Assembly: GCA_963666285.1 (NCBI GenBank)
Contig: OY762711.1
Reading direction: 5' to 3' (one strand)
From: Sedimentisphaerales bacterium
GTDB lineage: Bacteria > Planctomycetota > Phycisphaerae > Sedimentisphaerales > SM23-30
DNA length: 64,000 nt
Part shown: positions 1-64,000 of the stretch, piece by piece
Layout: each line of letters opens with the position of its first letter
Position numbering within the stretch: position 1 is the first letter of the stretch
Made by a program: the position numbers and the translations under genes
The notes under the pieces: model-generated
Seen by the model: the letters and a program-made list of their open reading frames with translations, nothing else
Told to the model about the DNA's origin: nothing
Database searches by the model: none

Positions 1-429
1 GGCTCAATAAAAGGCAGGCATCTGACATTTGAACCGAGGATAAAGGAATCAGAGTTGATATACGATAATAGCGACCTGCATTCCATGATGGACATAAGCG
101 ATGGTCTAGCCGGCGATTTGCGACATATTTGCAAAGAGAGCGAAGTATCAGCGATATTAGACCATGCATTAATACCATACAGTGATGAAGTCAGTACAAA
201 TAATGACCCCGTCTCAAATGCATTAAGTGATGGCGAAGATTTTGAGCTTCTGTTTACAGTAAGTGAAAATGATAGCGTGAATTTATTGAAAGAATGGCCG
301 TATACAAACGTATCACTAACGGTAATAGGTGAAATTATCCCTCAAGTTAACGGTCCGGAAATATTCATAAAAAAGAATAACGAAAAGTTGTTATTTACCG
401 GAACCGGCTGGGAGCATTTGACGAAATAA
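1..429 (+). CDS. thiL: thiamine-monophosphate kinase, C-terminal part (gene starts before the window)
   Basis: Frame open from base 1; motifs MMDISDGLAGDL, GEDFELLFT and terminal GWEH. Confidence 0.9.
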   Translation, partial: GSIKGRHLTFEPRIKESELIYDNSDLHSMMDISDGLAGDLRHICKESEVSAILDHALIPYSDEVSTNNDPVSNALSDGEDFELLFTVSENDSVNLLKEWPYTNVSLTVIGEIIPQVNGPEIFIKKNNEKLLFTGTGWEHLTK

Positions 430-433
430 CAGC

Positions 434-1207
434 CTATTTTTTTTGCTGTTTAAATGAAAGAACGGTTTTTTGATCGGCAATATTGATGGCAGTTAGAGTG
501 ACTGATATTTTATCATCATCCGGTTTTGTTATGACGGGAGACAAAACAATGCGTTTATTTTTAAGCAGTTCCGGTAATTTTTTGCCAATATATCGTCCCA
601 TTTGAACATTGTAATCATCATCTTTTTTATCACTTGTCTTTTCGAGAGATTCAGAATATTCTTTTACCGTATTAGCTATCCGGATAAGGTATTTATTGAT
701 TGTACCCATTGGCACTCCAAGAGCACCAGATTTGACTTTTACGAGATCAATAACTAACTCATTATTTTCAATATACGGTTTGAGCAATATACTAACAACA
801 ACAGTCTGATCATAATATTTCATAGTAATATAAAATATTAATAATCCATCTCTCATACTGATTTGAGGCAGTTCCAGTGATAATTCCGAACCATCAAATT
901 CATCTTCAAGCAGTCTGCGTAGATCATCATGAAGCAGGATCTGGTTAATTAATCTGCTCTCGAAGGTTTGGGTAAACTCAGTTTCGGCGTATATATTGTT
1001 ATGGATATCAGCGACCAGGGCAATCGCCTGATCTACTGCCTGTTCCTGGATATCCCGGCTTATAGGCACAGGGGCATATTCAGAGGGTTTGTAAACAGCC
1101 ATCAGGTAAGCAGTAATGGCTATGGAGACAACAATAAACACAAAAACAAAGAGTCCAATAACTATTTTAAGGAAAAGCTTTTTTTTATTTCTCGTCCTTC
1201 GGATCAT
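434..1207 (-). CDS. hypothetical membrane-anchored protein
   Basis: Basic N-terminus followed by one hydrophobic helix; ATG at 1207 preferred over the ORF-track start at 1255. Confidence 0.6.
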   Translation of the reverse strand: MIRRTRNKKKLFLKIVIGLFVFVFIVVSIAITAYLMAVYKPSEYAPVPISRDIQEQAVDQAIALVADIHNNIYAETEFTQTFESRLINQILLHDDLRRLLEDEFDGSELSLELPQISMRDGLLIFYITMKYYDQTVVVSILLKPYIENNELVIDLVKVKSGALGVPMGTINKYLIRIANTVKEYSESLEKTSDKKDDDYNVQMGRYIGKKLPELLKNKRIVLSPVITKPDDDKISVTLTAINIADQKTVLSFKQQKK

Positions 1208-1625
1208 ATCCGAGCTCCAATCGCATCTGGTATCTATGATATTAACAAAGGCCAAGATTCAAATAACATGCCGTGTTAATATAAAAATCAATATAACTGT
1301 TATAATTTAACTACAGGATATTATTATGATTTTTTCGAAATATAAAAGATATATTTTGCTAAATACCATAATTAGCCATTCTGAACCTTTATTAAAATTC
1401 AGCAAATCAGTCACGAGCTACCTGATAACGACAAATTATTTAGGATTTAATATTAATAATTCGGTTAAACATTATTAAATAAAGAGTTATGCGTTTAATT
1501 AGAATTCTTCGATTATAAGAAAGTTGAATAAAATTTACTATATAACTTAATTATCATTTAGATAGTGTCGATAGGCTGATATATGAGTGACTCATAGTAT
1601 TAGTGTTTATTAGCTATGAGACCTT

Positions 1626-3395
1626 ATGGATGAGATATCAAAGGAGAAGAGATCAATGTTCGAGGTGATGGATATGCCAGCTACCCAAGATCAAGTAACA
1701 GAAAGTAAAATAGTGTTGGATATGGAAGCTATTTCGCTTCTAACAAACAATGATTGGATCTTCAGCAGATTTGACATTGATGAAAGACACTATATCTTCC
1801 ATTTACCAGAATCTGGCGATAAAATAACGTTATCAGTTATTGGTGATGACGATATGTTCATTCCCTACGAAGAAATGCTGGAGAAAATACCATCACTAAG
1901 CGAATTATTAGACAAGATAGTATTCACGTCGATAACTTCCGACAATCTCGATACTATTTCAAAGCTAAATAAATTTGAACTTGCGATATCTCACCCCGAT
2001 GACCTGGAACACGATCTGTTTTTTATCACATTTGCGACCCTCAACTTTCTAAATGGCGGCGGCGGATTAATATTTACCCCTCAGGATAATCAGTCAGATG
2101 CAATTTATGATTTAAAACGCTTTATAATAGAAAAAGTAGATGCAAGTGATAACTTAGGAGTAAGATTTCATAATTTCTGGCATAATATCTCCCCCTACCT
2201 GGAAATATTTATGACTCATGCAGCAAACATAAGTATCCAGGAGCAAATGACTAAATTAATAGATGAAAATGATGAATATTCCTGGAAAGCAATGGAAACA
2301 TCACTATTTAACTTATTCCTTGCTATGAGTGAAAAAACCGGAATAGGCATAGACAAAAGCAACCTGGAAATAGGCAATTGCAAAGCATTGGCACTACAGA
2401 TGTTGTCAGGTTTTAAGAATAAGAGATTTTATCGAAAATTATTGTCGCAGCAGACGTTTGAAGAAACCAAAAAGAAAGATGCCTCAGGAAGTTATTACAA
2501 TAAACTGAAAGACCCTGCAAACTATCCTATACCAAATAAAAAGGCACTGGAAGTATATTTTCTGGCTTGTCAGGATAATACAGATTACAGCGAATTGACT
2601 GAATTGATCAAAGAAGATCCTGTTCTGACAGCCAAAATACTAAAATTGCTTAATACTCCAATGTTCAGGACAGCTAATACCATATCCAGTATCAGTATTG
2701 AAGCCTTGAGTGTTTTTGGCCTGCAGCGGATAAAAGAGATGGCATTGAATGTAGCAGTTGATTTTCGTGATTTTAAGCTTCAATGTCCAGCTTTTGATTA
2801 TGATGTGTTTTACCAGGACTCTCTGGCTTGTGCTATAGCTACAAGAAATATAACAAATTATGTAAATAATACTAAAGAAGGCGAAACATTATTTACACCA
2901 GATGAAGCTTATACGGTCGGCTTGTTAAGCCAGATGGGTAAGCTTGCATTTGCCTCAGTATGTCCGCAGGAATATAATCGCATATTGACGTCGGCCACCG
3001 ATACCGGTCAAAAGCTTTGCGAGGAAGAACGTAAAGAATTTGGTATCGACCATTGTGAGATTGCCGCAGAAATGCTAAAAGAATGGGGTTTTCCGGAATC
3101 ATTCTGTAAAGCAATCAAATATCAATATGAATACCCTGAAAATCAAAATATGTTCGAAGATGATTCGGTTGCGAACTCATTTGCAGCAAAATTAAAAACA
3201 GCCGGATTTATGCTGCGATGGAGCAGAACTATCAGTAGTACATTACAGGTAGGAAAGTCACTGGAAAAACAAAGTGTGCTCAAAACCCTGGACAAAGGTA
3301 TCAATGAATATGGTATTTGTCCCGGCAATTACCACAGGCAGGCACTGGCAACTCATAAAGAATGGAAAAATGTAAAATCAGCGTTAGAGAGTTAA
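1626..3395 (+). CDS. HDOD-domain signal transduction protein
   Basis: DPVLTAKILKLLN, AYTVGLLSQMGK and FGIDHCEIAAEMLKEWGFP motifs in the C-terminal half. Confidence 0.85.
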   Translation: MDEISKEKRSMFEVMDMPATQDQVTESKIVLDMEAISLLTNNDWIFSRFDIDERHYIFHLPESGDKITLSVIGDDDMFIPYEEMLEKIPSLSELLDKIVFTSITSDNLDTISKLNKFELAISHPDDLEHDLFFITFATLNFLNGGGGLIFTPQDNQSDAIYDLKRFIIEKVDASDNLGVRFHNFWHNISPYLEIFMTHAANISIQEQMTKLIDENDEYSWKAMETSLFNLFLAMSEKTGIGIDKSNLEIGNCKALALQMLSGFKNKRFYRKLLSQQTFEETKKKDASGSYYNKLKDPANYPIPNKKALEVYFLACQDNTDYSELTELIKEDPVLTAKILKLLNTPMFRTANTISSISIEALSVFGLQRIKEMALNVAVDFRDFKLQCPAFDYDVFYQDSLACAIATRNITNYVNNTKEGETLFTPDEAYTVGLLSQMGKLAFASVCPQEYNRILTSATDTGQKLCEEERKEFGIDHCEIAAEMLKEWGFPESFCKAIKYQYEYPENQNMFEDDSVANSFAAKLKTAGFMLRWSRTISSTLQVGKSLEKQSVLKTLDKGINEYGICPGNYHRQALATHKEWKNVKSALES

Positions 3396-3655
3396 ATTAG
3401 CAACGAAGTAAAGCTGAATAAAAATTTTTCAACAAAAAATTTATAGTGTAATTTTATATAATTGCCGGTTTTACTGAATTTAACCATATTTTTTCAGATT
3501 TTTCTTTAAATTTGCCCAGACATAGCTTCTTTAATCATAAGCACTTAAGAAACAGTCCCATCTTTTTGGCAGAAAATAATATATTTTTTACTAAATTTAC
3601 AATTATTTCCATCCGATTTCACTAGAATTATGTTAAAATAATTGGTCTCATCTTT

Positions 3656-3684
3656 TTGACAGTCCCCCTTTTATGATATATACT
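3656..3684 (+). promoter_or_regulatory. sigma70-type promoter of dnaG-rpoD
   Basis: TTGACA-17 nt-TATACT about 80 nt upstream of the dnaG start, which has a GGAGG RBS. Confidence 0.65.
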
Positions 3685-3763
3685 TTAATGTTTATTAGCA
3701 CTGTACCAGAGTGCAGATGGACAAATAGTATATTTACCCCGGCAGAAAACTTACGGAGGGCAG

Positions 3764-5578
3764 TTGACAACTTACTTTGAGGAGCAACATATAGGTCAGA
3801 TATTACAGGCGACAAATATAGTCGACCTGATAGGAACATATCTGGCACTGAAACCTCAAGGTAAAGATTTGGTCGGCTTATGTCCGTTCCATAATGACAG
3901 ACGGCCAAGTATGTCTGTGAGCCCTGCGAAACAGATATTCAAATGTTTCGCCTGCGGAGCCGGCGGTGATGCCATAAAGTTTATTATGCTGAAAGAAAAG
4001 ATGACTTTTCCGGAAGCGGTAAAATACCTGGCAGAAAGAGTACATATACAATTGCCTGAGCGGCAAAGACAAAGCAGTGATAAGCCGCAATTGGACAAAA
4101 ACAAACTGGAAGAGATAAACAGATGGGCTGCAAAATATTTTCGCAGCCATTATGAAAATGAAAAAAATGGAAGCATAGCCCGCGATTATGTTCAAACTCG
4201 TGGCATAACAGAAAATATCAGTCGCAAATTTGGGCTTGGTTGGGCACCAGGCGGCTGGGACAATCTGTTAAATGCGGCCAAAAAAGACCAGGTGAGCTTA
4301 GAAGCCCTGGCACAATTAGGATTGTTGATAGAAAAGGATACAGGCGGTTATTATGACCGTTTTCGCGAGAGACTAATATTTCCGGTACTAGACGGACTAA
4401 AAAGAGTTATAGCTTTTGGCGGCAGGACTCTAGCTAATGATCCTGCCAAGTATCTAAATAGTCCGGAAAGTGCACTATTTGACAAAAGCAGCAGCCTTTA
4501 CGGATTGCATGCTGCTAAAGAAGAGATAGTAAAGAGTAAAACGGCTATAATAGTTGAAGGGTATACAGATTGTATGATGGCCCATCAACAAGGGGTATAT
4601 AATGTCGTCGCAACATTAGGAACAGCGATGACGAAAGAACACGCCAGAATGCTGGGGCGTTACGCAGACCGAATAATACTTATGTTCGACTCAGATCAGG
4701 CCGGAATAAAGGCAGGAGACCGAGCGATCGAGCTGTTTTTTGGATTGCAGGTAGAAATAGAGCTTATTTCCTTGCCGGATGGGCAAGACCCCTGCGATTT
4801 TTTACTGGCAAACGGTAAAGAATCATTTGAAGCCGAACTGCAAAAAGCACAAAATGCGATAGATTATAAATGGAATAACCTGCTCAGCGAATTTGAAAGA
4901 GCAGATGCGATAAATGGACGAACTCTGGCAATAGACCAGTTTTTGAAAATAATAAAGCAAATGGCAACAGAAGGAAACCTGGACCCAATAAAAGAGGGTC
5001 TGGTGATAAACAAGGTTGCCGGGCTGGTAAAACAGCCAGCTGAGACAATACATAAACGGATGGCAAGGTTAAAATCTGCCCAGAGTTTTGAAAAAGTAAA
5101 TAATGATAATGCCCGGAATAAGATATCATTTGTGAATCTGGACGCTGTAAGTAAGTGCTATCTATATATTTTAGAAGTTCTTTTGAATTGTCCCGATTTA
5201 TATTTTATGGTTATAGAGAGGATTGGTGCTATTACCGAGGTAGAGCACCCGGTCCTGAAACAGGTAGCAACAAGAATAGCTCAGTGCTGTGAAAGTACAA
5301 AAGAGCCAAATATTGGAACTATACTGGGCGGCTGTGAGAGTACCCAGCTATGTAATGTTATTACAGACATGGCTTTAAGTGGTGAAAATCGCGGTAATTA
5401 TGAAAATACCTTAGAGGGAGCGTTTGCTGCCCTGGAAAACTTTAAGGCAAAACAAGAACGAAATAATTTAAAGGACATGATAACTAACTCGGCAAAGACC
5501 TTTGACAGAGACACTTTGGATGTCATGCTGGCTGATTTGCAAGCCAGGTTAATTAAAGACAAAACAGAGTCTAATTGA
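3764..5578 (+). CDS. dnaG: DNA primase
   Basis: CPFH...CFAC zinc finger, KYLNSPE, VEGYTD and FDSDQAG Toprim motifs; upstream of rpoD. Confidence 0.97.
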   Translation: MTTYFEEQHIGQILQATNIVDLIGTYLALKPQGKDLVGLCPFHNDRRPSMSVSPAKQIFKCFACGAGGDAIKFIMLKEKMTFPEAVKYLAERVHIQLPERQRQSSDKPQLDKNKLEEINRWAAKYFRSHYENEKNGSIARDYVQTRGITENISRKFGLGWAPGGWDNLLNAAKKDQVSLEALAQLGLLIEKDTGGYYDRFRERLIFPVLDGLKRVIAFGGRTLANDPAKYLNSPESALFDKSSSLYGLHAAKEEIVKSKTAIIVEGYTDCMMAHQQGVYNVVATLGTAMTKEHARMLGRYADRIILMFDSDQAGIKAGDRAIELFFGLQVEIELISLPDGQDPCDFLLANGKESFEAELQKAQNAIDYKWNNLLSEFERADAINGRTLAIDQFLKIIKQMATEGNLDPIKEGLVINKVAGLVKQPAETIHKRMARLKSAQSFEKVNNDNARNKISFVNLDAVSKCYLYILEVLLNCPDLYFMVIERIGAITEVEHPVLKQVATRIAQCCESTKEPNIGTILGGCESTQLCNVITDMALSGENRGNYENTLEGAFAALENFKAKQERNNLKDMITNSAKTFDRDTLDVMLADLQARLIKDKTESN

Positions 5579-5649
5579 ATTAGTTATAAAGCATATGGTT
5601 TATCCACTAAGTGGAGCAAAATAAAAATAATACTGGTTTGTAGACAATA

Positions 5650-7416
5650 ATGAACGGAGAGTTGAAGTTGTCAAACGAAAATAAACTAATTGATCAGATA
5701 ATTGAAGATAGCTTTAAATCGCTAATTGAAAAAAGCAAAGAACGTGGTTATCTGACCTTTGAGCAGATGAATGACGAGTTGCCTGAAGAAGCAACAAATC
5801 CCGACCAGCTCGACAGCTTTTTGATGACATTAGATGAAATAGGCATAGAACTCATTGGAAAAGATGAAGTAGCCAAGAGAGAGTCTCAAGAGTCTGAAGA
5901 GATGGGATCGTCAAGCAGTGACGAAGCCATTTTAGAGGCAATGGAAGATGATGACCATGATGGCGAATTTGAAGAAGACACTGATGATGACCTGTTTTTT
6001 GAAGAGCAGCGAATAGATGACCCTGTGCGTATGTATTTGACCCAAATGGGTGAAATACCGTTACTTACACGCGAACAGGAAATAGAGCTGGCCAAGACAA
6101 TTGAAATGTCTCGTATGGTCTTTAGAAGGCGTATACTGGAAAACGATTACTGTATTAGTGAATGTATCAACATTCTAGAGCAGGTTGCGGTCGGTGACTT
6201 ACCGTTCGATCGTACCATGCGTTTATCATCAAGCAACAATACAGTTAGAAACAGCATTATCAGCCGTATCCCAGGTAACCTTGAATCCCTCAAAAAGATC
6301 TTAGACGAAAACAGTAAAGCCCGAGATATAATCCTTACAAGTGACGATTCTGAGAAAATATCTCAGCTCAGGCTGGAAATGAATCTTCGCCGTCAGCGAG
6401 GAGCACGTTTACTGGAAGAAATAGCCCTGCGAACCAGCCGGGTCACTCCATTTATCCAGAAGCTTGAACACATCCTGACCAAGATGGAAAATCTTGAAGT
6501 TATGCTGGCTAATCCAGAAAAGGAAGGCCTGGCAGAAGATGATATTGAAGTTATTCACGAAGAGCTGGATGGTCTTCGTGAAATGATAATGGAAGACAAG
6601 GAAGAGCTACGCAAGCGAGTCGGACGAATTCGCAGAGCGTATAAACGATATGAAACAGCCAAGAGAAAGCTTTCCGGGGCTAACTTGCGTCTCGTAGTAT
6701 CAATTGCCAAAAAATATCGTAATCGCGGATTGAGTTTCCTTGATATAATCCAAGAAGGTAATACCGGACTAATGCGTGCGGTAGATAAATATGAATTCCG
6801 TCGCGGTTATAAATTCAGTACATATGCCACATGGTGGATACGCCAGGCTATTACCCGCGCGATAGCGGATCATGCCCGTACAATTCGTATTCCTGTCCAT
6901 ATGATCGAAGCAATGAGTAAGCTGCGTAATATCAGTAAAAAGCTTCAGCAGGAGCTTGGTATCGAGCCAACAATAGAAGAGATAGCTGAGAAAGCCGGTA
7001 TGCCAGTATCAGAAGTACGCCGGATAATGAAGATATCGCGTCATCCGATCAGCCTCGACCGCCCTGTCGGTGAAAGTGAAGACAGCTACTTTGGTGATTT
7101 TATCGAAGACAGCGGAACCGAGTCTCCGGTACATGCGGCGACCCAGGAAATGCTCAAAGACAGAATCGAGTCTGTACTTAATACGCTAACCTACCGCGAA
7201 CGTGAGATTATCAAACTGAGATATGGTATTGGTGACGGCTATACCTACACACTTGAGGAAGTAGGACGTATTTTTAAGGTAACACGTGAGCGTGTTCGAC
7301 AGGTTGAAGCCAAAGCAGTACGCAAATTGCAACATCCGGTTCGTTCACGTAAGCTGGAAGGCTTTATGGACAAAATTGACCGAGATGCCATGCAGTACGA
7401 TGAAGAGTTTGAATAA
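5650..7416 (+). CDS. rpoD: RNA polymerase primary sigma factor
   Basis: [29 protein letters not shown] and TRERVRQVE regions 1.2-4. Confidence 0.97.
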
Positions 7417-7440
7417 AATCATCTAATAAGACAAAAACAA

Positions 7441-7475
7441 AAAACCGGCAGAATGTATAAACTGCCGGTTTTTTT
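7441..7475. terminator. bidirectional intrinsic terminator
   Basis: AAAACCGGCAG-loop-CTGCCGGTTTT with T and A runs, between convergent genes. Confidence 0.85.
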
Positions 7476-7481
7476 ATAAAT

Positions 7482-10400
7482 TTATTTATCTAAGAGGAAT
7501 ACCGGTCGGGCCTTACCGTGATTATTTTTTTCGGCAATATCAACCTGTTCTAAAAGTACTTCAACAGCTTTATTGAGTTGAGGGTCATTTCCAGAAGGAA
7601 TATCACCCGGTTTAGGCCAGACAATATAGTCAGGAATAGCACCATTGAGCTCCATATTCAGCTCTGTACTAAGCGGATACCATCCAATAAACGGCATCCT
7701 GACACTTCCAAGACCAACGACATCTCTTGAACCAGTAGAAATCACACCGCCGGCAGTTGGTACCCCAATTAATTTTCCACGTTTGAGAGTCTTTATAGCA
7801 TGACTGAATATTTCGGCGTTACTAAAACTATCCTGGTCACAAAGTACAACAATAGGTTTATCCCAGGTATTGTAAACTCTCCTGGAAGAAGTATATCCCT
7901 GGCCGGCACCACCACGCGGGACAATATAGGCATGAGCAGGCTGGCACAAGACAGTAAGAATATGATCCGTGGTAAAACCGCCGCCATTTCCCCTGACATC
8001 GATAATCATGCCGGATTTACCGTTTCCTTCGGCAAAGATTTCTTTTTCAAAGTCGACAAATTCATTCCACATCATACGAGGAATATACACATAGCCAAGT
8101 TTACCATTAGATTTATCATTAACAGCTGTCTTACAATTGTCAACCCAAAACTGTTTCAACAGTGGTTGGATTTGAGAATATGTATATGGCCTAATAGTTA
8201 CATCTCTTGTTTGATTATCAGCACCGGTAACTTTCAAGAGAATATCTCTCTCCTGAATGCCGGTTAGAATTGCGTATACCTCTGTTTCACCGGTAATTTC
8301 CGTTCCGTCAATATGAGTAATTATATCACCTGGGAAAAGTTCTGACTGTTTCAATGACGCCGGGCTATCAGGAATGATATCGCGTATCTTTAGTCCTGGA
8401 CCAGGATAGCTAAAATCAAACCGGGCGCCCAAATGAGCCGTAGCATCATGCCATTTATCCTTAGAATACCAGCGATCATCACTTGCCGGAGTAAAGCCCA
8501 TGTGTGAAGCGTTTAATTCGCCAAGCATTAAATTTACCACCCTGCCAAAAGTGGCATTATCTGGCGAGTTTATAGCTTTATCGAGATATTTTTCGAGAAT
8601 AGAATCCCAGTTCACTTTTTCAATTATTTCGCTACTGTAGAACCCATCTCTCATATATCGCCATGCAGTCTTAAAGCCTAATTCGTACCAGTCTTTTCTA
8701 TTGAGCTCAGTCTTTACCGAAAACTCATATTTAGTAAGGTCCTTTCCTGTTAAAACGGCTGGTTTGCCGCCATTTAACAGAGATATTTTTTTAGCTTTTT
8801 TAAGCCATTTCGAAGAATAAGAAATGCTGTTATCTGAATACTTTTTGAATTCAAGCTTATCAGGAAATTCTACGGAATACGACTTTGTGCTATTTCCATC
8901 CCTTTGGTTGAAAATCAGTTTATTATCCGATATCCACAAAGGGCAGGATTCAGATTTATCATTCGTTTTGAACTGCTGCACTCTTTTATACAGATTATCA
9001 AAATCAATAATCTCCTTATCTTCCTGCTCAGGTTCCTTGTCTTCTTTTTCTTCTACCTTGTCAGCTTTCTCTTCGCTTTCCGCAGAATCAGTTTTGTCAT
9101 TTTCATCTTTTGGTTCATCAGCTTTCTCTTCTTTTGACTCTACATTATTTTCTTTTTTATCCTTGTTGTCTCCGTTATCCTTCTTTTTACGTTTATCTTC
9201 CATAAGCTTCACAGCTTTTTCAAGAGTACGGTCACGTTCAGTCTTATCGGCTTCATCCTTCTGCAAGGGAGCATAGAAAATATCAACCTGGTCACCAAAA
9301 GAAGTACCAACCCATGCGAGATATTTACCATCCGGCGACCATTTAGGCGAATGATCGTCTCTTGGATTGCGTGAAATATTATACGGAATTTCACTACCAT
9401 CAACCGGAGCAATCCAGATGTTTCTTCGAATATCATCATCATTAGCCGCATATGCTATATATTGAGATTTTGGCGACCAGTCATAATCAACAGAAGTCCA
9501 GTTATCAATCAACTTACGGGGGGCGTTACCTTCGATGTCGCATACCCATAACCCATTAGAAGCTATTTGATAAGCAATAGATTTACCATCAGGGGAAATC
9601 GAAAAGTCAGTAATATTATCATTGCCAAATGTGACTTGTGTAATAATGAAAGATTCATTTTGCCACCAATAGCTGTTAGGGTCCTGGGGATTAGCAGAAT
9701 ATATATTTGATATGACGCCATCGTCCGATAGGAAATACAGTTTACTGCCTTTATCATTAAAGATAAGATTTTTCTCGATTTTTTTAGGAGTATTGCAAAC
9801 AAGAACAGGCTCTTTTAATTCTGTGTCCATAACCCAGATATCCCTGTCGGCTACAAAAGCAATCTCTAAAGCGTCGGAAACAAAGTCAGCTTCAGCAACA
9901 CCTTTAGTAACCAGGTTGACAATTTCATCCGGCATATCAGCTTCAGGTGCCAATAATTGTATCTTTTCAGGTTCTGAACCACGATCAGGAGAAATGCGAT
10001 ACAGGTCGAATAGCTGCCTAAATACTATAACAGATCCGTCAGATGAAGCAGAAACACCGATAACCGATCCATCATCAAAATTTGTGAGCTGTCTCTGAAC
10101 ACCCGATTCCAGGTCATATTCCCACAGATTTTCAGGTGAATTATCGTTTGAAGCAGTGTAATATATTTTTTTGCCTTCTGCCCCCCATTCCGGATAGTCA
10201 TAATCACCATCATGTCCAAGAAGCAGGCTGAATTCCCCTGAATTCATATCGTAAGTCCATATCTGACCATTCTGACTGCCTTGATATCCCTGGCGGTACC
10301 ACCTTGAACCTTCTCTGACAAATAATATTTTTGTACCATCAGGCGAAAGTCTGCAAGTCGAGCCGTATGCATCAAAAATCAAATCTTCCTTGAATGAAGG

Positions 10401-10835
10401 ACTCGTACCAATCATAAAAAAGCGACTGCCCTTACGCCAGAAGTAATCTCTGACTCCACTTATGATCATATTATCGGATGTCGGCCATTGCTCGATAGAA
10501 GCACCGGAAGTATGGAATGTTATTTGTTCGGCTAATCCACCATCCGCATCCATAATATATACCTGATTAACGCCGGTGCGGTTGGAAGAAAATGCAATTT
10601 TGCTGCCATCAGGAGAAAAAGATGCCCCATATTCAACAGCAGGATGGTTACTCAGGATCTTAATGGTACCACCTGATATTGGAACCGAACAAATATTTCC
10701 CTTCCAGGAAAAGATAACAGTTTTACCATCCGGTGAAACAGCCTGGCGTGAAGGTAAAAAGACTTGCTCACCATAGGCAGAATGGACATAAATACATAAA
10801 AAAACAGGGAGTAATACGAGAATTCTCTTAAGCAC
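7482..10835 (-). CDS. tricorn-like S41 protease (PD40 beta-propellers, PDZ, S41 core), secreted
   Basis: Signal peptide, SPDG repeats, DVRGNGGG, SFSNAEIF and GVPTAGGV motifs. Confidence 0.9.
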   Translation of the reverse strand: MLKRILVLLPVFLCIYVHSAYGEQVFLPSRQAVSPDGKTVIFSWKGNICSVPISGGTIKILSNHPAVEYGASFSPDGSKIAFSSNRTGVNQVYIMDADGGLAEQITFHTSGASIEQWPTSDNMIISGVRDYFWRKGSRFFMIGTSPSFKEDLIFDAYGSTCRLSPDGTKILFVREGSRWYRQGYQGSQNGQIWTYDMNSGEFSLLLGHDGDYDYPEWGAEGKKIYYTASNDNSPENLWEYDLESGVQRQLTNFDDGSVIGVSASSDGSVIVFRQLFDLYRISPDRGSEPEKIQLLAPEADMPDEIVNLVTKGVAEADFVSDALEIAFVADRDIWVMDTELKEPVLVCNTPKKIEKNLIFNDKGSKLYFLSDDGVISNIYSANPQDPNSYWWQNESFIITQVTFGNDNITDFSISPDGKSIAYQIASNGLWVCDIEGNAPRKLIDNWTSVDYDWSPKSQYIAYAANDDDIRRNIWIAPVDGSEIPYNISRNPRDDHSPKWSPDGKYLAWVGTSFGDQVDIFYAPLQKDEADKTERDRTLEKAVKLMEDKRKKKDNGDNKDKKENNVESKEEKADEPKDENDKTDSAESEEKADKVEEKEDKEPEQEDKEIIDFDNLYKRVQQFKTNDKSESCPLWISDNKLIFNQRDGNSTKSYSVEFPDKLEFKKYSDNSISYSSKWLKKAKKISLLNGGKPAVLTGKDLTKYEFSVKTELNRKDWYELGFKTAWRYMRDGFYSSEIIEKVNWDSILEKYLDKAINSPDNATFGRVVNLMLGELNASHMGFTPASDDRWYSKDKWHDATAHLGARFDFSYPGPGLKIRDIIPDSPASLKQSELFPGDIITHIDGTEITGETEVYAILTGIQERDILLKVTGADNQTRDVTIRPYTYSQIQPLLKQFWVDNCKTAVNDKSNGKLGYVYIPRMMWNEFVDFEKEIFAEGNGKSGMIIDVRGNGGGFTTDHILTVLCQPAHAYIVPRGGAGQGYTSSRRVYNTWDKPIVVLCDQDSFSNAEIFSHAIKTLKRGKLIGVPTAGGVISTGSRDVVGLGSVRMPFIGWYPLSTELNMELNGAIPDYIVWPKPGDIPSGNDPQLNKAVEVLLEQVDIAEKNNHGKARPVFLLDK

Positions 10836-10954
10836 TATAAAGCTCCTAACAAAAAGGCATGAATTATACTGATTTTCAAGGTAAGAACTTCAGTATAAAC
10901 CAAGTCAGGAGCAAATGCAAATATTATAGTGTCAGATAATTATGCAGTTATGTG

Positions 10955-11443
10955 TTACTTGCCGGACAGGCAAAATGCCATATCAACTAAAATTGCAATA
11001 ATAGAAAAGAAGAATATAGCAAAGTAATTGATATTTTCCTTGGATTTTTCTATTGAACCAAGCAAATAGAGCATTGCATCTCTCTGTTCGCCAGTCAGAA
11101 ATGTATCCTGTCGAACGGTTTCGACTAGTCGATAATACCTGACAGCTCTACGTCTTTTACTTGATATATGAAAACGATATAAGAAAAATACAAAATAGCC
11201 AATAACCCCGGCATACCACATTGGCCTGACAAGTGAAGGTTCGCAAGTTTTAAGAATTGTAAGCGACCTGAAAGCTATGGTACAGAAAATACCGAGCGAA
11301 AAAATACTGTAGGTTTCAAGGCGACCGCTTGTCTTCATTATAGAAGATTCCATTTTCATATTCCCTAAAAAAAAGTTTATAAAATACAAGTACAAAAACG
11401 TTGGAGAACAAAATTTACCACTAAAACATTTTATTATATTCAC
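10955..11443 (-). CDS. small hypothetical membrane protein (true start probably downstream of the ORF-track start)
   Basis: Three hydrophobic segments; no recognised motif. Confidence 0.55.
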   Translation of the reverse strand: MNIIKCFSGKFCSPTFLYLYFINFFLGNMKMESSIMKTSGRLETYSIFSLGIFCTIAFRSLTILKTCEPSLVRPMWYAGVIGYFVFFLYRFHISSKRRRAVRYYRLVETVRQDTFLTGEQRDAMLYLLGSIEKSKENINYFAIFFFSIIAILVDMAFCLSGK

Positions 11444-11655
11444 TTGTCATTTGTCATTCTATCGACTCAAATATATCCAAGTCAATAGCCTATTTTGCAG
11501 GTATTTTTGGTAAAGGAAGAAGTTGTGCGCATTGAAAATAATGTTGTTTTTCTTAAGCACAAATAGACCGAAATCAGGGGAAATATTTTTGAAAAAAGAT
11601 AGTTATAGGTCTGTTTTTTTTTATAGGGAGATCATGAAATAATCGATTAGCCTTA

Positions 11656-13620
11656 TTACTCTTCCAACTCAGCCAGCTCTTCACCGGCAATAGTCCAGAG
11701 ATCGAAGGTCTGTTCGAGCTCATTCTGGATATTATTCAGTTCTTCTGAATAGATACGCCCCTGCTCATGATTACCAGCGGTAAATGCCTCAGCTGCCAGA
11801 GCTTCTTTTTCCTGTTGAAGTGATTCAAGTTGAGCAATTTTATTTTCCAGGGTTTCGACGGTCTTTTTTGCTTTTCTGAGTTCGGCATTTTTTGCCTTTC
11901 GCTGAGCATGCTGCTGTGCACCGGATTTAGTTTTTTCCAGGGAATCAGTATCTCTCAATTTACCCCTGGAAGAAATACGTCCATCACCTGTATTTTCAGA
12001 GCGATACTTAGCTGTCATTTCCCAATAGGCGGTAAAATTAGCATGATATTCAAATATTTTACGATTGCGAACCTCAGCGACATGAGTAGCGACTTTATCA
12101 AGGAAATATCTATCATGCGAGACAACCAGTAAGGTGCCGTCAAACTGCGAAAGTGCTTCTTCTACTGCTTCGCAGGTATATATATCCAGGTGGTTTGTAG
12201 GTTCATCAAGAATCAGGAAGCTGGGTTGAGTATATAGCAATATTGCCAGCTGAAGCCGATTGCGTTCACCACCAGAAAGGTTTTTAATTTTTTTGTTCAC
12301 AGCTTCATCGGTAAACCTGAAACGAGCCAGAATATCAAATACTTCCTGCTCAGAAATGCCCGGTAAATTGTACAATTCTTCAAAAACGGTATTGTCACTG
12401 TTAAGGATCTCCTGCTGCTGTGAACAATATCCGACAGTTAAGGAAGGGCCAACTCTTATAGTTTCATTGTCCCATTTACCATAATTAACTATGTTTTTTA
12501 ACAAAGTTGTTTTACCACATCCATTTGGACCGACTAAAGCCCAGCGTTGACTGCCCTCCATCTGCCAGCGGGCACTCTCAAATAACACATTTTCGCCAAA
12601 AGCTTTGCTATAATTATTCACCTGTAGGGCAATATCACAACGAGTAGCATCACTATTAAAATTGATACTCATTTTATTGTTAACTTCAACAGGTTTATCA
12701 ACCTTTCTGGACATTTCTTTCTCAAGCTGACTTCTCCTGGCCCGCAAACGCTTACCCCAGGTATTGTCACTGGCATGGCCCTGGGCAATATCGGCAAATT
12801 TCTGGACAAGCTGTTTAAGATGGTCTACTCTCTGCTGCCAGGCTTTATGCTGTGCAGCCTGCGATTTAAGTTTCTCCTCTTTCTGTACGCGGAATGCCGA
12901 GTAATTCCCGGGATAAAAGTCAACTTTGCCATTTTCGAGTTCCAGAATACCATTTACGGCCCTGTCTAACAAATACCTGTTATGCGATACAATTATAACA
13001 GCTCCCCTAAATTTACAAATAAAGTCATCCAGCCAGGCGAGGCCCTGATAGTCCAGGTGGTTTCCCGGCTCATCCAGTATCAACAGATTGGGATCGGCAA
13101 GCAGAGCCCGAGTCATACATAATACATTTCTCTCGCCGCCAGAAAGCTGCCTGGCCGGCTGATCGCATTTATCATTTAATCCTAGCGCATTTACAAGCCC
13201 TTCCGCACGCTGCGGATAGTGATCACCTCCGATATGATCGAACTGATCACGGATTTTCTGATATTTAGCCATAGCATTACCATGCTCAGCTTCATCAGAT
13301 TGGGCCATTAATTGCTCAGCATCTCTAAGCTGTTTATTAAGATATTCATATTCCTCAAGCAGATATTCCAGTACCGTTCTATCGTCATCAATCTCTACAT
13401 GCTGAGGAACATAGCCAATCCGGACATCAGTACCAATCTGTACTTTACCGCTATCAGGCTGGATTATATTATTGATAATATTCAGAATGGTTGATTTGCC
13501 GGAACCATTTGCCCCGATTAAACCAATTTTATGATTGGCGTTGACCTCAAAACATGCGTTATCCAGAACAGTTTTGCCGGAAAATTCTTTGTTTATATTC
13601 TTAAATTCTAATATTGCCAT
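11656..13620 (-). CDS. ABC-F family ATPase
   Basis: Two ABC domains (GANGSGKS, GPNGCGKT, two LSGGE, LDEP.NHLD), no transmembrane helices, C-terminal coiled coil. Confidence 0.92.
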   Translation of the reverse strand: MAILEFKNINKEFSGKTVLDNACFEVNANHKIGLIGANGSGKSTILNIINNIIQPDSGKVQIGTDVRIGYVPQHVEIDDDRTVLEYLLEEYEYLNKQLRDAEQLMAQSDEAEHGNAMAKYQKIRDQFDHIGGDHYPQRAEGLVNALGLNDKCDQPARQLSGGERNVLCMTRALLADPNLLILDEPGNHLDYQGLAWLDDFICKFRGAVIIVSHNRYLLDRAVNGILELENGKVDFYPGNYSAFRVQKEEKLKSQAAQHKAWQQRVDHLKQLVQKFADIAQGHASDNTWGKRLRARRSQLEKEMSRKVDKPVEVNNKMSINFNSDATRCDIALQVNNYSKAFGENVLFESARWQMEGSQRWALVGPNGCGKTTLLKNIVNYGKWDNETIRVGPSLTVGYCSQQQEILNSDNTVFEELYNLPGISEQEVFDILARFRFTDEAVNKKIKNLSGGERNRLQLAILLYTQPSFLILDEPTNHLDIYTCEAVEEALSQFDGTLLVVSHDRYFLDKVATHVAEVRNRKIFEYHANFTAYWEMTAKYRSENTGDGRISSRGKLRDTDSLEKTKSGAQQHAQRKAKNAELRKAKKTVETLENKIAQLESLQQEKEALAAEAFTAGNHEQGRIYSEELNNIQNELEQTFDLWTIAGEELAELEE

Positions 13621-13638
13621 GATATGTAACTACGCTGC

Positions 13639-15072
13639 CTATTCTTCAATTAATGATGATATCTGCCTTGGATTAGTGTCAACAGGCTGTAACTCAATTA
13701 TTTTTTTACTAGAGGAGACACCAAGCTCATTAAAACGCCTGGCAGAAACTAATATCCTGCTCTCAAGAGAGCCAACAGACTTATTGTAAGCAGAAACAGC
13801 CCGATCAAGCCCTTTTCTCATTTCATCCAAATGGCCGGACATCTGACTGATGCGTTCATACAGCTGCTGGCCAAGTTCACATATTTTACGGGCATTCTCG
13901 GCTATTTGTTCTTGTCGCCAGCCATAGGCAACGGCTTTCAACATGGCAATAAGAGTGGTAGGAGTAGCAATAATGACATTCTGGCTGATGCCATATTCTA
14001 TTATTTCAGGGTCTCGCTCCAAAGCGGCACTAAAGAATGATTCGCCAGGAATAAACAGGACTACAAATTCAGGACTGCTGCCTAAATTATTCCAATAAGC
14101 TTTGCTGCCCAATAACTTAAAGTGTTCTCTAACTTGACGGGCATGGTCTTTCAGGAGAGACTCTCTGACAGAATGGTCTTCTGTTTCAATAGATTTCAGG
14201 TATGCTGAAAGAGGTACTTTAGAATCAACAGCAAGGCACTTACCGCCCGGCAGTTTGACTATCATATCAGGCCGTAACCTGTTACCTTCGTCATCATGAG
14301 TAGTGTACTGATTAACAAAATCACAATATTCCAGCATGCCGGCAAGTTCAGCTACGCGTTGCAGCTGCATTTCTCCCCAGCGTCCCCTGCCTTCTGGCCG
14401 GCGAAGAGCCTGAACAAGGTTGGTTGTTTCCAGATTTAATTTCTTTTGACCGTCGGCCAGCTCTTTAACCTGTTGTGACAGCCCGGCATAAGCCTGGGTC
14501 CTGGTTTTTTCGAGTTCTCGAAGATGCACGTCAACCTTAGATAATGTTTCCTTAACCGGGGTAATCATCTTATCGCCGGCCATTTCAACAAAAGACTTAT
14601 TATTTTCTTTTAAAGCTTCATTTGATAACGCTTTGAAAGTGTTAACCATTTCCTCCCTGGCAGACTGAACAAGCTTGATCTTTTCCTCAGCGTTTTTCTT
14701 CTCTTCTTGCGCCCTGGTAGATACTTCAGCAATTTTTTCCTTTAAACATGATAATTCAACCTGAGCATCACTTAATTGCTTTTGAAGAGTCTCAACCTGA
14801 GAACCAGTATTTTCGGCACTGCTGCGAAGTTCGATTTCCTTTTGTAACTTCTGGTTCAATTCAGATATTTGAGATTTAGAAGTATCAAGCTCAGCCATGA
14901 GTTCAGATATTCTGTTCTCTTTATCTGTTATACGCTGCAAATTGAAATCATCAGCAATTCTGGATTTTTCAGTTTCAGCCTGCCGGAGAACATTTATTTT
15001 TGTCCTGAAAATGAACCAGCTTACTAATAGGCCGGCACACAGGCCTGAAAACAAGTACAGTAATTCAGCCAT
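13639..15072 (-). CDS. rmuC: DNA recombination protein RmuC
   Basis: N-terminal TM helix and coiled coil; RGRWGEMQL, RPD, VDSKVP and IATPTTL motifs. Confidence 0.93.
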   Translation of the reverse strand: MAELLYLFSGLCAGLLVSWFIFRTKINVLRQAETEKSRIADDFNLQRITDKENRISELMAELDTSKSQISELNQKLQKEIELRSSAENTGSQVETLQKQLSDAQVELSCLKEKIAEVSTRAQEEKKNAEEKIKLVQSAREEMVNTFKALSNEALKENNKSFVEMAGDKMITPVKETLSKVDVHLRELEKTRTQAYAGLSQQVKELADGQKKLNLETTNLVQALRRPEGRGRWGEMQLQRVAELAGMLEYCDFVNQYTTHDDEGNRLRPDMIVKLPGGKCLAVDSKVPLSAYLKSIETEDHSVRESLLKDHARQVREHFKLLGSKAYWNNLGSSPEFVVLFIPGESFFSAALERDPEIIEYGISQNVIIATPTTLIAMLKAVAYGWRQEQIAENARKICELGQQLYERISQMSGHLDEMRKGLDRAVSAYNKSVGSLESRILVSARRFNELGVSSSKKIIELQPVDTNPRQISSLIEE

Positions 15073-15283
15073 TTTCTCTATTCCATTGGTATATATATAT
15101 TTACAATCAACAATAAACCAATATTATAAAGCAATCAACTCAAAATCTCCACAAAAAATCGGGACTATAATAAAGAATAAAGATATCACAAAATCATTTG
15201 ACAGAATAATGCAAGTTGTTGATAATATGAACTTTAAGTGAATTTGATTATATATAAATATAATATTCAGACTGGAGTATGAA

Positions 15284-17029
15284 ATGTCATCACAAATATG
15301 CGGCCCGAATCAGGATAGTTTAACACCATATAAATCACGCCAATTTGTGCCGGGATGTGCAGATCTGACTTGCCCTGAAACGATAAAAGATCTCTACCAG
15401 AGATTAATAGATTGTAAGATTGACTCATCAGACGATCTTGAACGTTTCCTGCTAAACAGGTCCGAACTTTCTGCTTCGGTTGGCCAAACACATTCTCTTC
15501 TTCATGTAATGATGACATGTAAAACAGAAGATAAAACTACAGTCGAAGCATACCAGCATTTCACAGAAAAGGTTGTGCCGGTAATGAAACCTCTGGAAGA
15601 TAAGCTTGACAGGAAATACCTTGAAGCACGGGAAAGATTTCCAGACAAATACGGCCATTATGACCTGCATGACCTGCACCTGAAAACAGATATAGAGTTG
15701 TTTAGAGAAGAAAATATAGAATTGGGTACAAAAGAGTCGCTGCTGAGCCAGGAATACCAGCAAGTATGTGGTGCAATGACAGTAGAGTTTGAAGGTGAAG
15801 AGAAGACTTTGCCTATGATGCGTAAATATTTGCTTGAAAATGATCGCGATATTCGTGAAAAAGCCTGGCGAGCAGAATGGCAAAGAAGAATTCAGGATGC
15901 AGAAAAGCTTGATTCTATATTTGACCAGTTATTTGAAACCAGGAAACAAATCGCTCAAAATTGCGGTTTTGATAATTTCAGGGATTTTCGATATAAAGAA
16001 TGGTACAGATTTGATTATACACCTGACAATTGCCGGGAATTTCATGCCGCAGTTGAGAATCTGGTAGTTCCTATGGTACGTAAAGAACTGGAAGAGCGAA
16101 AGAAACAATTAGGGGTTGATAAACTGCGTCCATGGGATCTGGCTTGTGACCCGGAAGGACGCGCCCCACTAAAACCGTTCGATACCGCCGAAGAACTGAT
16201 AGGTGGATGCCTCCGCATATTTAATAAAGTCGATAAAGAGCTTGGCAATCAATTTGAAAGTATGGTTAAAGATGGCCTGCTCGACCTGGCTACCCGCAAA
16301 GGCAAAGCCCCCGGAGGCTACCAGGCAACTATGCTGGAAGCAAGAAAACCGTTCATATTTATGAATGCTGCCGGTACCAATAGTGATTTAACTACTTTGT
16401 TGCATGAGGGCGGACACGCTTTCCATATGTTTGCCAGCCGTCACCTTGACCCAATAAGTTACCGCCATGGGCCAATGGAATTCTGTGAGGTAGCATCTAT
16501 GTCAATGGAATTGCTAGCTCTGCCATATATAAGCGAATTCTATGGTCCTGCCGAGCAAAAGCGGGCTACAATAGACCATTTTCAACGAATATTAGAACTA
16601 TTATGCTGGATATCAACGGTTGATTGTTTCCAGCATGAACTTTATGAAAATCCCGGACTGGATATTGAAGGACGGCATAAAAAATGGCAGGAAGTCACCA
16701 GCAGATTTGGCGACGGAGGCTTGATCGACTGGGAAGGACTTGAACAAGAGAAAAAATATCAGTGGCATCGTCAGATACATGTATTCCAGTATCCACTATA
16801 TTATATGGAATACGGAATAGCACAGCTAGGCGCCCTGGGAATCTGGCTTCAAACCAAAAATGATCCAGGTATCGCATTGAAAAATTATAAAAATGCACTG
16901 AGTTTAGGCGGATCAAAATCATTAAAAGAGCTGTTTGAAGCAGCAGAATTAAAATTTGGTATGGGAGAAGAAACATTCAAGCCACTGATTGATGCTATTT
17001 CTAGTGAACTCGAAAAGCTGAATGATTAG
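15284..17029 (+). CDS. M3 family oligoendopeptidase (PepF-like)
   Basis: HEGGH zinc motif; KGKAPGGY and EVASMSME. Confidence 0.9.
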   Translation: MSSQICGPNQDSLTPYKSRQFVPGCADLTCPETIKDLYQRLIDCKIDSSDDLERFLLNRSELSASVGQTHSLLHVMMTCKTEDKTTVEAYQHFTEKVVPVMKPLEDKLDRKYLEARERFPDKYGHYDLHDLHLKTDIELFREENIELGTKESLLSQEYQQVCGAMTVEFEGEEKTLPMMRKYLLENDRDIREKAWRAEWQRRIQDAEKLDSIFDQLFETRKQIAQNCGFDNFRDFRYKEWYRFDYTPDNCREFHAAVENLVVPMVRKELEERKKQLGVDKLRPWDLACDPEGRAPLKPFDTAEELIGGCLRIFNKVDKELGNQFESMVKDGLLDLATRKGKAPGGYQATMLEARKPFIFMNAAGTNSDLTTLLHEGGHAFHMFASRHLDPISYRHGPMEFCEVASMSMELLALPYISEFYGPAEQKRATIDHFQRILELLCWISTVDCFQHELYENPGLDIEGRHKKWQEVTSRFGDGGLIDWEGLEQEKKYQWHRQIHVFQYPLYYMEYGIAQLGALGIWLQTKNDPGIALKNYKNALSLGGSKSLKELFEAAELKFGMGEETFKPLIDAISSELEKLND

Positions 17030-17638
17030 TTAAGCAGGTTCGAAGTCGAATTCCGCTTGAGTGTTTGAGCAGCTATCAACTTCCAGCAGCTCTTCCTCTT
17101 CATATTCGACTTCTTCAGCGATACGTGGCCTTGAGGCTTGCTGTTTTTCCAGTTTTTCAGCACGTTTCTGAACAACTTTTAGAATTTTACATATTTGCTT
17201 TGCCAGGGATTTACTTTTATGGCCCCCTTTGACGGATCTGCCATAATATATAGTAAGAGTAAAATCGAACTGATTCAGATCGTCAAGTAACAAAGTTATA
17301 TATATTTTTGTATATTCAGATTTTGAGGTAAAAAAGGAGTTAAAATAATATTTTATGCCGGAGGAAGGCGGCTTTGCAGAAGTTTCTTCCAACTCGAACT
17401 CAAGCAGCTGCCTGTAATCTATGACCTGTACCCCTTTGAACGCTCTTAGCAGGCATATCTTATTCTGTTTGGCATCAATAGCAAGAGCTGAAGAGTGATC
17501 ACAAGAAATCCACCAGTTTTTATCGAAATCAAAATCTGTTAATGAATCCAAAGCTGCATCAAGGTCAGGAAAATCCTTTCGCTTATCCTGCCAGATTGCA
17601 AAGACCAGCATAAAAAATGAAATTAGATATGCTATCAT
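17030..17638 (-). CDS. hypothetical protein with N-terminal membrane anchor
   Basis: 202-aa ORF in line with the ddl operon. Confidence 0.6.
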   Translation of the reverse strand: MIAYLISFFMLVFAIWQDKRKDFPDLDAALDSLTDFDFDKNWWISCDHSSALAIDAKQNKICLLRAFKGVQVIDYRQLLEFELEETSAKPPSSGIKYYFNSFFTSKSEYTKIYITLLLDDLNQFDFTLTIYYGRSVKGGHKSKSLAKQICKILKVVQKRAEKLEKQQASRPRIAEEVEYEEEELLEVDSCSNTQAEFDFEPA

Positions 17639-17649
17639 ATAAAAACCTT

Positions 17650-18546
17650 CTATTGATGATTACGCAACTCAATTCCAGAAGTATTTATATCCAAAGTGCC
17701 GTAATCTCTAAAATCACGGTATAATCTGGTTAGTTTGGTAGTAAAATCAGCTTCCCAATACGCCTTTTCACGCCCAACGGCAGCCCCCCAACGAATCTGG
17801 GTATCTTTATGTGTGTATAAATTAATGTGAGAAATGGATGGATCGTTACGCCCTTCAAAATTTGAAACATCAATAACAGCTAATTCTGTCCAGATAGCAT
17901 CAGAATTATTGGTTAAATTATTGTCAACAAACTGGATTTTTTTCAAAATATCCAAAGCAGCTAAAATGTCGGATTGTTTTACCTGCATACCGGGCTTTGG
18001 TAATGCCTGGCGACTACCTTTAATACATACCAAATGTCTGTCAATCGGAGCATAGGGAATTACAATACCTTCCGAATCAATATAATATATCTGGTCTCCT
18101 TTTATCATTTTTGCAACCGGGCATCTAAGCGAATAGTCAAATTGAATAATACCGCTATAGCATTTTCGTACAGAGTTGACAGACTCTACCCACGGATTGA
18201 CCGATATGGATTTATATGCTTTATTTACCAGATCGTCGTCTAATAAGAAGTCGTCAGAATTGATACCAGAAGATAAATTGATATCAGAAATAAGTTCAAG
18301 AGGAGCCCAAGTTGGCTTTTCACCTACAAATTCTAATTCAATACTAATACTTCGTTCTGCAGCAACATTTTTTACATAGCCTTCTAAATATCCCAAACCA
18401 ACAGCAATCCCGGTTAAGACAAATACTGAAGGAAGAAAAATAAAAAGGAACTTCCTCATCAATAAAAAGCGTGTGCCGGTAAACATAGCCTTTATACCGG
18501 CAAAATAATCATTTTTCTTTTTCTTTGTTTTCTTTTTTCTAGCCAT
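17650..18546 (-). CDS. FtsQ/DivIB-like bitopic membrane protein
   Basis: Basic N-terminus, one TM helix, POTRA-like PWVESVNSVRK...RCPVA...YYIDSEG; directly after ddl. Confidence 0.6.
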   Translation of the reverse strand: MARKKKTKKKKNDYFAGIKAMFTGTRFLLMRKFLFIFLPSVFVLTGIAVGLGYLEGYVKNVAAERSISIELEFVGEKPTWAPLELISDINLSSGINSDDFLLDDDLVNKAYKSISVNPWVESVNSVRKCYSGIIQFDYSLRCPVAKMIKGDQIYYIDSEGIVIPYAPIDRHLVCIKGSRQALPKPGMQVKQSDILAALDILKKIQFVDNNLTNNSDAIWTELAVIDVSNFEGRNDPSISHINLYTHKDTQIRWGAAVGREKAYWEADFTTKLTRLYRDFRDYGTLDINTSGIELRNHQ

Positions 18547-18549
18547 AAA

Positions 18550-19521
18550 TTATATTATCGGCCGACCGGCAGCATTTTGTACAATTTTATCACATAATTC
18601 CGGCATAGAAATCCCAATTTTTTGTGCAGCCTTAGGAACAAGTGAGTGGTCTGTAAAACCAGGTAAAGTATTGACTTCCATTAATTCAGGCTCAGAACCA
18701 GATTCCATCATAAAATCGATACGAGTCAGATCTTTACAACCAAGCAATTGGTATGCCCTAAGAGCAGAGCTGCACATTGCATTTTTTGCATCCTCAGATA
18801 AATCAACATCATATTCATATCTGGTATCATCCCTCTGGTATTTTGCTTCATAATCATAAAAATCAACAGCCGGCAATATTTGAATAATTGGCAATACCTG
18901 GTCACAGACAATACCAACAGTGTATTCATTGCCAGAATTGAATTTTTCAGCAAGGCAATCGCCAAATCTATCAAAATATGTTTCCAAAATCGAGGTTAAT
19001 TCACTAATATCATTAACTTTATATACGCCAACGCTACTGCCGTCAGAAACAGGTTTTAATACAATAGGTAAGCCCATCTCTGAAATTAGCTTTTCAGCGG
19101 TTTCGGCAAAAGGCAATTGTGAATAATCGTCAGCAGGTAACAATTTTCCTTTTGTAACTGAGATTCCATTCTGCTCAAATAGCAATTTAGATGCCCATTT
19201 GTCCATTGCCAATGAACTTGCCTTGCTGCCACTGCCGACAAAAGGAATCTTTTTCTCTTCGAGTATTTTCTGCAACTGTCCATCTTCGCCAAAAACGCCA
19301 TGCAGTACTGGAAAAACGATATCGTAGTCATTTTTATCCAAGGCTGTCAGATTATCAGGAGAAATGTCAGCTGTAATAACCGTATGCCCGGCAGTAATTA
19401 AGGCATCAGCTACAGATTTACCGCTGGAAAGAGAAACTTCACGTTCATTACTGATACCACCAGCTAAAACAAGGATTTTAAGCGGATTTGACGTATGAAA
19501 TACTGACATTATTTCCTCCAT
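18550..19521 (-). CDS. ddl: D-alanine--D-alanine ligase
   Basis: GGISNEREVSL, LHGVFGEDG, FYDYEAKY and EVNTLPG. Confidence 0.96.
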   Translation of the reverse strand: MEEIMSVFHTSNPLKILVLAGGISNEREVSLSSGKSVADALITAGHTVITADISPDNLTALDKNDYDIVFPVLHGVFGEDGQLQKILEEKKIPFVGSGSKASSLAMDKWASKLLFEQNGISVTKGKLLPADDYSQLPFAETAEKLISEMGLPIVLKPVSDGSSVGVYKVNDISELTSILETYFDRFGDCLAEKFNSGNEYTVGIVCDQVLPIIQILPAVDFYDYEAKYQRDDTRYEYDVDLSEDAKNAMCSSALRAYQLLGCKDLTRIDFMMESGSEPELMEVNTLPGFTDHSLVPKAAQKIGISMPELCDKIVQNAAGRPII

Positions 19522-19723
19522 GAAATAATTGTGCGGTTACGCACTTTTGACTGTTCAACATTACACGCAAAGGCCGAAACAGGGCCTTGTTAATTAATAA
19601 TTTACATTTAATTGTATTTCTAAGCTTATTTCTAAAAAGTATATTTAATATGTTACAGGAAGGTCCTTTTAGGCGATTTTCGCAACATAAAAAACTGTGG
19701 AAGCAACTAATTACAAAAGATAA

Positions 19724-21235
19724 TCAATATACTAATACCTGGACAGTAGCCGATTTTGACCTTATTGAAGCTTTTTCCCTTAACGCTTCGATTCTCTGCT
19801 GGTCGATCTGGTCTATGAGCCCCGGGATTAACTCAAGGAACGGTATTACAAACGACATTTTTGTAACAAAATGCCTTTGTACCGGCCATTTGTCACTTTC
19901 CGACTGACCGGGTTCACCTTCAAATTCAGAAGCGAAAATCCCTATGACAAAGTCACTTTGCCCAATAACAGCTCCTCCGGCATTACCCGGCCCTGCAGCA
20001 CATTCAACTTGACAGAATCTAATATTAGGTGCAGATTGAGAAATAATATTCTCTTCCTGTGATTTTTGCTTCAAAATAACTTCTTTTTGCTTTCCATATT
20101 GAATACTACTGTCACCAGATAAAGAAATGACTTTACCATTAACAAAATCGGCAGCAGCTGAAGTTTTGACTGCGGTTTTATAACCATAAGTCCAAATAGG
20201 TTCATCCAGTTTAATGTTATAATCCGGGTCAGCTATAGGCAGTGGACGACAATTTACATATCCTTTTATTTTGAGTAATGCAAAATCTACAGTACTGTCA
20301 TACATGACCAGTTCGGCCGGTATGATTCCAAGCTCTGATTTGACCTTAATTTTTTTCGTGTCTCTGATAATATGGTATGAGGTCAGTATATAACCATCCT
20401 TAGTAATAAAAAATCCAGTTCCTCCCCTAACCGGTCCGTCAGGAATAATTTCACTGGAGACATTTTGATTGACAATTCCATCTTTTTTAAGCTCATCTAT
20501 AAAATCACTGGCAAACTTAACGGCTTTTTGTTTTTCATATGTGCTTAAAGATTGCTCAACAACCGATTTCAGAGCTTCAACGTCAATATCATTATATTCC
20601 GCCAGCAAAAGCCATTTATATGCAGAAATATAGTCTTCATTAACACCTTCGGCAACAAGAAATAAGCAGCCAAGAATATATTGAGCCTGACCATCATTGT
20701 TTTTAGCTGCCCTGGAAAACCACAAAACCGCCTTATCGATATCCTTGTCAATACCTATGCCACGATAATACATTAATCCCATGTTATATTGGGCACGAGG
20801 ATATTTTTGTTTTGCAGCTTTATGGAAATAGTCAAATGCCTTTTGATGATTTAAATCAACCCCTTTTCCCTGATAGTATAAATATCCTAGAGTAGTCTGA
20901 CATGCAGGATCGTCCAGTCCTGCACCTTTTTCGAACCAGATCGCAGCTGTTTTATGATCCTGTGCTACCCCTCTACCATTATAATACCTGGAGCCTAATT
21001 CGTAACAAATGTCAGGATCAACATTGTCTGCCTTTGCCAGCTTTATTAATTCATCGTTAGGAATGTCCTGAATAGCCACATCCTTAGGTTCAGCAACCCC
21101 ACCACCAATAGCAAATGGATTAGCAATAGCAGCATAGGCATTGCCAGAAAATAATAAAATAAGATATACAAATGACAAGAAAGTTAAAAAACTAGACGCA
21201 AAATATCTATTATTGGCTGCGACCTGGGTTTTCAT
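19724..21235 (-). CDS. secreted SEL1-repeat protein with a trypsin-like domain (catalytic Ser apparently replaced)
   Basis: Four SEL1-like repeats; GTGFFI, TSYHII, DFALL and GNAGG. Confidence 0.8.
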   Translation of the reverse strand: MKTQVAANNRYFASSFLTFLSFVYLILLFSGNAYAAIANPFAIGGGVAEPKDVAIQDIPNDELIKLAKADNVDPDICYELGSRYYNGRGVAQDHKTAAIWFEKGAGLDDPACQTTLGYLYYQGKGVDLNHQKAFDYFHKAAKQKYPRAQYNMGLMYYRGIGIDKDIDKAVLWFSRAAKNNDGQAQYILGCLFLVAEGVNEDYISAYKWLLLAEYNDIDVEALKSVVEQSLSTYEKQKAVKFASDFIDELKKDGIVNQNVSSEIIPDGPVRGGTGFFITKDGYILTSYHIIRDTKKIKVKSELGIIPAELVMYDSTVDFALLKIKGYVNCRPLPIADPDYNIKLDEPIWTYGYKTAVKTSAAADFVNGKVISLSGDSSIQYGKQKEVILKQKSQEENIISQSAPNIRFCQVECAAGPGNAGGAVIGQSDFVIGIFASEFEGEPGQSESDKWPVQRHFVTKMSFVIPFLELIPGLIDQIDQQRIEALREKASIRSKSATVQVLVY

Positions 21236-21366
21236 AGGGCTTTCCTTAACAGTAATAATAAAGTTTTACTAGTAATTATGCTTACATTATAATATATGAT
21301 TCAAAAGTAAGCAAGTTGAATAATTACACATAAAATATTTAATTACAAATAGATAAAGGAAGAAAG

Positions 21367-21816
21367 ATGCCGGCCTTTAATACTACTGACTATAATATTT
21401 TGCGAAAACAATTTGAAGAGCTGAGAAATGCGACGCCTAATATCGTATCCAGGATGAGTACGCTCGCAGCCTTACTTCACCACAATATGCCCCAAAATTC
21501 ATGGACAGGTTTTTACTTATTGGAAGGTAGTGAATTAATTGTTGGACCATTTCAAGGACTAATTGCATGCCTGAACCTCAAAAAGGATACCGGGGTTTGT
21601 TGGGCATGCGTGAACCAGCAGAAATCCATAGTAGTGGCAAATGTGCACGAATTCCCTGGACACATAGCATGCGATTCAAAAAGCTGCAGTGAAATAGTAA
21701 TTCCATGTTATAGCGATAATAAAATATTTGCGATACTAGATATTGACAGCCATGATTTTAATGCTTTTAACCAGAATGACGCCAATGAACTAGAAAAAAT
21801 AGTATCACTATTGTAA
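21367..21816 (+). CDS. msrC: GAF-domain free methionine-R-sulfoxide reductase
   Basis: GPFQG..AC, GVC, HIACD..S.SEIV and LDIDS. Confidence 0.85.
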   Translation: MPAFNTTDYNILRKQFEELRNATPNIVSRMSTLAALLHHNMPQNSWTGFYLLEGSELIVGPFQGLIACLNLKKDTGVCWACVNQQKSIVVANVHEFPGHIACDSKSCSEIVIPCYSDNKIFAILDIDSHDFNAFNQNDANELEKIVSLL

Positions 21817-21833
21817 TTGTAAAAAGGATAAGA

Positions 21834-22901
21834 ATGACAAAAAAAACAAAAGCAATCAAGGTAGGCCCACTCCATATAGGTGGCAATCATCCCGTTATTG
21901 TTCAAAGCATGACCAATACCTATACGCACGATATTGATAAAACTATTGGCCAGATTAACTTACTGGCTAATTCGGGCTGCGAACTTGTCAGGGTTGCAGT
22001 GCCTAAGCCGGAAGATACTGCTGCTTTGCCTGAAATAATTAAACAGAGCCCTGTACCAATAGTTGCCGATGTGCATTTTCATTATAGAAGAGCAATCGAA
22101 GCGATCGAAGCCGGAGTAGTAAAAATAAGGCTTAATCCCGGCAATATCGCAGACAGGAAACAGGTAGATGAAGTTATAGCGGCATGCAAAATTAACGGAA
22201 CCGCGATAAGGATAGGAGTAAACGAAGGCAGTATTGTTGACCTTAAGGATAAGCAGCAAAAAAAACAGGAACTTCAGCGTCCTATGCCGGAACTGATGGC
22301 GGAGAAAATGGCCGAATACCTTGATATTTTTGATTCAAATAATTTTGACAACTTAGTTTTATCAGCCAAATGCCACGATTCTCAAACCACAATTGCGGTA
22401 AACAGGCTAATCTCGGAGAAATTCGATTTTCCGATACATCTTGGAGTAACGCATGCCGGATTGCCTATGACGGCTGCAATTCGCAGTTCAGTTGCTCTTG
22501 GGGTATTATTAGATGAAGGTATCGGTAATACTATTAGAGTCTCAATTGCGGGTGACCCAAACATAGAACTGCAAGTAGCCTGGGAGATACTCACGTCGCT
22601 CGGATTGAGAAAGCCATGGAAACCGGAACTGATTGTATGCCCTACCTGCGGAAGATGCGAAGTGGATCTGCTTGGAATGGCCGAGAAAGTTGAAAAAGCC
22701 TTGGAATCTGTTAGAAAGCCGGTAAAAATAGCAGTAATGGGTTGTGTTGTAAATGGCCCAGGAGAAGCTGAAGGAGCAGACCTGGCGATTTGTGGAGGCA
22801 AGGATAAGGTAGTTTTGTATAAAAATGGGGAGTTGCTTTGCACTGCAAGTGTAGATGAAGGTATCAGGGTGATGCTGGAGCAGATTTCGTATATGAAATA
22901 A
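21834..22901 (+). CDS. ispG: HMBPP synthase
   Basis: VQSMTNT, RLNPGNI, CPTCGR and MGCVVNGPGEA. Confidence 0.97.
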   Translation: MTKKTKAIKVGPLHIGGNHPVIVQSMTNTYTHDIDKTIGQINLLANSGCELVRVAVPKPEDTAALPEIIKQSPVPIVADVHFHYRRAIEAIEAGVVKIRLNPGNIADRKQVDEVIAACKINGTAIRIGVNEGSIVDLKDKQQKKQELQRPMPELMAEKMAEYLDIFDSNNFDNLVLSAKCHDSQTTIAVNRLISEKFDFPIHLGVTHAGLPMTAAIRSSVALGVLLDEGIGNTIRVSIAGDPNIELQVAWEILTSLGLRKPWKPELIVCPTCGRCEVDLLGMAEKVEKALESVRKPVKIAVMGCVVNGPGEAEGADLAICGGKDKVVLYKNGELLCTASVDEGIRVMLEQISYMK

Positions 22902-22919
22902 AAAGCACAGGAGAAAATA

Positions 22920-23486
22920 GTGGCTGAAGGCAAAGACGTAATTAGAAGTAATATTAAGAAGAAGATTTTAGCTTATTCACAAGACGAAATTAATGGTTAT
23001 AGCCGCGATATTTGCAATAATCTGCAATCAATAAATGAGTTTATTGAAGCTAATGTGGTTATGGCTTTTATTAGTATTCCAGGCGAGGTAAATACATCTT
23101 ACATTATAGATGAGTGTTTCAAGTTAGGTAAAAGCGTAGTTGTGCCAAAAGTAAACTGGGAAAATAATACCATGTTTGCCGTTCAAATTGCCTGCAAAGA
23201 TCAGCAATTAAAACCTAACAAATACGGGATTTTTGAACCAGAAAATTCCGACGAATATTCTGTTGAAGATATTGATTTAATAGTAGTTCCAGGCCTTGGA
23301 TTCGATGAAAATTTAAATCGGCTTGGTCGCGGAGGAGGATTTTACGACAAATATCTGAGCCAAAACGGGTGCAGAGCCTTCAAATGCGGGGTTGCGTTCG
23401 AGATTCAAATGCTAACCAATATGCTGGTTTGCGTGCATGACCAGAAAGTTGACCTGTTAATAACGGAAAAGCGTATAATACGTTAA
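22920..23486 (+). CDS. 5-formyltetrahydrofolate cyclo-ligase
   Basis: YGIFEP, VPGLGFD...RLGRGGGFYD and HDQKVD. Confidence 0.92.
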   Translation: MAEGKDVIRSNIKKKILAYSQDEINGYSRDICNNLQSINEFIEANVVMAFISIPGEVNTSYIIDECFKLGKSVVVPKVNWENNTMFAVQIACKDQQLKPNKYGIFEPENSDEYSVEDIDLIVVPGLGFDENLNRLGRGGGFYDKYLSQNGCRAFKCGVAFEIQMLTNMLVCVHDQKVDLLITEKRIIR

Positions 23487-23634
23487 GTTGTTTCAAAATA
23501 GTGCACTTACAGGGATTATTTTTCATAATTATTGAAAATAACTGTTGACAAATATATACAAAACACTAATATTTATAATTCTCAAATGAAAGAGAAATTC
23601 ATTTTCATTTGAGATGTCGGTTTTAATACCGGTG

Positions 23635-23708
23635 GGGCCTATAGCTCAGTTGGTTAGAGCATTCGACTCATAATCGAACGGTCCAAGGTTCGAGTCCTTG
23701 TGGGCCCA
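23635..23708 (+). tRNA. tRNA with CAT anticodon, most likely tRNA-Ile2 (lysidine); CCA not encoded
   Basis: Cloverleaf: GGGCCTA/TGGGCCC acceptor, TTCGA-CTCATAA-TCGAA anticodon arm, CAAGG-TTCGAGT-CCTTG T arm; lacks initiator features. Confidence 0.9.
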
Positions 23709-24957
23709 TCAGCTGTAAGTTATTAGAATTGCAAGATTTAGCAACTTTTCGCAAAGTCTCGCAGTTTTCCTGACTTACAGCTTTTTTTATGCGCTCCCCT
23801 GTTTTTTCATTCGAGCCGCTGCAAGCCAATTCTCGCATATTCTGCGCCGCATTTTGCGCCGCTTTTTTATAGTGTTCTTCGGTCACTTGCAGATAGTGTT
23901 TCATGGCAACCTCTGGCGTATTACCTAGCCATGCAGTCACCACCTGTATCGGATAACTTTCTACCAATTCAGTTTCCCTGGTAGCTCTCAGGTTTTGAAA
24001 CACCTTTGGCCACGGGTTTAACCCTGCTTTCTCAATTATCCTGTTAGCTTGTGTACGTAAGTTTGAATTATTCTCATCATATATAGTAATTATTCTGTTT
24101 TCACCATCGGGAGCAAGCTCAAAGGCTTCTCTCAGGAGCGGCAGCAGCTCAGGAAATATCGGCACAATTCGCGTTTCCCGACCTTCAATATGCTCGGTTT
24201 TTGGACTGCGAACAATAAATCGGCTCTTACTCCAATTAACATTATTCCACGTCAAGCCGAATAACTCGGAAGGAATACGCAAACCGCCATATCTGGCAAA
24301 TGCAAATATCAGCCGCCATTGAACATTAGGACAGGCTTCTATAACCTGCTGCATCTCATCACGGCCAATAAATACCATACGGTCGTTTGAGGTGCGGTTT
24401 GCAGTTGCAACATCAGCAAAAGGGTTCTCGGTAATAATACGTTTCTTAATTGCAGCAGCAAAAAACTGCTTTGCTATTTTACTACGTCTATGAACTGTCG
24501 GCATCGCGAGCCCCTACTCGATCAGATACGACCGAAAATTCTGGGCATCAAACGCTGTGAAGTCTTTAACTTGTTTATCGCCCGCAAAGCCTCTAAGATT
24601 ATTAGCGGCACTATTCCAGGTCTTTACAGTTGATTCCTTTACGTCAGTACGACTATCCATATAATCGGTAATCCACTTGCTTACTGTTGGATTTCCTTCG
24701 ATCTCCAGAGGCCGACACAGTTCAACCTTTACCAGCTTATCCCGCAAAACTGGGCTGATCTCATTAAGCCATTCAGCATCTAACCGAGAAGGCTCAACAC
24801 CCTGAATTTTAGCAGACAGTAGGCTTTCGAGCCGTGTTTTGAACGATTCCGCATCACGAACTGAACACTTGCCAATCCTGATCTGTTTGCGGTTGCCGTT
24901 GTGATCAACGAACGCAATACGCTTTTTGCCACCTTGATCTTTAATTAAACTCGCCAT
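23668..24957 (-). pseudogene. tyrosine integrase interrupted by one in-frame TAG (24514-24516)
   Basis: The two ORF-track pieces are in the same frame (…YLIE*GLAMPTV…); catalytic region GGLRIPSE, PKT, QNLR, WLGNT and HY. Confidence 0.88.
23689..23709 (+). repeat. attL core TTCGAGTCCTTGTGGGCCCAT
   Basis: Identical to 37960-37980. Confidence 0.95.
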
Positions 24958-24967
24958 ATTAACGTCC

Positions 24968-25141
24968 TTACTTGATTTCTGAGCGTTGAATAAATTCTCT
25001 GATCGCTGTTTCTGAGATTCTAACCTGGTTACCTGCCTTAAACGCCTTCAGGCTTTTATCTTTGTTTACAAGGTCCCAGACTCGCCTTTCTGACAGCTTC
25101 AACTTGTCAGCAACTTCCTTGTAACTGTAAAACTCATCCAT
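24968..25141 (-). CDS. excisionase-like helix-turn-helix protein, 57 aa (not in the ORF track)
   Basis: Own translation MDEFYSYKEVADKLKLSERRVWDLVNKDKSLKAFKAGNQVRISETAIREFIQRSEIK; AAGGA RBS; directly upstream of int. Confidence 0.8.
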   Translation of the reverse strand: MDEFYSYKEVADKLKLSERRVWDLVNKDKSLKAFKAGNQVRISETAIREFIQRSEIK

Positions 25142-25240
25142 TAATCTTATCCTTTCTGTAATAATATGTCATTACAATTTTGTAGTGAATATAATTTTTT
25201 TGCTTACGCTAAAAATATGAGCCAATAAATCTGACCGCGA

Positions 25241-25459
25241 TTAATAATAGTCAATCAACACAGCATCACTTTCATTTATTATCCCATCCGCCCATTCAAA
25301 TGCAATGTGGCTTGCCGCGTACAGCTCACAAGCATGCATATGCCATTGCTCGTTTAAGCCGCCGTAACAGTTCATATCAATAGCAATATCTATCATGGTA
25401 TCGCTTAATTCTTTTAGCCTTCCGGCTATTTCCTGTTTGCTTGGTGTATTTTGATTCAT
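25241..25459 (-). CDS. hypothetical protein of the element
   Basis: 72-aa ORF with AAGG RBS, co-directional with its neighbours. Confidence 0.55.
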   Translation of the reverse strand: MNQNTPSKQEIAGRLKELSDTMIDIAIDMNCYGGLNEQWHMHACELYAASHIAFEWADGIINESDAVLIDYY

Positions 25460-25564
25460 ATGTTAACCTTATTGGTTTTGTATTGTCTAACCTGGACGAA
25501 CGAACAGTCCGTAAAAAGGCCGGGGTCGATATGCCGCAGGTAAAAGACCTTTAGGAAGGACCCG

Positions 25565-26230
25565 CTACATTGCCTTTTTGAAACATTGCCCAATATTATC
25601 ACATTTTGGATTATCATTTATAGCTTTTAGACAATAATCAAGACCTTTTAGTAGTAGTGCCTGTTGTACGCTTTTGTAGTCATTTATATCAAGCCTGACA
25701 ATTTTTTTGCTTTTCCGATTTTTATTCCATCTATTGATAACTGTCTGAATTTGGTCTGAATATTCGGGTTTTAAGTTGGGACTGTATTCGTAAGAAATAT
25801 TATTTTTTATTTCTTTTATATTTTTTATATTATTAATATTATGGTTGGCTGTTATGTCCCTGTTTTCAGACAAATTGTCCCTAGTTTTGGACAACGTGTC
25901 TCTATCACAAGACAAAGTGTCCCCGATTCCAGATAGTGTATTATTACTTGATGGATGCTTATTAAACAGCAGCATGATCTCATCGCTAGCTACTAACACC
26001 CTGCGGGAATGACTACCGGTATTAACGATATATTTACTGTCTTTAAGCCGCTTAATTACCCGATTAATAGACCTTGTATGAGTATTAAACAATATTGCTA
26101 GTTGCTCATTACTTTGTTTAAGACCTTTTGGCAAGGTGGCTGATAAGACTAATATCTGAAGCTCATATGCCGAAGTAATACCAAGCCGATTAATTGCTAT
26201 CGGAAAACTACAATATTTTAAATCGCTCAT
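25565..26230 (-). CDS. putative replication initiator (N-terminal wHTH, internal iterons)
   Basis: SNEQLAILFNTHTRSINRVIKRL HTH; repeated DTLS units followed by an N/K/I-rich linker, as in phage initiators. Confidence 0.65.
   Translation of the reverse strand: MSDLKYCSFPIAINRLGITSAYELQILVLSATLPKGLKQSNEQLAILFNTHTRSINRVIKRLKDSKYIVNTGSHSRRVLVASDEIMLLFNKHPSSNNTLSGIGDTLSCDRDTLSKTRDNLSENRDITANHNINNIKNIKEIKNNISYEYSPNLKPEYSDQIQTVINRWNKNRKSKKIVRLDINDYKSVQQALLLKGLDYCLKAINDNPKCDNIGQCFKKAM
25855..25938. repeat. four imperfect 21-bp direct repeats (candidate iterons)
   Basis: TGTCCCTGTTTTCAGACAAAT / TGTCCCTAGTTTTGGACAACG / TGTCTCTATCACAAGACAAAG / TGTCCCCGATTCCAGATAGTG, next to an AT-rich tract. Confidence 0.75.
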
Positions 26231-26475
26231 AGATGCTTACCTTTTTTGCCTGCCTGATACGCAATGAAACGCTCAATATTAGGCATATCCAGCTCTATCC
26301 ACTGCATAATCTCTGCCGTTTTCCAAAATCGGCTTTTTCCTATTTTATAACTTGGTGGTATTTTTCCACCTGCCCGCCAATCTCTCCACGTCCTGGGGCT
26401 TACTCCAACAAGTTCTGCTACTTCTTTTTCACGCAATAAAAGCGGCTCTTTTATTGTTTTGTTATCACCTGACAT
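26227..26475 (-). CDS. AlpA/excisionase-like HTH regulator
   Basis: LLREKEVAELVGVSPRTWRDW...GKIPPSYKIGKSRFW. Confidence 0.8.
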   Translation of the reverse strand: MSGDNKTIKEPLLLREKEVAELVGVSPRTWRDWRAGGKIPPSYKIGKSRFWKTAEIMQWIELDMPNIERFIAYQAGKKGKHL

Positions 26476-26477
26476 AC

Positions 26478-26678
26478 TTACCTCCTCACCTGCATATTAA
26501 AGCAGCCTTGTTTAATCTGGATTGCCTGGCTTTTACTAAACAGCCTGATAATACCGATACGCTTTTTCGGCTTAATTCTCAGCTTACGTATTATGTAAGC
26601 TACCCGCTGCGGCGGCTCTTCAATGAAATCTGCAATTTCAGAAAGTGATAGAAGGTTAATTACTGCTAGTTCTGGCAT
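26478..26678 (-). CDS. small winged-helix DNA-binding protein, 66 aa
   Basis: ATG at 26678 with AGGAG RBS; LSLSEIAD...RVAYII...RIGIIRLF resembles MerR/Xis-like domains. Confidence 0.6.
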   Translation of the reverse strand: MPELAVINLLSLSEIADFIEEPPQRVAYIIRKLRIKPKKRIGIIRLFSKSQAIQIKQGCFNMQVRR

Positions 26679-26698
26679 TGGTATTAACTCCTGTAAAA

Positions 26699-27300
26699 TC
26701 ACGCACGCCTCCTGCATAGCAGGAGGTCTGAGGAAGGCCCCTAAAAGGGGCCGTTGGGTTCACTTACTTCAAATTATCTTCATTACGGTCTTTTATTAGT
26801 TGATTCTTGACATAATTCCTTATTACTTCAATGTCAAGTCCAACTGTACTTACATTATAACCTCGAGACCAAAAGCTCCTTCCAAACAAGTTACCTTGAT
26901 GGCGATCAAGTAGCCTGTTTATGCGGATAGCACTTTTGCCCTTCAAAAAACCTATCGCCATTGCAATACTATACTTAGGCGGAACACTTAAAACCATATG
27001 AACATGATCCTTAGCTAAGTTTCCCTCTATTAGTACAATATCCTTTTGACGACATAATTCTCGCAATATCTCTCTAATCTGAGTGCGATTCCTTTTAAAC
27101 CTTTCTATCCTACGATATTTTGGTACCATTACTATATGATACTTACAGTCCCATTTGACATGGGATTGACTTCGCCAGTCTTTCATTTTGGTTCTCCTTT
27201 CGCCCCTTCCAGGGCCTTCCGGAGAACCATTTTATACGCTTACTACGGCAAAGCCTTATAAATTCTCACCGGCAAAGCCGGTGGTTTACGCGGTTACAAT
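26699..27300 (-). mobile_element. IS200/IS605-family element, tnpA only (ends approximate)
   Basis: Subterminal hairpins at 26707-26727, 26736-26752 and 27267-27283; boundaries inferred by comparison with the uninterrupted duplicate at about 27506-27560. Confidence 0.8.
26764..27186 (-). CDS. tnpA: IS200/IS605 Y1 (HUH) transposase
   Basis: YHIVMVPKYR, DHVH, LKGKS, FWSRGY and YVKNQ. Confidence 0.95.
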   Translation of the reverse strand: MKDWRSQSHVKWDCKYHIVMVPKYRRIERFKRNRTQIREILRELCRQKDIVLIEGNLAKDHVHMVLSVPPKYSIAMAIGFLKGKSAIRINRLLDRHQGNLFGRSFWSRGYNVSTVGLDIEVIRNYVKNQLIKDRNEDNLK

Positions 27301-27371
27301 TAAATATAAATCTCAAAACTCAATGTAAAATAGCACGTCGCAATAACCGATTCAATTGCTAATTAAAATCG

Positions 27372-27420
27372 ATTGCTGTATATAGCAATTAATTTTTGAG
27401 ATTGCTATATATAGCAATCT
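27372..27420. promoter_or_regulatory. tandem palindromic operator-like sites
   Basis: ATTGCTGTATATAGCAAT (27372-27389) and the perfect 22-bp palindrome AGATTGCTATATATAGCAATCT (27399-27420). Confidence 0.55.
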
Positions 27421-27920
27421 TTTTACCTCAAACCGTTAGGGCTGACTAATTTTGAACACGTTGTCTAAGCTGATTATTTGTACCGAGCCTGCTTTGGTGT
27501 AAGCATTAACTCCTGTAAAAATAATCACAAATTACAAAGCTAAAAGTAAAATAGCACACGGCAAAACACGATACAATCGCAAAATAAAATACAACAGCAT
27601 ATATAGGGTTATTTTTTTTGAGGCCATACGGTAGGCCCTTTTTGCCACTTAAAACTCGTTATTTTATCTGGATTTTATAACGAGTAATTGTTGGCAAATC
27701 AGATTAGGATACTAATTTTCCACAGCTAGCCTCAAAGTATTGTTAAATAGAGACTTAATATTTATTTGCACGATTCAAGCGTAATTGGTATATTAGTATT
27801 TTTATGCGATTTTTAGGTAAATATGCCTGAAAAATGGGAATAACTTTGGCTAAATTGCTATTATTGCAGCCTGTTCCAGCCAGGTTGTAATTACTTGTTA
27901 TGTAAAGGATTATATAATAC

Positions 27921-30653
27921 ATGGAATTTAAGCTTACATTGGCTCGGTTAGAGAGCCTGTTAATGACCGCTTGTGACGATCTGCGCGGCAGCATGGATGC
28001 AAGCGAATATAAAGAATATATATTCGGTATGCTGTTTCTCAAGCGTGCCAGTGACTTATTTGATCAGCGTCAGGCAGAACTTAGAAAAGAGTTGTCAGAT
28101 CAGGGAATGTCTGATTCTGATATAGCAATAGAACTTGACGACCCGGATAACTATTCCGGCAAATACTTCTATGTACCTGCAAGGGCACGGTGGAATGTTG
28201 GTTGGTCAGAGGAAGTTATTAAAGATGGTGAGACTAAGACTATTGAGCACCCGGCTTTGAAGCATGTAAAAGAAAATGTCGGTACAACTCTGAATAAAGC
28301 TTTAGAAGCTATCGAGGATGCTAACCTTGACGCACTAGAAGACGTTCTAAAAGGTATTAACTTTAACCGCAAGATTGGCCAGCGTACCCTGGACGATGAT
28401 ACATTATCGAATTTTGTCCAAAACTTTGAAAAAATACCTCTAAAAGACGACGACTTTGAATTCCCTGACCTGCTTGGCGCAGCTTATGAATGGCTGATAA
28501 AATACTTTGCTGATTCTGCCGGTAAAAAGGCCGGTGAGTTTTATACACCTACTGAGGTTGTAAGGATATGCGTAGAAATATGTAATCCTCAGGAAGATAT
28601 GAGCGTCTATGACCCTACTGTTGGTTCCGGCGGTATGCTTATCCAGACCCGCGACTATCTGCGTGAAAATGGCAAAAAGGCCGAGGAGGTTGCATTATAC
28701 GGTCAGGAAAAGATTGGTACCACCTGGTCGATCTGTAAGATGAATATGCTGCTGCATGGCATATCACATGCCGATATACGTCAGGAAGATACCATACGAG
28801 AGCCGCAACATTTAGATGAAACCAACGAGCTGAAACGCTATGACCGGGTACTTGCAAATCCTCCATTCAGTCAGAACTATATCAAAAAAGACCTGAAATT
28901 CCCCGGTCGTTTCCCGGTAATGATGCCTGAAAAAGGCAAAAAAGCCGATCTTATGTTTGTACAGCATATGCTCTCTGTTCTCAAGCATAATGGCCGTCTG
29001 GCGACGGTAATGCCGCACGGTGTATTATTTCGCGGTGGTGAAGAAGCAGAAGCTCGTAAATATTTTATTGAGCATGGCTACCTGGAGGCAATTATAGGCC
29101 TGCCGAGTAATTTATTCTATGGTACTGGCATTCCCGCCTGTATCCTGGTTCTGAATAAAGACGGTGCAGCTCAACGCGATCACGTGTTATTTATCAATGC
29201 TGATCGGGAATATCGTGAGGGCAAAGCCCAGAACCACATCAGGCCTGAGGATATTGATAAGATTATCCATGCCTATCGCAGCGGAGAGGATATTCCCGCT
29301 TATGCCCGAAATGTGCCAAAAGCAGAAATAGCTGACGAAGGTTATAACTGCAATATTCGCCGATATGTAGATAATGCACCTCCGCCGGAGCCGCATGATG
29401 TGCGGGCTCATTTGCATGGCGGGGTACCAATTGTTGAGGTTGACAGCCTTGAGCATTTCTGGTCGAACTATGAGGGTTTGCGTGAAGATTGCTTTGTACC
29501 GCGAGATGAGACCTATCTCGATATTGCCCCGGCAATCAGTGAAAAACGCGAAATAGCAGATTTTATCAAAACGCATAAGTCTGTTACAGTCAGACATGAT
29601 CAATTTATGCAGCAGATTGAAACATGGTGGCAGAAGAATCTGCCAATAGTAGAGTCACTTGCTCCAGATGCTGAAAATCAGAGCGAAAGCTCTGGAAATG
29701 TTTATATTATGCGCAGCAGCCTGCTGCGTAGTATTGCCGAGGAACTGTCAGGCCAGAATCTGCTGACTAACTTCCAGGTAAGAGGTGCATTTGCGAATTA
29801 TGTTGATATCTTAAAGGCTGATTTCAAATCTATCGCTGCCAGTGGTTGGGGGCCAGAACTCATCCCGGATGAAGATATATTACAAAGTCAGTTCCCGGAA
29901 GTTCTGGAAGAATTGGAACAGGCACATAGTCGTATAGCAGAGCTTAACGCTCTCTTTGCTGCTGCCGATGAAGAAGACTTTGAAGATACCGAAGATACCG
30001 GGGTATTGCCAGGCTCTGAGGTGAAAGCAAAAAAAGAAGACCTGAAAGCCGCCATAGCCAAATGGAAAGCACACCTCAAAGAAATAAAGGCTCTGGCTGG
30101 CAATATTTATATCGAACTAAAAGCAGCAGGACAATTACCTAAGGATAAGAAAAAGGCATATTATTGCAGTGAGGGTCTGTCTCAGACAGATCCGGAGTTT
30201 GATAACGGCAATCGCATACTCGAATTAGCAGAAACTTCTGGTCTTCAATCTGAATATACTTCTAATATGGCCGATGAGATCCAGCAGGGCAAGGTTGCTT
30301 ATAGCCGGGCTCAGTCTATATTGAACAGCCTTACCAGACACAAAAGGCTGGAAGATGAAGCCAAAGAGCTAAAAGCCAAAATCAGAGCTATCGAAAATAA
30401 ACGCGATGAACTGGTAGAAAGTGCCAGGCTAAAGATATCTGACGATGAGGCCAGAGGTGTTATACTTGAACGGCTGCAAAAGGTACTGATGCGAACCTAT
30501 CAGGCTTATCTGCGAGCTGATGAACGGGCTTGTATAAAAGCAATAGAAAACCTCTGGAATAAATACGCAGTAACAGCTAAAACCATAACAGAACAGCGTA
30601 ATGCAGCTTCTGATAAACTGAATGAGTTTATGAAGGAGCTGGGTTATGAGTGA
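27921..30653 (+). CDS. hsdM: type I R-M methyltransferase subunit (m6A), long form
   Basis: [15 protein letters not shown] (motif I), ANPPF (motif IV) and PHGVLFRGG. Confidence 0.95.
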
Positions 30654-31920
30654 GTGGGTAGAGGCTACAGTAAAGGATGTGACAAAATATCAGAAAGCTG
30701 GAGGTACACCAAATACTAGTGTTAGCTCATATTATGGGGGCAGTATACCTTTTGTAATTATTGAGGATATGTCAAGCTGTTCGAAATATCTAACTTCAAC
30801 GAGAGACACGATAACGCAGTATGGGCTTAAAAATAGTTCTGCCTGGGTTATAACTGAGCCACATGTACTATATTCAATGTACGCTACGGTTGGAAAGCCT
30901 GCAATTAACTGCATATCTTGTGCTACTAATCAAGCCATTATTGCCCTTAAAGAAAATTCATTAATACTACGGGAGTTTTTATATTATCAATTGTTATTTA
31001 TTAGGCCATTTGTATACAAGTATACTTCGCAAACGACTCAATCTAATCTTAATGCTACTATTGTTAGAAATTTACCAATTAAGTACCACAGGGATATTTT
31101 AGTTCAAGATAAAATAGCTACCATTCTCCAAACTATCGATGATGCTATCGAAAAGACCGAGGAGCTTATAGCTAAATACCAGCAGATTAAGGCAGGCATG
31201 ATGCATGATTTGTTTACCAGAGGGCTTACACCAGATGGTAAACTGCGACCAACCAGAGAGCAGGCCCCTGAGCTATATTATGAAACACCTATCGGCTGGA
31301 TACCGAAAGAGTGGGAAGTTAACGCTTTTGGAGCATTGTTTGATATTCAGCTAGGAAAAATGTTAAGTAGAGCTGCTAAAACAGGAAAGTGGAATGCTTT
31401 TTATTTAGCAAATAGAAATATTCAGTGGGATGATATTGACTTTTCCGATTTAGAAGTTATGGATTTTCTTCCTCACGAACGTGAGAAATATAAACTATTT
31501 GAAGGGGATTTACTTGTTTGTGAGGGTGGAGAAGTTGGACGGACTGCGATATGGAGAAATGTAATGGATAATTGCTTCTATCAGAAAGCTATTCATAGAC
31601 TAAGAGCTAAATCAAATATTTCCCCTGAGTACGTATTACGATATATGCAATATGCAAAACTAAATTGTTTGTTTAATAATTATGTGTCACAAACCAGCAT
31701 AGCACATTTAACACGAGAAAAGTTGTCTCAAATTTTAATGCCTGTTCCCCAAACAGATGAACAAGAAAATATTAAAAACTATTTTGACGGCATTGATTCT
31801 AAAATTAAATCAGAAAAACAATTCCTTAATAAGCAGATATTATTAAAACAAGGCTTAATGCATGATCTGTTAACCGGCAAGGTGCCGGTTAGTGTAGATG
31901 AAGAGGTTGATAATGTCTGA
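30646..31920 (+). CDS. hsdS: type I R-M specificity subunit
   Basis: Two variable TRDs with conserved repeats [10 protein letters not shown] and [10 protein letters not shown]; overlaps the hsdM stop. Confidence 0.93.
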
Positions 31921-34900
31921 ATATACAGAAGTTGAGCAGCCGTTTTTAGAGCAGTTGACCGATCTGGGCTGGACATGTATCGATCAGGGGCCAGATATAC
32001 CACAAGACCCTGCGGTGAGCCTGCGGCAAAGCTTCAGGCAGTTGATCCTGCCGGATGTTTTTAGTCAGAGTGTCTCGGCGATTAATACCACCTCAGATGG
32101 CGAGCAGTGGCTAACCGGTCGCCAGTTACAGGATTTACAGGACCAGATCGCCCGCCAGCCTAACCGTACACTGCTGGAAGCAAACGAAGATATACAGAAA
32201 TTGTTATTTAAGGCTCAGGTTGATTTCAACGAGCTAACAGGCGAAGAAGACCCGGTTGTTAAACTTATTGATTTTGCTAACCCTGAAAATAACCAGTTTC
32301 ATGCTATAAATCAGTTTCGTATCGATACGCCCGGCGGGGTTAAAAAGTTTATCATTCCTGATATTGTCTTATTTGTTAACGGCATACCGCTGGTAGTAAT
32401 AGAGTGTAAAAAAGGCGGGCCGGTATGTTCTGACCCTATGTATGAAGCTTATATACAGTTACAGCGATATATGAGCAAACGCAAAGAGGCTCTGGAACAG
32501 GGGTTAAAAGAGGGTGAGCCAAAATTATTTCATACCAATATGCTGCTGGTTCGGACCTGCGGCATAGAAGCTGACTATGGTACGATTACTTCCGGGATAG
32601 AGCATTATTTCCCCTGGAAAACACAATGGCCGGAAAGTGACAAAATTGCAGAAGGTATGACGGCCCAGCAGCAGCTAATCAACGGCATGTTGAATAAGGA
32701 TAATCTACTTCAGATATTGCGAACATCATCGGTATTTATGGATACAGATAGCGGACCGCGTATTAAGGTTGTATGTAGATATCAGCAGTTTAGGGCAGCC
32801 AACAGAATAATTAAGCAGCTTCGGACAGGTCAGAGCTGTATAGAAAGAAGCGGGGTTATCTGGCATACACAAGGTTCAGGTAAAAGCCTGACAATGGTAT
32901 TTGTGGCCAGGATGCTGCGAGCTTCCGGTGATTTGAGTGATTATAAGATTGTTCTGGTCAATGACCGGGTTGACCTGGAGGATCAGCTATCGCAGACTGC
33001 GACTATTATCGGTGGCCGGGTAAATATAATAGAAAACACCCAGCAGCTACGTGAACATTTATCGACCGATAGTTCAGACATAAATATGGTGATGGTGCAT
33101 AAGTTCCAGCAGAGAGATCAGAGCCTGCCGTTATCTGTTGCTCAGGCATTAGGGACATATCAGGCAATCCCTACAGCTCAAACATTTGGTGTTGTTAATA
33201 ATTCGTCCAGGATAATCCTGATGATAGATGAGGCTCATCGTACCCAGGGCTCAGACCTGGGCGATAATGTCTTTGAGGCTTTCCCAAATGCCGCACGTAT
33301 AGCCTTTACCGGTACACCGCTTATAACTGCCCGACATGGCGAGAAAAAGACACATAAGCGTTTTGGTGAATATATTGATACTTACCGTTTAATGGACGCT
33401 GTTAATGATGGTGCCACGTTACAGATTCTTTATGAAGGCCGTACCGCAGATTCAGCCTTGAACGATAAGAGCGGTTTTGAGGCAAAATTTGATAACCTGT
33501 TCAAAGACCGCAGCGAAGAAGAATTATTGGCTATTAAAAAGAAATATGGCGCTACCGGTGATATCCTGGAGGCTCAGCAGCGTATTGATGAAATAGCCAA
33601 AGATATGGTTAATCATTATATCAAGCATATTCTGCCGAATGGTTTCAAAGCTCAAGTTGTATGTCATTCAAAGCTGGCAGCCGTTCGATATCAGCGAGCT
33701 ATAGAAAAAGCCCTGAAAGATAAAATCGAACAGTATAAAGCAGCTACAAAGCCAAACCCGGAACTGATCAAAAAGATCGAGTTTCTAAAGGCTGCTGTTG
33801 TTATCTCTGGCGATGGAACTAATGAAGCAGCTTATGTGACCAAAGCACGCAGGCAGGCTAGGGCGATGAATGCGGTTGATAATTTCTGCAAAAACTTTGA
33901 TATGGATGACCCTGATAAACCATATACTGGTATTGCATTTCTTATTGTATGTGATATGCTGCTTACCGGTTTTGATGCACCTGTTGAGCAGGTAATGTAT
34001 ATTGATAAAAAGATTACCGAGCATACACTACTTCAGGCTATAGCACGAACCAATCGAGTTAAAAAAGGCAAAAAACGCGGGTATGTTGTTGATTATATTG
34101 GGCTGACTGAGCACCTGACCGAAGCATTAACATTATATGCTGCGACCGATGAACTGGATGAATTGGCCGATGGCTTGAAGGGGCTTGAAACAGAAATGCC
34201 TGTTCTGGAAGAGCGATATCAGCGGTTATTGCAGCTGTTTTCAGAGCATAAGGTTAAAAACGTTGAGGAATTTGTTCAGGGTAAATTACCAGATATACAT
34301 GCTGAAGCTGAGGTTGTTCACGAAGCGGTTAAATTGCTGAAAGATGAGAGAATTCGAGCAGATTTTGGTGTATATTTGAAGACTTTTCTAACCAGCCTGG
34401 ATATAATACTACCGCACCCTGTTGCTTTTCCTTATAGAGTGCCAGCACGCAGATTCGGTTATATTCTGCGAGTGGCCAAAGAGCGTTATAAAGACAGCAC
34501 TCTGAACCTGGGCGATGCCGGTCAGAAGGTGAAAGACCTAATTAACGAGCATCTGATCAGCCTTGGCATAGACCCGAAAGTGCCGCCGGTTGAGTTGCTG
34601 GCCGATGATTTTATCGAAAAGCTTAACGGGCATTCAGGCGGTAATGCTGAGGCCAGGGCCAGTGAAATGGAACATGCGATACGTAAACATTGTACTGTTC
34701 ATCATGACGAGGACCCGGCATTTTACCAAAGGCTCTCTGAGAAGGTTGACGGCCTTATTGAGCAGCATAAAGATGAATGGATAAGGCTTGCTGACGAGCT
34801 TGAGAAGCTGCGTACAGAGGTCATTAAGGGCCGTGTAGTCGGTAATGATGGCATGAGTAAAGAAGCCAGTACTTTTTACGACCATATTGCTAACGAAGCA

Positions 34901-35179
34901 TTTGAAGACGGTAAAGTGCCTGCTGCTGATAAACAAAAGATGAAAATTCTAATGGGAGCGATTGTTGAGACCCTACAGGACAGTATTGGCAGTATTGACT
35001 ACTGGAACAATGCCGATAAGCAAAAACGTACCCGCAGCACAATTAAAAAAGCCCTGACACTGACGGGTATCGAGCAGCTAAAAGAAAATCGTGAGCGTGT
35101 TGCGGTTGAGATTATGAAGTTAGCTAAAAACAGACATGATGATTTGATCAAAGGATTACAAGATCAAGATAATGAATAA
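31913..35179 (+). CDS. hsdR: type I R-M restriction subunit
   Basis: PDIVLFVNGIPLVVIECK nuclease motif, WHTQGSGKS, DEAH, FTGTP and QAIARTNR. Confidence 0.95.
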   Translation: MSEYTEVEQPFLEQLTDLGWTCIDQGPDIPQDPAVSLRQSFRQLILPDVFSQSVSAINTTSDGEQWLTGRQLQDLQDQIARQPNRTLLEANEDIQKLLFKAQVDFNELTGEEDPVVKLIDFANPENNQFHAINQFRIDTPGGVKKFIIPDIVLFVNGIPLVVIECKKGGPVCSDPMYEAYIQLQRYMSKRKEALEQGLKEGEPKLFHTNMLLVRTCGIEADYGTITSGIEHYFPWKTQWPESDKIAEGMTAQQQLINGMLNKDNLLQILRTSSVFMDTDSGPRIKVVCRYQQFRAANRIIKQLRTGQSCIERSGVIWHTQGSGKSLTMVFVARMLRASGDLSDYKIVLVNDRVDLEDQLSQTATIIGGRVNIIENTQQLREHLSTDSSDINMVMVHKFQQRDQSLPLSVAQALGTYQAIPTAQTFGVVNNSSRIILMIDEAHRTQGSDLGDNVFEAFPNAARIAFTGTPLITARHGEKKTHKRFGEYIDTYRLMDAVNDGATLQILYEGRTADSALNDKSGFEAKFDNLFKDRSEEELLAIKKKYGATGDILEAQQRIDEIAKDMVNHYIKHILPNGFKAQVVCHSKLAAVRYQRAIEKALKDKIEQYKAATKPNPELIKKIEFLKAAVVISGDGTNEAAYVTKARRQARAMNAVDNFCKNFDMDDPDKPYTGIAFLIVCDMLLTGFDAPVEQVMYIDKKITEHTLLQAIARTNRVKKGKKRGYVVDYIGLTEHLTEALTLYAATDELDELADGLKGLETEMPVLEERYQRLLQLFSEHKVKNVEEFVQGKLPDIHAEAEVVHEAVKLLKDERIRADFGVYLKTFLTSLDIILPHPVAFPYRVPARRFGYILRVAKERYKDSTLNLGDAGQKVKDLINEHLISLGIDPKVPPVELLADDFIEKLNGHSGGNAEARASEMEHAIRKHCTVHHDEDPAFYQRLSEKVDGLIEQHKDEWIRLADELEKLRTEVIKGRVVGNDGMSKEASTFYDHIANEAFEDGKVPAADKQKMKILMGAIVETLQDSIGSIDYWNNADKQKRTRSTIKKALTLTGIEQLKENRERVAVEIMKLAKNRHDDLIKGLQDQDNE

Positions 35180-35879
35180 ACGAAGAATAAGAGATATAGA
35201 TTATCAGCTATTGCCAGGTAGTGAGCGTAAAACAACCGATATTGTTATTGAGCGTAATGGTGAAGTTGTGGTACGTCCACCGCAAGGGTTTTCTGCCAGG
35301 GAAATAGATGCAGTTGTTGAAAGTAAGCGTATCTGGATATATCGTAATCTGGCTCAATGGCGAGATTTGAACGCAACTTCAGTCGTTCGTGAATGGGTTA
35401 ACGGTGAGTCCTTTTTATATTTGGGCCGGGCATATCGCTTGTCACTGGTAGCTGGCCAGGAATGCGATCTAAAGCTTAAAGAGGGTAGGTTTTGCCTTAA
35501 ACGCAGTTTGATAGATGATGGCGGACCAAAAGCAGCAAAAAAGGCTTTTGTTGATTTTTATTGCGAGAAGGGGCTATTGCGTATCAAAGACCGTGTTAAC
35601 TACTTTGCACCAAAAGTTGGAGTAAAGCCAAACCAGGTTAGCGTTAAAGAAATCGGCTACCGCTGGGCTAGTTGCAGTAAAATAAACAATCTATCCTTTA
35701 ACTGGAAGTGTATGATGGCACCGCTGACAGTTATCGATTATGTTGTTGTTCACGAACTATGCCATATTCATCACCGTGACCATTCTGACACATTTTGGAA
35801 TGAGGTAGATAAGATTATCCCTGATTATCGACTTCGAAAGACCTGGCTCAAAGAGCACGGTGCAGGACTTGATTTGTAG
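35172..35879 (+). CDS. M48/SprT-like zinc metalloprotease (YgjP/DUF45 type)
   Basis: RWASCS, DYVVVHELCH and HSDTFW; overlaps the hsdR stop. Confidence 0.9.
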   Translation: MNKRRIRDIDYQLLPGSERKTTDIVIERNGEVVVRPPQGFSAREIDAVVESKRIWIYRNLAQWRDLNATSVVREWVNGESFLYLGRAYRLSLVAGQECDLKLKEGRFCLKRSLIDDGGPKAAKKAFVDFYCEKGLLRIKDRVNYFAPKVGVKPNQVSVKEIGYRWASCSKINNLSFNWKCMMAPLTVIDYVVVHELCHIHHRDHSDTFWNEVDKIIPDYRLRKTWLKEHGAGLDL

Positions 35880-35926
35880 CTGGGTATAAAATCAGGCATA
35901 GGTTATGAAAATAATAGGAGTAACTG

Positions 35927-36717
35927 ATGAAAAGAATCAAAAATCAGAATAATAAAAGATTTGTTGCTCATTTTGATATTCTTGGTTTCAAATATCTGAC
36001 AAAAAATAAATTCGATGAAGCCTGGGGAGCATTATCTGACTATAGAGCTGTAATGGATAAATTAACTAATGATACTATTGTACTAGATACAGAGACTAAA
36101 GAGAGTCTTCATAAACGTATCAAATTGTTTTTATTTTCAGATTCGATACTAATATTTTCTTTAGGTTGTGAAGCTAGTGACTTAAAGGCCATGCTGGTTG
36201 TAGCAACCGAATTGTTTAAACAATCAATGGAGACCTGCGTTCCTTTAAGGGGTGGAATTGCTTTAGGGGATTTTGCTTTTAACTATAAAACAGCTCATAT
36301 TCTTGATAACAAAGACCCGGATTATGGGAAAATGATATATGAGCTCGGTATGTGCTGTGGCCCAGCTTTTGTAAAAGCTTATGAGATCGGAGAATATGCT
36401 CAGTGGATGGGGATAGTCGTTTGCAATGCGGTAAAAGAGTTAATAAAAACAATGAATCTTTGACTGCCGGAATTAATAGCGTGGATTGTTTGATTGATTG
36501 GGATGTTTACGAGCATGACGAAAAGATTACAACTAGAAGCGTTGTTAACTGGCCAGCGATATATTTTAGTGATACAAAAGTTAAATTGCCTATATCTGTT
36601 GAAAGTTTTTACCAGCCTTTTGAAAAAATGTTCGGGGCTTTCGAAACCTTGCGAGAAAAAGACAAGCAAAAATATATAAACACTGTTGATTTTTTTAATA
36701 AATTAGCTGGCAAATGA
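35927..36717 (+). pseudogene. class-III nucleotidyl cyclase-like protein split by a 1-nt frameshift near 36445-36449
   Basis: FDILGFK, FSDS, PLRGGIALG and GPAFVKAYE motifs; one extra A in the A5 run joins ORF 35927-36463 to the frame of ORF 36403-36717. Confidence 0.65.
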
Positions 36718-36737
36718 TTTTGTGACTGGAGGTTTTA

Positions 36738-37721
36738 ATGCAAAAACTTGGACGATTAACTAAAATTGACGATTTACGGGACATTTGGCAGAATGAAGCA
36801 GGCGATTTTACGCCCTGGCTTGCTGCTGAAGAGAATATTACCTTATTGGGAGATACCATAGGACTGGAGCTTGAAGTTGAGGGCCAGGAGCAGAATGTAG
36901 GGCCTTTCAGGGCAGATATATTATGTAAAGATACGGCAAATAATAACTGGGTACTAATCGAAAACCAATTGGAGCGGACAGATCATAACCATCTGGGGCA
37001 ACTTCTTACTTATGCCGCAGGATTGGAAGCAGTAACTATCGTCTGGGTGGCGCAGCGTTTTACAGATGAACATCGTGCGGCACTAGACTGGCTTAACGAA
37101 AAGACCGATGACGATGTTAATTTCTTCGGGCTGGAAATCGAACTCTGGAAAATCGGCGACTCTGATATAGCACCGAAGTTTAATATAATATCTAAACCGA
37201 ATGATTGGAGCCGAACAATAAAAACAACAGTGGAAAAAGCTGAAATTTCAGAAACAAAGAAAATGCAGCATAATTACTGGTCCACTTTTAGGAATTTTGT
37301 TGAAGAATCCGGAAGTTTTATTAAATGCCAGAAGCCGCTTCCTCAGCATTGGACAAATATCTCAATCGGTCGGTCCAATTTTTATCTTGTTGTTAGAATG
37401 AATACTCGAGACAAACAAATAGGTATATATCTTAATGTTGCTGGTCCAGAAAAGAAGTCCTATTATAAGATATTGGAAAATAAGTACAAAAATCATATAG
37501 AACAGCAAATTGGTATGCCAATCGACTGGCGTGAGTTACCTGATGCAAAAGAAAGCCATCTGGAAATATATTTTGAAGCTGACCCCGGAGATCAAAATGA
37601 TTGGATAAGGCAGCATCAATGGCTGAAAGATAACCTCGAATTATTCCACAGGGTATTGCAGCCGATAATAAAGAATCTTGATCTGGCAGAGCTGGATGAG
37701 ATAGAAAAAGCTTCGGAATAG
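36738..37721 (+). CDS. PD-(D/E)XK nuclease-like N-terminal domain plus DUF4268-like C-terminal domain
   Basis: EAGDFTPWL, ADIL, IENQL..TDH.HLGQLLTYAAG; C-terminal YW..F...PQHW. Confidence 0.75.
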   Translation: MQKLGRLTKIDDLRDIWQNEAGDFTPWLAAEENITLLGDTIGLELEVEGQEQNVGPFRADILCKDTANNNWVLIENQLERTDHNHLGQLLTYAAGLEAVTIVWVAQRFTDEHRAALDWLNEKTDDDVNFFGLEIELWKIGDSDIAPKFNIISKPNDWSRTIKTTVEKAEISETKKMQHNYWSTFRNFVEESGSFIKCQKPLPQHWTNISIGRSNFYLVVRMNTRDKQIGIYLNVAGPEKKSYYKILENKYKNHIEQQIGMPIDWRELPDAKESHLEIYFEADPGDQNDWIRQHQWLKDNLELFHRVLQPIIKNLDLAELDEIEKASE

Positions 37722-37773
37722 CTATATTATGTTAAATCATAAGTACTTGATAGCAGGCTATGTTAAAATCTGT

Positions 37774-37980
37774 TCACTTAGCATTTTCTATTAACATTGA
37801 CCGTATCGAAGCTAGAACAGTTTCCCGCTTCTCAGGGGTGAGTTCAGGCCAGATCGATATAATTTCTGCTAATATAGCGCATTGCACGCCGTATTCTACG
37901 CCGCCCCCTACCACACCCTTTTCATAAATACTGTCATATCCATTACTTATAAAATCTCTTTCGAGTCCTTGTGGGCCCAT
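37774..37980 (-). CDS. displaced C-terminal segment of the integrase reading frame (MGPQGLE plus 61 aa)
   Basis: Open frame passes through attR in the same phase as int passes through attL; ends in the amphipathic IISIWPELTPEKRETVLASIR segment. Confidence 0.6.
   Translation of the reverse strand: MGPQGLERDFISNGYDSIYEKGVVGGGVEYGVQCAILAEIISIWPELTPEKRETVLASIRSMLIENAK
37960..37980 (+). repeat. attR core (duplicated tRNA 3' end)
   Basis: Identical to 23689-23709. Confidence 0.95.
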
Positions 37981-38255
37981 TTTACTTAACTCCTGTATAG
38001 ATACGAATTTAGAAGAATCTAACGGTAAAGTATCGAAAATACAGGAGTTAGCAAAGGTATCTAATATTTGCGAATCGGTATAATTACCATTATTTTCCAA
38101 GTCTTCGTCTATATGTCGGTACTGGATTCAGTACTGTTTGCTCAACTCTCTGTTACCTGTAAAAAATGCTCCATTGCTATAGCTGGAGAATTGCCAATAA
38201 TCTCACATACTATAGCAATTGAAGAAAATATATATCGTTAGTCGATACATATTAT

Positions 38256-38990
38256 ATGAAATCTTACCCAATAGAATTACGCCAACTTGTGCTTGATGCA
38301 GTAGACAGTAATCAAGGCACTCAACAGGAAATAGCAGAACGTTTTAGTGTTTCAGCAATTTGGATCAGAAAGTTGTTATATAAAAGAAAGGGTTCCGATT
38401 CAATAGAATCAGCCAAACAGGCTGGTCGTATGTTGCGTAAGACGACAGCTAAAATAGACATCGGCAAGGCAGAATGCAAATACTCTGTAAGTGACGGTGC
38501 GGTTTGGATAGAGAAACAATATAAAGGCAAGTTGCCTATGCTGGATGATAACATACTGGATGTATTTCATTTTAAGGACCATCTTACTAATGCGTCTCAT
38601 TCGCTATATGGGGAGAATAGTAAAGAGTCAGTTCATTGGCGTGACAAGATGAAAACGGTAGCATTAGAAAATGGTTCTCTGGTTTTACTTGATCGTTTGA
38701 AAGAATGCTACAATAATCTTGATGATACCGACAGTCGCAGTGAGATAGATAGCCTGAGGAATTATATATCCAAACGAGTAGCTATGACAGATTATCCGAA
38801 GTTTATCGATAAAGGGTATGATATTGGCTCTGGACCCACGGAATCGTTTTGCGGATGCCTCACAAAGAGGCTGAAAGGGCCAGGCATGAGATGGGATTCC
38901 GACAATGCAGAAGCTGTAATGGCTTTAGGCAGCATATATTACAGCAACTTATGGGATACATACTGGAAAATGCAAAGAAAATCAACTTAA
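38256..38990 (+). pseudogene. chimeric transposase remnant (IS630-like HTH fused to an ISKra4-like C-terminus)
   Basis: YPIELR...QQEIAERFSVS N-terminus; DGAVWI, LDVFH and IGSGPTES...RLKGPGMRW C-terminus; N-terminal part of the DDE domain missing. Confidence 0.7.
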
Positions 38991-39108
38991 AACATGCCAG
39001 AAATAAATGTCACACACCAGTAATATTTGAACAATAAATTTTATTTGACTTAAATTTTAATTATATTTATACTGTCAAGTCTATTAATTTTGAGTACAAG
39101 TATTATTT

Positions 39109-39182
39109 GCGTCAGTAGCTCAGCTGGATAGAGCACCGGATTTCTAATCCGGCGGTCACAGGTTCGAATCCTGTCTGACGTG
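39109..39182 (+). tRNA. tRNA-Arg(TCT)
   Basis: GCGTCAG/CTGACGT acceptor, CCGGA-TTTCTAA-TCCGG anticodon arm, ACAGG-TTCGAAT-CCTGT T arm. Confidence 0.95.
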
Positions 39183-39189
39183 GTAGGTT

Positions 39190-39227
39190 AAAGCCTTGTA
39201 ACTTACTTAAGTTACAAGGCTTTACTT
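39190..39227 (+). terminator. terminator hairpin after tRNA-Arg
   Basis: AAAGCCTTGTAACTTA-CT-TAAGTTACAAGGCTTT inverted repeat followed by ACTT. Confidence 0.75.
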
Positions 39228-39327
39228 GTGCGTCGGGCACGATTCAATGCACATGGGGTTCAAGTCCCCTGCGGGCCATGATGAGCGGAACCGCAAGTCG
39301 AAGGCAACTGCGTAGCGGTGACGCTGC
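39228..39327 (+). ncRNA. 5' fragment of a group II (probably IIC) intron
   Basis: Starts GTGCG 4 nt after a terminator stem; GGGG-TTCAAGT-CCCC hairpin, GAAGGCAA and a GTGA-tetraloop hairpin as in domain I. Confidence 0.65.
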
Positions 39328-39744
39328 ATTTTCCAGATCATTTATACGGGTTTTACCGGGTATTCGAGGGACTTCAAAGCGATTTATGCCGCAAAACCAT
39401 TGATAGAGGTCACTATGCGATAATGCCAAAGAGAATTTACGCAAAGATAAGTTTAGACGCTTGTGAAGAATGGATATCCTCAATGCCATAATAGCTTCAA
39501 TATGGATATTAAGACGATCGTAATGCGTTAACCTGACAGCTTTGCCGGTACCAAAATATTCTATGGTCTTTTCAACATAGGATCTATTGAGAAAATACTG
39601 GATGAATAAAGTCTCAATACCGCTGGCTTCAACTATCCGATCAATGTTGATCAGGAACTGACGCTCCTGACGATATTCAAAATTGCCAAATTCCAGTGGA
39701 ATATCTTTGTCAAATAACTGCTGAACTGGTAAAACCTCTAACAT
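39244..39744 (-). pseudogene. truncated transposase N-terminal fragment (IS5/IS1182-like)
   Basis: LSLRKF...LYQWFCGI...IPGKTRI motif, no DDE domain; the tail runs into the intron stub; IS-end-like GGACAGACTCTA near 39885-39896. Confidence 0.6.
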
Positions 39745-40148
39745 AGGTGTGGCTCCTTTTTTAAGGTAAAATGATTTGCAAGACCATTTTATAACACACC
39801 TATTTTATTGCTTTTCAACAAAAACGCACCATATAATTCTAAAATTATGGCGTAACTATCTCAAAAAAATAAACTTACAACTATGGACAGACTCTATATA
39901 ATTCAAAGTTTTGAGATTAGGCCCTTTGAGGCGATTTATGGAATTTAAAAAGTGTGGAAGTCAACCCCCAGATATAAATAATTTTTAGAAGAACCTGCCG
40001 GTAGATGTCTTAAGCTGAACAGCAATAGAAAAAGTAGTCGTATCATAAAAATTTTGGGTGCTGAGTAAAATATTGACATTTTTGTAACTTTGTTAGATAA
40101 TGGTACTTTTAAGAGAAATATACAAACATAAGCATGTAAGGTACAAAA

Positions 40149-41459
40149 ATGCCAATACAGATATTAGATACAACCAGTGAAGACTTTTGTGTAAACTGGC
40201 AGGCGTATAAAGTTAAATTCTCACTTGAAGGCGTTTTGCTGGAGCAGCAGGACAGACGCAAAGCAGTTCAGAGTATAATTGAACGAGTGATTACCGGTGG
40301 TGATCGGGCTATTGCTGAGATGACAGCTGAATTTGACGGGGTAGAGCTTGCGCCGGATAAATTCCGGGTAAGTGAAGCAGAACTGGAGAAGGCCCACAAA
40401 GAACTCGATCAGGAATTGCTGAAAGCATTGCGGGGAGCGATAGCTAATGTCAGGGAATATCAAAATGGAATAAAAGTATCAGCTCCGGCAGACTGGACAA
40501 GAGCAACCGGGGAACGGCTGGGAGTACGTTATACCCCACTGACCAGGATAGGAGCTTGTGTGCCGGGGGCATCTGCCCCACTGCCATCAACAGTAATCAT
40601 GTCTGTGGTACCTGCCCAGGCAGCGGGCGTCAAAGAAACAGCGGTAATAAGTGCACCGAGGTTTGAAGGTGATATACACCCGGTAATTAAGGGAGTATGT
40701 TTTGAACTGGGCGTGACGGATGTGTATAGAATTAGCGGCGCACAGGCAGTTGCAGCATTGGCATTGGGAACAGCCACAATCAGAAAAGTTGATAAGATAG
40801 TCGGGCCAAGTAATATATGGGGCCAACTGGCGAAAAAGGAGATGTTCGGGCTGGTAGATATAGACAGTTTTGCAGGGCCAAGCGATGTACTGGTACTGGC
40901 AGATAAAACCGCCAAAGCAGAATATGTTGCCGCAGATATGCTGAGCCAGGCGGAACACGCACCGGGCAGTGCTGTACTGATAACAGATTCCTCGGAACTG
41001 GCAGAAGCGGTATCAGCGGAACTGGCGAAACAGTTGAAACAACTGGGCCGGGCCGAGGCTACGAGAAGCTGTATCGAAGACGACAGTATAATCATAGTGG
41101 CAAAAGATATGGATGAATGTATTTCTCTGGCAAATGATTTTGCCGCGGAACATCTGCAAATCGAATGTGATAATGCAGATGAGATAGCCGGAAGAATCGA
41201 AAATGCCGGTGCGATATTCATCGGGCACTACTGCCCGGTGGCCTGCGGTGATTATTATGCCGGGCCAAGCCATACATTGCCGACCGGCGGCTCATCAAAG
41301 ATATTCGGCCCGCTGAACGTAAACGACTTTATCAAACAGTCGAGTATAATCAGCTATAGCAAGGCTGCATTATCCCAAGCGGCAGGCAATATTCAGAAGA
41401 TAGCGGATGTTGAAGGTCTGGACGCACATGCCAGAAGCGTCACAAGGCGACTAACTTAA
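40149..41459 (+). CDS. hisD: histidinol dehydrogenase
   Basis: GAQAVAALA, DSFAGPSD, LSQAEH, EHL and GDYYAGPSHTLPT. Confidence 0.96.
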   Translation: MPIQILDTTSEDFCVNWQAYKVKFSLEGVLLEQQDRRKAVQSIIERVITGGDRAIAEMTAEFDGVELAPDKFRVSEAELEKAHKELDQELLKALRGAIANVREYQNGIKVSAPADWTRATGERLGVRYTPLTRIGACVPGASAPLPSTVIMSVVPAQAAGVKETAVISAPRFEGDIHPVIKGVCFELGVTDVYRISGAQAVAALALGTATIRKVDKIVGPSNIWGQLAKKEMFGLVDIDSFAGPSDVLVLADKTAKAEYVAADMLSQAEHAPGSAVLITDSSELAEAVSAELAKQLKQLGRAEATRSCIEDDSIIIVAKDMDECISLANDFAAEHLQIECDNADEIAGRIENAGAIFIGHYCPVACGDYYAGPSHTLPTGGSSKIFGPLNVNDFIKQSSIISYSKAALSQAAGNIQKIADVEGLDAHARSVTRRLT

Positions 41460-41768
41460 CAGATACCTGCTGTGTCGGTCCAGTGTTTCTTTGATTTCCG
41501 GGTTGTCTGCCTGGAAAAGCGTAGATAGTTTTTTGCCGCAAAACGGGCAAAATTCAATCTTCTTCTGCATTTGCATCGGTAAAGAAATGCCAAGAGGTTT
41601 TGGGATAGATTTGATCTTAGCAAGAAATTCCTCGTTAAAATCGAAATCGCAGATTCTCGACTGAATATAATAGCATATTTCATTATTTTCCCTGGAAGCA
41701 ATAATAGAAAAGCCTTTTTTGCCGGCATTATCCAAGGCATGAAAAAACGGATCGCAACAGTACTTCAT
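41451..41768 (-). CDS. small hypothetical cysteine-containing protein
   Basis: YCC at the N-terminus and FCPFCGKKL; GGGGG RBS. Confidence 0.6.
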   Translation of the reverse strand: MKYCCDPFFHALDNAGKKGFSIIASRENNEICYYIQSRICDFDFNEEFLAKIKSIPKPLGISLPMQMQKKIEFCPFCGKKLSTLFQADNPEIKETLDRHSRYLLS

Positions 41769-41787
41769 ATAACAGCCCCCATAATAA

Positions 41788-42054
41788 TTATAATTTCATC
41801 TCATCAATAACCTTGTTATATCCCCTCTTCAAGAGCAGCTCGGTTATGTATGGATTGTCAGCATAATCCATAACACTCCAGGAGCGGGTATCGATATAAG
41901 TATCTTCAAAAGACAGATTCTGCTTTTTATAGAAGAACCAGTCATGTTCGGTAACAACAACTCCAAGAACAAGAATAGAAATAATAACAACCGAAATAAC
42001 AATGAAATCAGCCAGTAACAAATATCGAAAGATAGATTTTTTTTTCTTAGCCAT
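41788..42054 (-). CDS. small hypothetical membrane protein
   Basis: Basic N-terminus plus one TM helix; AAGGG RBS. Confidence 0.6.
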   Translation of the reverse strand: MAKKKKSIFRYLLLADFIVISVVIISILVLGVVVTEHDWFFYKKQNLSFEDTYIDTRSWSVMDYADNPYITELLLKRGYNKVIDEMKL

Positions 42055-42210
42055 TTAATATTCCCTTAATTTATAACTTTATAACCATTATCAGAGCAAA
42101 GAAAACAAAATTACCGAATAACAATTACATTCACTAGAGTTTATATATTAGTTGATATCCTAAGCAGCGTAGAAAGAAACTATACAACCTCACAAACTAT
42201 TCTATTCTAT

Positions 42211-42834
42211 TTAACGGGGTGTTAACCCATTAAAAACAAAATCAATCACAAAGCCGCTTTTATTTAATAAATCTTTATTATCTATATCTTCAAACCAGCT
42301 ATCCAGAAAAAAGTCAATGCAATAATCAATCTGTCCGGCAATAAATCCGGGTTCCAAATCATTTCGTATCACATTTGAATTAATCAATTTCTGGATAATA
42401 TCAATTAACTTAGTATTCATTTTTTCAATTAGCGGCCCTATAGCCTCAGTCCAAAGCTTGTTTTTCTTAAAACGATCACCCAAATGATCCCGCATGTAGA
42501 GCTGAAAGAATTTGCTATGCCTTTCAGTCAGGCCAAACCTTTCCTTAATGTATGCTTCAAGCTGCTGATATGGGTCATCATATGCCGAAATCTTGCCAAG
42601 CAGTTCCAGAACACATTTTTCGGCCCTGGAATAAAACATTGCCTGATATATCTCATCTTTACCGCCAAAGAAATTATATAATCCACCAACAGAAGACTCC
42701 GCCCGTGCGGCAATATCTTCCATTGTACATTCGTGAAAACCTTTTACGGCAAAGCAATGTTCGGCAGCCAGCAGTATCTCTTCGGCACGTCTCTGCTTTT
42801 CACGTTCTTTGCGATTTTTTCCATATGAAGCCAA
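42211..42834 (-). CDS. TetR/AcrR family regulator
   Basis: ILLAAEHCFAVKGF..TMEDIA...GGLYNFF..KDEI. Confidence 0.92.
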   Translation of the reverse strand: MASYGKNRKEREKQRRAEEILLAAEHCFAVKGFHECTMEDIAARAESSVGGLYNFFGGKDEIYQAMFYSRAEKCVLELLGKISAYDDPYQQLEAYIKERFGLTERHSKFFQLYMRDHLGDRFKKNKLWTEAIGPLIEKMNTKLIDIIQKLINSNVIRNDLEPGFIAGQIDYCIDFFLDSWFEDIDNKDLLNKSGFVIDFVFNGLTPR

Positions 42835-42983
42835 GTTTCACCTCTTTGAAGAAATGAGCCAATTATTTGTCTGCCAGACAGTTACATTAAAACAAGACAA
42901 AGCGTCAGATGCCAGAGTAAGATTTGGCCCTATAATGCCATAAATATAATAGTTTACAGCGAGTTAAACAGAAACTCATAGAA

Positions 42984-43026
42984 TGAACTCAGATTCACAT
43001 TATAAAGTGGAGTTCAAAAAACGCAA
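42984..43026 (-). promoter_or_regulatory. TetR gene promoter with overlapping operator
   Basis: Minus-strand TTGCGT-16-TATAAT; near-palindrome TGAACTCAGATTCA (42984-42997) just downstream of the -10. Confidence 0.5.
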
Positions 43027-43305
43027 AGAGATTATTAAAATAATTTATAATACTTTAAGCTACAGAAAGTTACAAAAAACAAAATGCTTGCTAAAACAAG
43101 ACGAATATGCTAAAAAGAGTCTATATGCATTCATAAGATGTCCCGCAAATTGAAGAAAAGGCAATAATATGAAGAGCTAACTGGAGAAATATACAACTAA
43201 GAATAGACGAAGTTTATTCTTTATTAGTTCTGGAAAATCATACCCCAGAACAATAACCATAATCCACTACAGTTGTAATCGTTATAACACACCGGAGAAT
43301 AAGTA

Positions 43306-45672
43306 ATGACCATTATTAAACAGTTATTCGCTCTCTTACTGGTAATAACTATCCTGCCAACAGCATATTGTGCAGACCCCCAACCCGTCGAAGCTAAAAA
43401 AGAAGAAGCAATTAAAGCCAGCTGCTATTATCCAGACCTTGAACCTAAACAGCTATTCCAGATGCTATCAGAGACATATCATGTCCAATTTGACGGCATA
43501 GAGCTGGTTTCCGGCCAGGTTACCCTGATAAGCAGAGAAAAAGTAGATGTAAACGGGATGATCACCCTGCTGAATGAAGTTCTCATAAAACAGAACCGGA
43601 AGGCTAATTTAAACGGTCAGATAATCCAAATTACTCCGATCCAGGATATAGATAAAATCATAAAACTTAATAACCTGGAGCCGGCGCAAACAGTTGAAAT
43701 ACTAAAAAAACGATTTATGGGCGATACCAAGGACGGTGACAGCAAAAACAAGCAGCCCAGTATGATTGAGCCACATCCAAATGGTGACTCTATTATTGTT
43801 CGCGGACCGGAGAAAGTAATAGCAGAAATCGAAAAATATCTGACAGAAATTGACATACCTTCCAACCAGCCCAAAGATCCGCAGAAAGACCCTGTAATAA
43901 TAACACAAAAAACTGACAGTGACGGTAACACAGAAACAACTGTAAAAATGTCAGAAATCGTTATACGCAGTATTGATCTAAAAAACGCAGTCACTGATGA
44001 AATGATCAATTATTTGAAAGAAGTATACCTCGCAGCGGAAAATGCCAGTCTGGAAGAAAAAGCAAGAAAAGTATATAAGATACACAAGCATCCAACGCAG
44101 AGAAAAATCGTAATAGAAGGTCCATCGACAGTTATCGATGAAATTGAGCAGGTTGTAAAAAACGAGTTAGACATCGCACCGCCGGGACCGCCAATAATAC
44201 AGAAATATATTAATCTGGACTACATAAGCGTGGAATATTTTCAAAAGCTAATGGAGAATAATCCAAGTCTGAAAGATAAATATCAATACCGAGAAGAACA
44301 GAATAATGTTATAGTAGTTGAAACAGAAGATGAAAAGATCTTCCCAATAATAGAAGATTTGAAAAATAAATTTGATATTGATAAAAAAGAACTCAGATAT
44401 ATTCCGCTGGCATATGCGAAGGCTGACGATATAACAAATATGCTGAAACAGATCTACGAGCAGGCAAAGCAGGAAACACCAAAAGAACTACAGCAGGCAG
44501 AAGCGGAAGCCGGCAGCGAAGACGATATAACAGCCGAAAAGATTAAAGCATCATTAAGTAAATCAGGCATAGATGACGCATCCCTGGCAGACCGATTGAG
44601 CCAGTCATTGAGCCTGGTAAGCACTTCTGAATACACCATTGTATCAGATAAAACCAGAAACGGTTTGCTCATATATACATTTTCCAGAAATTTCCCTAAG
44701 ATCCTCCAGATGATCGGTAAACTTGATATACCGGAAAAAATGGTTTATATCGAAGTATTTATTACCCAGGTAAACAAGAGCAAAGGCCTGGAGCATGGCG
44801 TAAAGATAAACTATGCTGATGATTTTATCATGAGAGGAGATAATACGCCATTTACCCTGGGCCAGGATTTTACTAAATTCTCAGACATAAACGGCTTGAG
44901 CTATGAACTTCTGGACCAGGATTTCAAGTTATACCTGAGAGCAATGGAAACAGCCGGAAATGTTGATGTTATATCCAGACCTCACCTGGTAACAAAAAAC
45001 AATGTTGAAGGAAAAATCACCCTTGGCAACAAGGTTCCCCAACTGGAGAAAATAATAACAAACGCATACGGCGTAACACAGGGTACGGTATCCTATACAG
45101 ATATTTCTACCGAACTTAAGGTTACCCCGCAAATCCATCCGGATAATTTTATATCAATGAAAATCACCCAGACAGTTGATGATATCAGTACTGAAACATT
45201 CCAGATATCATCAGATTTTAACCCACAGATTTTTAATAAGCGAGAAGCAAACGTAGAGCTGAGAATAAAAGACGGCCAGACCGTCTGCCTGGCAGGATTC
45301 ACCGGCGACAAGCAAACAGAATCAGAAGAAAAGATTCCACTGCTTGGCAGCATTCCGCTACTAGGCAACCTATTCAAATACAGAGAATCAAAACGGGAAA
45401 AGGTAGAAATGATCATTTTCCTGACACCTCATATCCTGGAAACCCCGGAGCATTCGCTAAGAATGACAAATGAGCAAAGAGAAAGGTCAATTGCCGAACA
45501 CAGGGAAGATGACATGATGAAAACCCTGGAAGTGAAAGATTCGCTTGTTCTGCCAAAATATTCAGATGAAGCGGAAACTCTGAAAAAAGTTATGAAATCA
45601 GCTGAGCTTGAAGAGCAAAATCAGGCTACTGAACCAAAGAAAAAGAAACGCCCCATAATTAAAAGACGCTAA
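43306..45672 (+). CDS. secretin (GspD/PilQ superfamily)
   Basis: Signal peptide, repeated Secretin_N-like domains, LKVTPQI, KIPLLGSIPLLGNLF and IFLTPHI. Confidence 0.88.
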   Translation: MTIIKQLFALLLVITILPTAYCADPQPVEAKKEEAIKASCYYPDLEPKQLFQMLSETYHVQFDGIELVSGQVTLISREKVDVNGMITLLNEVLIKQNRKANLNGQIIQITPIQDIDKIIKLNNLEPAQTVEILKKRFMGDTKDGDSKNKQPSMIEPHPNGDSIIVRGPEKVIAEIEKYLTEIDIPSNQPKDPQKDPVIITQKTDSDGNTETTVKMSEIVIRSIDLKNAVTDEMINYLKEVYLAAENASLEEKARKVYKIHKHPTQRKIVIEGPSTVIDEIEQVVKNELDIAPPGPPIIQKYINLDYISVEYFQKLMENNPSLKDKYQYREEQNNVIVVETEDEKIFPIIEDLKNKFDIDKKELRYIPLAYAKADDITNMLKQIYEQAKQETPKELQQAEAEAGSEDDITAEKIKASLSKSGIDDASLADRLSQSLSLVSTSEYTIVSDKTRNGLLIYTFSRNFPKILQMIGKLDIPEKMVYIEVFITQVNKSKGLEHGVKINYADDFIMRGDNTPFTLGQDFTKFSDINGLSYELLDQDFKLYLRAMETAGNVDVISRPHLVTKNNVEGKITLGNKVPQLEKIITNAYGVTQGTVSYTDISTELKVTPQIHPDNFISMKITQTVDDISTETFQISSDFNPQIFNKREANVELRIKDGQTVCLAGFTGDKQTESEEKIPLLGSIPLLGNLFKYRESKREKVEMIIFLTPHILETPEHSLRMTNEQRERSIAEHREDDMMKTLEVKDSLVLPKYSDEAETLKKVMKSAELEEQNQATEPKKKKRPIIKRR

Positions 45673-45727
45673 CGCGTAACGCTTATGCGTTTTAATTGCG
45701 GCATGAAGTTGCCGGTAGAAATAGAAA

Positions 45728-46690
45728 ATGCTCCATCGAATGAATAAGAAAGCTAGTAAGAGCAAAGGACGCACAGCGAGCTGGCTGACATCTATAATAC
45801 TGCATATTCTTATTTTGGCCGTTTTGCTGATATCAACAAACCCTGAGATAAGAAATAAAATCAGTGATGCCCCGGTAAAAATAATTAATAACTATAATGC
45901 AAGTAACCTGCTTGAAGAAGTAAAAAGCGAAGAACTTACCGGAATACAAGTAAACCCGGTAAATATCAGCCAGCAGCCGATAGCCTTAGCAGCCAGCCCG
46001 GAAATATTTCTACCTGAAGCACTAACTGTAAAAAGCAAAAGCACTTCTTCAGACAAAATCGTCGTTAGAACATCCAAAGGATACCAAAGCTCATTTTTCG
46101 GCACTTCCGGCGAGGGTGAGCGAATATGCTACCTGGTAGATATATCCGGCAGTATGGTAATGGCAATAGAATATATAAAAAAAGAGCTGATAAATTCCAT
46201 CTCGCGATTAGAGCCAGACCAGTATTTTCAAATTGTCTTTTTTGCCGGAGAACAGCCAATAGTATTTTCGCGATCCAAACTTACAAGAGCTTCATATTTC
46301 GATCGGCAGGAAGCCATAGATTTTATCAAAAAGATTGATATCCAGTCAGTACCACCTGGAATAGAAAGCTGGCGTCCGGTAGCAGCGGCACTTCGATCCG
46401 GTTTTGAGTCACAAAGTAAGGATTTTCAGTACGCAAATCTATTTTACCTTTTTACCGATGGAGATTTTGATATCAATATAACAAAATCGATCCTTGATAA
46501 TCTGCAGCAAAGAAAAAGCACCCCTGCTGTAATCAATATCCTGCAATGCGGCAGTCATAAAAATGATTTATTCCTGAAGAACCTGTCAAACAAGTATAAA
46601 GGGCAATATAATTATCTTACAGACGAGGACCTTGTCAGGCTGCCGGCAGAAAGCAATTTGCCGGGATATTCCCGGAAATATCTCAACTGA
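45728..46690 (+). CDS. membrane-anchored vWA-domain protein
   Basis: SIILHILIL TM helix; DISGSM MIDAS motif and LFTDG. Confidence 0.8.
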   Translation: MLHRMNKKASKSKGRTASWLTSIILHILILAVLLISTNPEIRNKISDAPVKIINNYNASNLLEEVKSEELTGIQVNPVNISQQPIALAASPEIFLPEALTVKSKSTSSDKIVVRTSKGYQSSFFGTSGEGERICYLVDISGSMVMAIEYIKKELINSISRLEPDQYFQIVFFAGEQPIVFSRSKLTRASYFDRQEAIDFIKKIDIQSVPPGIESWRPVAAALRSGFESQSKDFQYANLFYLFTDGDFDINITKSILDNLQQRKSTPAVINILQCGSHKNDLFLKNLSNKYKGQYNYLTDEDLVRLPAESNLPGYSRKYLN

Positions 46691-46781
46691 GCTTAATATT
46701 CCTAAACTAAACCAATAGCCAGTTAAAAGTATTATTAAACACGGATTGCCGCAAAGCGTGTACGATTTAACTTTGAGTCAT

Positions 46782-47901
46782 TTATTTATGTGCTCTGCTG
46801 ACCTTTTCCCTCAGATAAGCGGCTATAAATCCTTCCAAATCACCGTCGAGTACAGACTGCGGATTACCAACCTGAAAATCAGTACGATGATCTTTGACCA
46901 TTTGGTAAGGCTGCATTACATAACTTCTAATCTGGTTGCCCCATGCAATTTCACCCTTATCACCATACATCTTGGCCATTTCATCATCACGTTTCTGCTG
47001 TTCCAGACGTTCGAGCTTGGCTTTCAACAGCGCAAAGGCCAGCTGACGGTTCATATGCTGACTTCTTTCTGTAACACAATCTACCACAATACCGGTAGGT
47101 TTATGCAGCAGCCTGACGGCAGAAGCAACCTTGTTAACATTCTGACCACCGGCACCACTGGCTTTACAATAAAGTTTCATCTCAACTTCATTTTCATCAA
47201 TGTCAACATCTCCTTCACCTTCGAAGTCAGGAAGAACATCGACAGCAACAAAACTGGTATGCCGCCTTTTAGCTGAGTCGAACGGGCTGATTCGGACAAG
47301 ACGATGGACACCTGTTTCACAGGACAGATACCCAAATGCATAGCTGCCTTTGACCCTTAAGGTAACAGAGCGAATACCGGCCTCTTCGCCAGGAGTCATA
47401 TCAACTTCTTCATATGAATACCCAACACGCTCAAAATAACGGGTGTACATCCTTAGAAGCATACTGGCCCAGTCACAGGATTCCGTTCCACCGGCTCCGG
47501 CATGAATACTGAAAAAACAGTCTTTTTCATCGTTTTTACCAGTAAGTAAAGACGCCAGCTCCACCTTATCTACTTTATCAGAAATCCCAGATAATAGCTC
47601 GGCAACTTCGGTTTGAGTCTGCTGATCCTTTTCCTCTTCAGCCATTGACCAAAGCAACTGGGCTTCCGCAATTTCATCAGCACAGGAATTAACCGGGTCA
47701 ATGAGCGATTTCAGGCTTTTTAACTGAGCAACAGTCTTTTGGGCCGCTTCCTGATCATTCCAGAAGCCGGGAGCAGCCATTTTTTCTTCAAGTATTTGTT
47801 TTTGTTTTATTTTTTCGGGCAAGTCAAAGAGAGTCACGAATTTTTGTTATTCGTGCCTCCAGCTCGTTTAAAGTTGGAACTATATCTTCAAAGTTGATCA
47901 T
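46782..47901 (-). CDS. prfB: peptide chain release factor 2 with programmed +1 frameshift (CTT TGA C at 47829-47823)
   Basis: 25-codon leader from ATG 47901 ends in CTT-TGA-C; SPF and GGQ motifs in the +1 frame. Confidence 0.97.
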
Positions 47902-48213
47902 AAAAACCTCAATATATCCTGGTTATTTGAAATTATTACACTAAACATGTGTATTGTTTGTTCTAAAGAGATAAGTTATAAAAGAAAATAACACCTTTCA
48001 TATCTCAATTACATACGTATCGAATGCGGGGACAATTAAAATATAATTCACAATATATAAAAGTACTCGCAAAAAAAAATATTTCATGCTAAATTATACA
48101 AATTCAGTATCAGGTTGCAAATTACTTACAACTTGACATAAACAGAGTAATAAGTTAAGGTTATAATATTAAATAAAAATAGAAATATTGTAAAGAGAAA
48201 CAGTAATAAACAT

Positions 48214-49446
48214 TTGGAGATCGTAATGAAAATTTACTGCAGCAAAATATGTCATATTTTCTTAGTACTTGCTATTTCAGCACTTATAACAGGAACAGCC
48301 TTTTCCCAGAGCAGTACTGCCGTTAAATTATCTGAAATAGAACAAATCCGCAATCTTACACTTTTGCAGCAGGAAAATATGGACCGGCTGAAAAGCTATG
48401 TTGAAAACGAATTCCAGGAAATGTTTGAAGCCAGGGATCCATCAGATAAAGCCCAGGGTTTACTGAAAATAGCCAAAAGCAATTCCCGCCAGGAAGAAGT
48501 CAGGCAAACTTATTCTGACACTTACACTCTGGCAGTACTGGAAGCGGCAAAAAAAGTACAGGCCCAAAGTCTTAGCAATGGAGATAAAAACTTATTCCTG
48601 CAAACAGTAATAGTAATTGCAGGTGCTGATAATAAACTCTCAATACCAACTCTGTTAGAACTGATAAAGAGCGATATTCCTGAAGTAAAATACTGGGCAA
48701 TCTCTGGTTTCGGAACAAAAGATATATCGAAGTATTTTCTCTCAGACGAGGGTAAAAGTGATTTTAATAATGTTATTTCTGCATTGAACGGGTTGCTGGA
48801 AAATGAAGATTCTCCGAATGTAATAGGCAACATAGCAAATATTGCTGTTCTGACTACTGATGAAGGAATAGAGCTTCTTGACAGCTGCGTGAAAAAACGG
48901 GCAAAGCAATACCAGGCATGGAAAAATGTTGGTAATGAAATGATTGACTACCAGATGTTCCAGAAGGCAATATCTGTTGTAAGAAGCGGGGTTCATAGAG
49001 ACTTCAAACGCAGAGAAACAAAATTGATGCACATAGCAAGTGAAATATACTGGCTTGCGTGGCAAAGATACATGCTTGGCAATTCAGTTAAACAGGAAGG
49101 TTCAGACGCAGAAATATCAATCCTGGAAAACTCCAAGAGCCAGAACAATTTACTGACAATCCTTGTCGAAGGTGAAAAGCAGCTGCTTACTATCGCGGCA
49201 GATCCCGGCGATCAAACAGATTACAGGATGACAAGCAACTATTTAATGAACAATAGCTGGGCTGTGTTAAACAGAAGAGTGGAAAAGCTGGTAGGCAAAA
49301 CCGGAATGGTACAAAATAAATTCGATATATACGGATCAAAAACAGAAATAGACCTGGCAACCGTGGAAGCCCCTCCAGCCGAGCTTGTCGAGAATGCAAA
49401 GAATTATGCCAAGGTAAGAAACAGTCTTATCCAGGCAGAATACTAA
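48214..49446 (+). CDS. secreted hypothetical protein with HEAT-like helices
   Basis: Signal peptide; IPTLLELIKSDIPEVKYWAI. Confidence 0.6.
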   Translation: MEIVMKIYCSKICHIFLVLAISALITGTAFSQSSTAVKLSEIEQIRNLTLLQQENMDRLKSYVENEFQEMFEARDPSDKAQGLLKIAKSNSRQEEVRQTYSDTYTLAVLEAAKKVQAQSLSNGDKNLFLQTVIVIAGADNKLSIPTLLELIKSDIPEVKYWAISGFGTKDISKYFLSDEGKSDFNNVISALNGLLENEDSPNVIGNIANIAVLTTDEGIELLDSCVKKRAKQYQAWKNVGNEMIDYQMFQKAISVVRSGVHRDFKRRETKLMHIASEIYWLAWQRYMLGNSVKQEGSDAEISILENSKSQNNLLTILVEGEKQLLTIAADPGDQTDYRMTSNYLMNNSWAVLNRRVEKLVGKTGMVQNKFDIYGSKTEIDLATVEAPPAELVENAKNYAKVRNSLIQAEY

Positions 49447-49737
49447 TACCGATTTCAGAACTAAAATATTATGCCCTAGAAGCTTTCAATTAGAATGTAT
49501 TAAAGAAATACAATCTAATTTGATTATTAGACGCATTTCAAAGCCACCCGGCTAAACATTTTAGTAATATTTAAGTATATACTTAACCCTATAATTATAT
49601 TTGCCGATTGTAAGTATAATACTTGCAGAAAATTACAACTTGAAAACAGGAGTATATCCGGGTAACTGCCGTGTAATAATCTATACAAGGCACAAAAAAA
49701 ACACAAACATCTGTAAATTAAAGGGCTAGAGTTTAAG

Positions 49738-50706
49738 TTGCAAAAAAAAATTACAATATTATTTCCCTGTGTTGGCAGAAGAGTAAGTTTGCTGGAAAGT
49801 TTCAGAAGGTCAGCCGGCGAACTTGGCATAGAATGTGAAATAGTAGGAACCGACATCGACAACAATTCCCCAGCCCTCCAATTATGTGACAAAATGCACA
49901 TAGTAGGCCGTATTGACAGTAAGGACTATTTCGGGGACAGCCTAAAGATAATAAAAAAATATGATGTTGATCTGGTCGTACCAACTATTGACCCTGACCT
50001 AAACGTTTGGGCCAATCATGTCGAAAAACTCCAGGAATTTAACTGCAAAGTTTTAATATCATCTCCGGAAGTTATATCTGTTTGCCAGGATAAAAGGCTG
50101 ACAAATAAATTTCTGACCTCAAACGGATTTGACACTCCTGCAATATTTGATATCGAAGAATTGCTAAGCGGTAATGACTCTCAATATCCCTACTTCCTAA
50201 AACCTTGGAATGGTTCAGCTGCCCGTGGGAATCAAGTAGTAAAAAACCGTGAAGAGCTTGAATTCTTTTCTAAAAGAATACCTAATTGTATAGCCCAGGA
50301 ATACGTTAAAGGTGTAGAATACACAATTGACAGTTTCATCGACATAAAAGGGAAAATAAGATGTACCGTCCCCAGAAAACGAATAGAAGTTCGGGGAGGA
50401 GAAGTAGTAAAAGCAGTAACAGAAAAGAACCTTAACCTGATAGAACAAACAGATAATATGCTATCGCAACTAGGTGCAGGTTTTGGCGTAATAACAACTC
50501 AATGCTATCTAAACAAGGAAAACCAGGTCAAGTTTATAGAAATTAATCCAAGATTTGGCGGAGGTGTACCATTATCAATAAAAGCAGGTGCCGCCTTCCC
50601 AAAATGGATAATTGAGATGACTTTCGGGATGAAATCTTCAATAACAAATGAGATGTGGCGTGATAATCTATATATGTTAAGATATGATGCAGAAGTGTGG
50701 AAATAA
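49738..50706 (+). CDS. ATP-grasp protein (carbamoyl-phosphate-synthase-like family found in polysaccharide loci)
   Basis: GRRVSL, PTIDPDL, KPWNGSA and FIEINPRFGGG. Confidence 0.85.
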   Translation: MQKKITILFPCVGRRVSLLESFRRSAGELGIECEIVGTDIDNNSPALQLCDKMHIVGRIDSKDYFGDSLKIIKKYDVDLVVPTIDPDLNVWANHVEKLQEFNCKVLISSPEVISVCQDKRLTNKFLTSNGFDTPAIFDIEELLSGNDSQYPYFLKPWNGSAARGNQVVKNREELEFFSKRIPNCIAQEYVKGVEYTIDSFIDIKGKIRCTVPRKRIEVRGGEVVKAVTEKNLNLIEQTDNMLSQLGAGFGVITTQCYLNKENQVKFIEINPRFGGGVPLSIKAGAAFPKWIIEMTFGMKSSITNEMWRDNLYMLRYDAEVWK

Positions 50707-50724
50707 CTCACTCAAGGATTTTAT

Positions 50725-51897
50725 ATGTTTGGAGACAAAATAGCCCCATTATCCATATTAAGCCATTACTGGATGATACTGCCATTATCATTCCTGGTAG
50801 CTTGTCTCATGACCCCAATATTCCGTATTATCGCTTTGAAAACTGGGATAATGGATATGCCGGACGAATCGGTAAAAACTCATAAAGAACCAACTGCCTA
50901 TCTGGGCGGTCTTGGTATTCTTTCTGGAACATTAGTTGGCATAGGAATAGGTGCCTGGGGCGTTCATACAGGAAATATCCATACAGCTATTCCTAAAGAA
51001 ACAGTTCAAACAATTTTACCGCACGAGCCTTGGGTTTTAATCCTCGCAATAGGAATTGGTGCCGTAATAGCATGTATTGTAGGCCTGCTCGACGACTTAT
51101 ATGACTTAAAACCCGGCAAAAAATTTGCCGGACAAGCAGTTTCTGCTATAGTGCTGATCGTAGTTGGAATCCGTCCGGATCTCCAGGAAATATGTAAAGC
51201 AGCAACTGGCTGGAATATGCCTGAATGGCTGGAAATAACCATCAGTGCCCCTATCGTTCTGTTTTTCATACTAGCAGCAACAAATAGTTTGAACCTGCTG
51301 GATGGCCTGGATGGTCTTTGCGGCGGTGTCACCGCTATTATTGTGCTGGCATACTTTCTGCTGGCCTGGTCTCTGGCCACCTGGAACCATAACCCAAGCG
51401 GCGATACTACACGAATGATTGTATCATTATCACTGGTGGGAGGCGTACTGGGCTTTCTACCATTCAACCGCCATCCCGCAAAAATATTTATGGGTGATGC
51501 CGGAAGCATGCTGCTGGGATACATAGCAGGCGCTTTAATGATACTCTTTGCCGCTAAGTCAGGAAGATGGACAGTCGGCTCTCTGATAATCTTTGGACTG
51601 CCGATACTTGATACCGCAACAGCATTGATAAGAAGATATATAAACAATAAACCATTGTTTCTATCAGACCGAGGTCACATATATGATCAGCTAGTTGATC
51701 GCGGAATTTCCAAGGTAAAAACCGTAAAAATATGCTACCTGCTAAGTATAGTATACGCTATTGCCGGCCTGGGTATGTCTCTGATCAGATTTCGATATAC
51801 AATAGTGGCATTTGTATTCATCTTTGCCGTATCATTTTATATAGTATGGCTAGGTGGTTTTTTGCAGATTCCTGACAAAAAAGAGAAAAAAGAGTGA
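50725..51897 (+). CDS. MraY/WecA-family polyprenyl-phosphate HexNAc-1-phosphate transferase
   Basis: GLLDD, NLLDGLDGL, KIFMGDAGS and DRGHIY; multiple TM helices. Confidence 0.9.
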   Translation: MFGDKIAPLSILSHYWMILPLSFLVACLMTPIFRIIALKTGIMDMPDESVKTHKEPTAYLGGLGILSGTLVGIGIGAWGVHTGNIHTAIPKETVQTILPHEPWVLILAIGIGAVIACIVGLLDDLYDLKPGKKFAGQAVSAIVLIVVGIRPDLQEICKAATGWNMPEWLEITISAPIVLFFILAATNSLNLLDGLDGLCGGVTAIIVLAYFLLAWSLATWNHNPSGDTTRMIVSLSLVGGVLGFLPFNRHPAKIFMGDAGSMLLGYIAGALMILFAAKSGRWTVGSLIIFGLPILDTATALIRRYINNKPLFLSDRGHIYDQLVDRGISKVKTVKICYLLSIVYAIAGLGMSLIRFRYTIVAFVFIFAVSFYIVWLGGFLQIPDKKEKKE

Positions 51898-52079
51898 TAA
51901 ACATAACTTTTTTTTAATAAAACCTTTACATCACCACTGTTTCTATACATCAGTATTTTTACTTGCTAAAATCCCCCTTTTTGCTTATACTGGAGTTCTA
52001 TATATTCTACCATATTTGACTTATAGACAGTCAAAGTTTATATTGACCCATAAAAACGACACCTGAAAGGAAAAGAACT

Positions 52080-53411
52080 ATGTTTGGATGTCATTTAGGA
52101 AGAAATTTCCAACTTTCTGTTGCCGGTGGATCATACCAGGACGGGCTGACAGCTATGGTACATGGGGTACCGGCCGGGCTTGAATTGTCAGAACAGGAAA
52201 TATACGGTGATTTACTTTTAAGAAAACCCGGTGCCGATGAACTGAGCTCGCCCAGAAAAGAACCTGATATCCCTGTCATCTATACCGGCGTAAACGCTGC
52301 TGATACAATAGAAGACGCAGGAAATAAAGGCCTGACAAACGGTACTCCGCTTACACTGCTGATACCAAACCTTGACAGACACTTTATCCATATCAAACAG
52401 TATCAGGATACCAACCGAACACCTCGTCCCGGTCACGCATCATACGCATCTTTTGTGAAATACGGTCCCTGTGATGATGCCATCGGTGCCGGTATTTTCA
52501 GTGGTCGCTACACATCAACAATCGTAGGCGGCGGCTATATTGCCAAAAAGATACTAAAAAAATGTGGCATAAGAGTGTTTTCATATATTAAAGAAGCAGC
52601 CGGTGTGAAATGCCCGGAAGTTGACCTGGAAAAAGCATATGAATACACCGAAGCATATAAACAAATGCGTTGGGATTACGATCCATTCTATCAGAACCTG
52701 TATATCAATAAGCGTATTACACCTGAAATGCGATTCCTGGAAAAAATCGCGGTACTTTCAGAAGTAGAAGGCCAGATAGATGAAATTCGGGCCCAGCAGA
52801 AGGAAATGAAAGCAGATGAGATAGCAGATAAATACGGCGTTCATCATGTAATCAACAGCCCAGACCTGCAAGCATGCAAAGATATGCTGGAAGCATGTAC
52901 TAAGATAACAGCAACAGGTGATTCATCTGGCGGTACGGTTGAAGTTGTAGCACTTGGCGTTCCTGTCGGGCTGGGCGAACCTGTATTCAATAAGCTGGAC
53001 GCAGAATTAGGTCGCATGCTGGGAATAGGTGCCGTAAAGGGTGTTGAAGTTGGAGCAGGTTTTGCGGTAAAAGATATGACCGGTTATGAATGTAACGATC
53101 AGATCAAATGTGAAAACGGTAAAGTCGTATTTGACAGTAATAATGCCGGTGGTATAACAGGCGGTCTGACAACCGGCCAGCCGGTTATAGCCAGAGTGGC
53201 AGTCAAGCCAACACCTACAATTGACAAACCACAGCATACAATCGACAAATACACAAATGAGAACACAGACCTGGCAGCTATCACCAGACGTGACCCAACA
53301 ATTGTTGGCCGCATCTGGCCGGTCGCAGAAAATTACACTGCACTGGTAATCCTGGACGCCCTAATGCAGAATTGCGGGTACCAGGAAGTAATGAAAATGA
53401 TCCAGGCCTAA
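52080..53411 (+). CDS. aroC: chorismate synthase-like protein (divergent, with insertion)
   Basis: [32 protein letters not shown] and VKPTPT. Confidence 0.75.
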
Positions 53412-53432
53412 GAGATATTTAATGAAAACTAC

Positions 53433-53465
53433 AAAGGACGACATATACCATGTCGTCCTTTTTTT
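53433..53465. terminator. intrinsic terminator between convergent genes
   Basis: AAAGGACGACAT-loop-ATGTCGTCCTTT plus T run. Confidence 0.85.
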
Positions 53466-53475
53466 ATGAATAGAA

Positions 53476-54174
53476 TCAGCAAAACCTTTCTTTGCTACCG
53501 CAACAAATAAATCTATAAGCAAAAGCTCCAAGCACGGCACCAAGGATAGGCCCTACGATATACGCAGCCAGGTGAGAAAGTTCACCGGAGATAAGAGCCG
53601 GCCCGATACTCCTGGCAGGATTCATTGATGCTCCGCAAACAGGTCCGGCAAATAATGCTTCCAGCGTAACTGTAGCGCCAATAGCAATACCGGCAAGCTC
53701 CCCTACCGCTCTTGTATCAGTTGCAACCGAAACAATAATGAACATTAAAAGAAAAGTAAGAATAAGCTCCCACCAAAATGCAGTAAAAAACATGTCATTT
53801 ATGGGCTGGGTTATGCCGTAATGAAATACGATATCTGGATACTTATGCAATAATGCCGGTATGAGAATGAACTTGTGTAAAAGACTGGCAGATATCGCCC
53901 CCAATACCTGTGAAGACCAATATGGAACCACATTTTTTTTAGGAAAATTCCTGGTAACCATAAAAGCAAGTGTTACAGCCGGGTTAAAATGCGCCCCGGA
54001 AATATGGCCCAAAGAATATATCATGACCATTACTGCAAGTCCAAACGCTATCGATACACCGAAATGAGATATTGGCGATTCCGGCAGCTGTGTAAGCATT
54101 GCCGCTCCACATCCGGCAAATACAATAGCAAAAGCTCCTAAATATTCTGCGACTGATTTTCTTACTAATTCCAT
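53476..54174 (-). CDS. MIP family channel (aquaporin/aquaglyceroporin)
   Basis: SGAHFNPAVT and SMNPARS. Confidence 0.93.
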   Translation of the reverse strand: MELVRKSVAEYLGAFAIVFAGCGAAMLTQLPESPISHFGVSIAFGLAVMVMIYSLGHISGAHFNPAVTLAFMVTRNFPKKNVVPYWSSQVLGAISASLLHKFILIPALLHKYPDIVFHYGITQPINDMFFTAFWWELILTFLLMFIIVSVATDTRAVGELAGIAIGATVTLEALFAGPVCGASMNPARSIGPALISGELSHLAAYIVGPILGAVLGAFAYRFICCGSKERFC

Positions 54175-54179
54175 TCAAA

Positions 54180-56294
54180 TTACTCCTTACCAGGAGATTG
54201 AAAAGGTACTATTTTCTGAACTTTTCTATTAGCCAGTGATTTACTTACCTCATCATATAATTCTTTTTGAGCTCGAACGCCTTTGCCAGCCGGCAAAGTC
54301 CAGGTCCCGTCAGAATTGAGCTTCCAGGCAGTTTGTTTATCCTTGAAATAAATATCAAGCATTGCTTTCAACCTCGTCTGCTGCCATTGCCCTTCGACAG
54401 GAAACAAAATCTCAAGCCTCTTATCAAGATTTCTAGTCATCCAGTCTGCACTGGAAAGATAATATTCCGATCTTCCACCATTCCCAAAACAGAAAATCCT
54501 GGCATGCTCTAAAAAACGATCAACGATTGATATTACTTTTATATTTTCAGAAACACCTTTCAGTCCGGGCTTCAGACAGCAGATCCCACGTATATTAAGC
54601 TTAATTTTAACACCGGCCTGGGAAGCACTATACAAAGCCTCAATCATTTGCCTGTCCTGCAGTGAATTCATTTTTGCAATAATAGTTCCGGATTCACCTT
54701 TTTCAGCCAGCATAATCTCTCTATCAATTAATTCAATTAGACGACTCTTTAAGGTAATTGGAGCAACAGCAATTTTTTTCCATCTTACAGGTTCGGATAA
54801 ACCGGTTACCAGATTAAAGAAAGCCGAGACATCAACAGCGATATCCTTATTAGACGTCATAAGCCCAAGATCAGCATATATTTTAGCAGTTTTGTCATGA
54901 TAATTACCAGTTGCGAGATGTACGTATTGACGCAGCCTGCCAGCTTCTTTTCGCACAATCAAAAGAGCCTTAGAATGAATTTTATACTTTGCAACTCCAT
55001 AGACAACAAAACATCCGGCATCTTCAAGCCTGCGAGCCCATTTGATATTCTGCTGTTCATCAAATCTTGCCTTCAACTCAACAACAACTGTCACCTGTTT
55101 ACCTGATTCAGCAGCACGTTCCAACGCCCTGATAATTGGAGAGTCTCCACTGGTGCGATACAGGGTCTGCTTAATCGCCAATACGCAAGGGTCATCAGCA
55201 GCTTTATTTATCAAATCTACTACCGGTTGAAATGACTCATACGGATGAGATAAAAGGATATCTCTTTCCTGTAAAGTTGCAAAAATATCAGTTGAATCAG
55301 CCAGTCCCAATGCCGGCTGAGGAGGCCAGTCAGGGATTTTCAGATGGTCAAACCCAATGCAGAAACAAATAGACATAGCCTCATTTGCTCCTATCAAGCT
55401 GGAGATTCTAAAAGTATCAAGCTCTGTCAGTTCCAAAGATTCATGCAGCCAGTCAACAATCTCATAGTCCAGATCATCTGAAACTTCAAGCCTTATCGGG
55501 CTTCTGCGACGTCTGGACCGTACTGCCTGCTCAACAGTAGCCAGCAAATCAGCAGCTTCATCATCCTGAATATCGACATCAGCATCCCGGGTAAGCTTAA
55601 AATAACCTCCGGATAAAATCTCAAAATCTGGCAGCAGCTCCTGGGCATTTGCCAATATGATCTGCTCCTGAGGAATTAGAATTCTTTCGTTTACGGTATT
55701 TGTTAACGGAATAAATCGAGGAATCGCAGACAGCAGAGGGATAATCACATAACTTAATCCATCTTTGTCAGCAAAAGCCGACTCTTCATTCAATGGCTTA
55801 ACCTTTAAGATCACGTTAAGTTGACCGCCGGGCAGCCAGGGCAGCTCACGATCTGACGGAATGGTTAAAACGGTAACAGCAGGTTTAATATCAGAGTGGA
55901 AAAAACTCATAGCAGACTCTATTTGAGCTTCGTCACATCCGGAAATATCCAGTATCCTGATACCTTCAGTAGATAAATGTTTTATTATCTGGTTAAGAAT
56001 TTTACAGTGGTTAGTATTTAATTCCTGTATTTTATCACTTATTTCAACAAGCTGTTGAGAGGGAGTAAGCCCTGATAGATCTTTTTTTCTGACAGAAGAA
56101 GCTATCTGCTGTTTGAGACCGGCTACTCTAATCATATAAAACTCTTCAAGATTAGAACTGAATATTGCAGAAAACTTGAGTCGTTCCAATATCGGAAGGT
56201 CATCCCGACCGGCCTGGTATAAGACCCTTTCATTAAAAGCAATCCAGCTCAATTCCCTGTTAATAAAATGTTTTTCGGTAAAAATTGATGTCAT
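54180..56294 (-). CDS. ppk1: polyphosphate kinase 1
   Basis: NRELSW..FN.RV, HPYESF, ELKARFDE, KIHSK and RFLEHAR. Confidence 0.96.
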   Translation of the reverse strand: MTSIFTEKHFINRELSWIAFNERVLYQAGRDDLPILERLKFSAIFSSNLEEFYMIRVAGLKQQIASSVRKKDLSGLTPSQQLVEISDKIQELNTNHCKILNQIIKHLSTEGIRILDISGCDEAQIESAMSFFHSDIKPAVTVLTIPSDRELPWLPGGQLNVILKVKPLNEESAFADKDGLSYVIIPLLSAIPRFIPLTNTVNERILIPQEQIILANAQELLPDFEILSGGYFKLTRDADVDIQDDEAADLLATVEQAVRSRRRRSPIRLEVSDDLDYEIVDWLHESLELTELDTFRISSLIGANEAMSICFCIGFDHLKIPDWPPQPALGLADSTDIFATLQERDILLSHPYESFQPVVDLINKAADDPCVLAIKQTLYRTSGDSPIIRALERAAESGKQVTVVVELKARFDEQQNIKWARRLEDAGCFVVYGVAKYKIHSKALLIVRKEAGRLRQYVHLATGNYHDKTAKIYADLGLMTSNKDIAVDVSAFFNLVTGLSEPVRWKKIAVAPITLKSRLIELIDREIMLAEKGESGTIIAKMNSLQDRQMIEALYSASQAGVKIKLNIRGICCLKPGLKGVSENIKVISIVDRFLEHARIFCFGNGGRSEYYLSSADWMTRNLDKRLEILFPVEGQWQQTRLKAMLDIYFKDKQTAWKLNSDGTWTLPAGKGVRAQKELYDEVSKSLANRKVQKIVPFQSPGKE

Positions 56295-56296
56295 TT

Positions 56297-57859
56297 CTAA
56301 CTCTCATCAGCACTAATAGAAATACAAAAAATATCTTCCAGTATCTTGGCAGCGCGATTTATCTGTTTCATTCTGCTGCCGGTATTGCTAAAGGAAGTTT
56401 CAATTTGAATAGTATCATTATTTAGTCTAAATTTAATTTCATCTTTAATTCCGACAACTGAAGCCAACGAAATAGCAAAACGTAAAATCGCCGCCAGTTT
56501 GTTAACGGTCATTCTCTGAGCTCTTGGCAATGAGATATAATCAGTATGTGAATTTTTGGGCAAGCTCCTTCGATGGTATCTGGCAACCTGTGCAACCAGA
56601 TTGAGGTCGGCATTATCCAAACCAAATATTTCAGAGTTTGAAATTATGTAATATGTATGTTTATGGTATGCACGGGTAGAAATAAATGTGCCTACGCGAT
56701 GTAAAACAGCAGCTATCTCAAGTAAGACACAAAACCTTGGGTTTAAATTATGCAATGGGGTAAGATCATCAAACAACCGTTTACACCAGTGTACAACGGT
56801 TTCGTATTCTTCTGAATTGATAAGATACTTATCTGCAAGTGCATGGGCAGAATGAATGGCCTCCCGCCAGGTAAAATCCTGCTTTGCCCCAGATTGGGTA
56901 TTGAATATATCAGCCAGAATCCCTTCTCTCATATTAACCATTGGGACATATATTTCCTTGACTTCAGTCATTTTGACCAGAGCCTGGTATATTGCAAATG
57001 CCGGATTCAAAGTCTCAGCAGTCGACAATGTAATTTCACTGTACTTCATCGCCAATTCTGAAGGAGACATTTTCTGCATTTTTTTTACATACTTCTGAAA
57101 TACTTCGTTTGATACGGTTACAACACCATCGCTTTCTTCCTGTCCATCGCGATGAGCAACAAACCGTATATCAGACCCAAGCAGAACAAGCTTATCTACC
57201 TTATTCAGCGATATTAGACTGCGAGTTGTATCAACAAAAGAATTCAAACGATATACTGCCTGCTGATATACTTCCGACCAGGCAGACTGCCAGTTATAAT
57301 ATTCTTCCAAAAGTTTTACCGCACCAAGGCCAATGGTATGAGAAGCAATAATATCACCATCGTGAACTAAAGTTAAAAGGGTACTACCTCCTCCGGCATC
57401 AACTACCAACACATTGCCCTTAAGCAACTGGTCATTACGGTCGATTTTACTGTATATTGCCATAACCATAAGACGGCTTTCTTCTGAAGTATCGATAACC
57501 TCAACCTCTACCCCGGTAGCTATCATTGCCCTATCAAGAAAGACATCAGCATTTACTGCTTCCCGAACCGCACTCGTTGCTACTACCCGACAATAATTAA
57601 CTTTATAGGCTTTGAGAATTCCGGTAAATTCTCGTAAGATGCCAATAGCCTTCTGCATGACTTTTCTGCCAATACGACCACTGCTAAATGTGTCGTGGCC
57701 AAGCAAAACAGTCTTATGCAGACTTTCAAGTATCTCTACTTCCCCATCAGGAGCCTTCTGGCCAATTATCATCCGAATAGCATTTGAGCCAATGTCAATG
57801 GCTGCCGCGGTAATTTCATCCAGGTTATTATTTTCACAAAATACTTTATTAACCATCAC
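56297..57859 (-). CDS. ppx: exopolyphosphatase (Ppx/GppA)
   Basis: IDIGSNAIR, ATSAVREA, DAGGGST and VARYHR; adjacent to ppk1. Confidence 0.9.
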   Translation of the reverse strand: MMVNKVFCENNNLDEITAAAIDIGSNAIRMIIGQKAPDGEVEILESLHKTVLLGHDTFSSGRIGRKVMQKAIGILREFTGILKAYKVNYCRVVATSAVREAVNADVFLDRAMIATGVEVEVIDTSEESRLMVMAIYSKIDRNDQLLKGNVLVVDAGGGSTLLTLVHDGDIIASHTIGLGAVKLLEEYYNWQSAWSEVYQQAVYRLNSFVDTTRSLISLNKVDKLVLLGSDIRFVAHRDGQEESDGVVTVSNEVFQKYVKKMQKMSPSELAMKYSEITLSTAETLNPAFAIYQALVKMTEVKEIYVPMVNMREGILADIFNTQSGAKQDFTWREAIHSAHALADKYLINSEEYETVVHWCKRLFDDLTPLHNLNPRFCVLLEIAAVLHRVGTFISTRAYHKHTYYIISNSEIFGLDNADLNLVAQVARYHRRSLPKNSHTDYISLPRAQRMTVNKLAAILRFAISLASVVGIKDEIKFRLNNDTIQIETSFSNTGSRMKQINRAAKILEDIFCISISADES

Positions 57860-58006
57860 TAAATAAGTCCTTTCATTATAACTTATTACAAAATAGTATA
57901 TTAGCCAGAATGAAGAGATTCAATGTTAATTTCATATTAAGTTTTCGTTAACAATTCCAGAAAAAATGTTTTGATAATTTCCCTACGCTGCCGATAATAA
58001 AAGCTG

Positions 58007-59155
58007 ATGGAAACCGAACAAAAACTTAACATACTGGCAGATTCGAGCAAATTTGACCTGGCATGCTCATGCAGACTAAAAGATGAACCAGGTCGAGTTC
58101 GCGGCGAAGCCGGTAAATGGATTTACCCGGCCTCCCTGCCTGACGGTCGTAAAACCTTTCTAATGAAGGTCTTACAGTCAAACGAATGTATAAATGACTG
58201 CAAATACTGCCCTTTTAACGACAATCGAGACCTGCAAAGATGCAGTTTATCGCCGGAAGAGCTGGCAAATAAGTTCATAGAGCTATATAGCGTCAAAATG
58301 GTCGAGGGATTATTTCTTTCGTCCGGAATCAGCTGCAGTGCCGATCAGACCATGACAAAAATGATCGATACGATATCGTTATTGAGATACAAACACCATT
58401 TTAAGGGATTTATTCATTTGAAAATTGTTCCCGGGTGCAGCGATGAAGCGATCCGACAGGCGGTAAACCTGGCAACAAGGGTTTCTGTCAACATTGAAGC
58501 TCCAAATGAAAAACGTCTTGGAAAACTCAGCAGCAAAAAGAATTTCAAAGACGGCATTATTCACAGCATGAAAATGATCAATCATTATCGTCAGAATTTG
58601 AATAGACATTGCTGTCAGACTACCCAGTTTGTGGTTGGAGCTGCCGGAGAAACGGATAAGGAGATACTTTCTGCCACCTGGCGATTATACACCGGCTATG
58701 AAATGGAAAGAATATACTATTCAGCCTATCAGCCGTTAATGGAAAGTGCAAAACCGGCATCGGGAACTCAAATGGCTTTATTTGCAGATATTCCCCTGGC
58801 TAATCCTAAAAAAGCTAATTCCAGCTTTATACGTGAACACAGGCTATATCAGACTGATTACTTGTTTAGAAAATACGGTTTTTCCGAAAATGATATTCTA
58901 CTCGATCCTGAAGGCAATCTCGACCTTGAACTAGACCCAAAACAGATATGGGCCAACAGCCATCCCGAGTTTTTCCCAATAGATATTAACCGGGCAGACT
59001 ATTATGAACTGCTAAGAGTACCTGGAATTGGACCAATTCTGGCAAAAAGGATTGTAAAATGGCGAAAAAAAGGCATAATTCAATATTATCATGCAAAAAA
59101 GATAGGAATAAACTTAAATAAAAGCGGTAACTATATATTTTGGAAGAAAAAATGA
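58007..59155 (+). CDS. putative DNA modification/repair radical SAM protein with C-terminal HhH
   Basis: KLNILADSSKFD, CINDCKYC, EGLFLSSG, REHRLYQ.DYL and LLRVPGIG. Confidence 0.85.
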   Translation: METEQKLNILADSSKFDLACSCRLKDEPGRVRGEAGKWIYPASLPDGRKTFLMKVLQSNECINDCKYCPFNDNRDLQRCSLSPEELANKFIELYSVKMVEGLFLSSGISCSADQTMTKMIDTISLLRYKHHFKGFIHLKIVPGCSDEAIRQAVNLATRVSVNIEAPNEKRLGKLSSKKNFKDGIIHSMKMINHYRQNLNRHCCQTTQFVVGAAGETDKEILSATWRLYTGYEMERIYYSAYQPLMESAKPASGTQMALFADIPLANPKKANSSFIREHRLYQTDYLFRKYGFSENDILLDPEGNLDLELDPKQIWANSHPEFFPIDINRADYYELLRVPGIGPILAKRIVKWRKKGIIQYYHAKKIGINLNKSGNYIFWKKK

Positions 59156-60033
59156 ACCATATTATCATCGAAAAATTTGGAAAATACCCTGAAATTAAAT
59201 GCCTGGACCATGGCTTTGTAAAATTAATCGACTGTATGCCCGGAATGCTCCCTGAAGGTGAAGATTCTGCCGACTATGCAATTGCAGAAGCTGCCAGGTG
59301 CAGTTATCAGAGAGGCACCAAAACACTTAATGACGATAAAGAACTGATTCGCTATCTAATCAGGCATCTGCATACATCTCCGCTGGAAATGGTTGAATTC
59401 AAGTTTCATATCAAACTGCCGGTTTTCGTTGCCAGGCAGTGGCTTCGCCATCGCACTGCAAGCCTGAACGAACTGAGCGGAAGATATTCCGAAATGCCAG
59501 AAGAATACTACCTGCCGCCGCTCGAAGAGATGCGTACCCAGGGAAAAACCAATAAACAAGGTTCCGGTGAAGGCACTATCGAAAATAATGACAAAATCAA
59601 AAAAATGATTGAAGATACCAATAAAGGCAGCTTTGACACTTACCATAAATGTCTTGAAGCCGGACTGGTTAGAGAATTGTCAAGAACGGTTCTGCCGCTG
59701 GCGGTCTATACCGAGATGTATTGGAAAATGGACCTGCACAACCTGCTGCATTTCCTGGACCTGAGATGTGACAGCCACGCCCAGAAGGAAATACGGGTAT
59801 ATGCAGACGCTATGCTGGAGTTAATTACCCCGATTGTACCATACACAATTGAAGCCTGGGAAGACTACAGCAGCTACCGGGGCGGAATGACTCTAACCGC
59901 AAAAGAAATTAAAAGCCTGAAGGAATACATGGCAGACCCATCAGAAGAGGCATTAAAAATAAAAAATGCGGGTAAAATTGAAAATATTGAATGGCAGAAT
60001 AAATTAAAAAAGATTCTACCAAATGATAACTAA
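59152..60033 (+). CDS. thyX: FAD-dependent thymidylate synthase
   Basis: HTSPLE, RHRTASLNELSGRY and AQKEIR; ATGA overlap with the upstream stop. Confidence 0.95.
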   Translation: MNHIIIEKFGKYPEIKCLDHGFVKLIDCMPGMLPEGEDSADYAIAEAARCSYQRGTKTLNDDKELIRYLIRHLHTSPLEMVEFKFHIKLPVFVARQWLRHRTASLNELSGRYSEMPEEYYLPPLEEMRTQGKTNKQGSGEGTIENNDKIKKMIEDTNKGSFDTYHKCLEAGLVRELSRTVLPLAVYTEMYWKMDLHNLLHFLDLRCDSHAQKEIRVYADAMLELITPIVPYTIEAWEDYSSYRGGMTLTAKEIKSLKEYMADPSEEALKIKNAGKIENIEWQNKLKKILPNDN

Positions 60034-60063
60034 TTATCAGTAAATAATTACTAAGGAGCAACG

Positions 60064-60816
60064 ATGGACAGAAGATCATTTGTAGCAAGCAGTTTAGCGC
60101 TGGGAAGTGCATCAATAATGTTAACCGGGTGCAGCGTACCTAAATCCGACTGCTGTAAAAAAGGTAAATCCTTTTTTCCCAAAGGCGGCACAATACTATT
60201 TCAAGGTGACTCGATAACCGATGCACATAGAGATCGTAACAAACAGACAAATGCTAATGACAGCGGTGCGCTCGGTAGAGGCTATGTATATTCAATTGCC
60301 ACCCAGTTGTTAACCGACCATGCCGAAGATGATCTGAAAATCTATAATACCGGGATTAGCGGCAACAAGGTCTACCAGCTGGCAGAAAGATGGCAGAAAG
60401 ACTGCCTGGACTTCAAACCGGATGTACTTAGCATATTAATCGGTGTTAATGATATCTGGCATACTTTAAACGGTAATTATAACGGAACTGTTGAAAAATA
60501 TGAGAAAGATTACAGAGCGTTACTGGAACGTACATTAAAAGCTTTACCAGATGTAAAACTGGTAATCTGCGAGCCTTTTGTCCTACGCTGCGGAGCAGTC
60601 ACCGATAAATGGTTCCCGGAATTTGATGGCTATCGCGCTTCTGCAAAAAAAATATCAGAAGAATTTAATACACTGTTTGTCCCATTCCAATCCATGTTTG
60701 ATAAAGTGGTCGAAATGACTCCTCCTCAACACTGGGCCGCTGACGGTGTTCACCCCACAATGGCAGGTGCTTATCTTATGGGCCAGGAATGGATAAAGAC
60801 AGTGCGAGATGCCTAA
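60064..60816 (+). CDS. Tat-exported SGNH/GDSL hydrolase, probable lipoprotein
   Basis: MDRRSF signal, LTGC lipobox-like; GDSITD, GISG, GVND and DGVHP. Confidence 0.9.
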   Translation: MDRRSFVASSLALGSASIMLTGCSVPKSDCCKKGKSFFPKGGTILFQGDSITDAHRDRNKQTNANDSGALGRGYVYSIATQLLTDHAEDDLKIYNTGISGNKVYQLAERWQKDCLDFKPDVLSILIGVNDIWHTLNGNYNGTVEKYEKDYRALLERTLKALPDVKLVICEPFVLRCGAVTDKWFPEFDGYRASAKKISEEFNTLFVPFQSMFDKVVEMTPPQHWAADGVHPTMAGAYLMGQEWIKTVRDA

Positions 60817-60830
60817 GCATTATTACCGTA

Positions 60831-63800
60831 TCAAATCACATCCAGGAAAAACCATGCTTGACTCTGGCCAGTTTCTATTAAAGAATTGGCCAGGGTTTCA
60901 AGATTTTTAATTGAAGAATTCAATGGATCCGCTACCTTAACCTTTTGAGGATTCCAATTTCCACTGACCGCACCAATAAGTAACCTGTCATCACCAACGA
61001 TCGAAACACTGCCAAGCGATGCTTTTTTGATATTGCCGGCAGCAATAATCGAATTTAATGTTGATATACTGTTGGCATCAACTGCCTTTCCGGTAACCAG
61101 AATACTGCGAATTTCGGCATTATCATCGAGATATATCTCTGGTACGCTATCAAGCAGATTATCTGTTGACTCTACCCCGGCCAAAAGTTCAACCCCGTCT
61201 ATTCCACCGCATTTGATACTTTTAATATTGCCGCCGGAATATATGCTGCCGTCCCTTAGCCAGCCGGCAGTTTTTATAGAGCCTATTTCATTTGAATAAA
61301 AATAAATATCTCTTATATCATCTACTGCTTTCACTGTATTGATTAAACCAGCCGAATATATATCAAGCTCACTTATCGACTGGGCTTTTATCGACTTCAC
61401 ATTATCAACATTTGCAATTTTCAGATTATCAATTTCGTTTTTTGCCAAAACAGTTCCAATATCACAGTTGAGATTCCAGGTTCCATCTGAGATACTTGTT
61501 TTTGCCTTGACTGATTTCACTGGAATACTGCCATTAACGGTAATCATGCCCTTGATATAACTATTAGAACTAATAGTGCCAAGCGTATCTGCTACTAATT
61601 CAGCATCAGACTCCATAGCATTAACTTTTATTGAGCTGATACCACTTGAAAGCATTATTGTGTTAGTAAATCCATCATTATCACCAAAAACATTTAGCTG
61701 TACTTTTGCCGGTATATCACCAGAACCGGTTAAAATAATATCAGCGTCATTAACAATATATCCAATATCCAGGCTCGCAACTGAACCGACGCCATAAATA
61801 CCGACACCATCAACTACCAGTCCCGAAGCTTTCAAACTGGCTAAATTTGCCTGTATATCCATTTGCTGGATACTGGTATTAGCCTCTTTAGCTGTAATAA
61901 TTTGAACATAACTCACTCCAGGAAGAACAACCATCTTTCCAATATCGACGTTTGTATCCTCAGAGAAATATAATTTAGCTATCCCTGAATCCACTTTTAC
62001 TGTCACCTTGTTGTTATTACTGTCAGTAAAGATATAAGGATTATCCGGGGAAACTTCAACTTCTTTTTCATATGCAACCTGTACATATGCAGTCAAAGTA
62101 ATTTTATCTCCCTGCATATCCAATAATGTATATTCAAAGCTATCCAGACCGGTATATCCGGAATCAGAGATATAATGCAAAGAACCATTCTCTAAGGCTG
62201 CTATCCCATGAGCCGGCTGCTGATAAGATAGCAAGGAAACATAAACACTGTTAACATCACCAACAATCTGTCGAATTCCGGTATCAGTTTTAACCGCAGG
62301 AATACTTTCAACCGGATTATCTTGTGAAGGCGGTACGATCAAAGTCAAGCTCGCAGCAGATGGACTGGAAATAGAATCACTCACTGCATACGGAATATAG
62401 CATTTATTCTCAGAGATAATAATATTATCACCATTACGTGCAGCAAATATAATATCCATACCGCCATCATTATTCAGGTCGGCAGCAAAAACACAATATG
62501 CCCCGTTTGCCTGATCTGTTATTATTTTTTCCGAGCTGAAATCTCCATTGCCGTCATTTTCATACCATGCGATCTTATCATCATTATATGAGGCTGAAAC
62601 TACATCTATATCACCGTCATTATCATAATCTGCGGCATAAACACTTCTGGCACCATCAGCCTGGTATGTTATCGTTCTTGCTATGTTAAAGGTTCCAGTT
62701 CCATTATTTTCATACCAGGCGATTTTATCATCAGCACTTGAAGCGGACAATACATCCATATCACCGTCATTGTCAAGATCTGCGGCATAAACACTCCTGG
62801 CTCCGTCAGCCTGGTATGTTATCACCTGGACATTAAAACTGCCAGTTCCATCATTTTCATACCAGGTAATCTTATCATCGTTAAATGATGCAGACAAGAC
62901 ATCCATATCACCATCATTGTCAAGATCTGCTGAATAAACACAGTAAGCTCCGTCAGCCTGGTCTGTTATGATATTCTGTGCAGTGAAACTCCCTTTTCCG
63001 GTATTCTCATACCAGGCAATTTTATTGTCATCATATGAAGCTGCCAAAACGTCCATATCACCATCATTGTCAAGATCAGCAGCATAAACACTGGATGCAG
63101 CGTATGCCTGGTCTGTAATAATAATTTGTATACTGAAATTCCCATCACCATCATTTTCATACCAGGCAATTTTATCATCAATATATGAAGCTGACAAGAC
63201 ATCAATATCTCCATCATTATCAAGGTCAGCGGCATAAACACTCCTGGCCCCATCTGCCAGATAAGAAATTACCTTTTGAGTAGAAAAACTGCCATTACCA
63301 TTATTTTCATACCAGGCAATCATATCATCATTATAAGAAACTGACAATAAATCCATATCTCCATCATTATCGAGGTCTGCGGCATATACGCTAACAGGTT
63401 CGTCCACCTGGTTAGTCAGTTCAAAAGATGAAAATTGATCTTCTAAGCTTAATGTTACAATATCTACCCCAAATGAATTATTGTCAGAAATATATCTAAA
63501 TGAACCATCTGAAAAAACTTCAAGTCTGCCAAGATTTGTATTATATTGGCCCGCTCCAATAATTGACAAAGGTGAATTTTCCGGATCATAATCATTAGCC
63601 AGTAAACCATCACTACCGGAAACATTCAAAGTGCTATTGTCCGAAACAATATAAATATCAGGAACGGTAACCGGAGACTGGTTTTCTTCTGTTACCGATA
63701 TATACACAACAGCAGAATCAGTATTAGATAGAACATTATCTGTTATCGTATAAGTAAATGAATCAAGACCAACATAGCCATAATCCGGGGCATAAACAAA

Positions 63801-64000
63801 TGAACCATCTGAATATAATTCCACCTGGCCGTGGGATGATGCAAATGTCCCGGGATTGGATACCGCAAAAGCATCACCATCAATATCAGAATCGTTAACC
63901 AGCAAACCATGCTCTACCGTAGCATTTAATTTGCTCCCTCGTTCTACCTGGTAATAATCATCTTCTGCCGCAGGGGCAGTATTTTTAGTTGTTATATATA
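60831..64000 (-). CDS. large extracellular protein with cadherin/Ig-like domains and a 7-bladed FG-GAP/VCBS propeller (5' end outside the window)
   Basis: Frame stays open to the window edge; LLAND.D...DGSF.Y...G.DSFTY domains; seven ADLDNDGD.D...AWYEN-type repeats, the last degenerate. Confidence 0.88.
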   Translation of the reverse strand, partial: YITTKNTAPAAEDDYYQVERGSKLNATVEHGLLVNDSDIDGDAFAVSNPGTFASSHGQVELYSDGSFVYAPDYGYVGLDSFTYTITDNVLSNTDSAVVYISVTEENQSPVTVPDIYIVSDNSTLNVSGSDGLLANDYDPENSPLSIIGAGQYNTNLGRLEVFSDGSFRYISDNNSFGVDIVTLSLEDQFSSFELTNQVDEPVSVYAADLDNDGDMDLLSVSYNDDMIAWYENNGNGSFSTQKVISYLADGARSVYAADLDNDGDIDVLSASYIDDKIAWYENDGDGNFSIQIIITDQAYAASSVYAADLDNDGDMDVLAASYDDNKIAWYENTGKGSFTAQNIITDQADGAYCVYSADLDNDGDMDVLSASFNDDKITWYENDGTGSFNVQVITYQADGARSVYAADLDNDGDMDVLSASSADDKIAWYENNGTGTFNIARTITYQADGARSVYAADYDNDGDIDVVSASYNDDKIAWYENDGNGDFSSEKIITDQANGAYCVFAADLNNDGGMDIIFAARNGDNIIISENKCYIPYAVSDSISSPSAASLTLIVPPSQDNPVESIPAVKTDTGIRQIVGDVNSVYVSLLSYQQPAHGIAALENGSLHYISDSGYTGLDSFEYTLLDMQGDKITLTAYVQVAYEKEVEVSPDNPYIFTDSNNNKVTVKVDSGIAKLYFSEDTNVDIGKMVVLPGVSYVQIITAKEANTSIQQMDIQANLASLKASGLVVDGVGIYGVGSVASLDIGYIVNDADIILTGSGDIPAKVQLNVFGDNDGFTNTIMLSSGISSIKVNAMESDAELVADTLGTISSNSYIKGMITVNGSIPVKSVKAKTSISDGTWNLNCDIGTVLAKNEIDNLKIANVDNVKSIKAQSISELDIYSAGLINTVKAVDDIRDIYFYSNEIGSIKTAGWLRDGSIYSGGNIKSIKCGGIDGVELLAGVESTDNLLDSVPEIYLDDNAEIRSILVTGKAVDANSISTLNSIIAAGNIKKASLGSVSIVGDDRLLIGAVSGNWNPQKVKVADPLNSSIKNLETLANSLIETGQSQAWFFLDVI
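62410..63395 (-). repeat. seven intragenic tandem repeats of about 150 nt (FG-GAP blades)
   Basis: Recurring TTTTCATACCAGGC and CCATCATTGTCAAGATC-like words at 147-150 nt spacing. Confidence 0.85.

Follow-up and report, generated by a model that had tools for sequence, protein, structure and literature searches.

Integration through an att site inside the integrase gene exchanges the C-terminal tail of the enzyme in planctomycete mobile elements

Integrases that span their own attachment site

The closest described counterpart of the system considered here is that of the myxophage Mx8 (and Mx9), in which attP lies within the tyrosine-integrase gene and integration gives the gene a new 3' end without, in the accounts cited, inactivating the enzyme (PMC6070905; PMC4383910). 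In archaea, the 'suicidal' integrases of SSV1, pTN3 and pT26-2 likewise have att within int and a tRNA as target, but there, as these sources describe it, int is split into int(N) and a catalytic int(C) (PMC8371274, PMC5861418). The 2021 review among them (PMC8371274) presents self-disrupting recombinases as exclusively archaeal, with Mx8 unmentioned where they are discussed. In the integration-dependent immunity of phage BPs, an attP within a gene also leads to removal of a C-terminal segment, although the gene is that of the repressor and the segment is, as reported there, a degradation tag (PMC3694055).

SSV1 and BPs were the precedents offered in the original prediction for a 14-kb island in a Sedimentisphaerales genome, but Mx8, in which attP in int alters the C-terminus, proves the closer one. 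The planctomycete integrases are split behind the catalytic Tyr, unlike the SSV1 type, and exchange a predicted folded hairpin with a variable end rather than the degradation tag of a repressor. As in Mx8, the core lies in int behind the Tyr and integration at a tRNA leaves a short new C-terminus; the order of parts is also the same, Mx8 Int (AF396866, 533 aa) having a catalytic region, a linker, a GLEP segment resembling antisense tRNA at about residues 416–424 and then around 110 more residues. The body of Mx8 Int is only remotely related to the planctomycete integrase, and it scores 4.4 bits against the profile of the planctomycete tail, with no contribution from the final 110 residues, so that the tail is unrelated and the same design occurs in a different family. 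Moreover, Mx8 represents one phage group, whereas the planctomycete design is phylum-wide: two integrase families use it, in all three frames, at numerous tRNA and tmRNA genes.

The island and its integrase

The window, a stretch of 64,000 nucleotides, contains a 14.3-kb element that is a restriction-modification (defence) island integrated at the 3' end of a tRNA gene. The target (23635–23708, plus strand) has a CAT anticodon and is probably an Ile2-type tRNA, with the initiator and elongator Met tRNAs located elsewhere. Its 3' end is part of a perfect 21-bp direct repeat, found in two copies only in the whole 6.35-Mb genome: the attL core (23689–23709, plus strand), which comprises the T-arm and acceptor end of the tRNA, and the identical attR core (37960–37980, plus strand).

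The tyrosine integrase gene (24957–23668, minus strand) crosses attL, reading the core as MGPQGLE (codons 417–423) and ending in six tRNA-antisense residues and a stop, PWTVRL (23688–23668, minus strand). At attR the core is continued in phase by a frame that is open for 68 codons (37980–37774), of which the 61 behind the core, with their stop (37959–37774, minus strand), form the parked tail. Joining attP in silico gives a circle form of 484 codons against 429 in the integrated form, and the circle form would carry the 61-residue tail in place of the six antisense residues. The core lies behind the catalytic Tyr355 and integration leaves the N-terminal 423 codons intact, so the catalytic domain stays whole and the tail alone is exchanged. 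The reported placement of att in frame within int is thus confirmed, and it is general beyond this locus.

The integrase has PF00589 and SAM-like matches and the catalytic residues R227, K253 and Y355, with the catalytic His positions substituted (QNLR, WLGN). A homologue, P0271, matches lambda Int (Foldseek E 4e-11) and the Tn1549 integrase (E 9e-10), and the N-terminus, predicted to consist of three strands and a helix, would resemble that of these arm-binding integrases. The lambda and Tn1549 integrase genes adjoin their att sites rather than crossing them and are not known to carry such a tail. Direct-repeat clusters that are candidate arm-type sites occur in the int linker (23834–23862, minus strand) and, in degenerate form, in the tail (37877–37904, minus strand), both within the coding stretch from linker to tail. 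Such repeats co-vary between the two att arms element by element (0 of 20000 permutations reached the observed score, n=33), binding by the integrase being putative.

The reading frame of this copy is not intact, since a premature TAG stands at codon 148 (24514–24516) and is also seen in contigs from what is probably the source sample. Read-through by recoding was considered and rejected, as no suppressor tRNA with a CUA anticodon is present among 56 ARAGORN calls. From its sequence the integrase is probably dead, and the nonsense codon makes this copy of the island probably immobile unless complemented. No attP or empty-attB joint was found in contigs from four public runs (one study); contigs lose rare forms, so this says nothing on excision. 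Behind the target tRNA, the congeners G273 and G297 and the family members G008 and G103 have no similarity to the window and so do not fix the pre-island flank.

Upstream of int, all on the minus strand, lie a 72-aa ORF without a Pfam family (25241–25459), a 221-aa ORF with a weak HTH match at its N-terminus (25565–26230), an 82-aa HTH_17/AlpA-like protein that is a candidate excisionase, or directionality factor (26227–26475), and a 79-aa ORF without a Pfam family (26478–26717), the 5' end of which overlaps an IS200-like element (26697–27318; transposase 26764–27186) with near-identical copies elsewhere in the genome. The cargo, on the plus strand, consists of type I restriction-modification hsdM, hsdS and hsdR genes with a YgjP-like metallopeptidase gene (27921–35879), followed by a 178-aa ORF without a family and a DUF4268 protein (35927–37721). 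Beyond attR, a trace of an earlier tandem island survives: the degraded 3' end of an older integrase gene that belongs to the same family (37981–38220, minus strand), with a family profile match of E 3e-9 at 38220–38134 and a distance of 233 nt from the WxGN-equivalent codon to the core, compared with 234 nt in the int of the island. It is bordered by an ISKra4-like transposase fragment (38256–38990, plus strand).

Phase of tail and integrase across elements

As a random frame is in phase one time in three, a single locus proves little and it is the test across the family that carries weight. With att pairs anchored on the T-arm (one genome, G429, was left without an assigned pair), the tail is in phase with the integrase in all 31 mapped islands (binomial 2e-15), which are distributed 26/1/4 over the frame classes (permutation p 5e-6). 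A second, distant integrase family gives 16/16, with frame classes 6/4/6 (permutation 6e-7). All 47 cases are thus in phase whilst using all three frames, and the frame class has changed at least 6 and 7 times on the two trees, which contradicts random phase. The two families are about 22% identical in the body of the integrase but 44–58% in the tail. The median number of residues behind the T-arm anchor is 9 in the integrated and 69 in the circle form (n=31), and attP lies about 60–90 codons behind the catalytic Tyr. Mapped targets include many tRNA and tmRNA genes.

Naturally fused integrase–tail proteins also exist (P0253, P0271, P0278, P0281, P0283, P0287 and P0288); the fused form is present in 8 of 28 viral contigs, with no out-of-frame case, and several viral-contig relatives have a stop ahead of any att-like sequence. 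The out-of-frame exceptions are an adjacency in L085 and older remnants upstream of the tails in L075 and L083, and in P0095 and L041 the hairpin has no recognisable core ahead of it. When 13 attR sites were mapped without selection for the tail, the hairpin was present in two, a different in-frame ORF of 46–55 aa in six and no long tail (<=20 aa) in five. Relatives may consequently manage without the hairpin.

The tail as a conserved coding module

Used as a single query, the 68-aa tail retrieves only itself, the family becoming visible through profiles. A profile search yields 1,063 protein clusters, and the tail is present in 127 of 401 Planctomycetota genomes; the suspicion that its W-P-x-L helix pair corresponds to small 'hypothetical' planctomycete ORFs was borne out, these lying at attR and in phase. 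The tail belongs to no family in Pfam, PHROG or NCBIfam, is unmatched among GenBank phages and PLSDB plasmids and has no usable named cluster among the Atlas features.

Several sequence measures identify the tail as a genuine coding module. Its dN/dS is about 0.22 (9 pairs) and identity by codon position across 59 tails is 0.48/0.62/0.33, third positions being the most variable, in a set selected by protein profile and so biased toward stop-free, protein-like sequences. The invariant Leu of the hairpin is encoded by five different codons, and alternative frames often contain stops. AlphaFold models the tail as a two-helix hairpin (pLDDT about 90–96; 37878–37780, with the invariant Trp at 37851–37849) on a disordered tether (linker pLDDT < 50). 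Conservation is concentrated in the two helices, which present a large conserved hydrophobic face, whilst the terminal residues are not conserved. A GGAESGA-like part of the tail is accounted for by DNA repeats that co-vary with those on the int side.

Among the roles first suggested for the tail, oligomerisation is the best lead, as judged from sequence and predicted structure. The best PDB sequence match of the tail profile, and the only one under E 0.1, is residues 68–97 of C.Csp231I, at a marginal E of 0.013; it spans exactly the dimerising helices 6–7, which are reported to supply 75% of the dimer interface (PMC3115060). The dimerisation domain of TP901-1 CI gives a marginal structural match (Z 3.5, rmsd 1.4 over 34 residues), and the Atlas structure neighbours of the hairpin include non-HTH parts of XRE proteins. 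Foldseek returned no match to the hairpin at E<=0.001 and the best hit of a VIA search, Z 3.9, was non-significant; such an absence is no proof of a new or different fold. In contrast to the dimerising hairpins of HTH regulators, this one sits on a long disordered tether of an integrase and occurs in the circular state only.

Proposed mechanism and its alternatives

The favoured reading, to which a probability of roughly 0.55 is given, is that the hairpin is a circle-only dimerisation module of a lambda-type integrase whose gene crosses attP, such that the state of the DNA sets the form of the enzyme and biases it toward integration. In coding order, the joined circle has the integrase, the disordered linker, the att core and the two-helix hairpin, and integration swaps the last 61 residues for six and parks the hairpin at attR. 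Integrase protomers may be tethered to one another by self-association of the hairpin into an interleaved four-helix bundle. The long form, whose only source is the circle or phage, would assemble the attP complex and efficiently capture the bare tRNA attB, whilst the short form from the integrated copy would be poor at attB capture and would excise only with the Xis-like protein of the island, DNA state fixing enzyme form much as in Mx8. Selection on a tail absent from every integrated copy of the integrase, together with its sharing between two families, points to a function specific to the circle. A broader version is put forward tentatively: the hairpin may be a portable, recombination-gated dimerisation unit, kin to the dimerising helices of HTH regulators, that sits behind attP in two or more distant integrase families of planctomycete phages and islands, where crossover would switch oligomeric state and direction and tandem junctions would pass a tail to the integrase of a neighbour.

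It is unlikely, though by no means far-fetched, that the tail is a structural add-on without regulatory function, conferring solubility, stability or weak dimerisation, with int spanning attP only as a result of the overlap between arm sites and linker, and with no difference between the two forms in catalysing either reaction. The arm-like repeats within the coding linker and tail, the five unselected attR sites without a long tail and the coreless hairpins of P0095 and L041 would fit; purifying selection on a module missing from all integrated copies, and a tail better conserved between the two families than the body, would not. Somewhat less probable is a brake, in which the tail inhibits, destabilises or redirects the integrase in the circle, or acts by binding to the Xis-like protein or to a host factor, for example against re-excision or in favour of lytic or plasmid growth. 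C-terminal degradation tags are described for BPs Rep and Int (PMC3694055) and the hydrophobic face of the hairpin could bind a partner, but a terminal degron would not be expected to leave its end residues unconserved and conservation to the helices.

The idea that attR yields the tail as a separate translation product after integration, which would act in trans and might, for instance, cap incoming long integrases in a dominant-negative manner, fares poorly and has a slim chance of being right. Of 33 islands, 20 have an in-frame ATG, GTG or TTG at the core, and gene callers predict many such ORFs; however, this start codon arises simply from reading the tRNA 3' end antisense, is missing in 13 of 33 and follows an SD-like 4-mer in only 3 of 20. 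The AGGAG noted ahead of the core ATG is present at this locus, but what had been taken for chromosomal DNA is the decayed older integrase, and elsewhere the upstream DNA is any attB flank. Finally, it is hardly credible that the phase is accidental and that the 'tail' represents conserved DNA with protein-binding sites, misread as protein. Although the GGAESGA-like part reflects DNA repeats, the 47/47 phase over three frames, the synonymous variation at the Leu and at third positions, the stops in other frames and the natural fusions, including those in viral contigs, all speak against it.

Significance

No publication on this tail-bearing planctomycete integrase family was found in the literature searched, which mostly excludes subscription papers. 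Exchange of the tail through attP in int is known from Mx8; what is new is its spread among many planctomycete mobile elements. Viewed so far as an oddity of Mx8, it is here the usual, though not universal, design of a large group of bacterial integrases, and the tail itself is a defined, selected module of 30 residues. More than a thousand clusters of 'hypothetical' ORFs are explained as parked integrase ends, and the tail ORF can be used to mark attR sites in planctomycete genomes. An integrase cloned from an integrated copy, as happens in genome mining, would be the truncated form.

Integration of the island

The 21-bp repeat, tRNA, integrase frame and 61-codon attR frame of the original prediction were all borne out when the sequence was re-inspected. 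The repeat, or att core, is present in two copies in the whole genome, at 23689–23709 (attL) and 37960–37980 (attR), and the interval of 14,271 bp between them holds the tyrosine integrase gene (int, minus strand), an HTH_17/AlpA-like candidate excisionase, an IS200 copy and a type I restriction-modification cluster. The core forms int codons 417–423, C-terminal to Tyr355, in keeping with the claim that the catalytic domain stays whole and only the tail (37959–37774) is exchanged. The predicted product has 429 residues in the integrated state (short form) and 484 in the excised circle, where int is fused across attP to the tail (long form). Codon 148 of int is TAG, a position mostly occupied by Gln or Lys in homologues, and contigs from two runs of a single sample, which is probably the source, have no other letter there. 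A high-depth 1,516-nt contig from a run of a second sample (X3) matches int at 23666–24440 only, with zero differences.

To the right of attR, 38220–38134 matches the C-terminal catalytic region of the integrase family (E 3e-9) at 233 nt from the core, where the family range is 213–300, and this remnant carries stops and a frameshift. Most probably, then, an older relative, now decayed, already occupied the site and the island inserted ahead of it; the remnant contains the AGGAG, which sits in an 11-bp inverted repeat motif.

Elsewhere in the window, a tRNA-Arg(TCT) with its 5' flank (39018–39199) is a 93% copy of G000:C1:2548295-2548475 in the host genome, and five diverged repeats with 150-nt spacing (62420–63466) lie within a 1,024-aa ORF (60831–63905). 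Nine extra tRNA genes are clustered at G000:C1:5226832-5229866.

Integrase and tail families

The island integrase is matched by 5,556 proteins (E ≤ 1e-20), and 118 of the best 120, which include the window's own integrase, end in the tRNA-antisense motif by pattern match, in its three reading frames (GLEP 104, RTRT 12, DSNP 2). The names of homologues and their taxa in the Atlas would put the host in Planctomycetota, probably in Phycisphaerae. About 37 kb upstream, another integrase of this family (G000:C1:2642128-2642694), truncated at its 5' end, runs into a tRNA-Glu(CTC); no attR was found for it.

A single tail sequence gave no matches as a query, while a profile of four, one seed coming from the unpublished genome G283, matched 1,063 clusters (E ≤ 0.001), and an 82-sequence profile leaving out that seed matched 127 of 401 genomes of the phylum. 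The homologues sought by the original prediction form a conserved family, with Leu37 and Trp44 invariant, which none of the family libraries searched names. Two lipoprotein-like proteins (P0124, P0128) carry the hairpin, the conserved two-helix part of the tail, in four tandem copies with no integrase. An orphan hairpin tail (G000:C1:1656502-1656800) follows a copy of about 50 nt of tRNA-Ser(TGA), whose full gene is 1.9 Mb away; no partner attL was found within 57 kb.

Phase of tail and integrase

Tail matches, taken from the 150 listed out of 253, were paired with integrase matches on the same contig and strand. Of 36 pairs entering the anchored test, 33 had a tRNA T-arm anchor to locate the core and 31 a core score of at least 22. 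The tail is in phase with the integrase in all 31 (26, 1 and 4 by frame; binomial 2e-15, permutation 5e-6), the stretch from core to Trp being open in 30 and showing 14 different spacings. Two pairs with weaker cores are likewise in phase, as are loci L074 and L084 by the first pairing analysis; genome G429 received no phase call and G283 is absent from every phase count. Locus L085 was excluded from the 31 because its integrase adjoins the tail directly on the upstream side; that junction is out of frame, as are the remnants preceding the tails of L075 and L083.

The test was replicated on another 41 tail loci: 18 had a matching attL within the DNA examined, and in 16 of the 18 the integrase belongs to a second family. 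All 16 are in phase (frames 6, 4 and 6, read by eye; permutation 6e-7); one has a stop ahead of the core and one is a weak match. Between the two integrase families, identity is about 22% in the body and 44–58% in the tail. The trees require at least six frame changes among the 31 integrases and at least seven among 14 of the second family, so kinship alone does not explain the phase, which among related elements is not random.

In four islands (L069, L071, L073, L063) a stretch of 50–120 bp ahead of attR is almost a copy of the 3' end of that island's int, which suggests re-insertion in tandem or a crossover that fell outside the core.

Coding signal and natural long forms

Across 59 hairpins, identity at codon positions 1, 2 and 3 is 0.48, 0.62 and 0.33, and the other frames contain stops in 11 to 43 of them. 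The dN/dS of nine disjoint close pairs (66 nt each) is 0.22, a value that is partly circular because the hairpins were selected by profile. Unlike the coding hairpin, the motif preceding it is a DNA direct repeat, which matches the int-linker repeat of its own element over those of others (mean score 34 versus 20, n = 33; 0 of 20,000 permutations); the window's own match is weak (score 21). Both repeats are candidate arm-type sites within coding sequence.

Protein collections contain seven complete integrases in which a single frame runs through both core and hairpin. In IMG/VR, integrase and hairpin are fused in frame at 8 of 28 loci, which represent five distinct sequences and cover all three frames, and no locus has the hairpin out of frame; the three loci with a whole tRNA after them lack the hairpin, and several relatives terminate ahead of any att-like sequence. 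A fused locus may come from an unintegrated circle or from the joint between tandem elements. Integrases P0095 and L041 have a fused hairpin with no recognisable att core ahead of it.

Among 40 integrases without a listed tail partner, a set tail-depleted by construction, up to 20 kb each yielded an attR in 13, none in 21 and no possible anchor in 6. The 13 sites carry an in-frame hairpin (2), a different in-frame ORF of 46–55 residues (6) or at most 20 residues (5, in two of which the integrase stops short of the core), which shows that the tail module is common yet not obligatory. One subgroup (L126, L128, L132, L137, L149) has a shorter, different in-frame tail ending in a single hydrophobic helix.

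Structure and proposed function of the tail

The tail is predicted to be disordered to residue 34, followed by two confident helices, and about ten hairpin positions are nearly always hydrophobic. The model of P0271, a fused homologue, begins with an arm-binding-like domain, goes on to the core-binding and catalytic domains, and reaches the hairpin after 85 residues of low confidence; its fold matches the lambda and Tn1549 integrases. Fold searches gave no significant match for the hairpin; the single PDB sequence match of the tail below E 0.1 is residues 68–97 of C.Csp231I (E 0.013), where interleaving of these helices is reported to supply 75% of the dimer interface (PMC3115060).

One reading frame spans attP, and integration strips a selected module whilst leaving the catalytic domain intact. 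It is somewhat favoured (probability about 0.55) that the module dimerises and would make the circle-encoded long form the better integrase, the short form being used for excision in dependence on an Xis-like protein. The tail could instead be a neutral structural element, which is unlikely, or inhibitory, which is slightly less likely still. A separately translated peptide is improbable: a start codon is present at 20 of 33 islands, but an SD-like 4-mer at only 3 of 20. That the phase arose by chance is hardly credible.

Exchange of the tail on integration has a precedent in Mx8, where attP lies inside int and integration gives a new 3' end, with activity described as changed, not abolished (PMC6070905, PMC4383910, PMC11610982). 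The long form has the layout of Mx8 Int, whose tail is unrelated to the planctomycete hairpin. SSV1-type enzymes are described as split ahead of the catalytic domain (PMC8371274, PMC5861418), whereas the island integrase is split behind it, and in BPs it is the repressor (PMC3694055), not the integrase, that is affected. A literature search found no description of this planctomycete integrase or tail family; Planctomycetes are not mentioned, by term search, in the main text of the tyrosine-recombinase classification (PMC8138268), nor in that of Integrase-On-Demand (PMC12884075), though either supplement may list members. The planctomycete design is real, selected and widespread; it belongs with that of Mx8 as a variant, and its module lends itself to testing.
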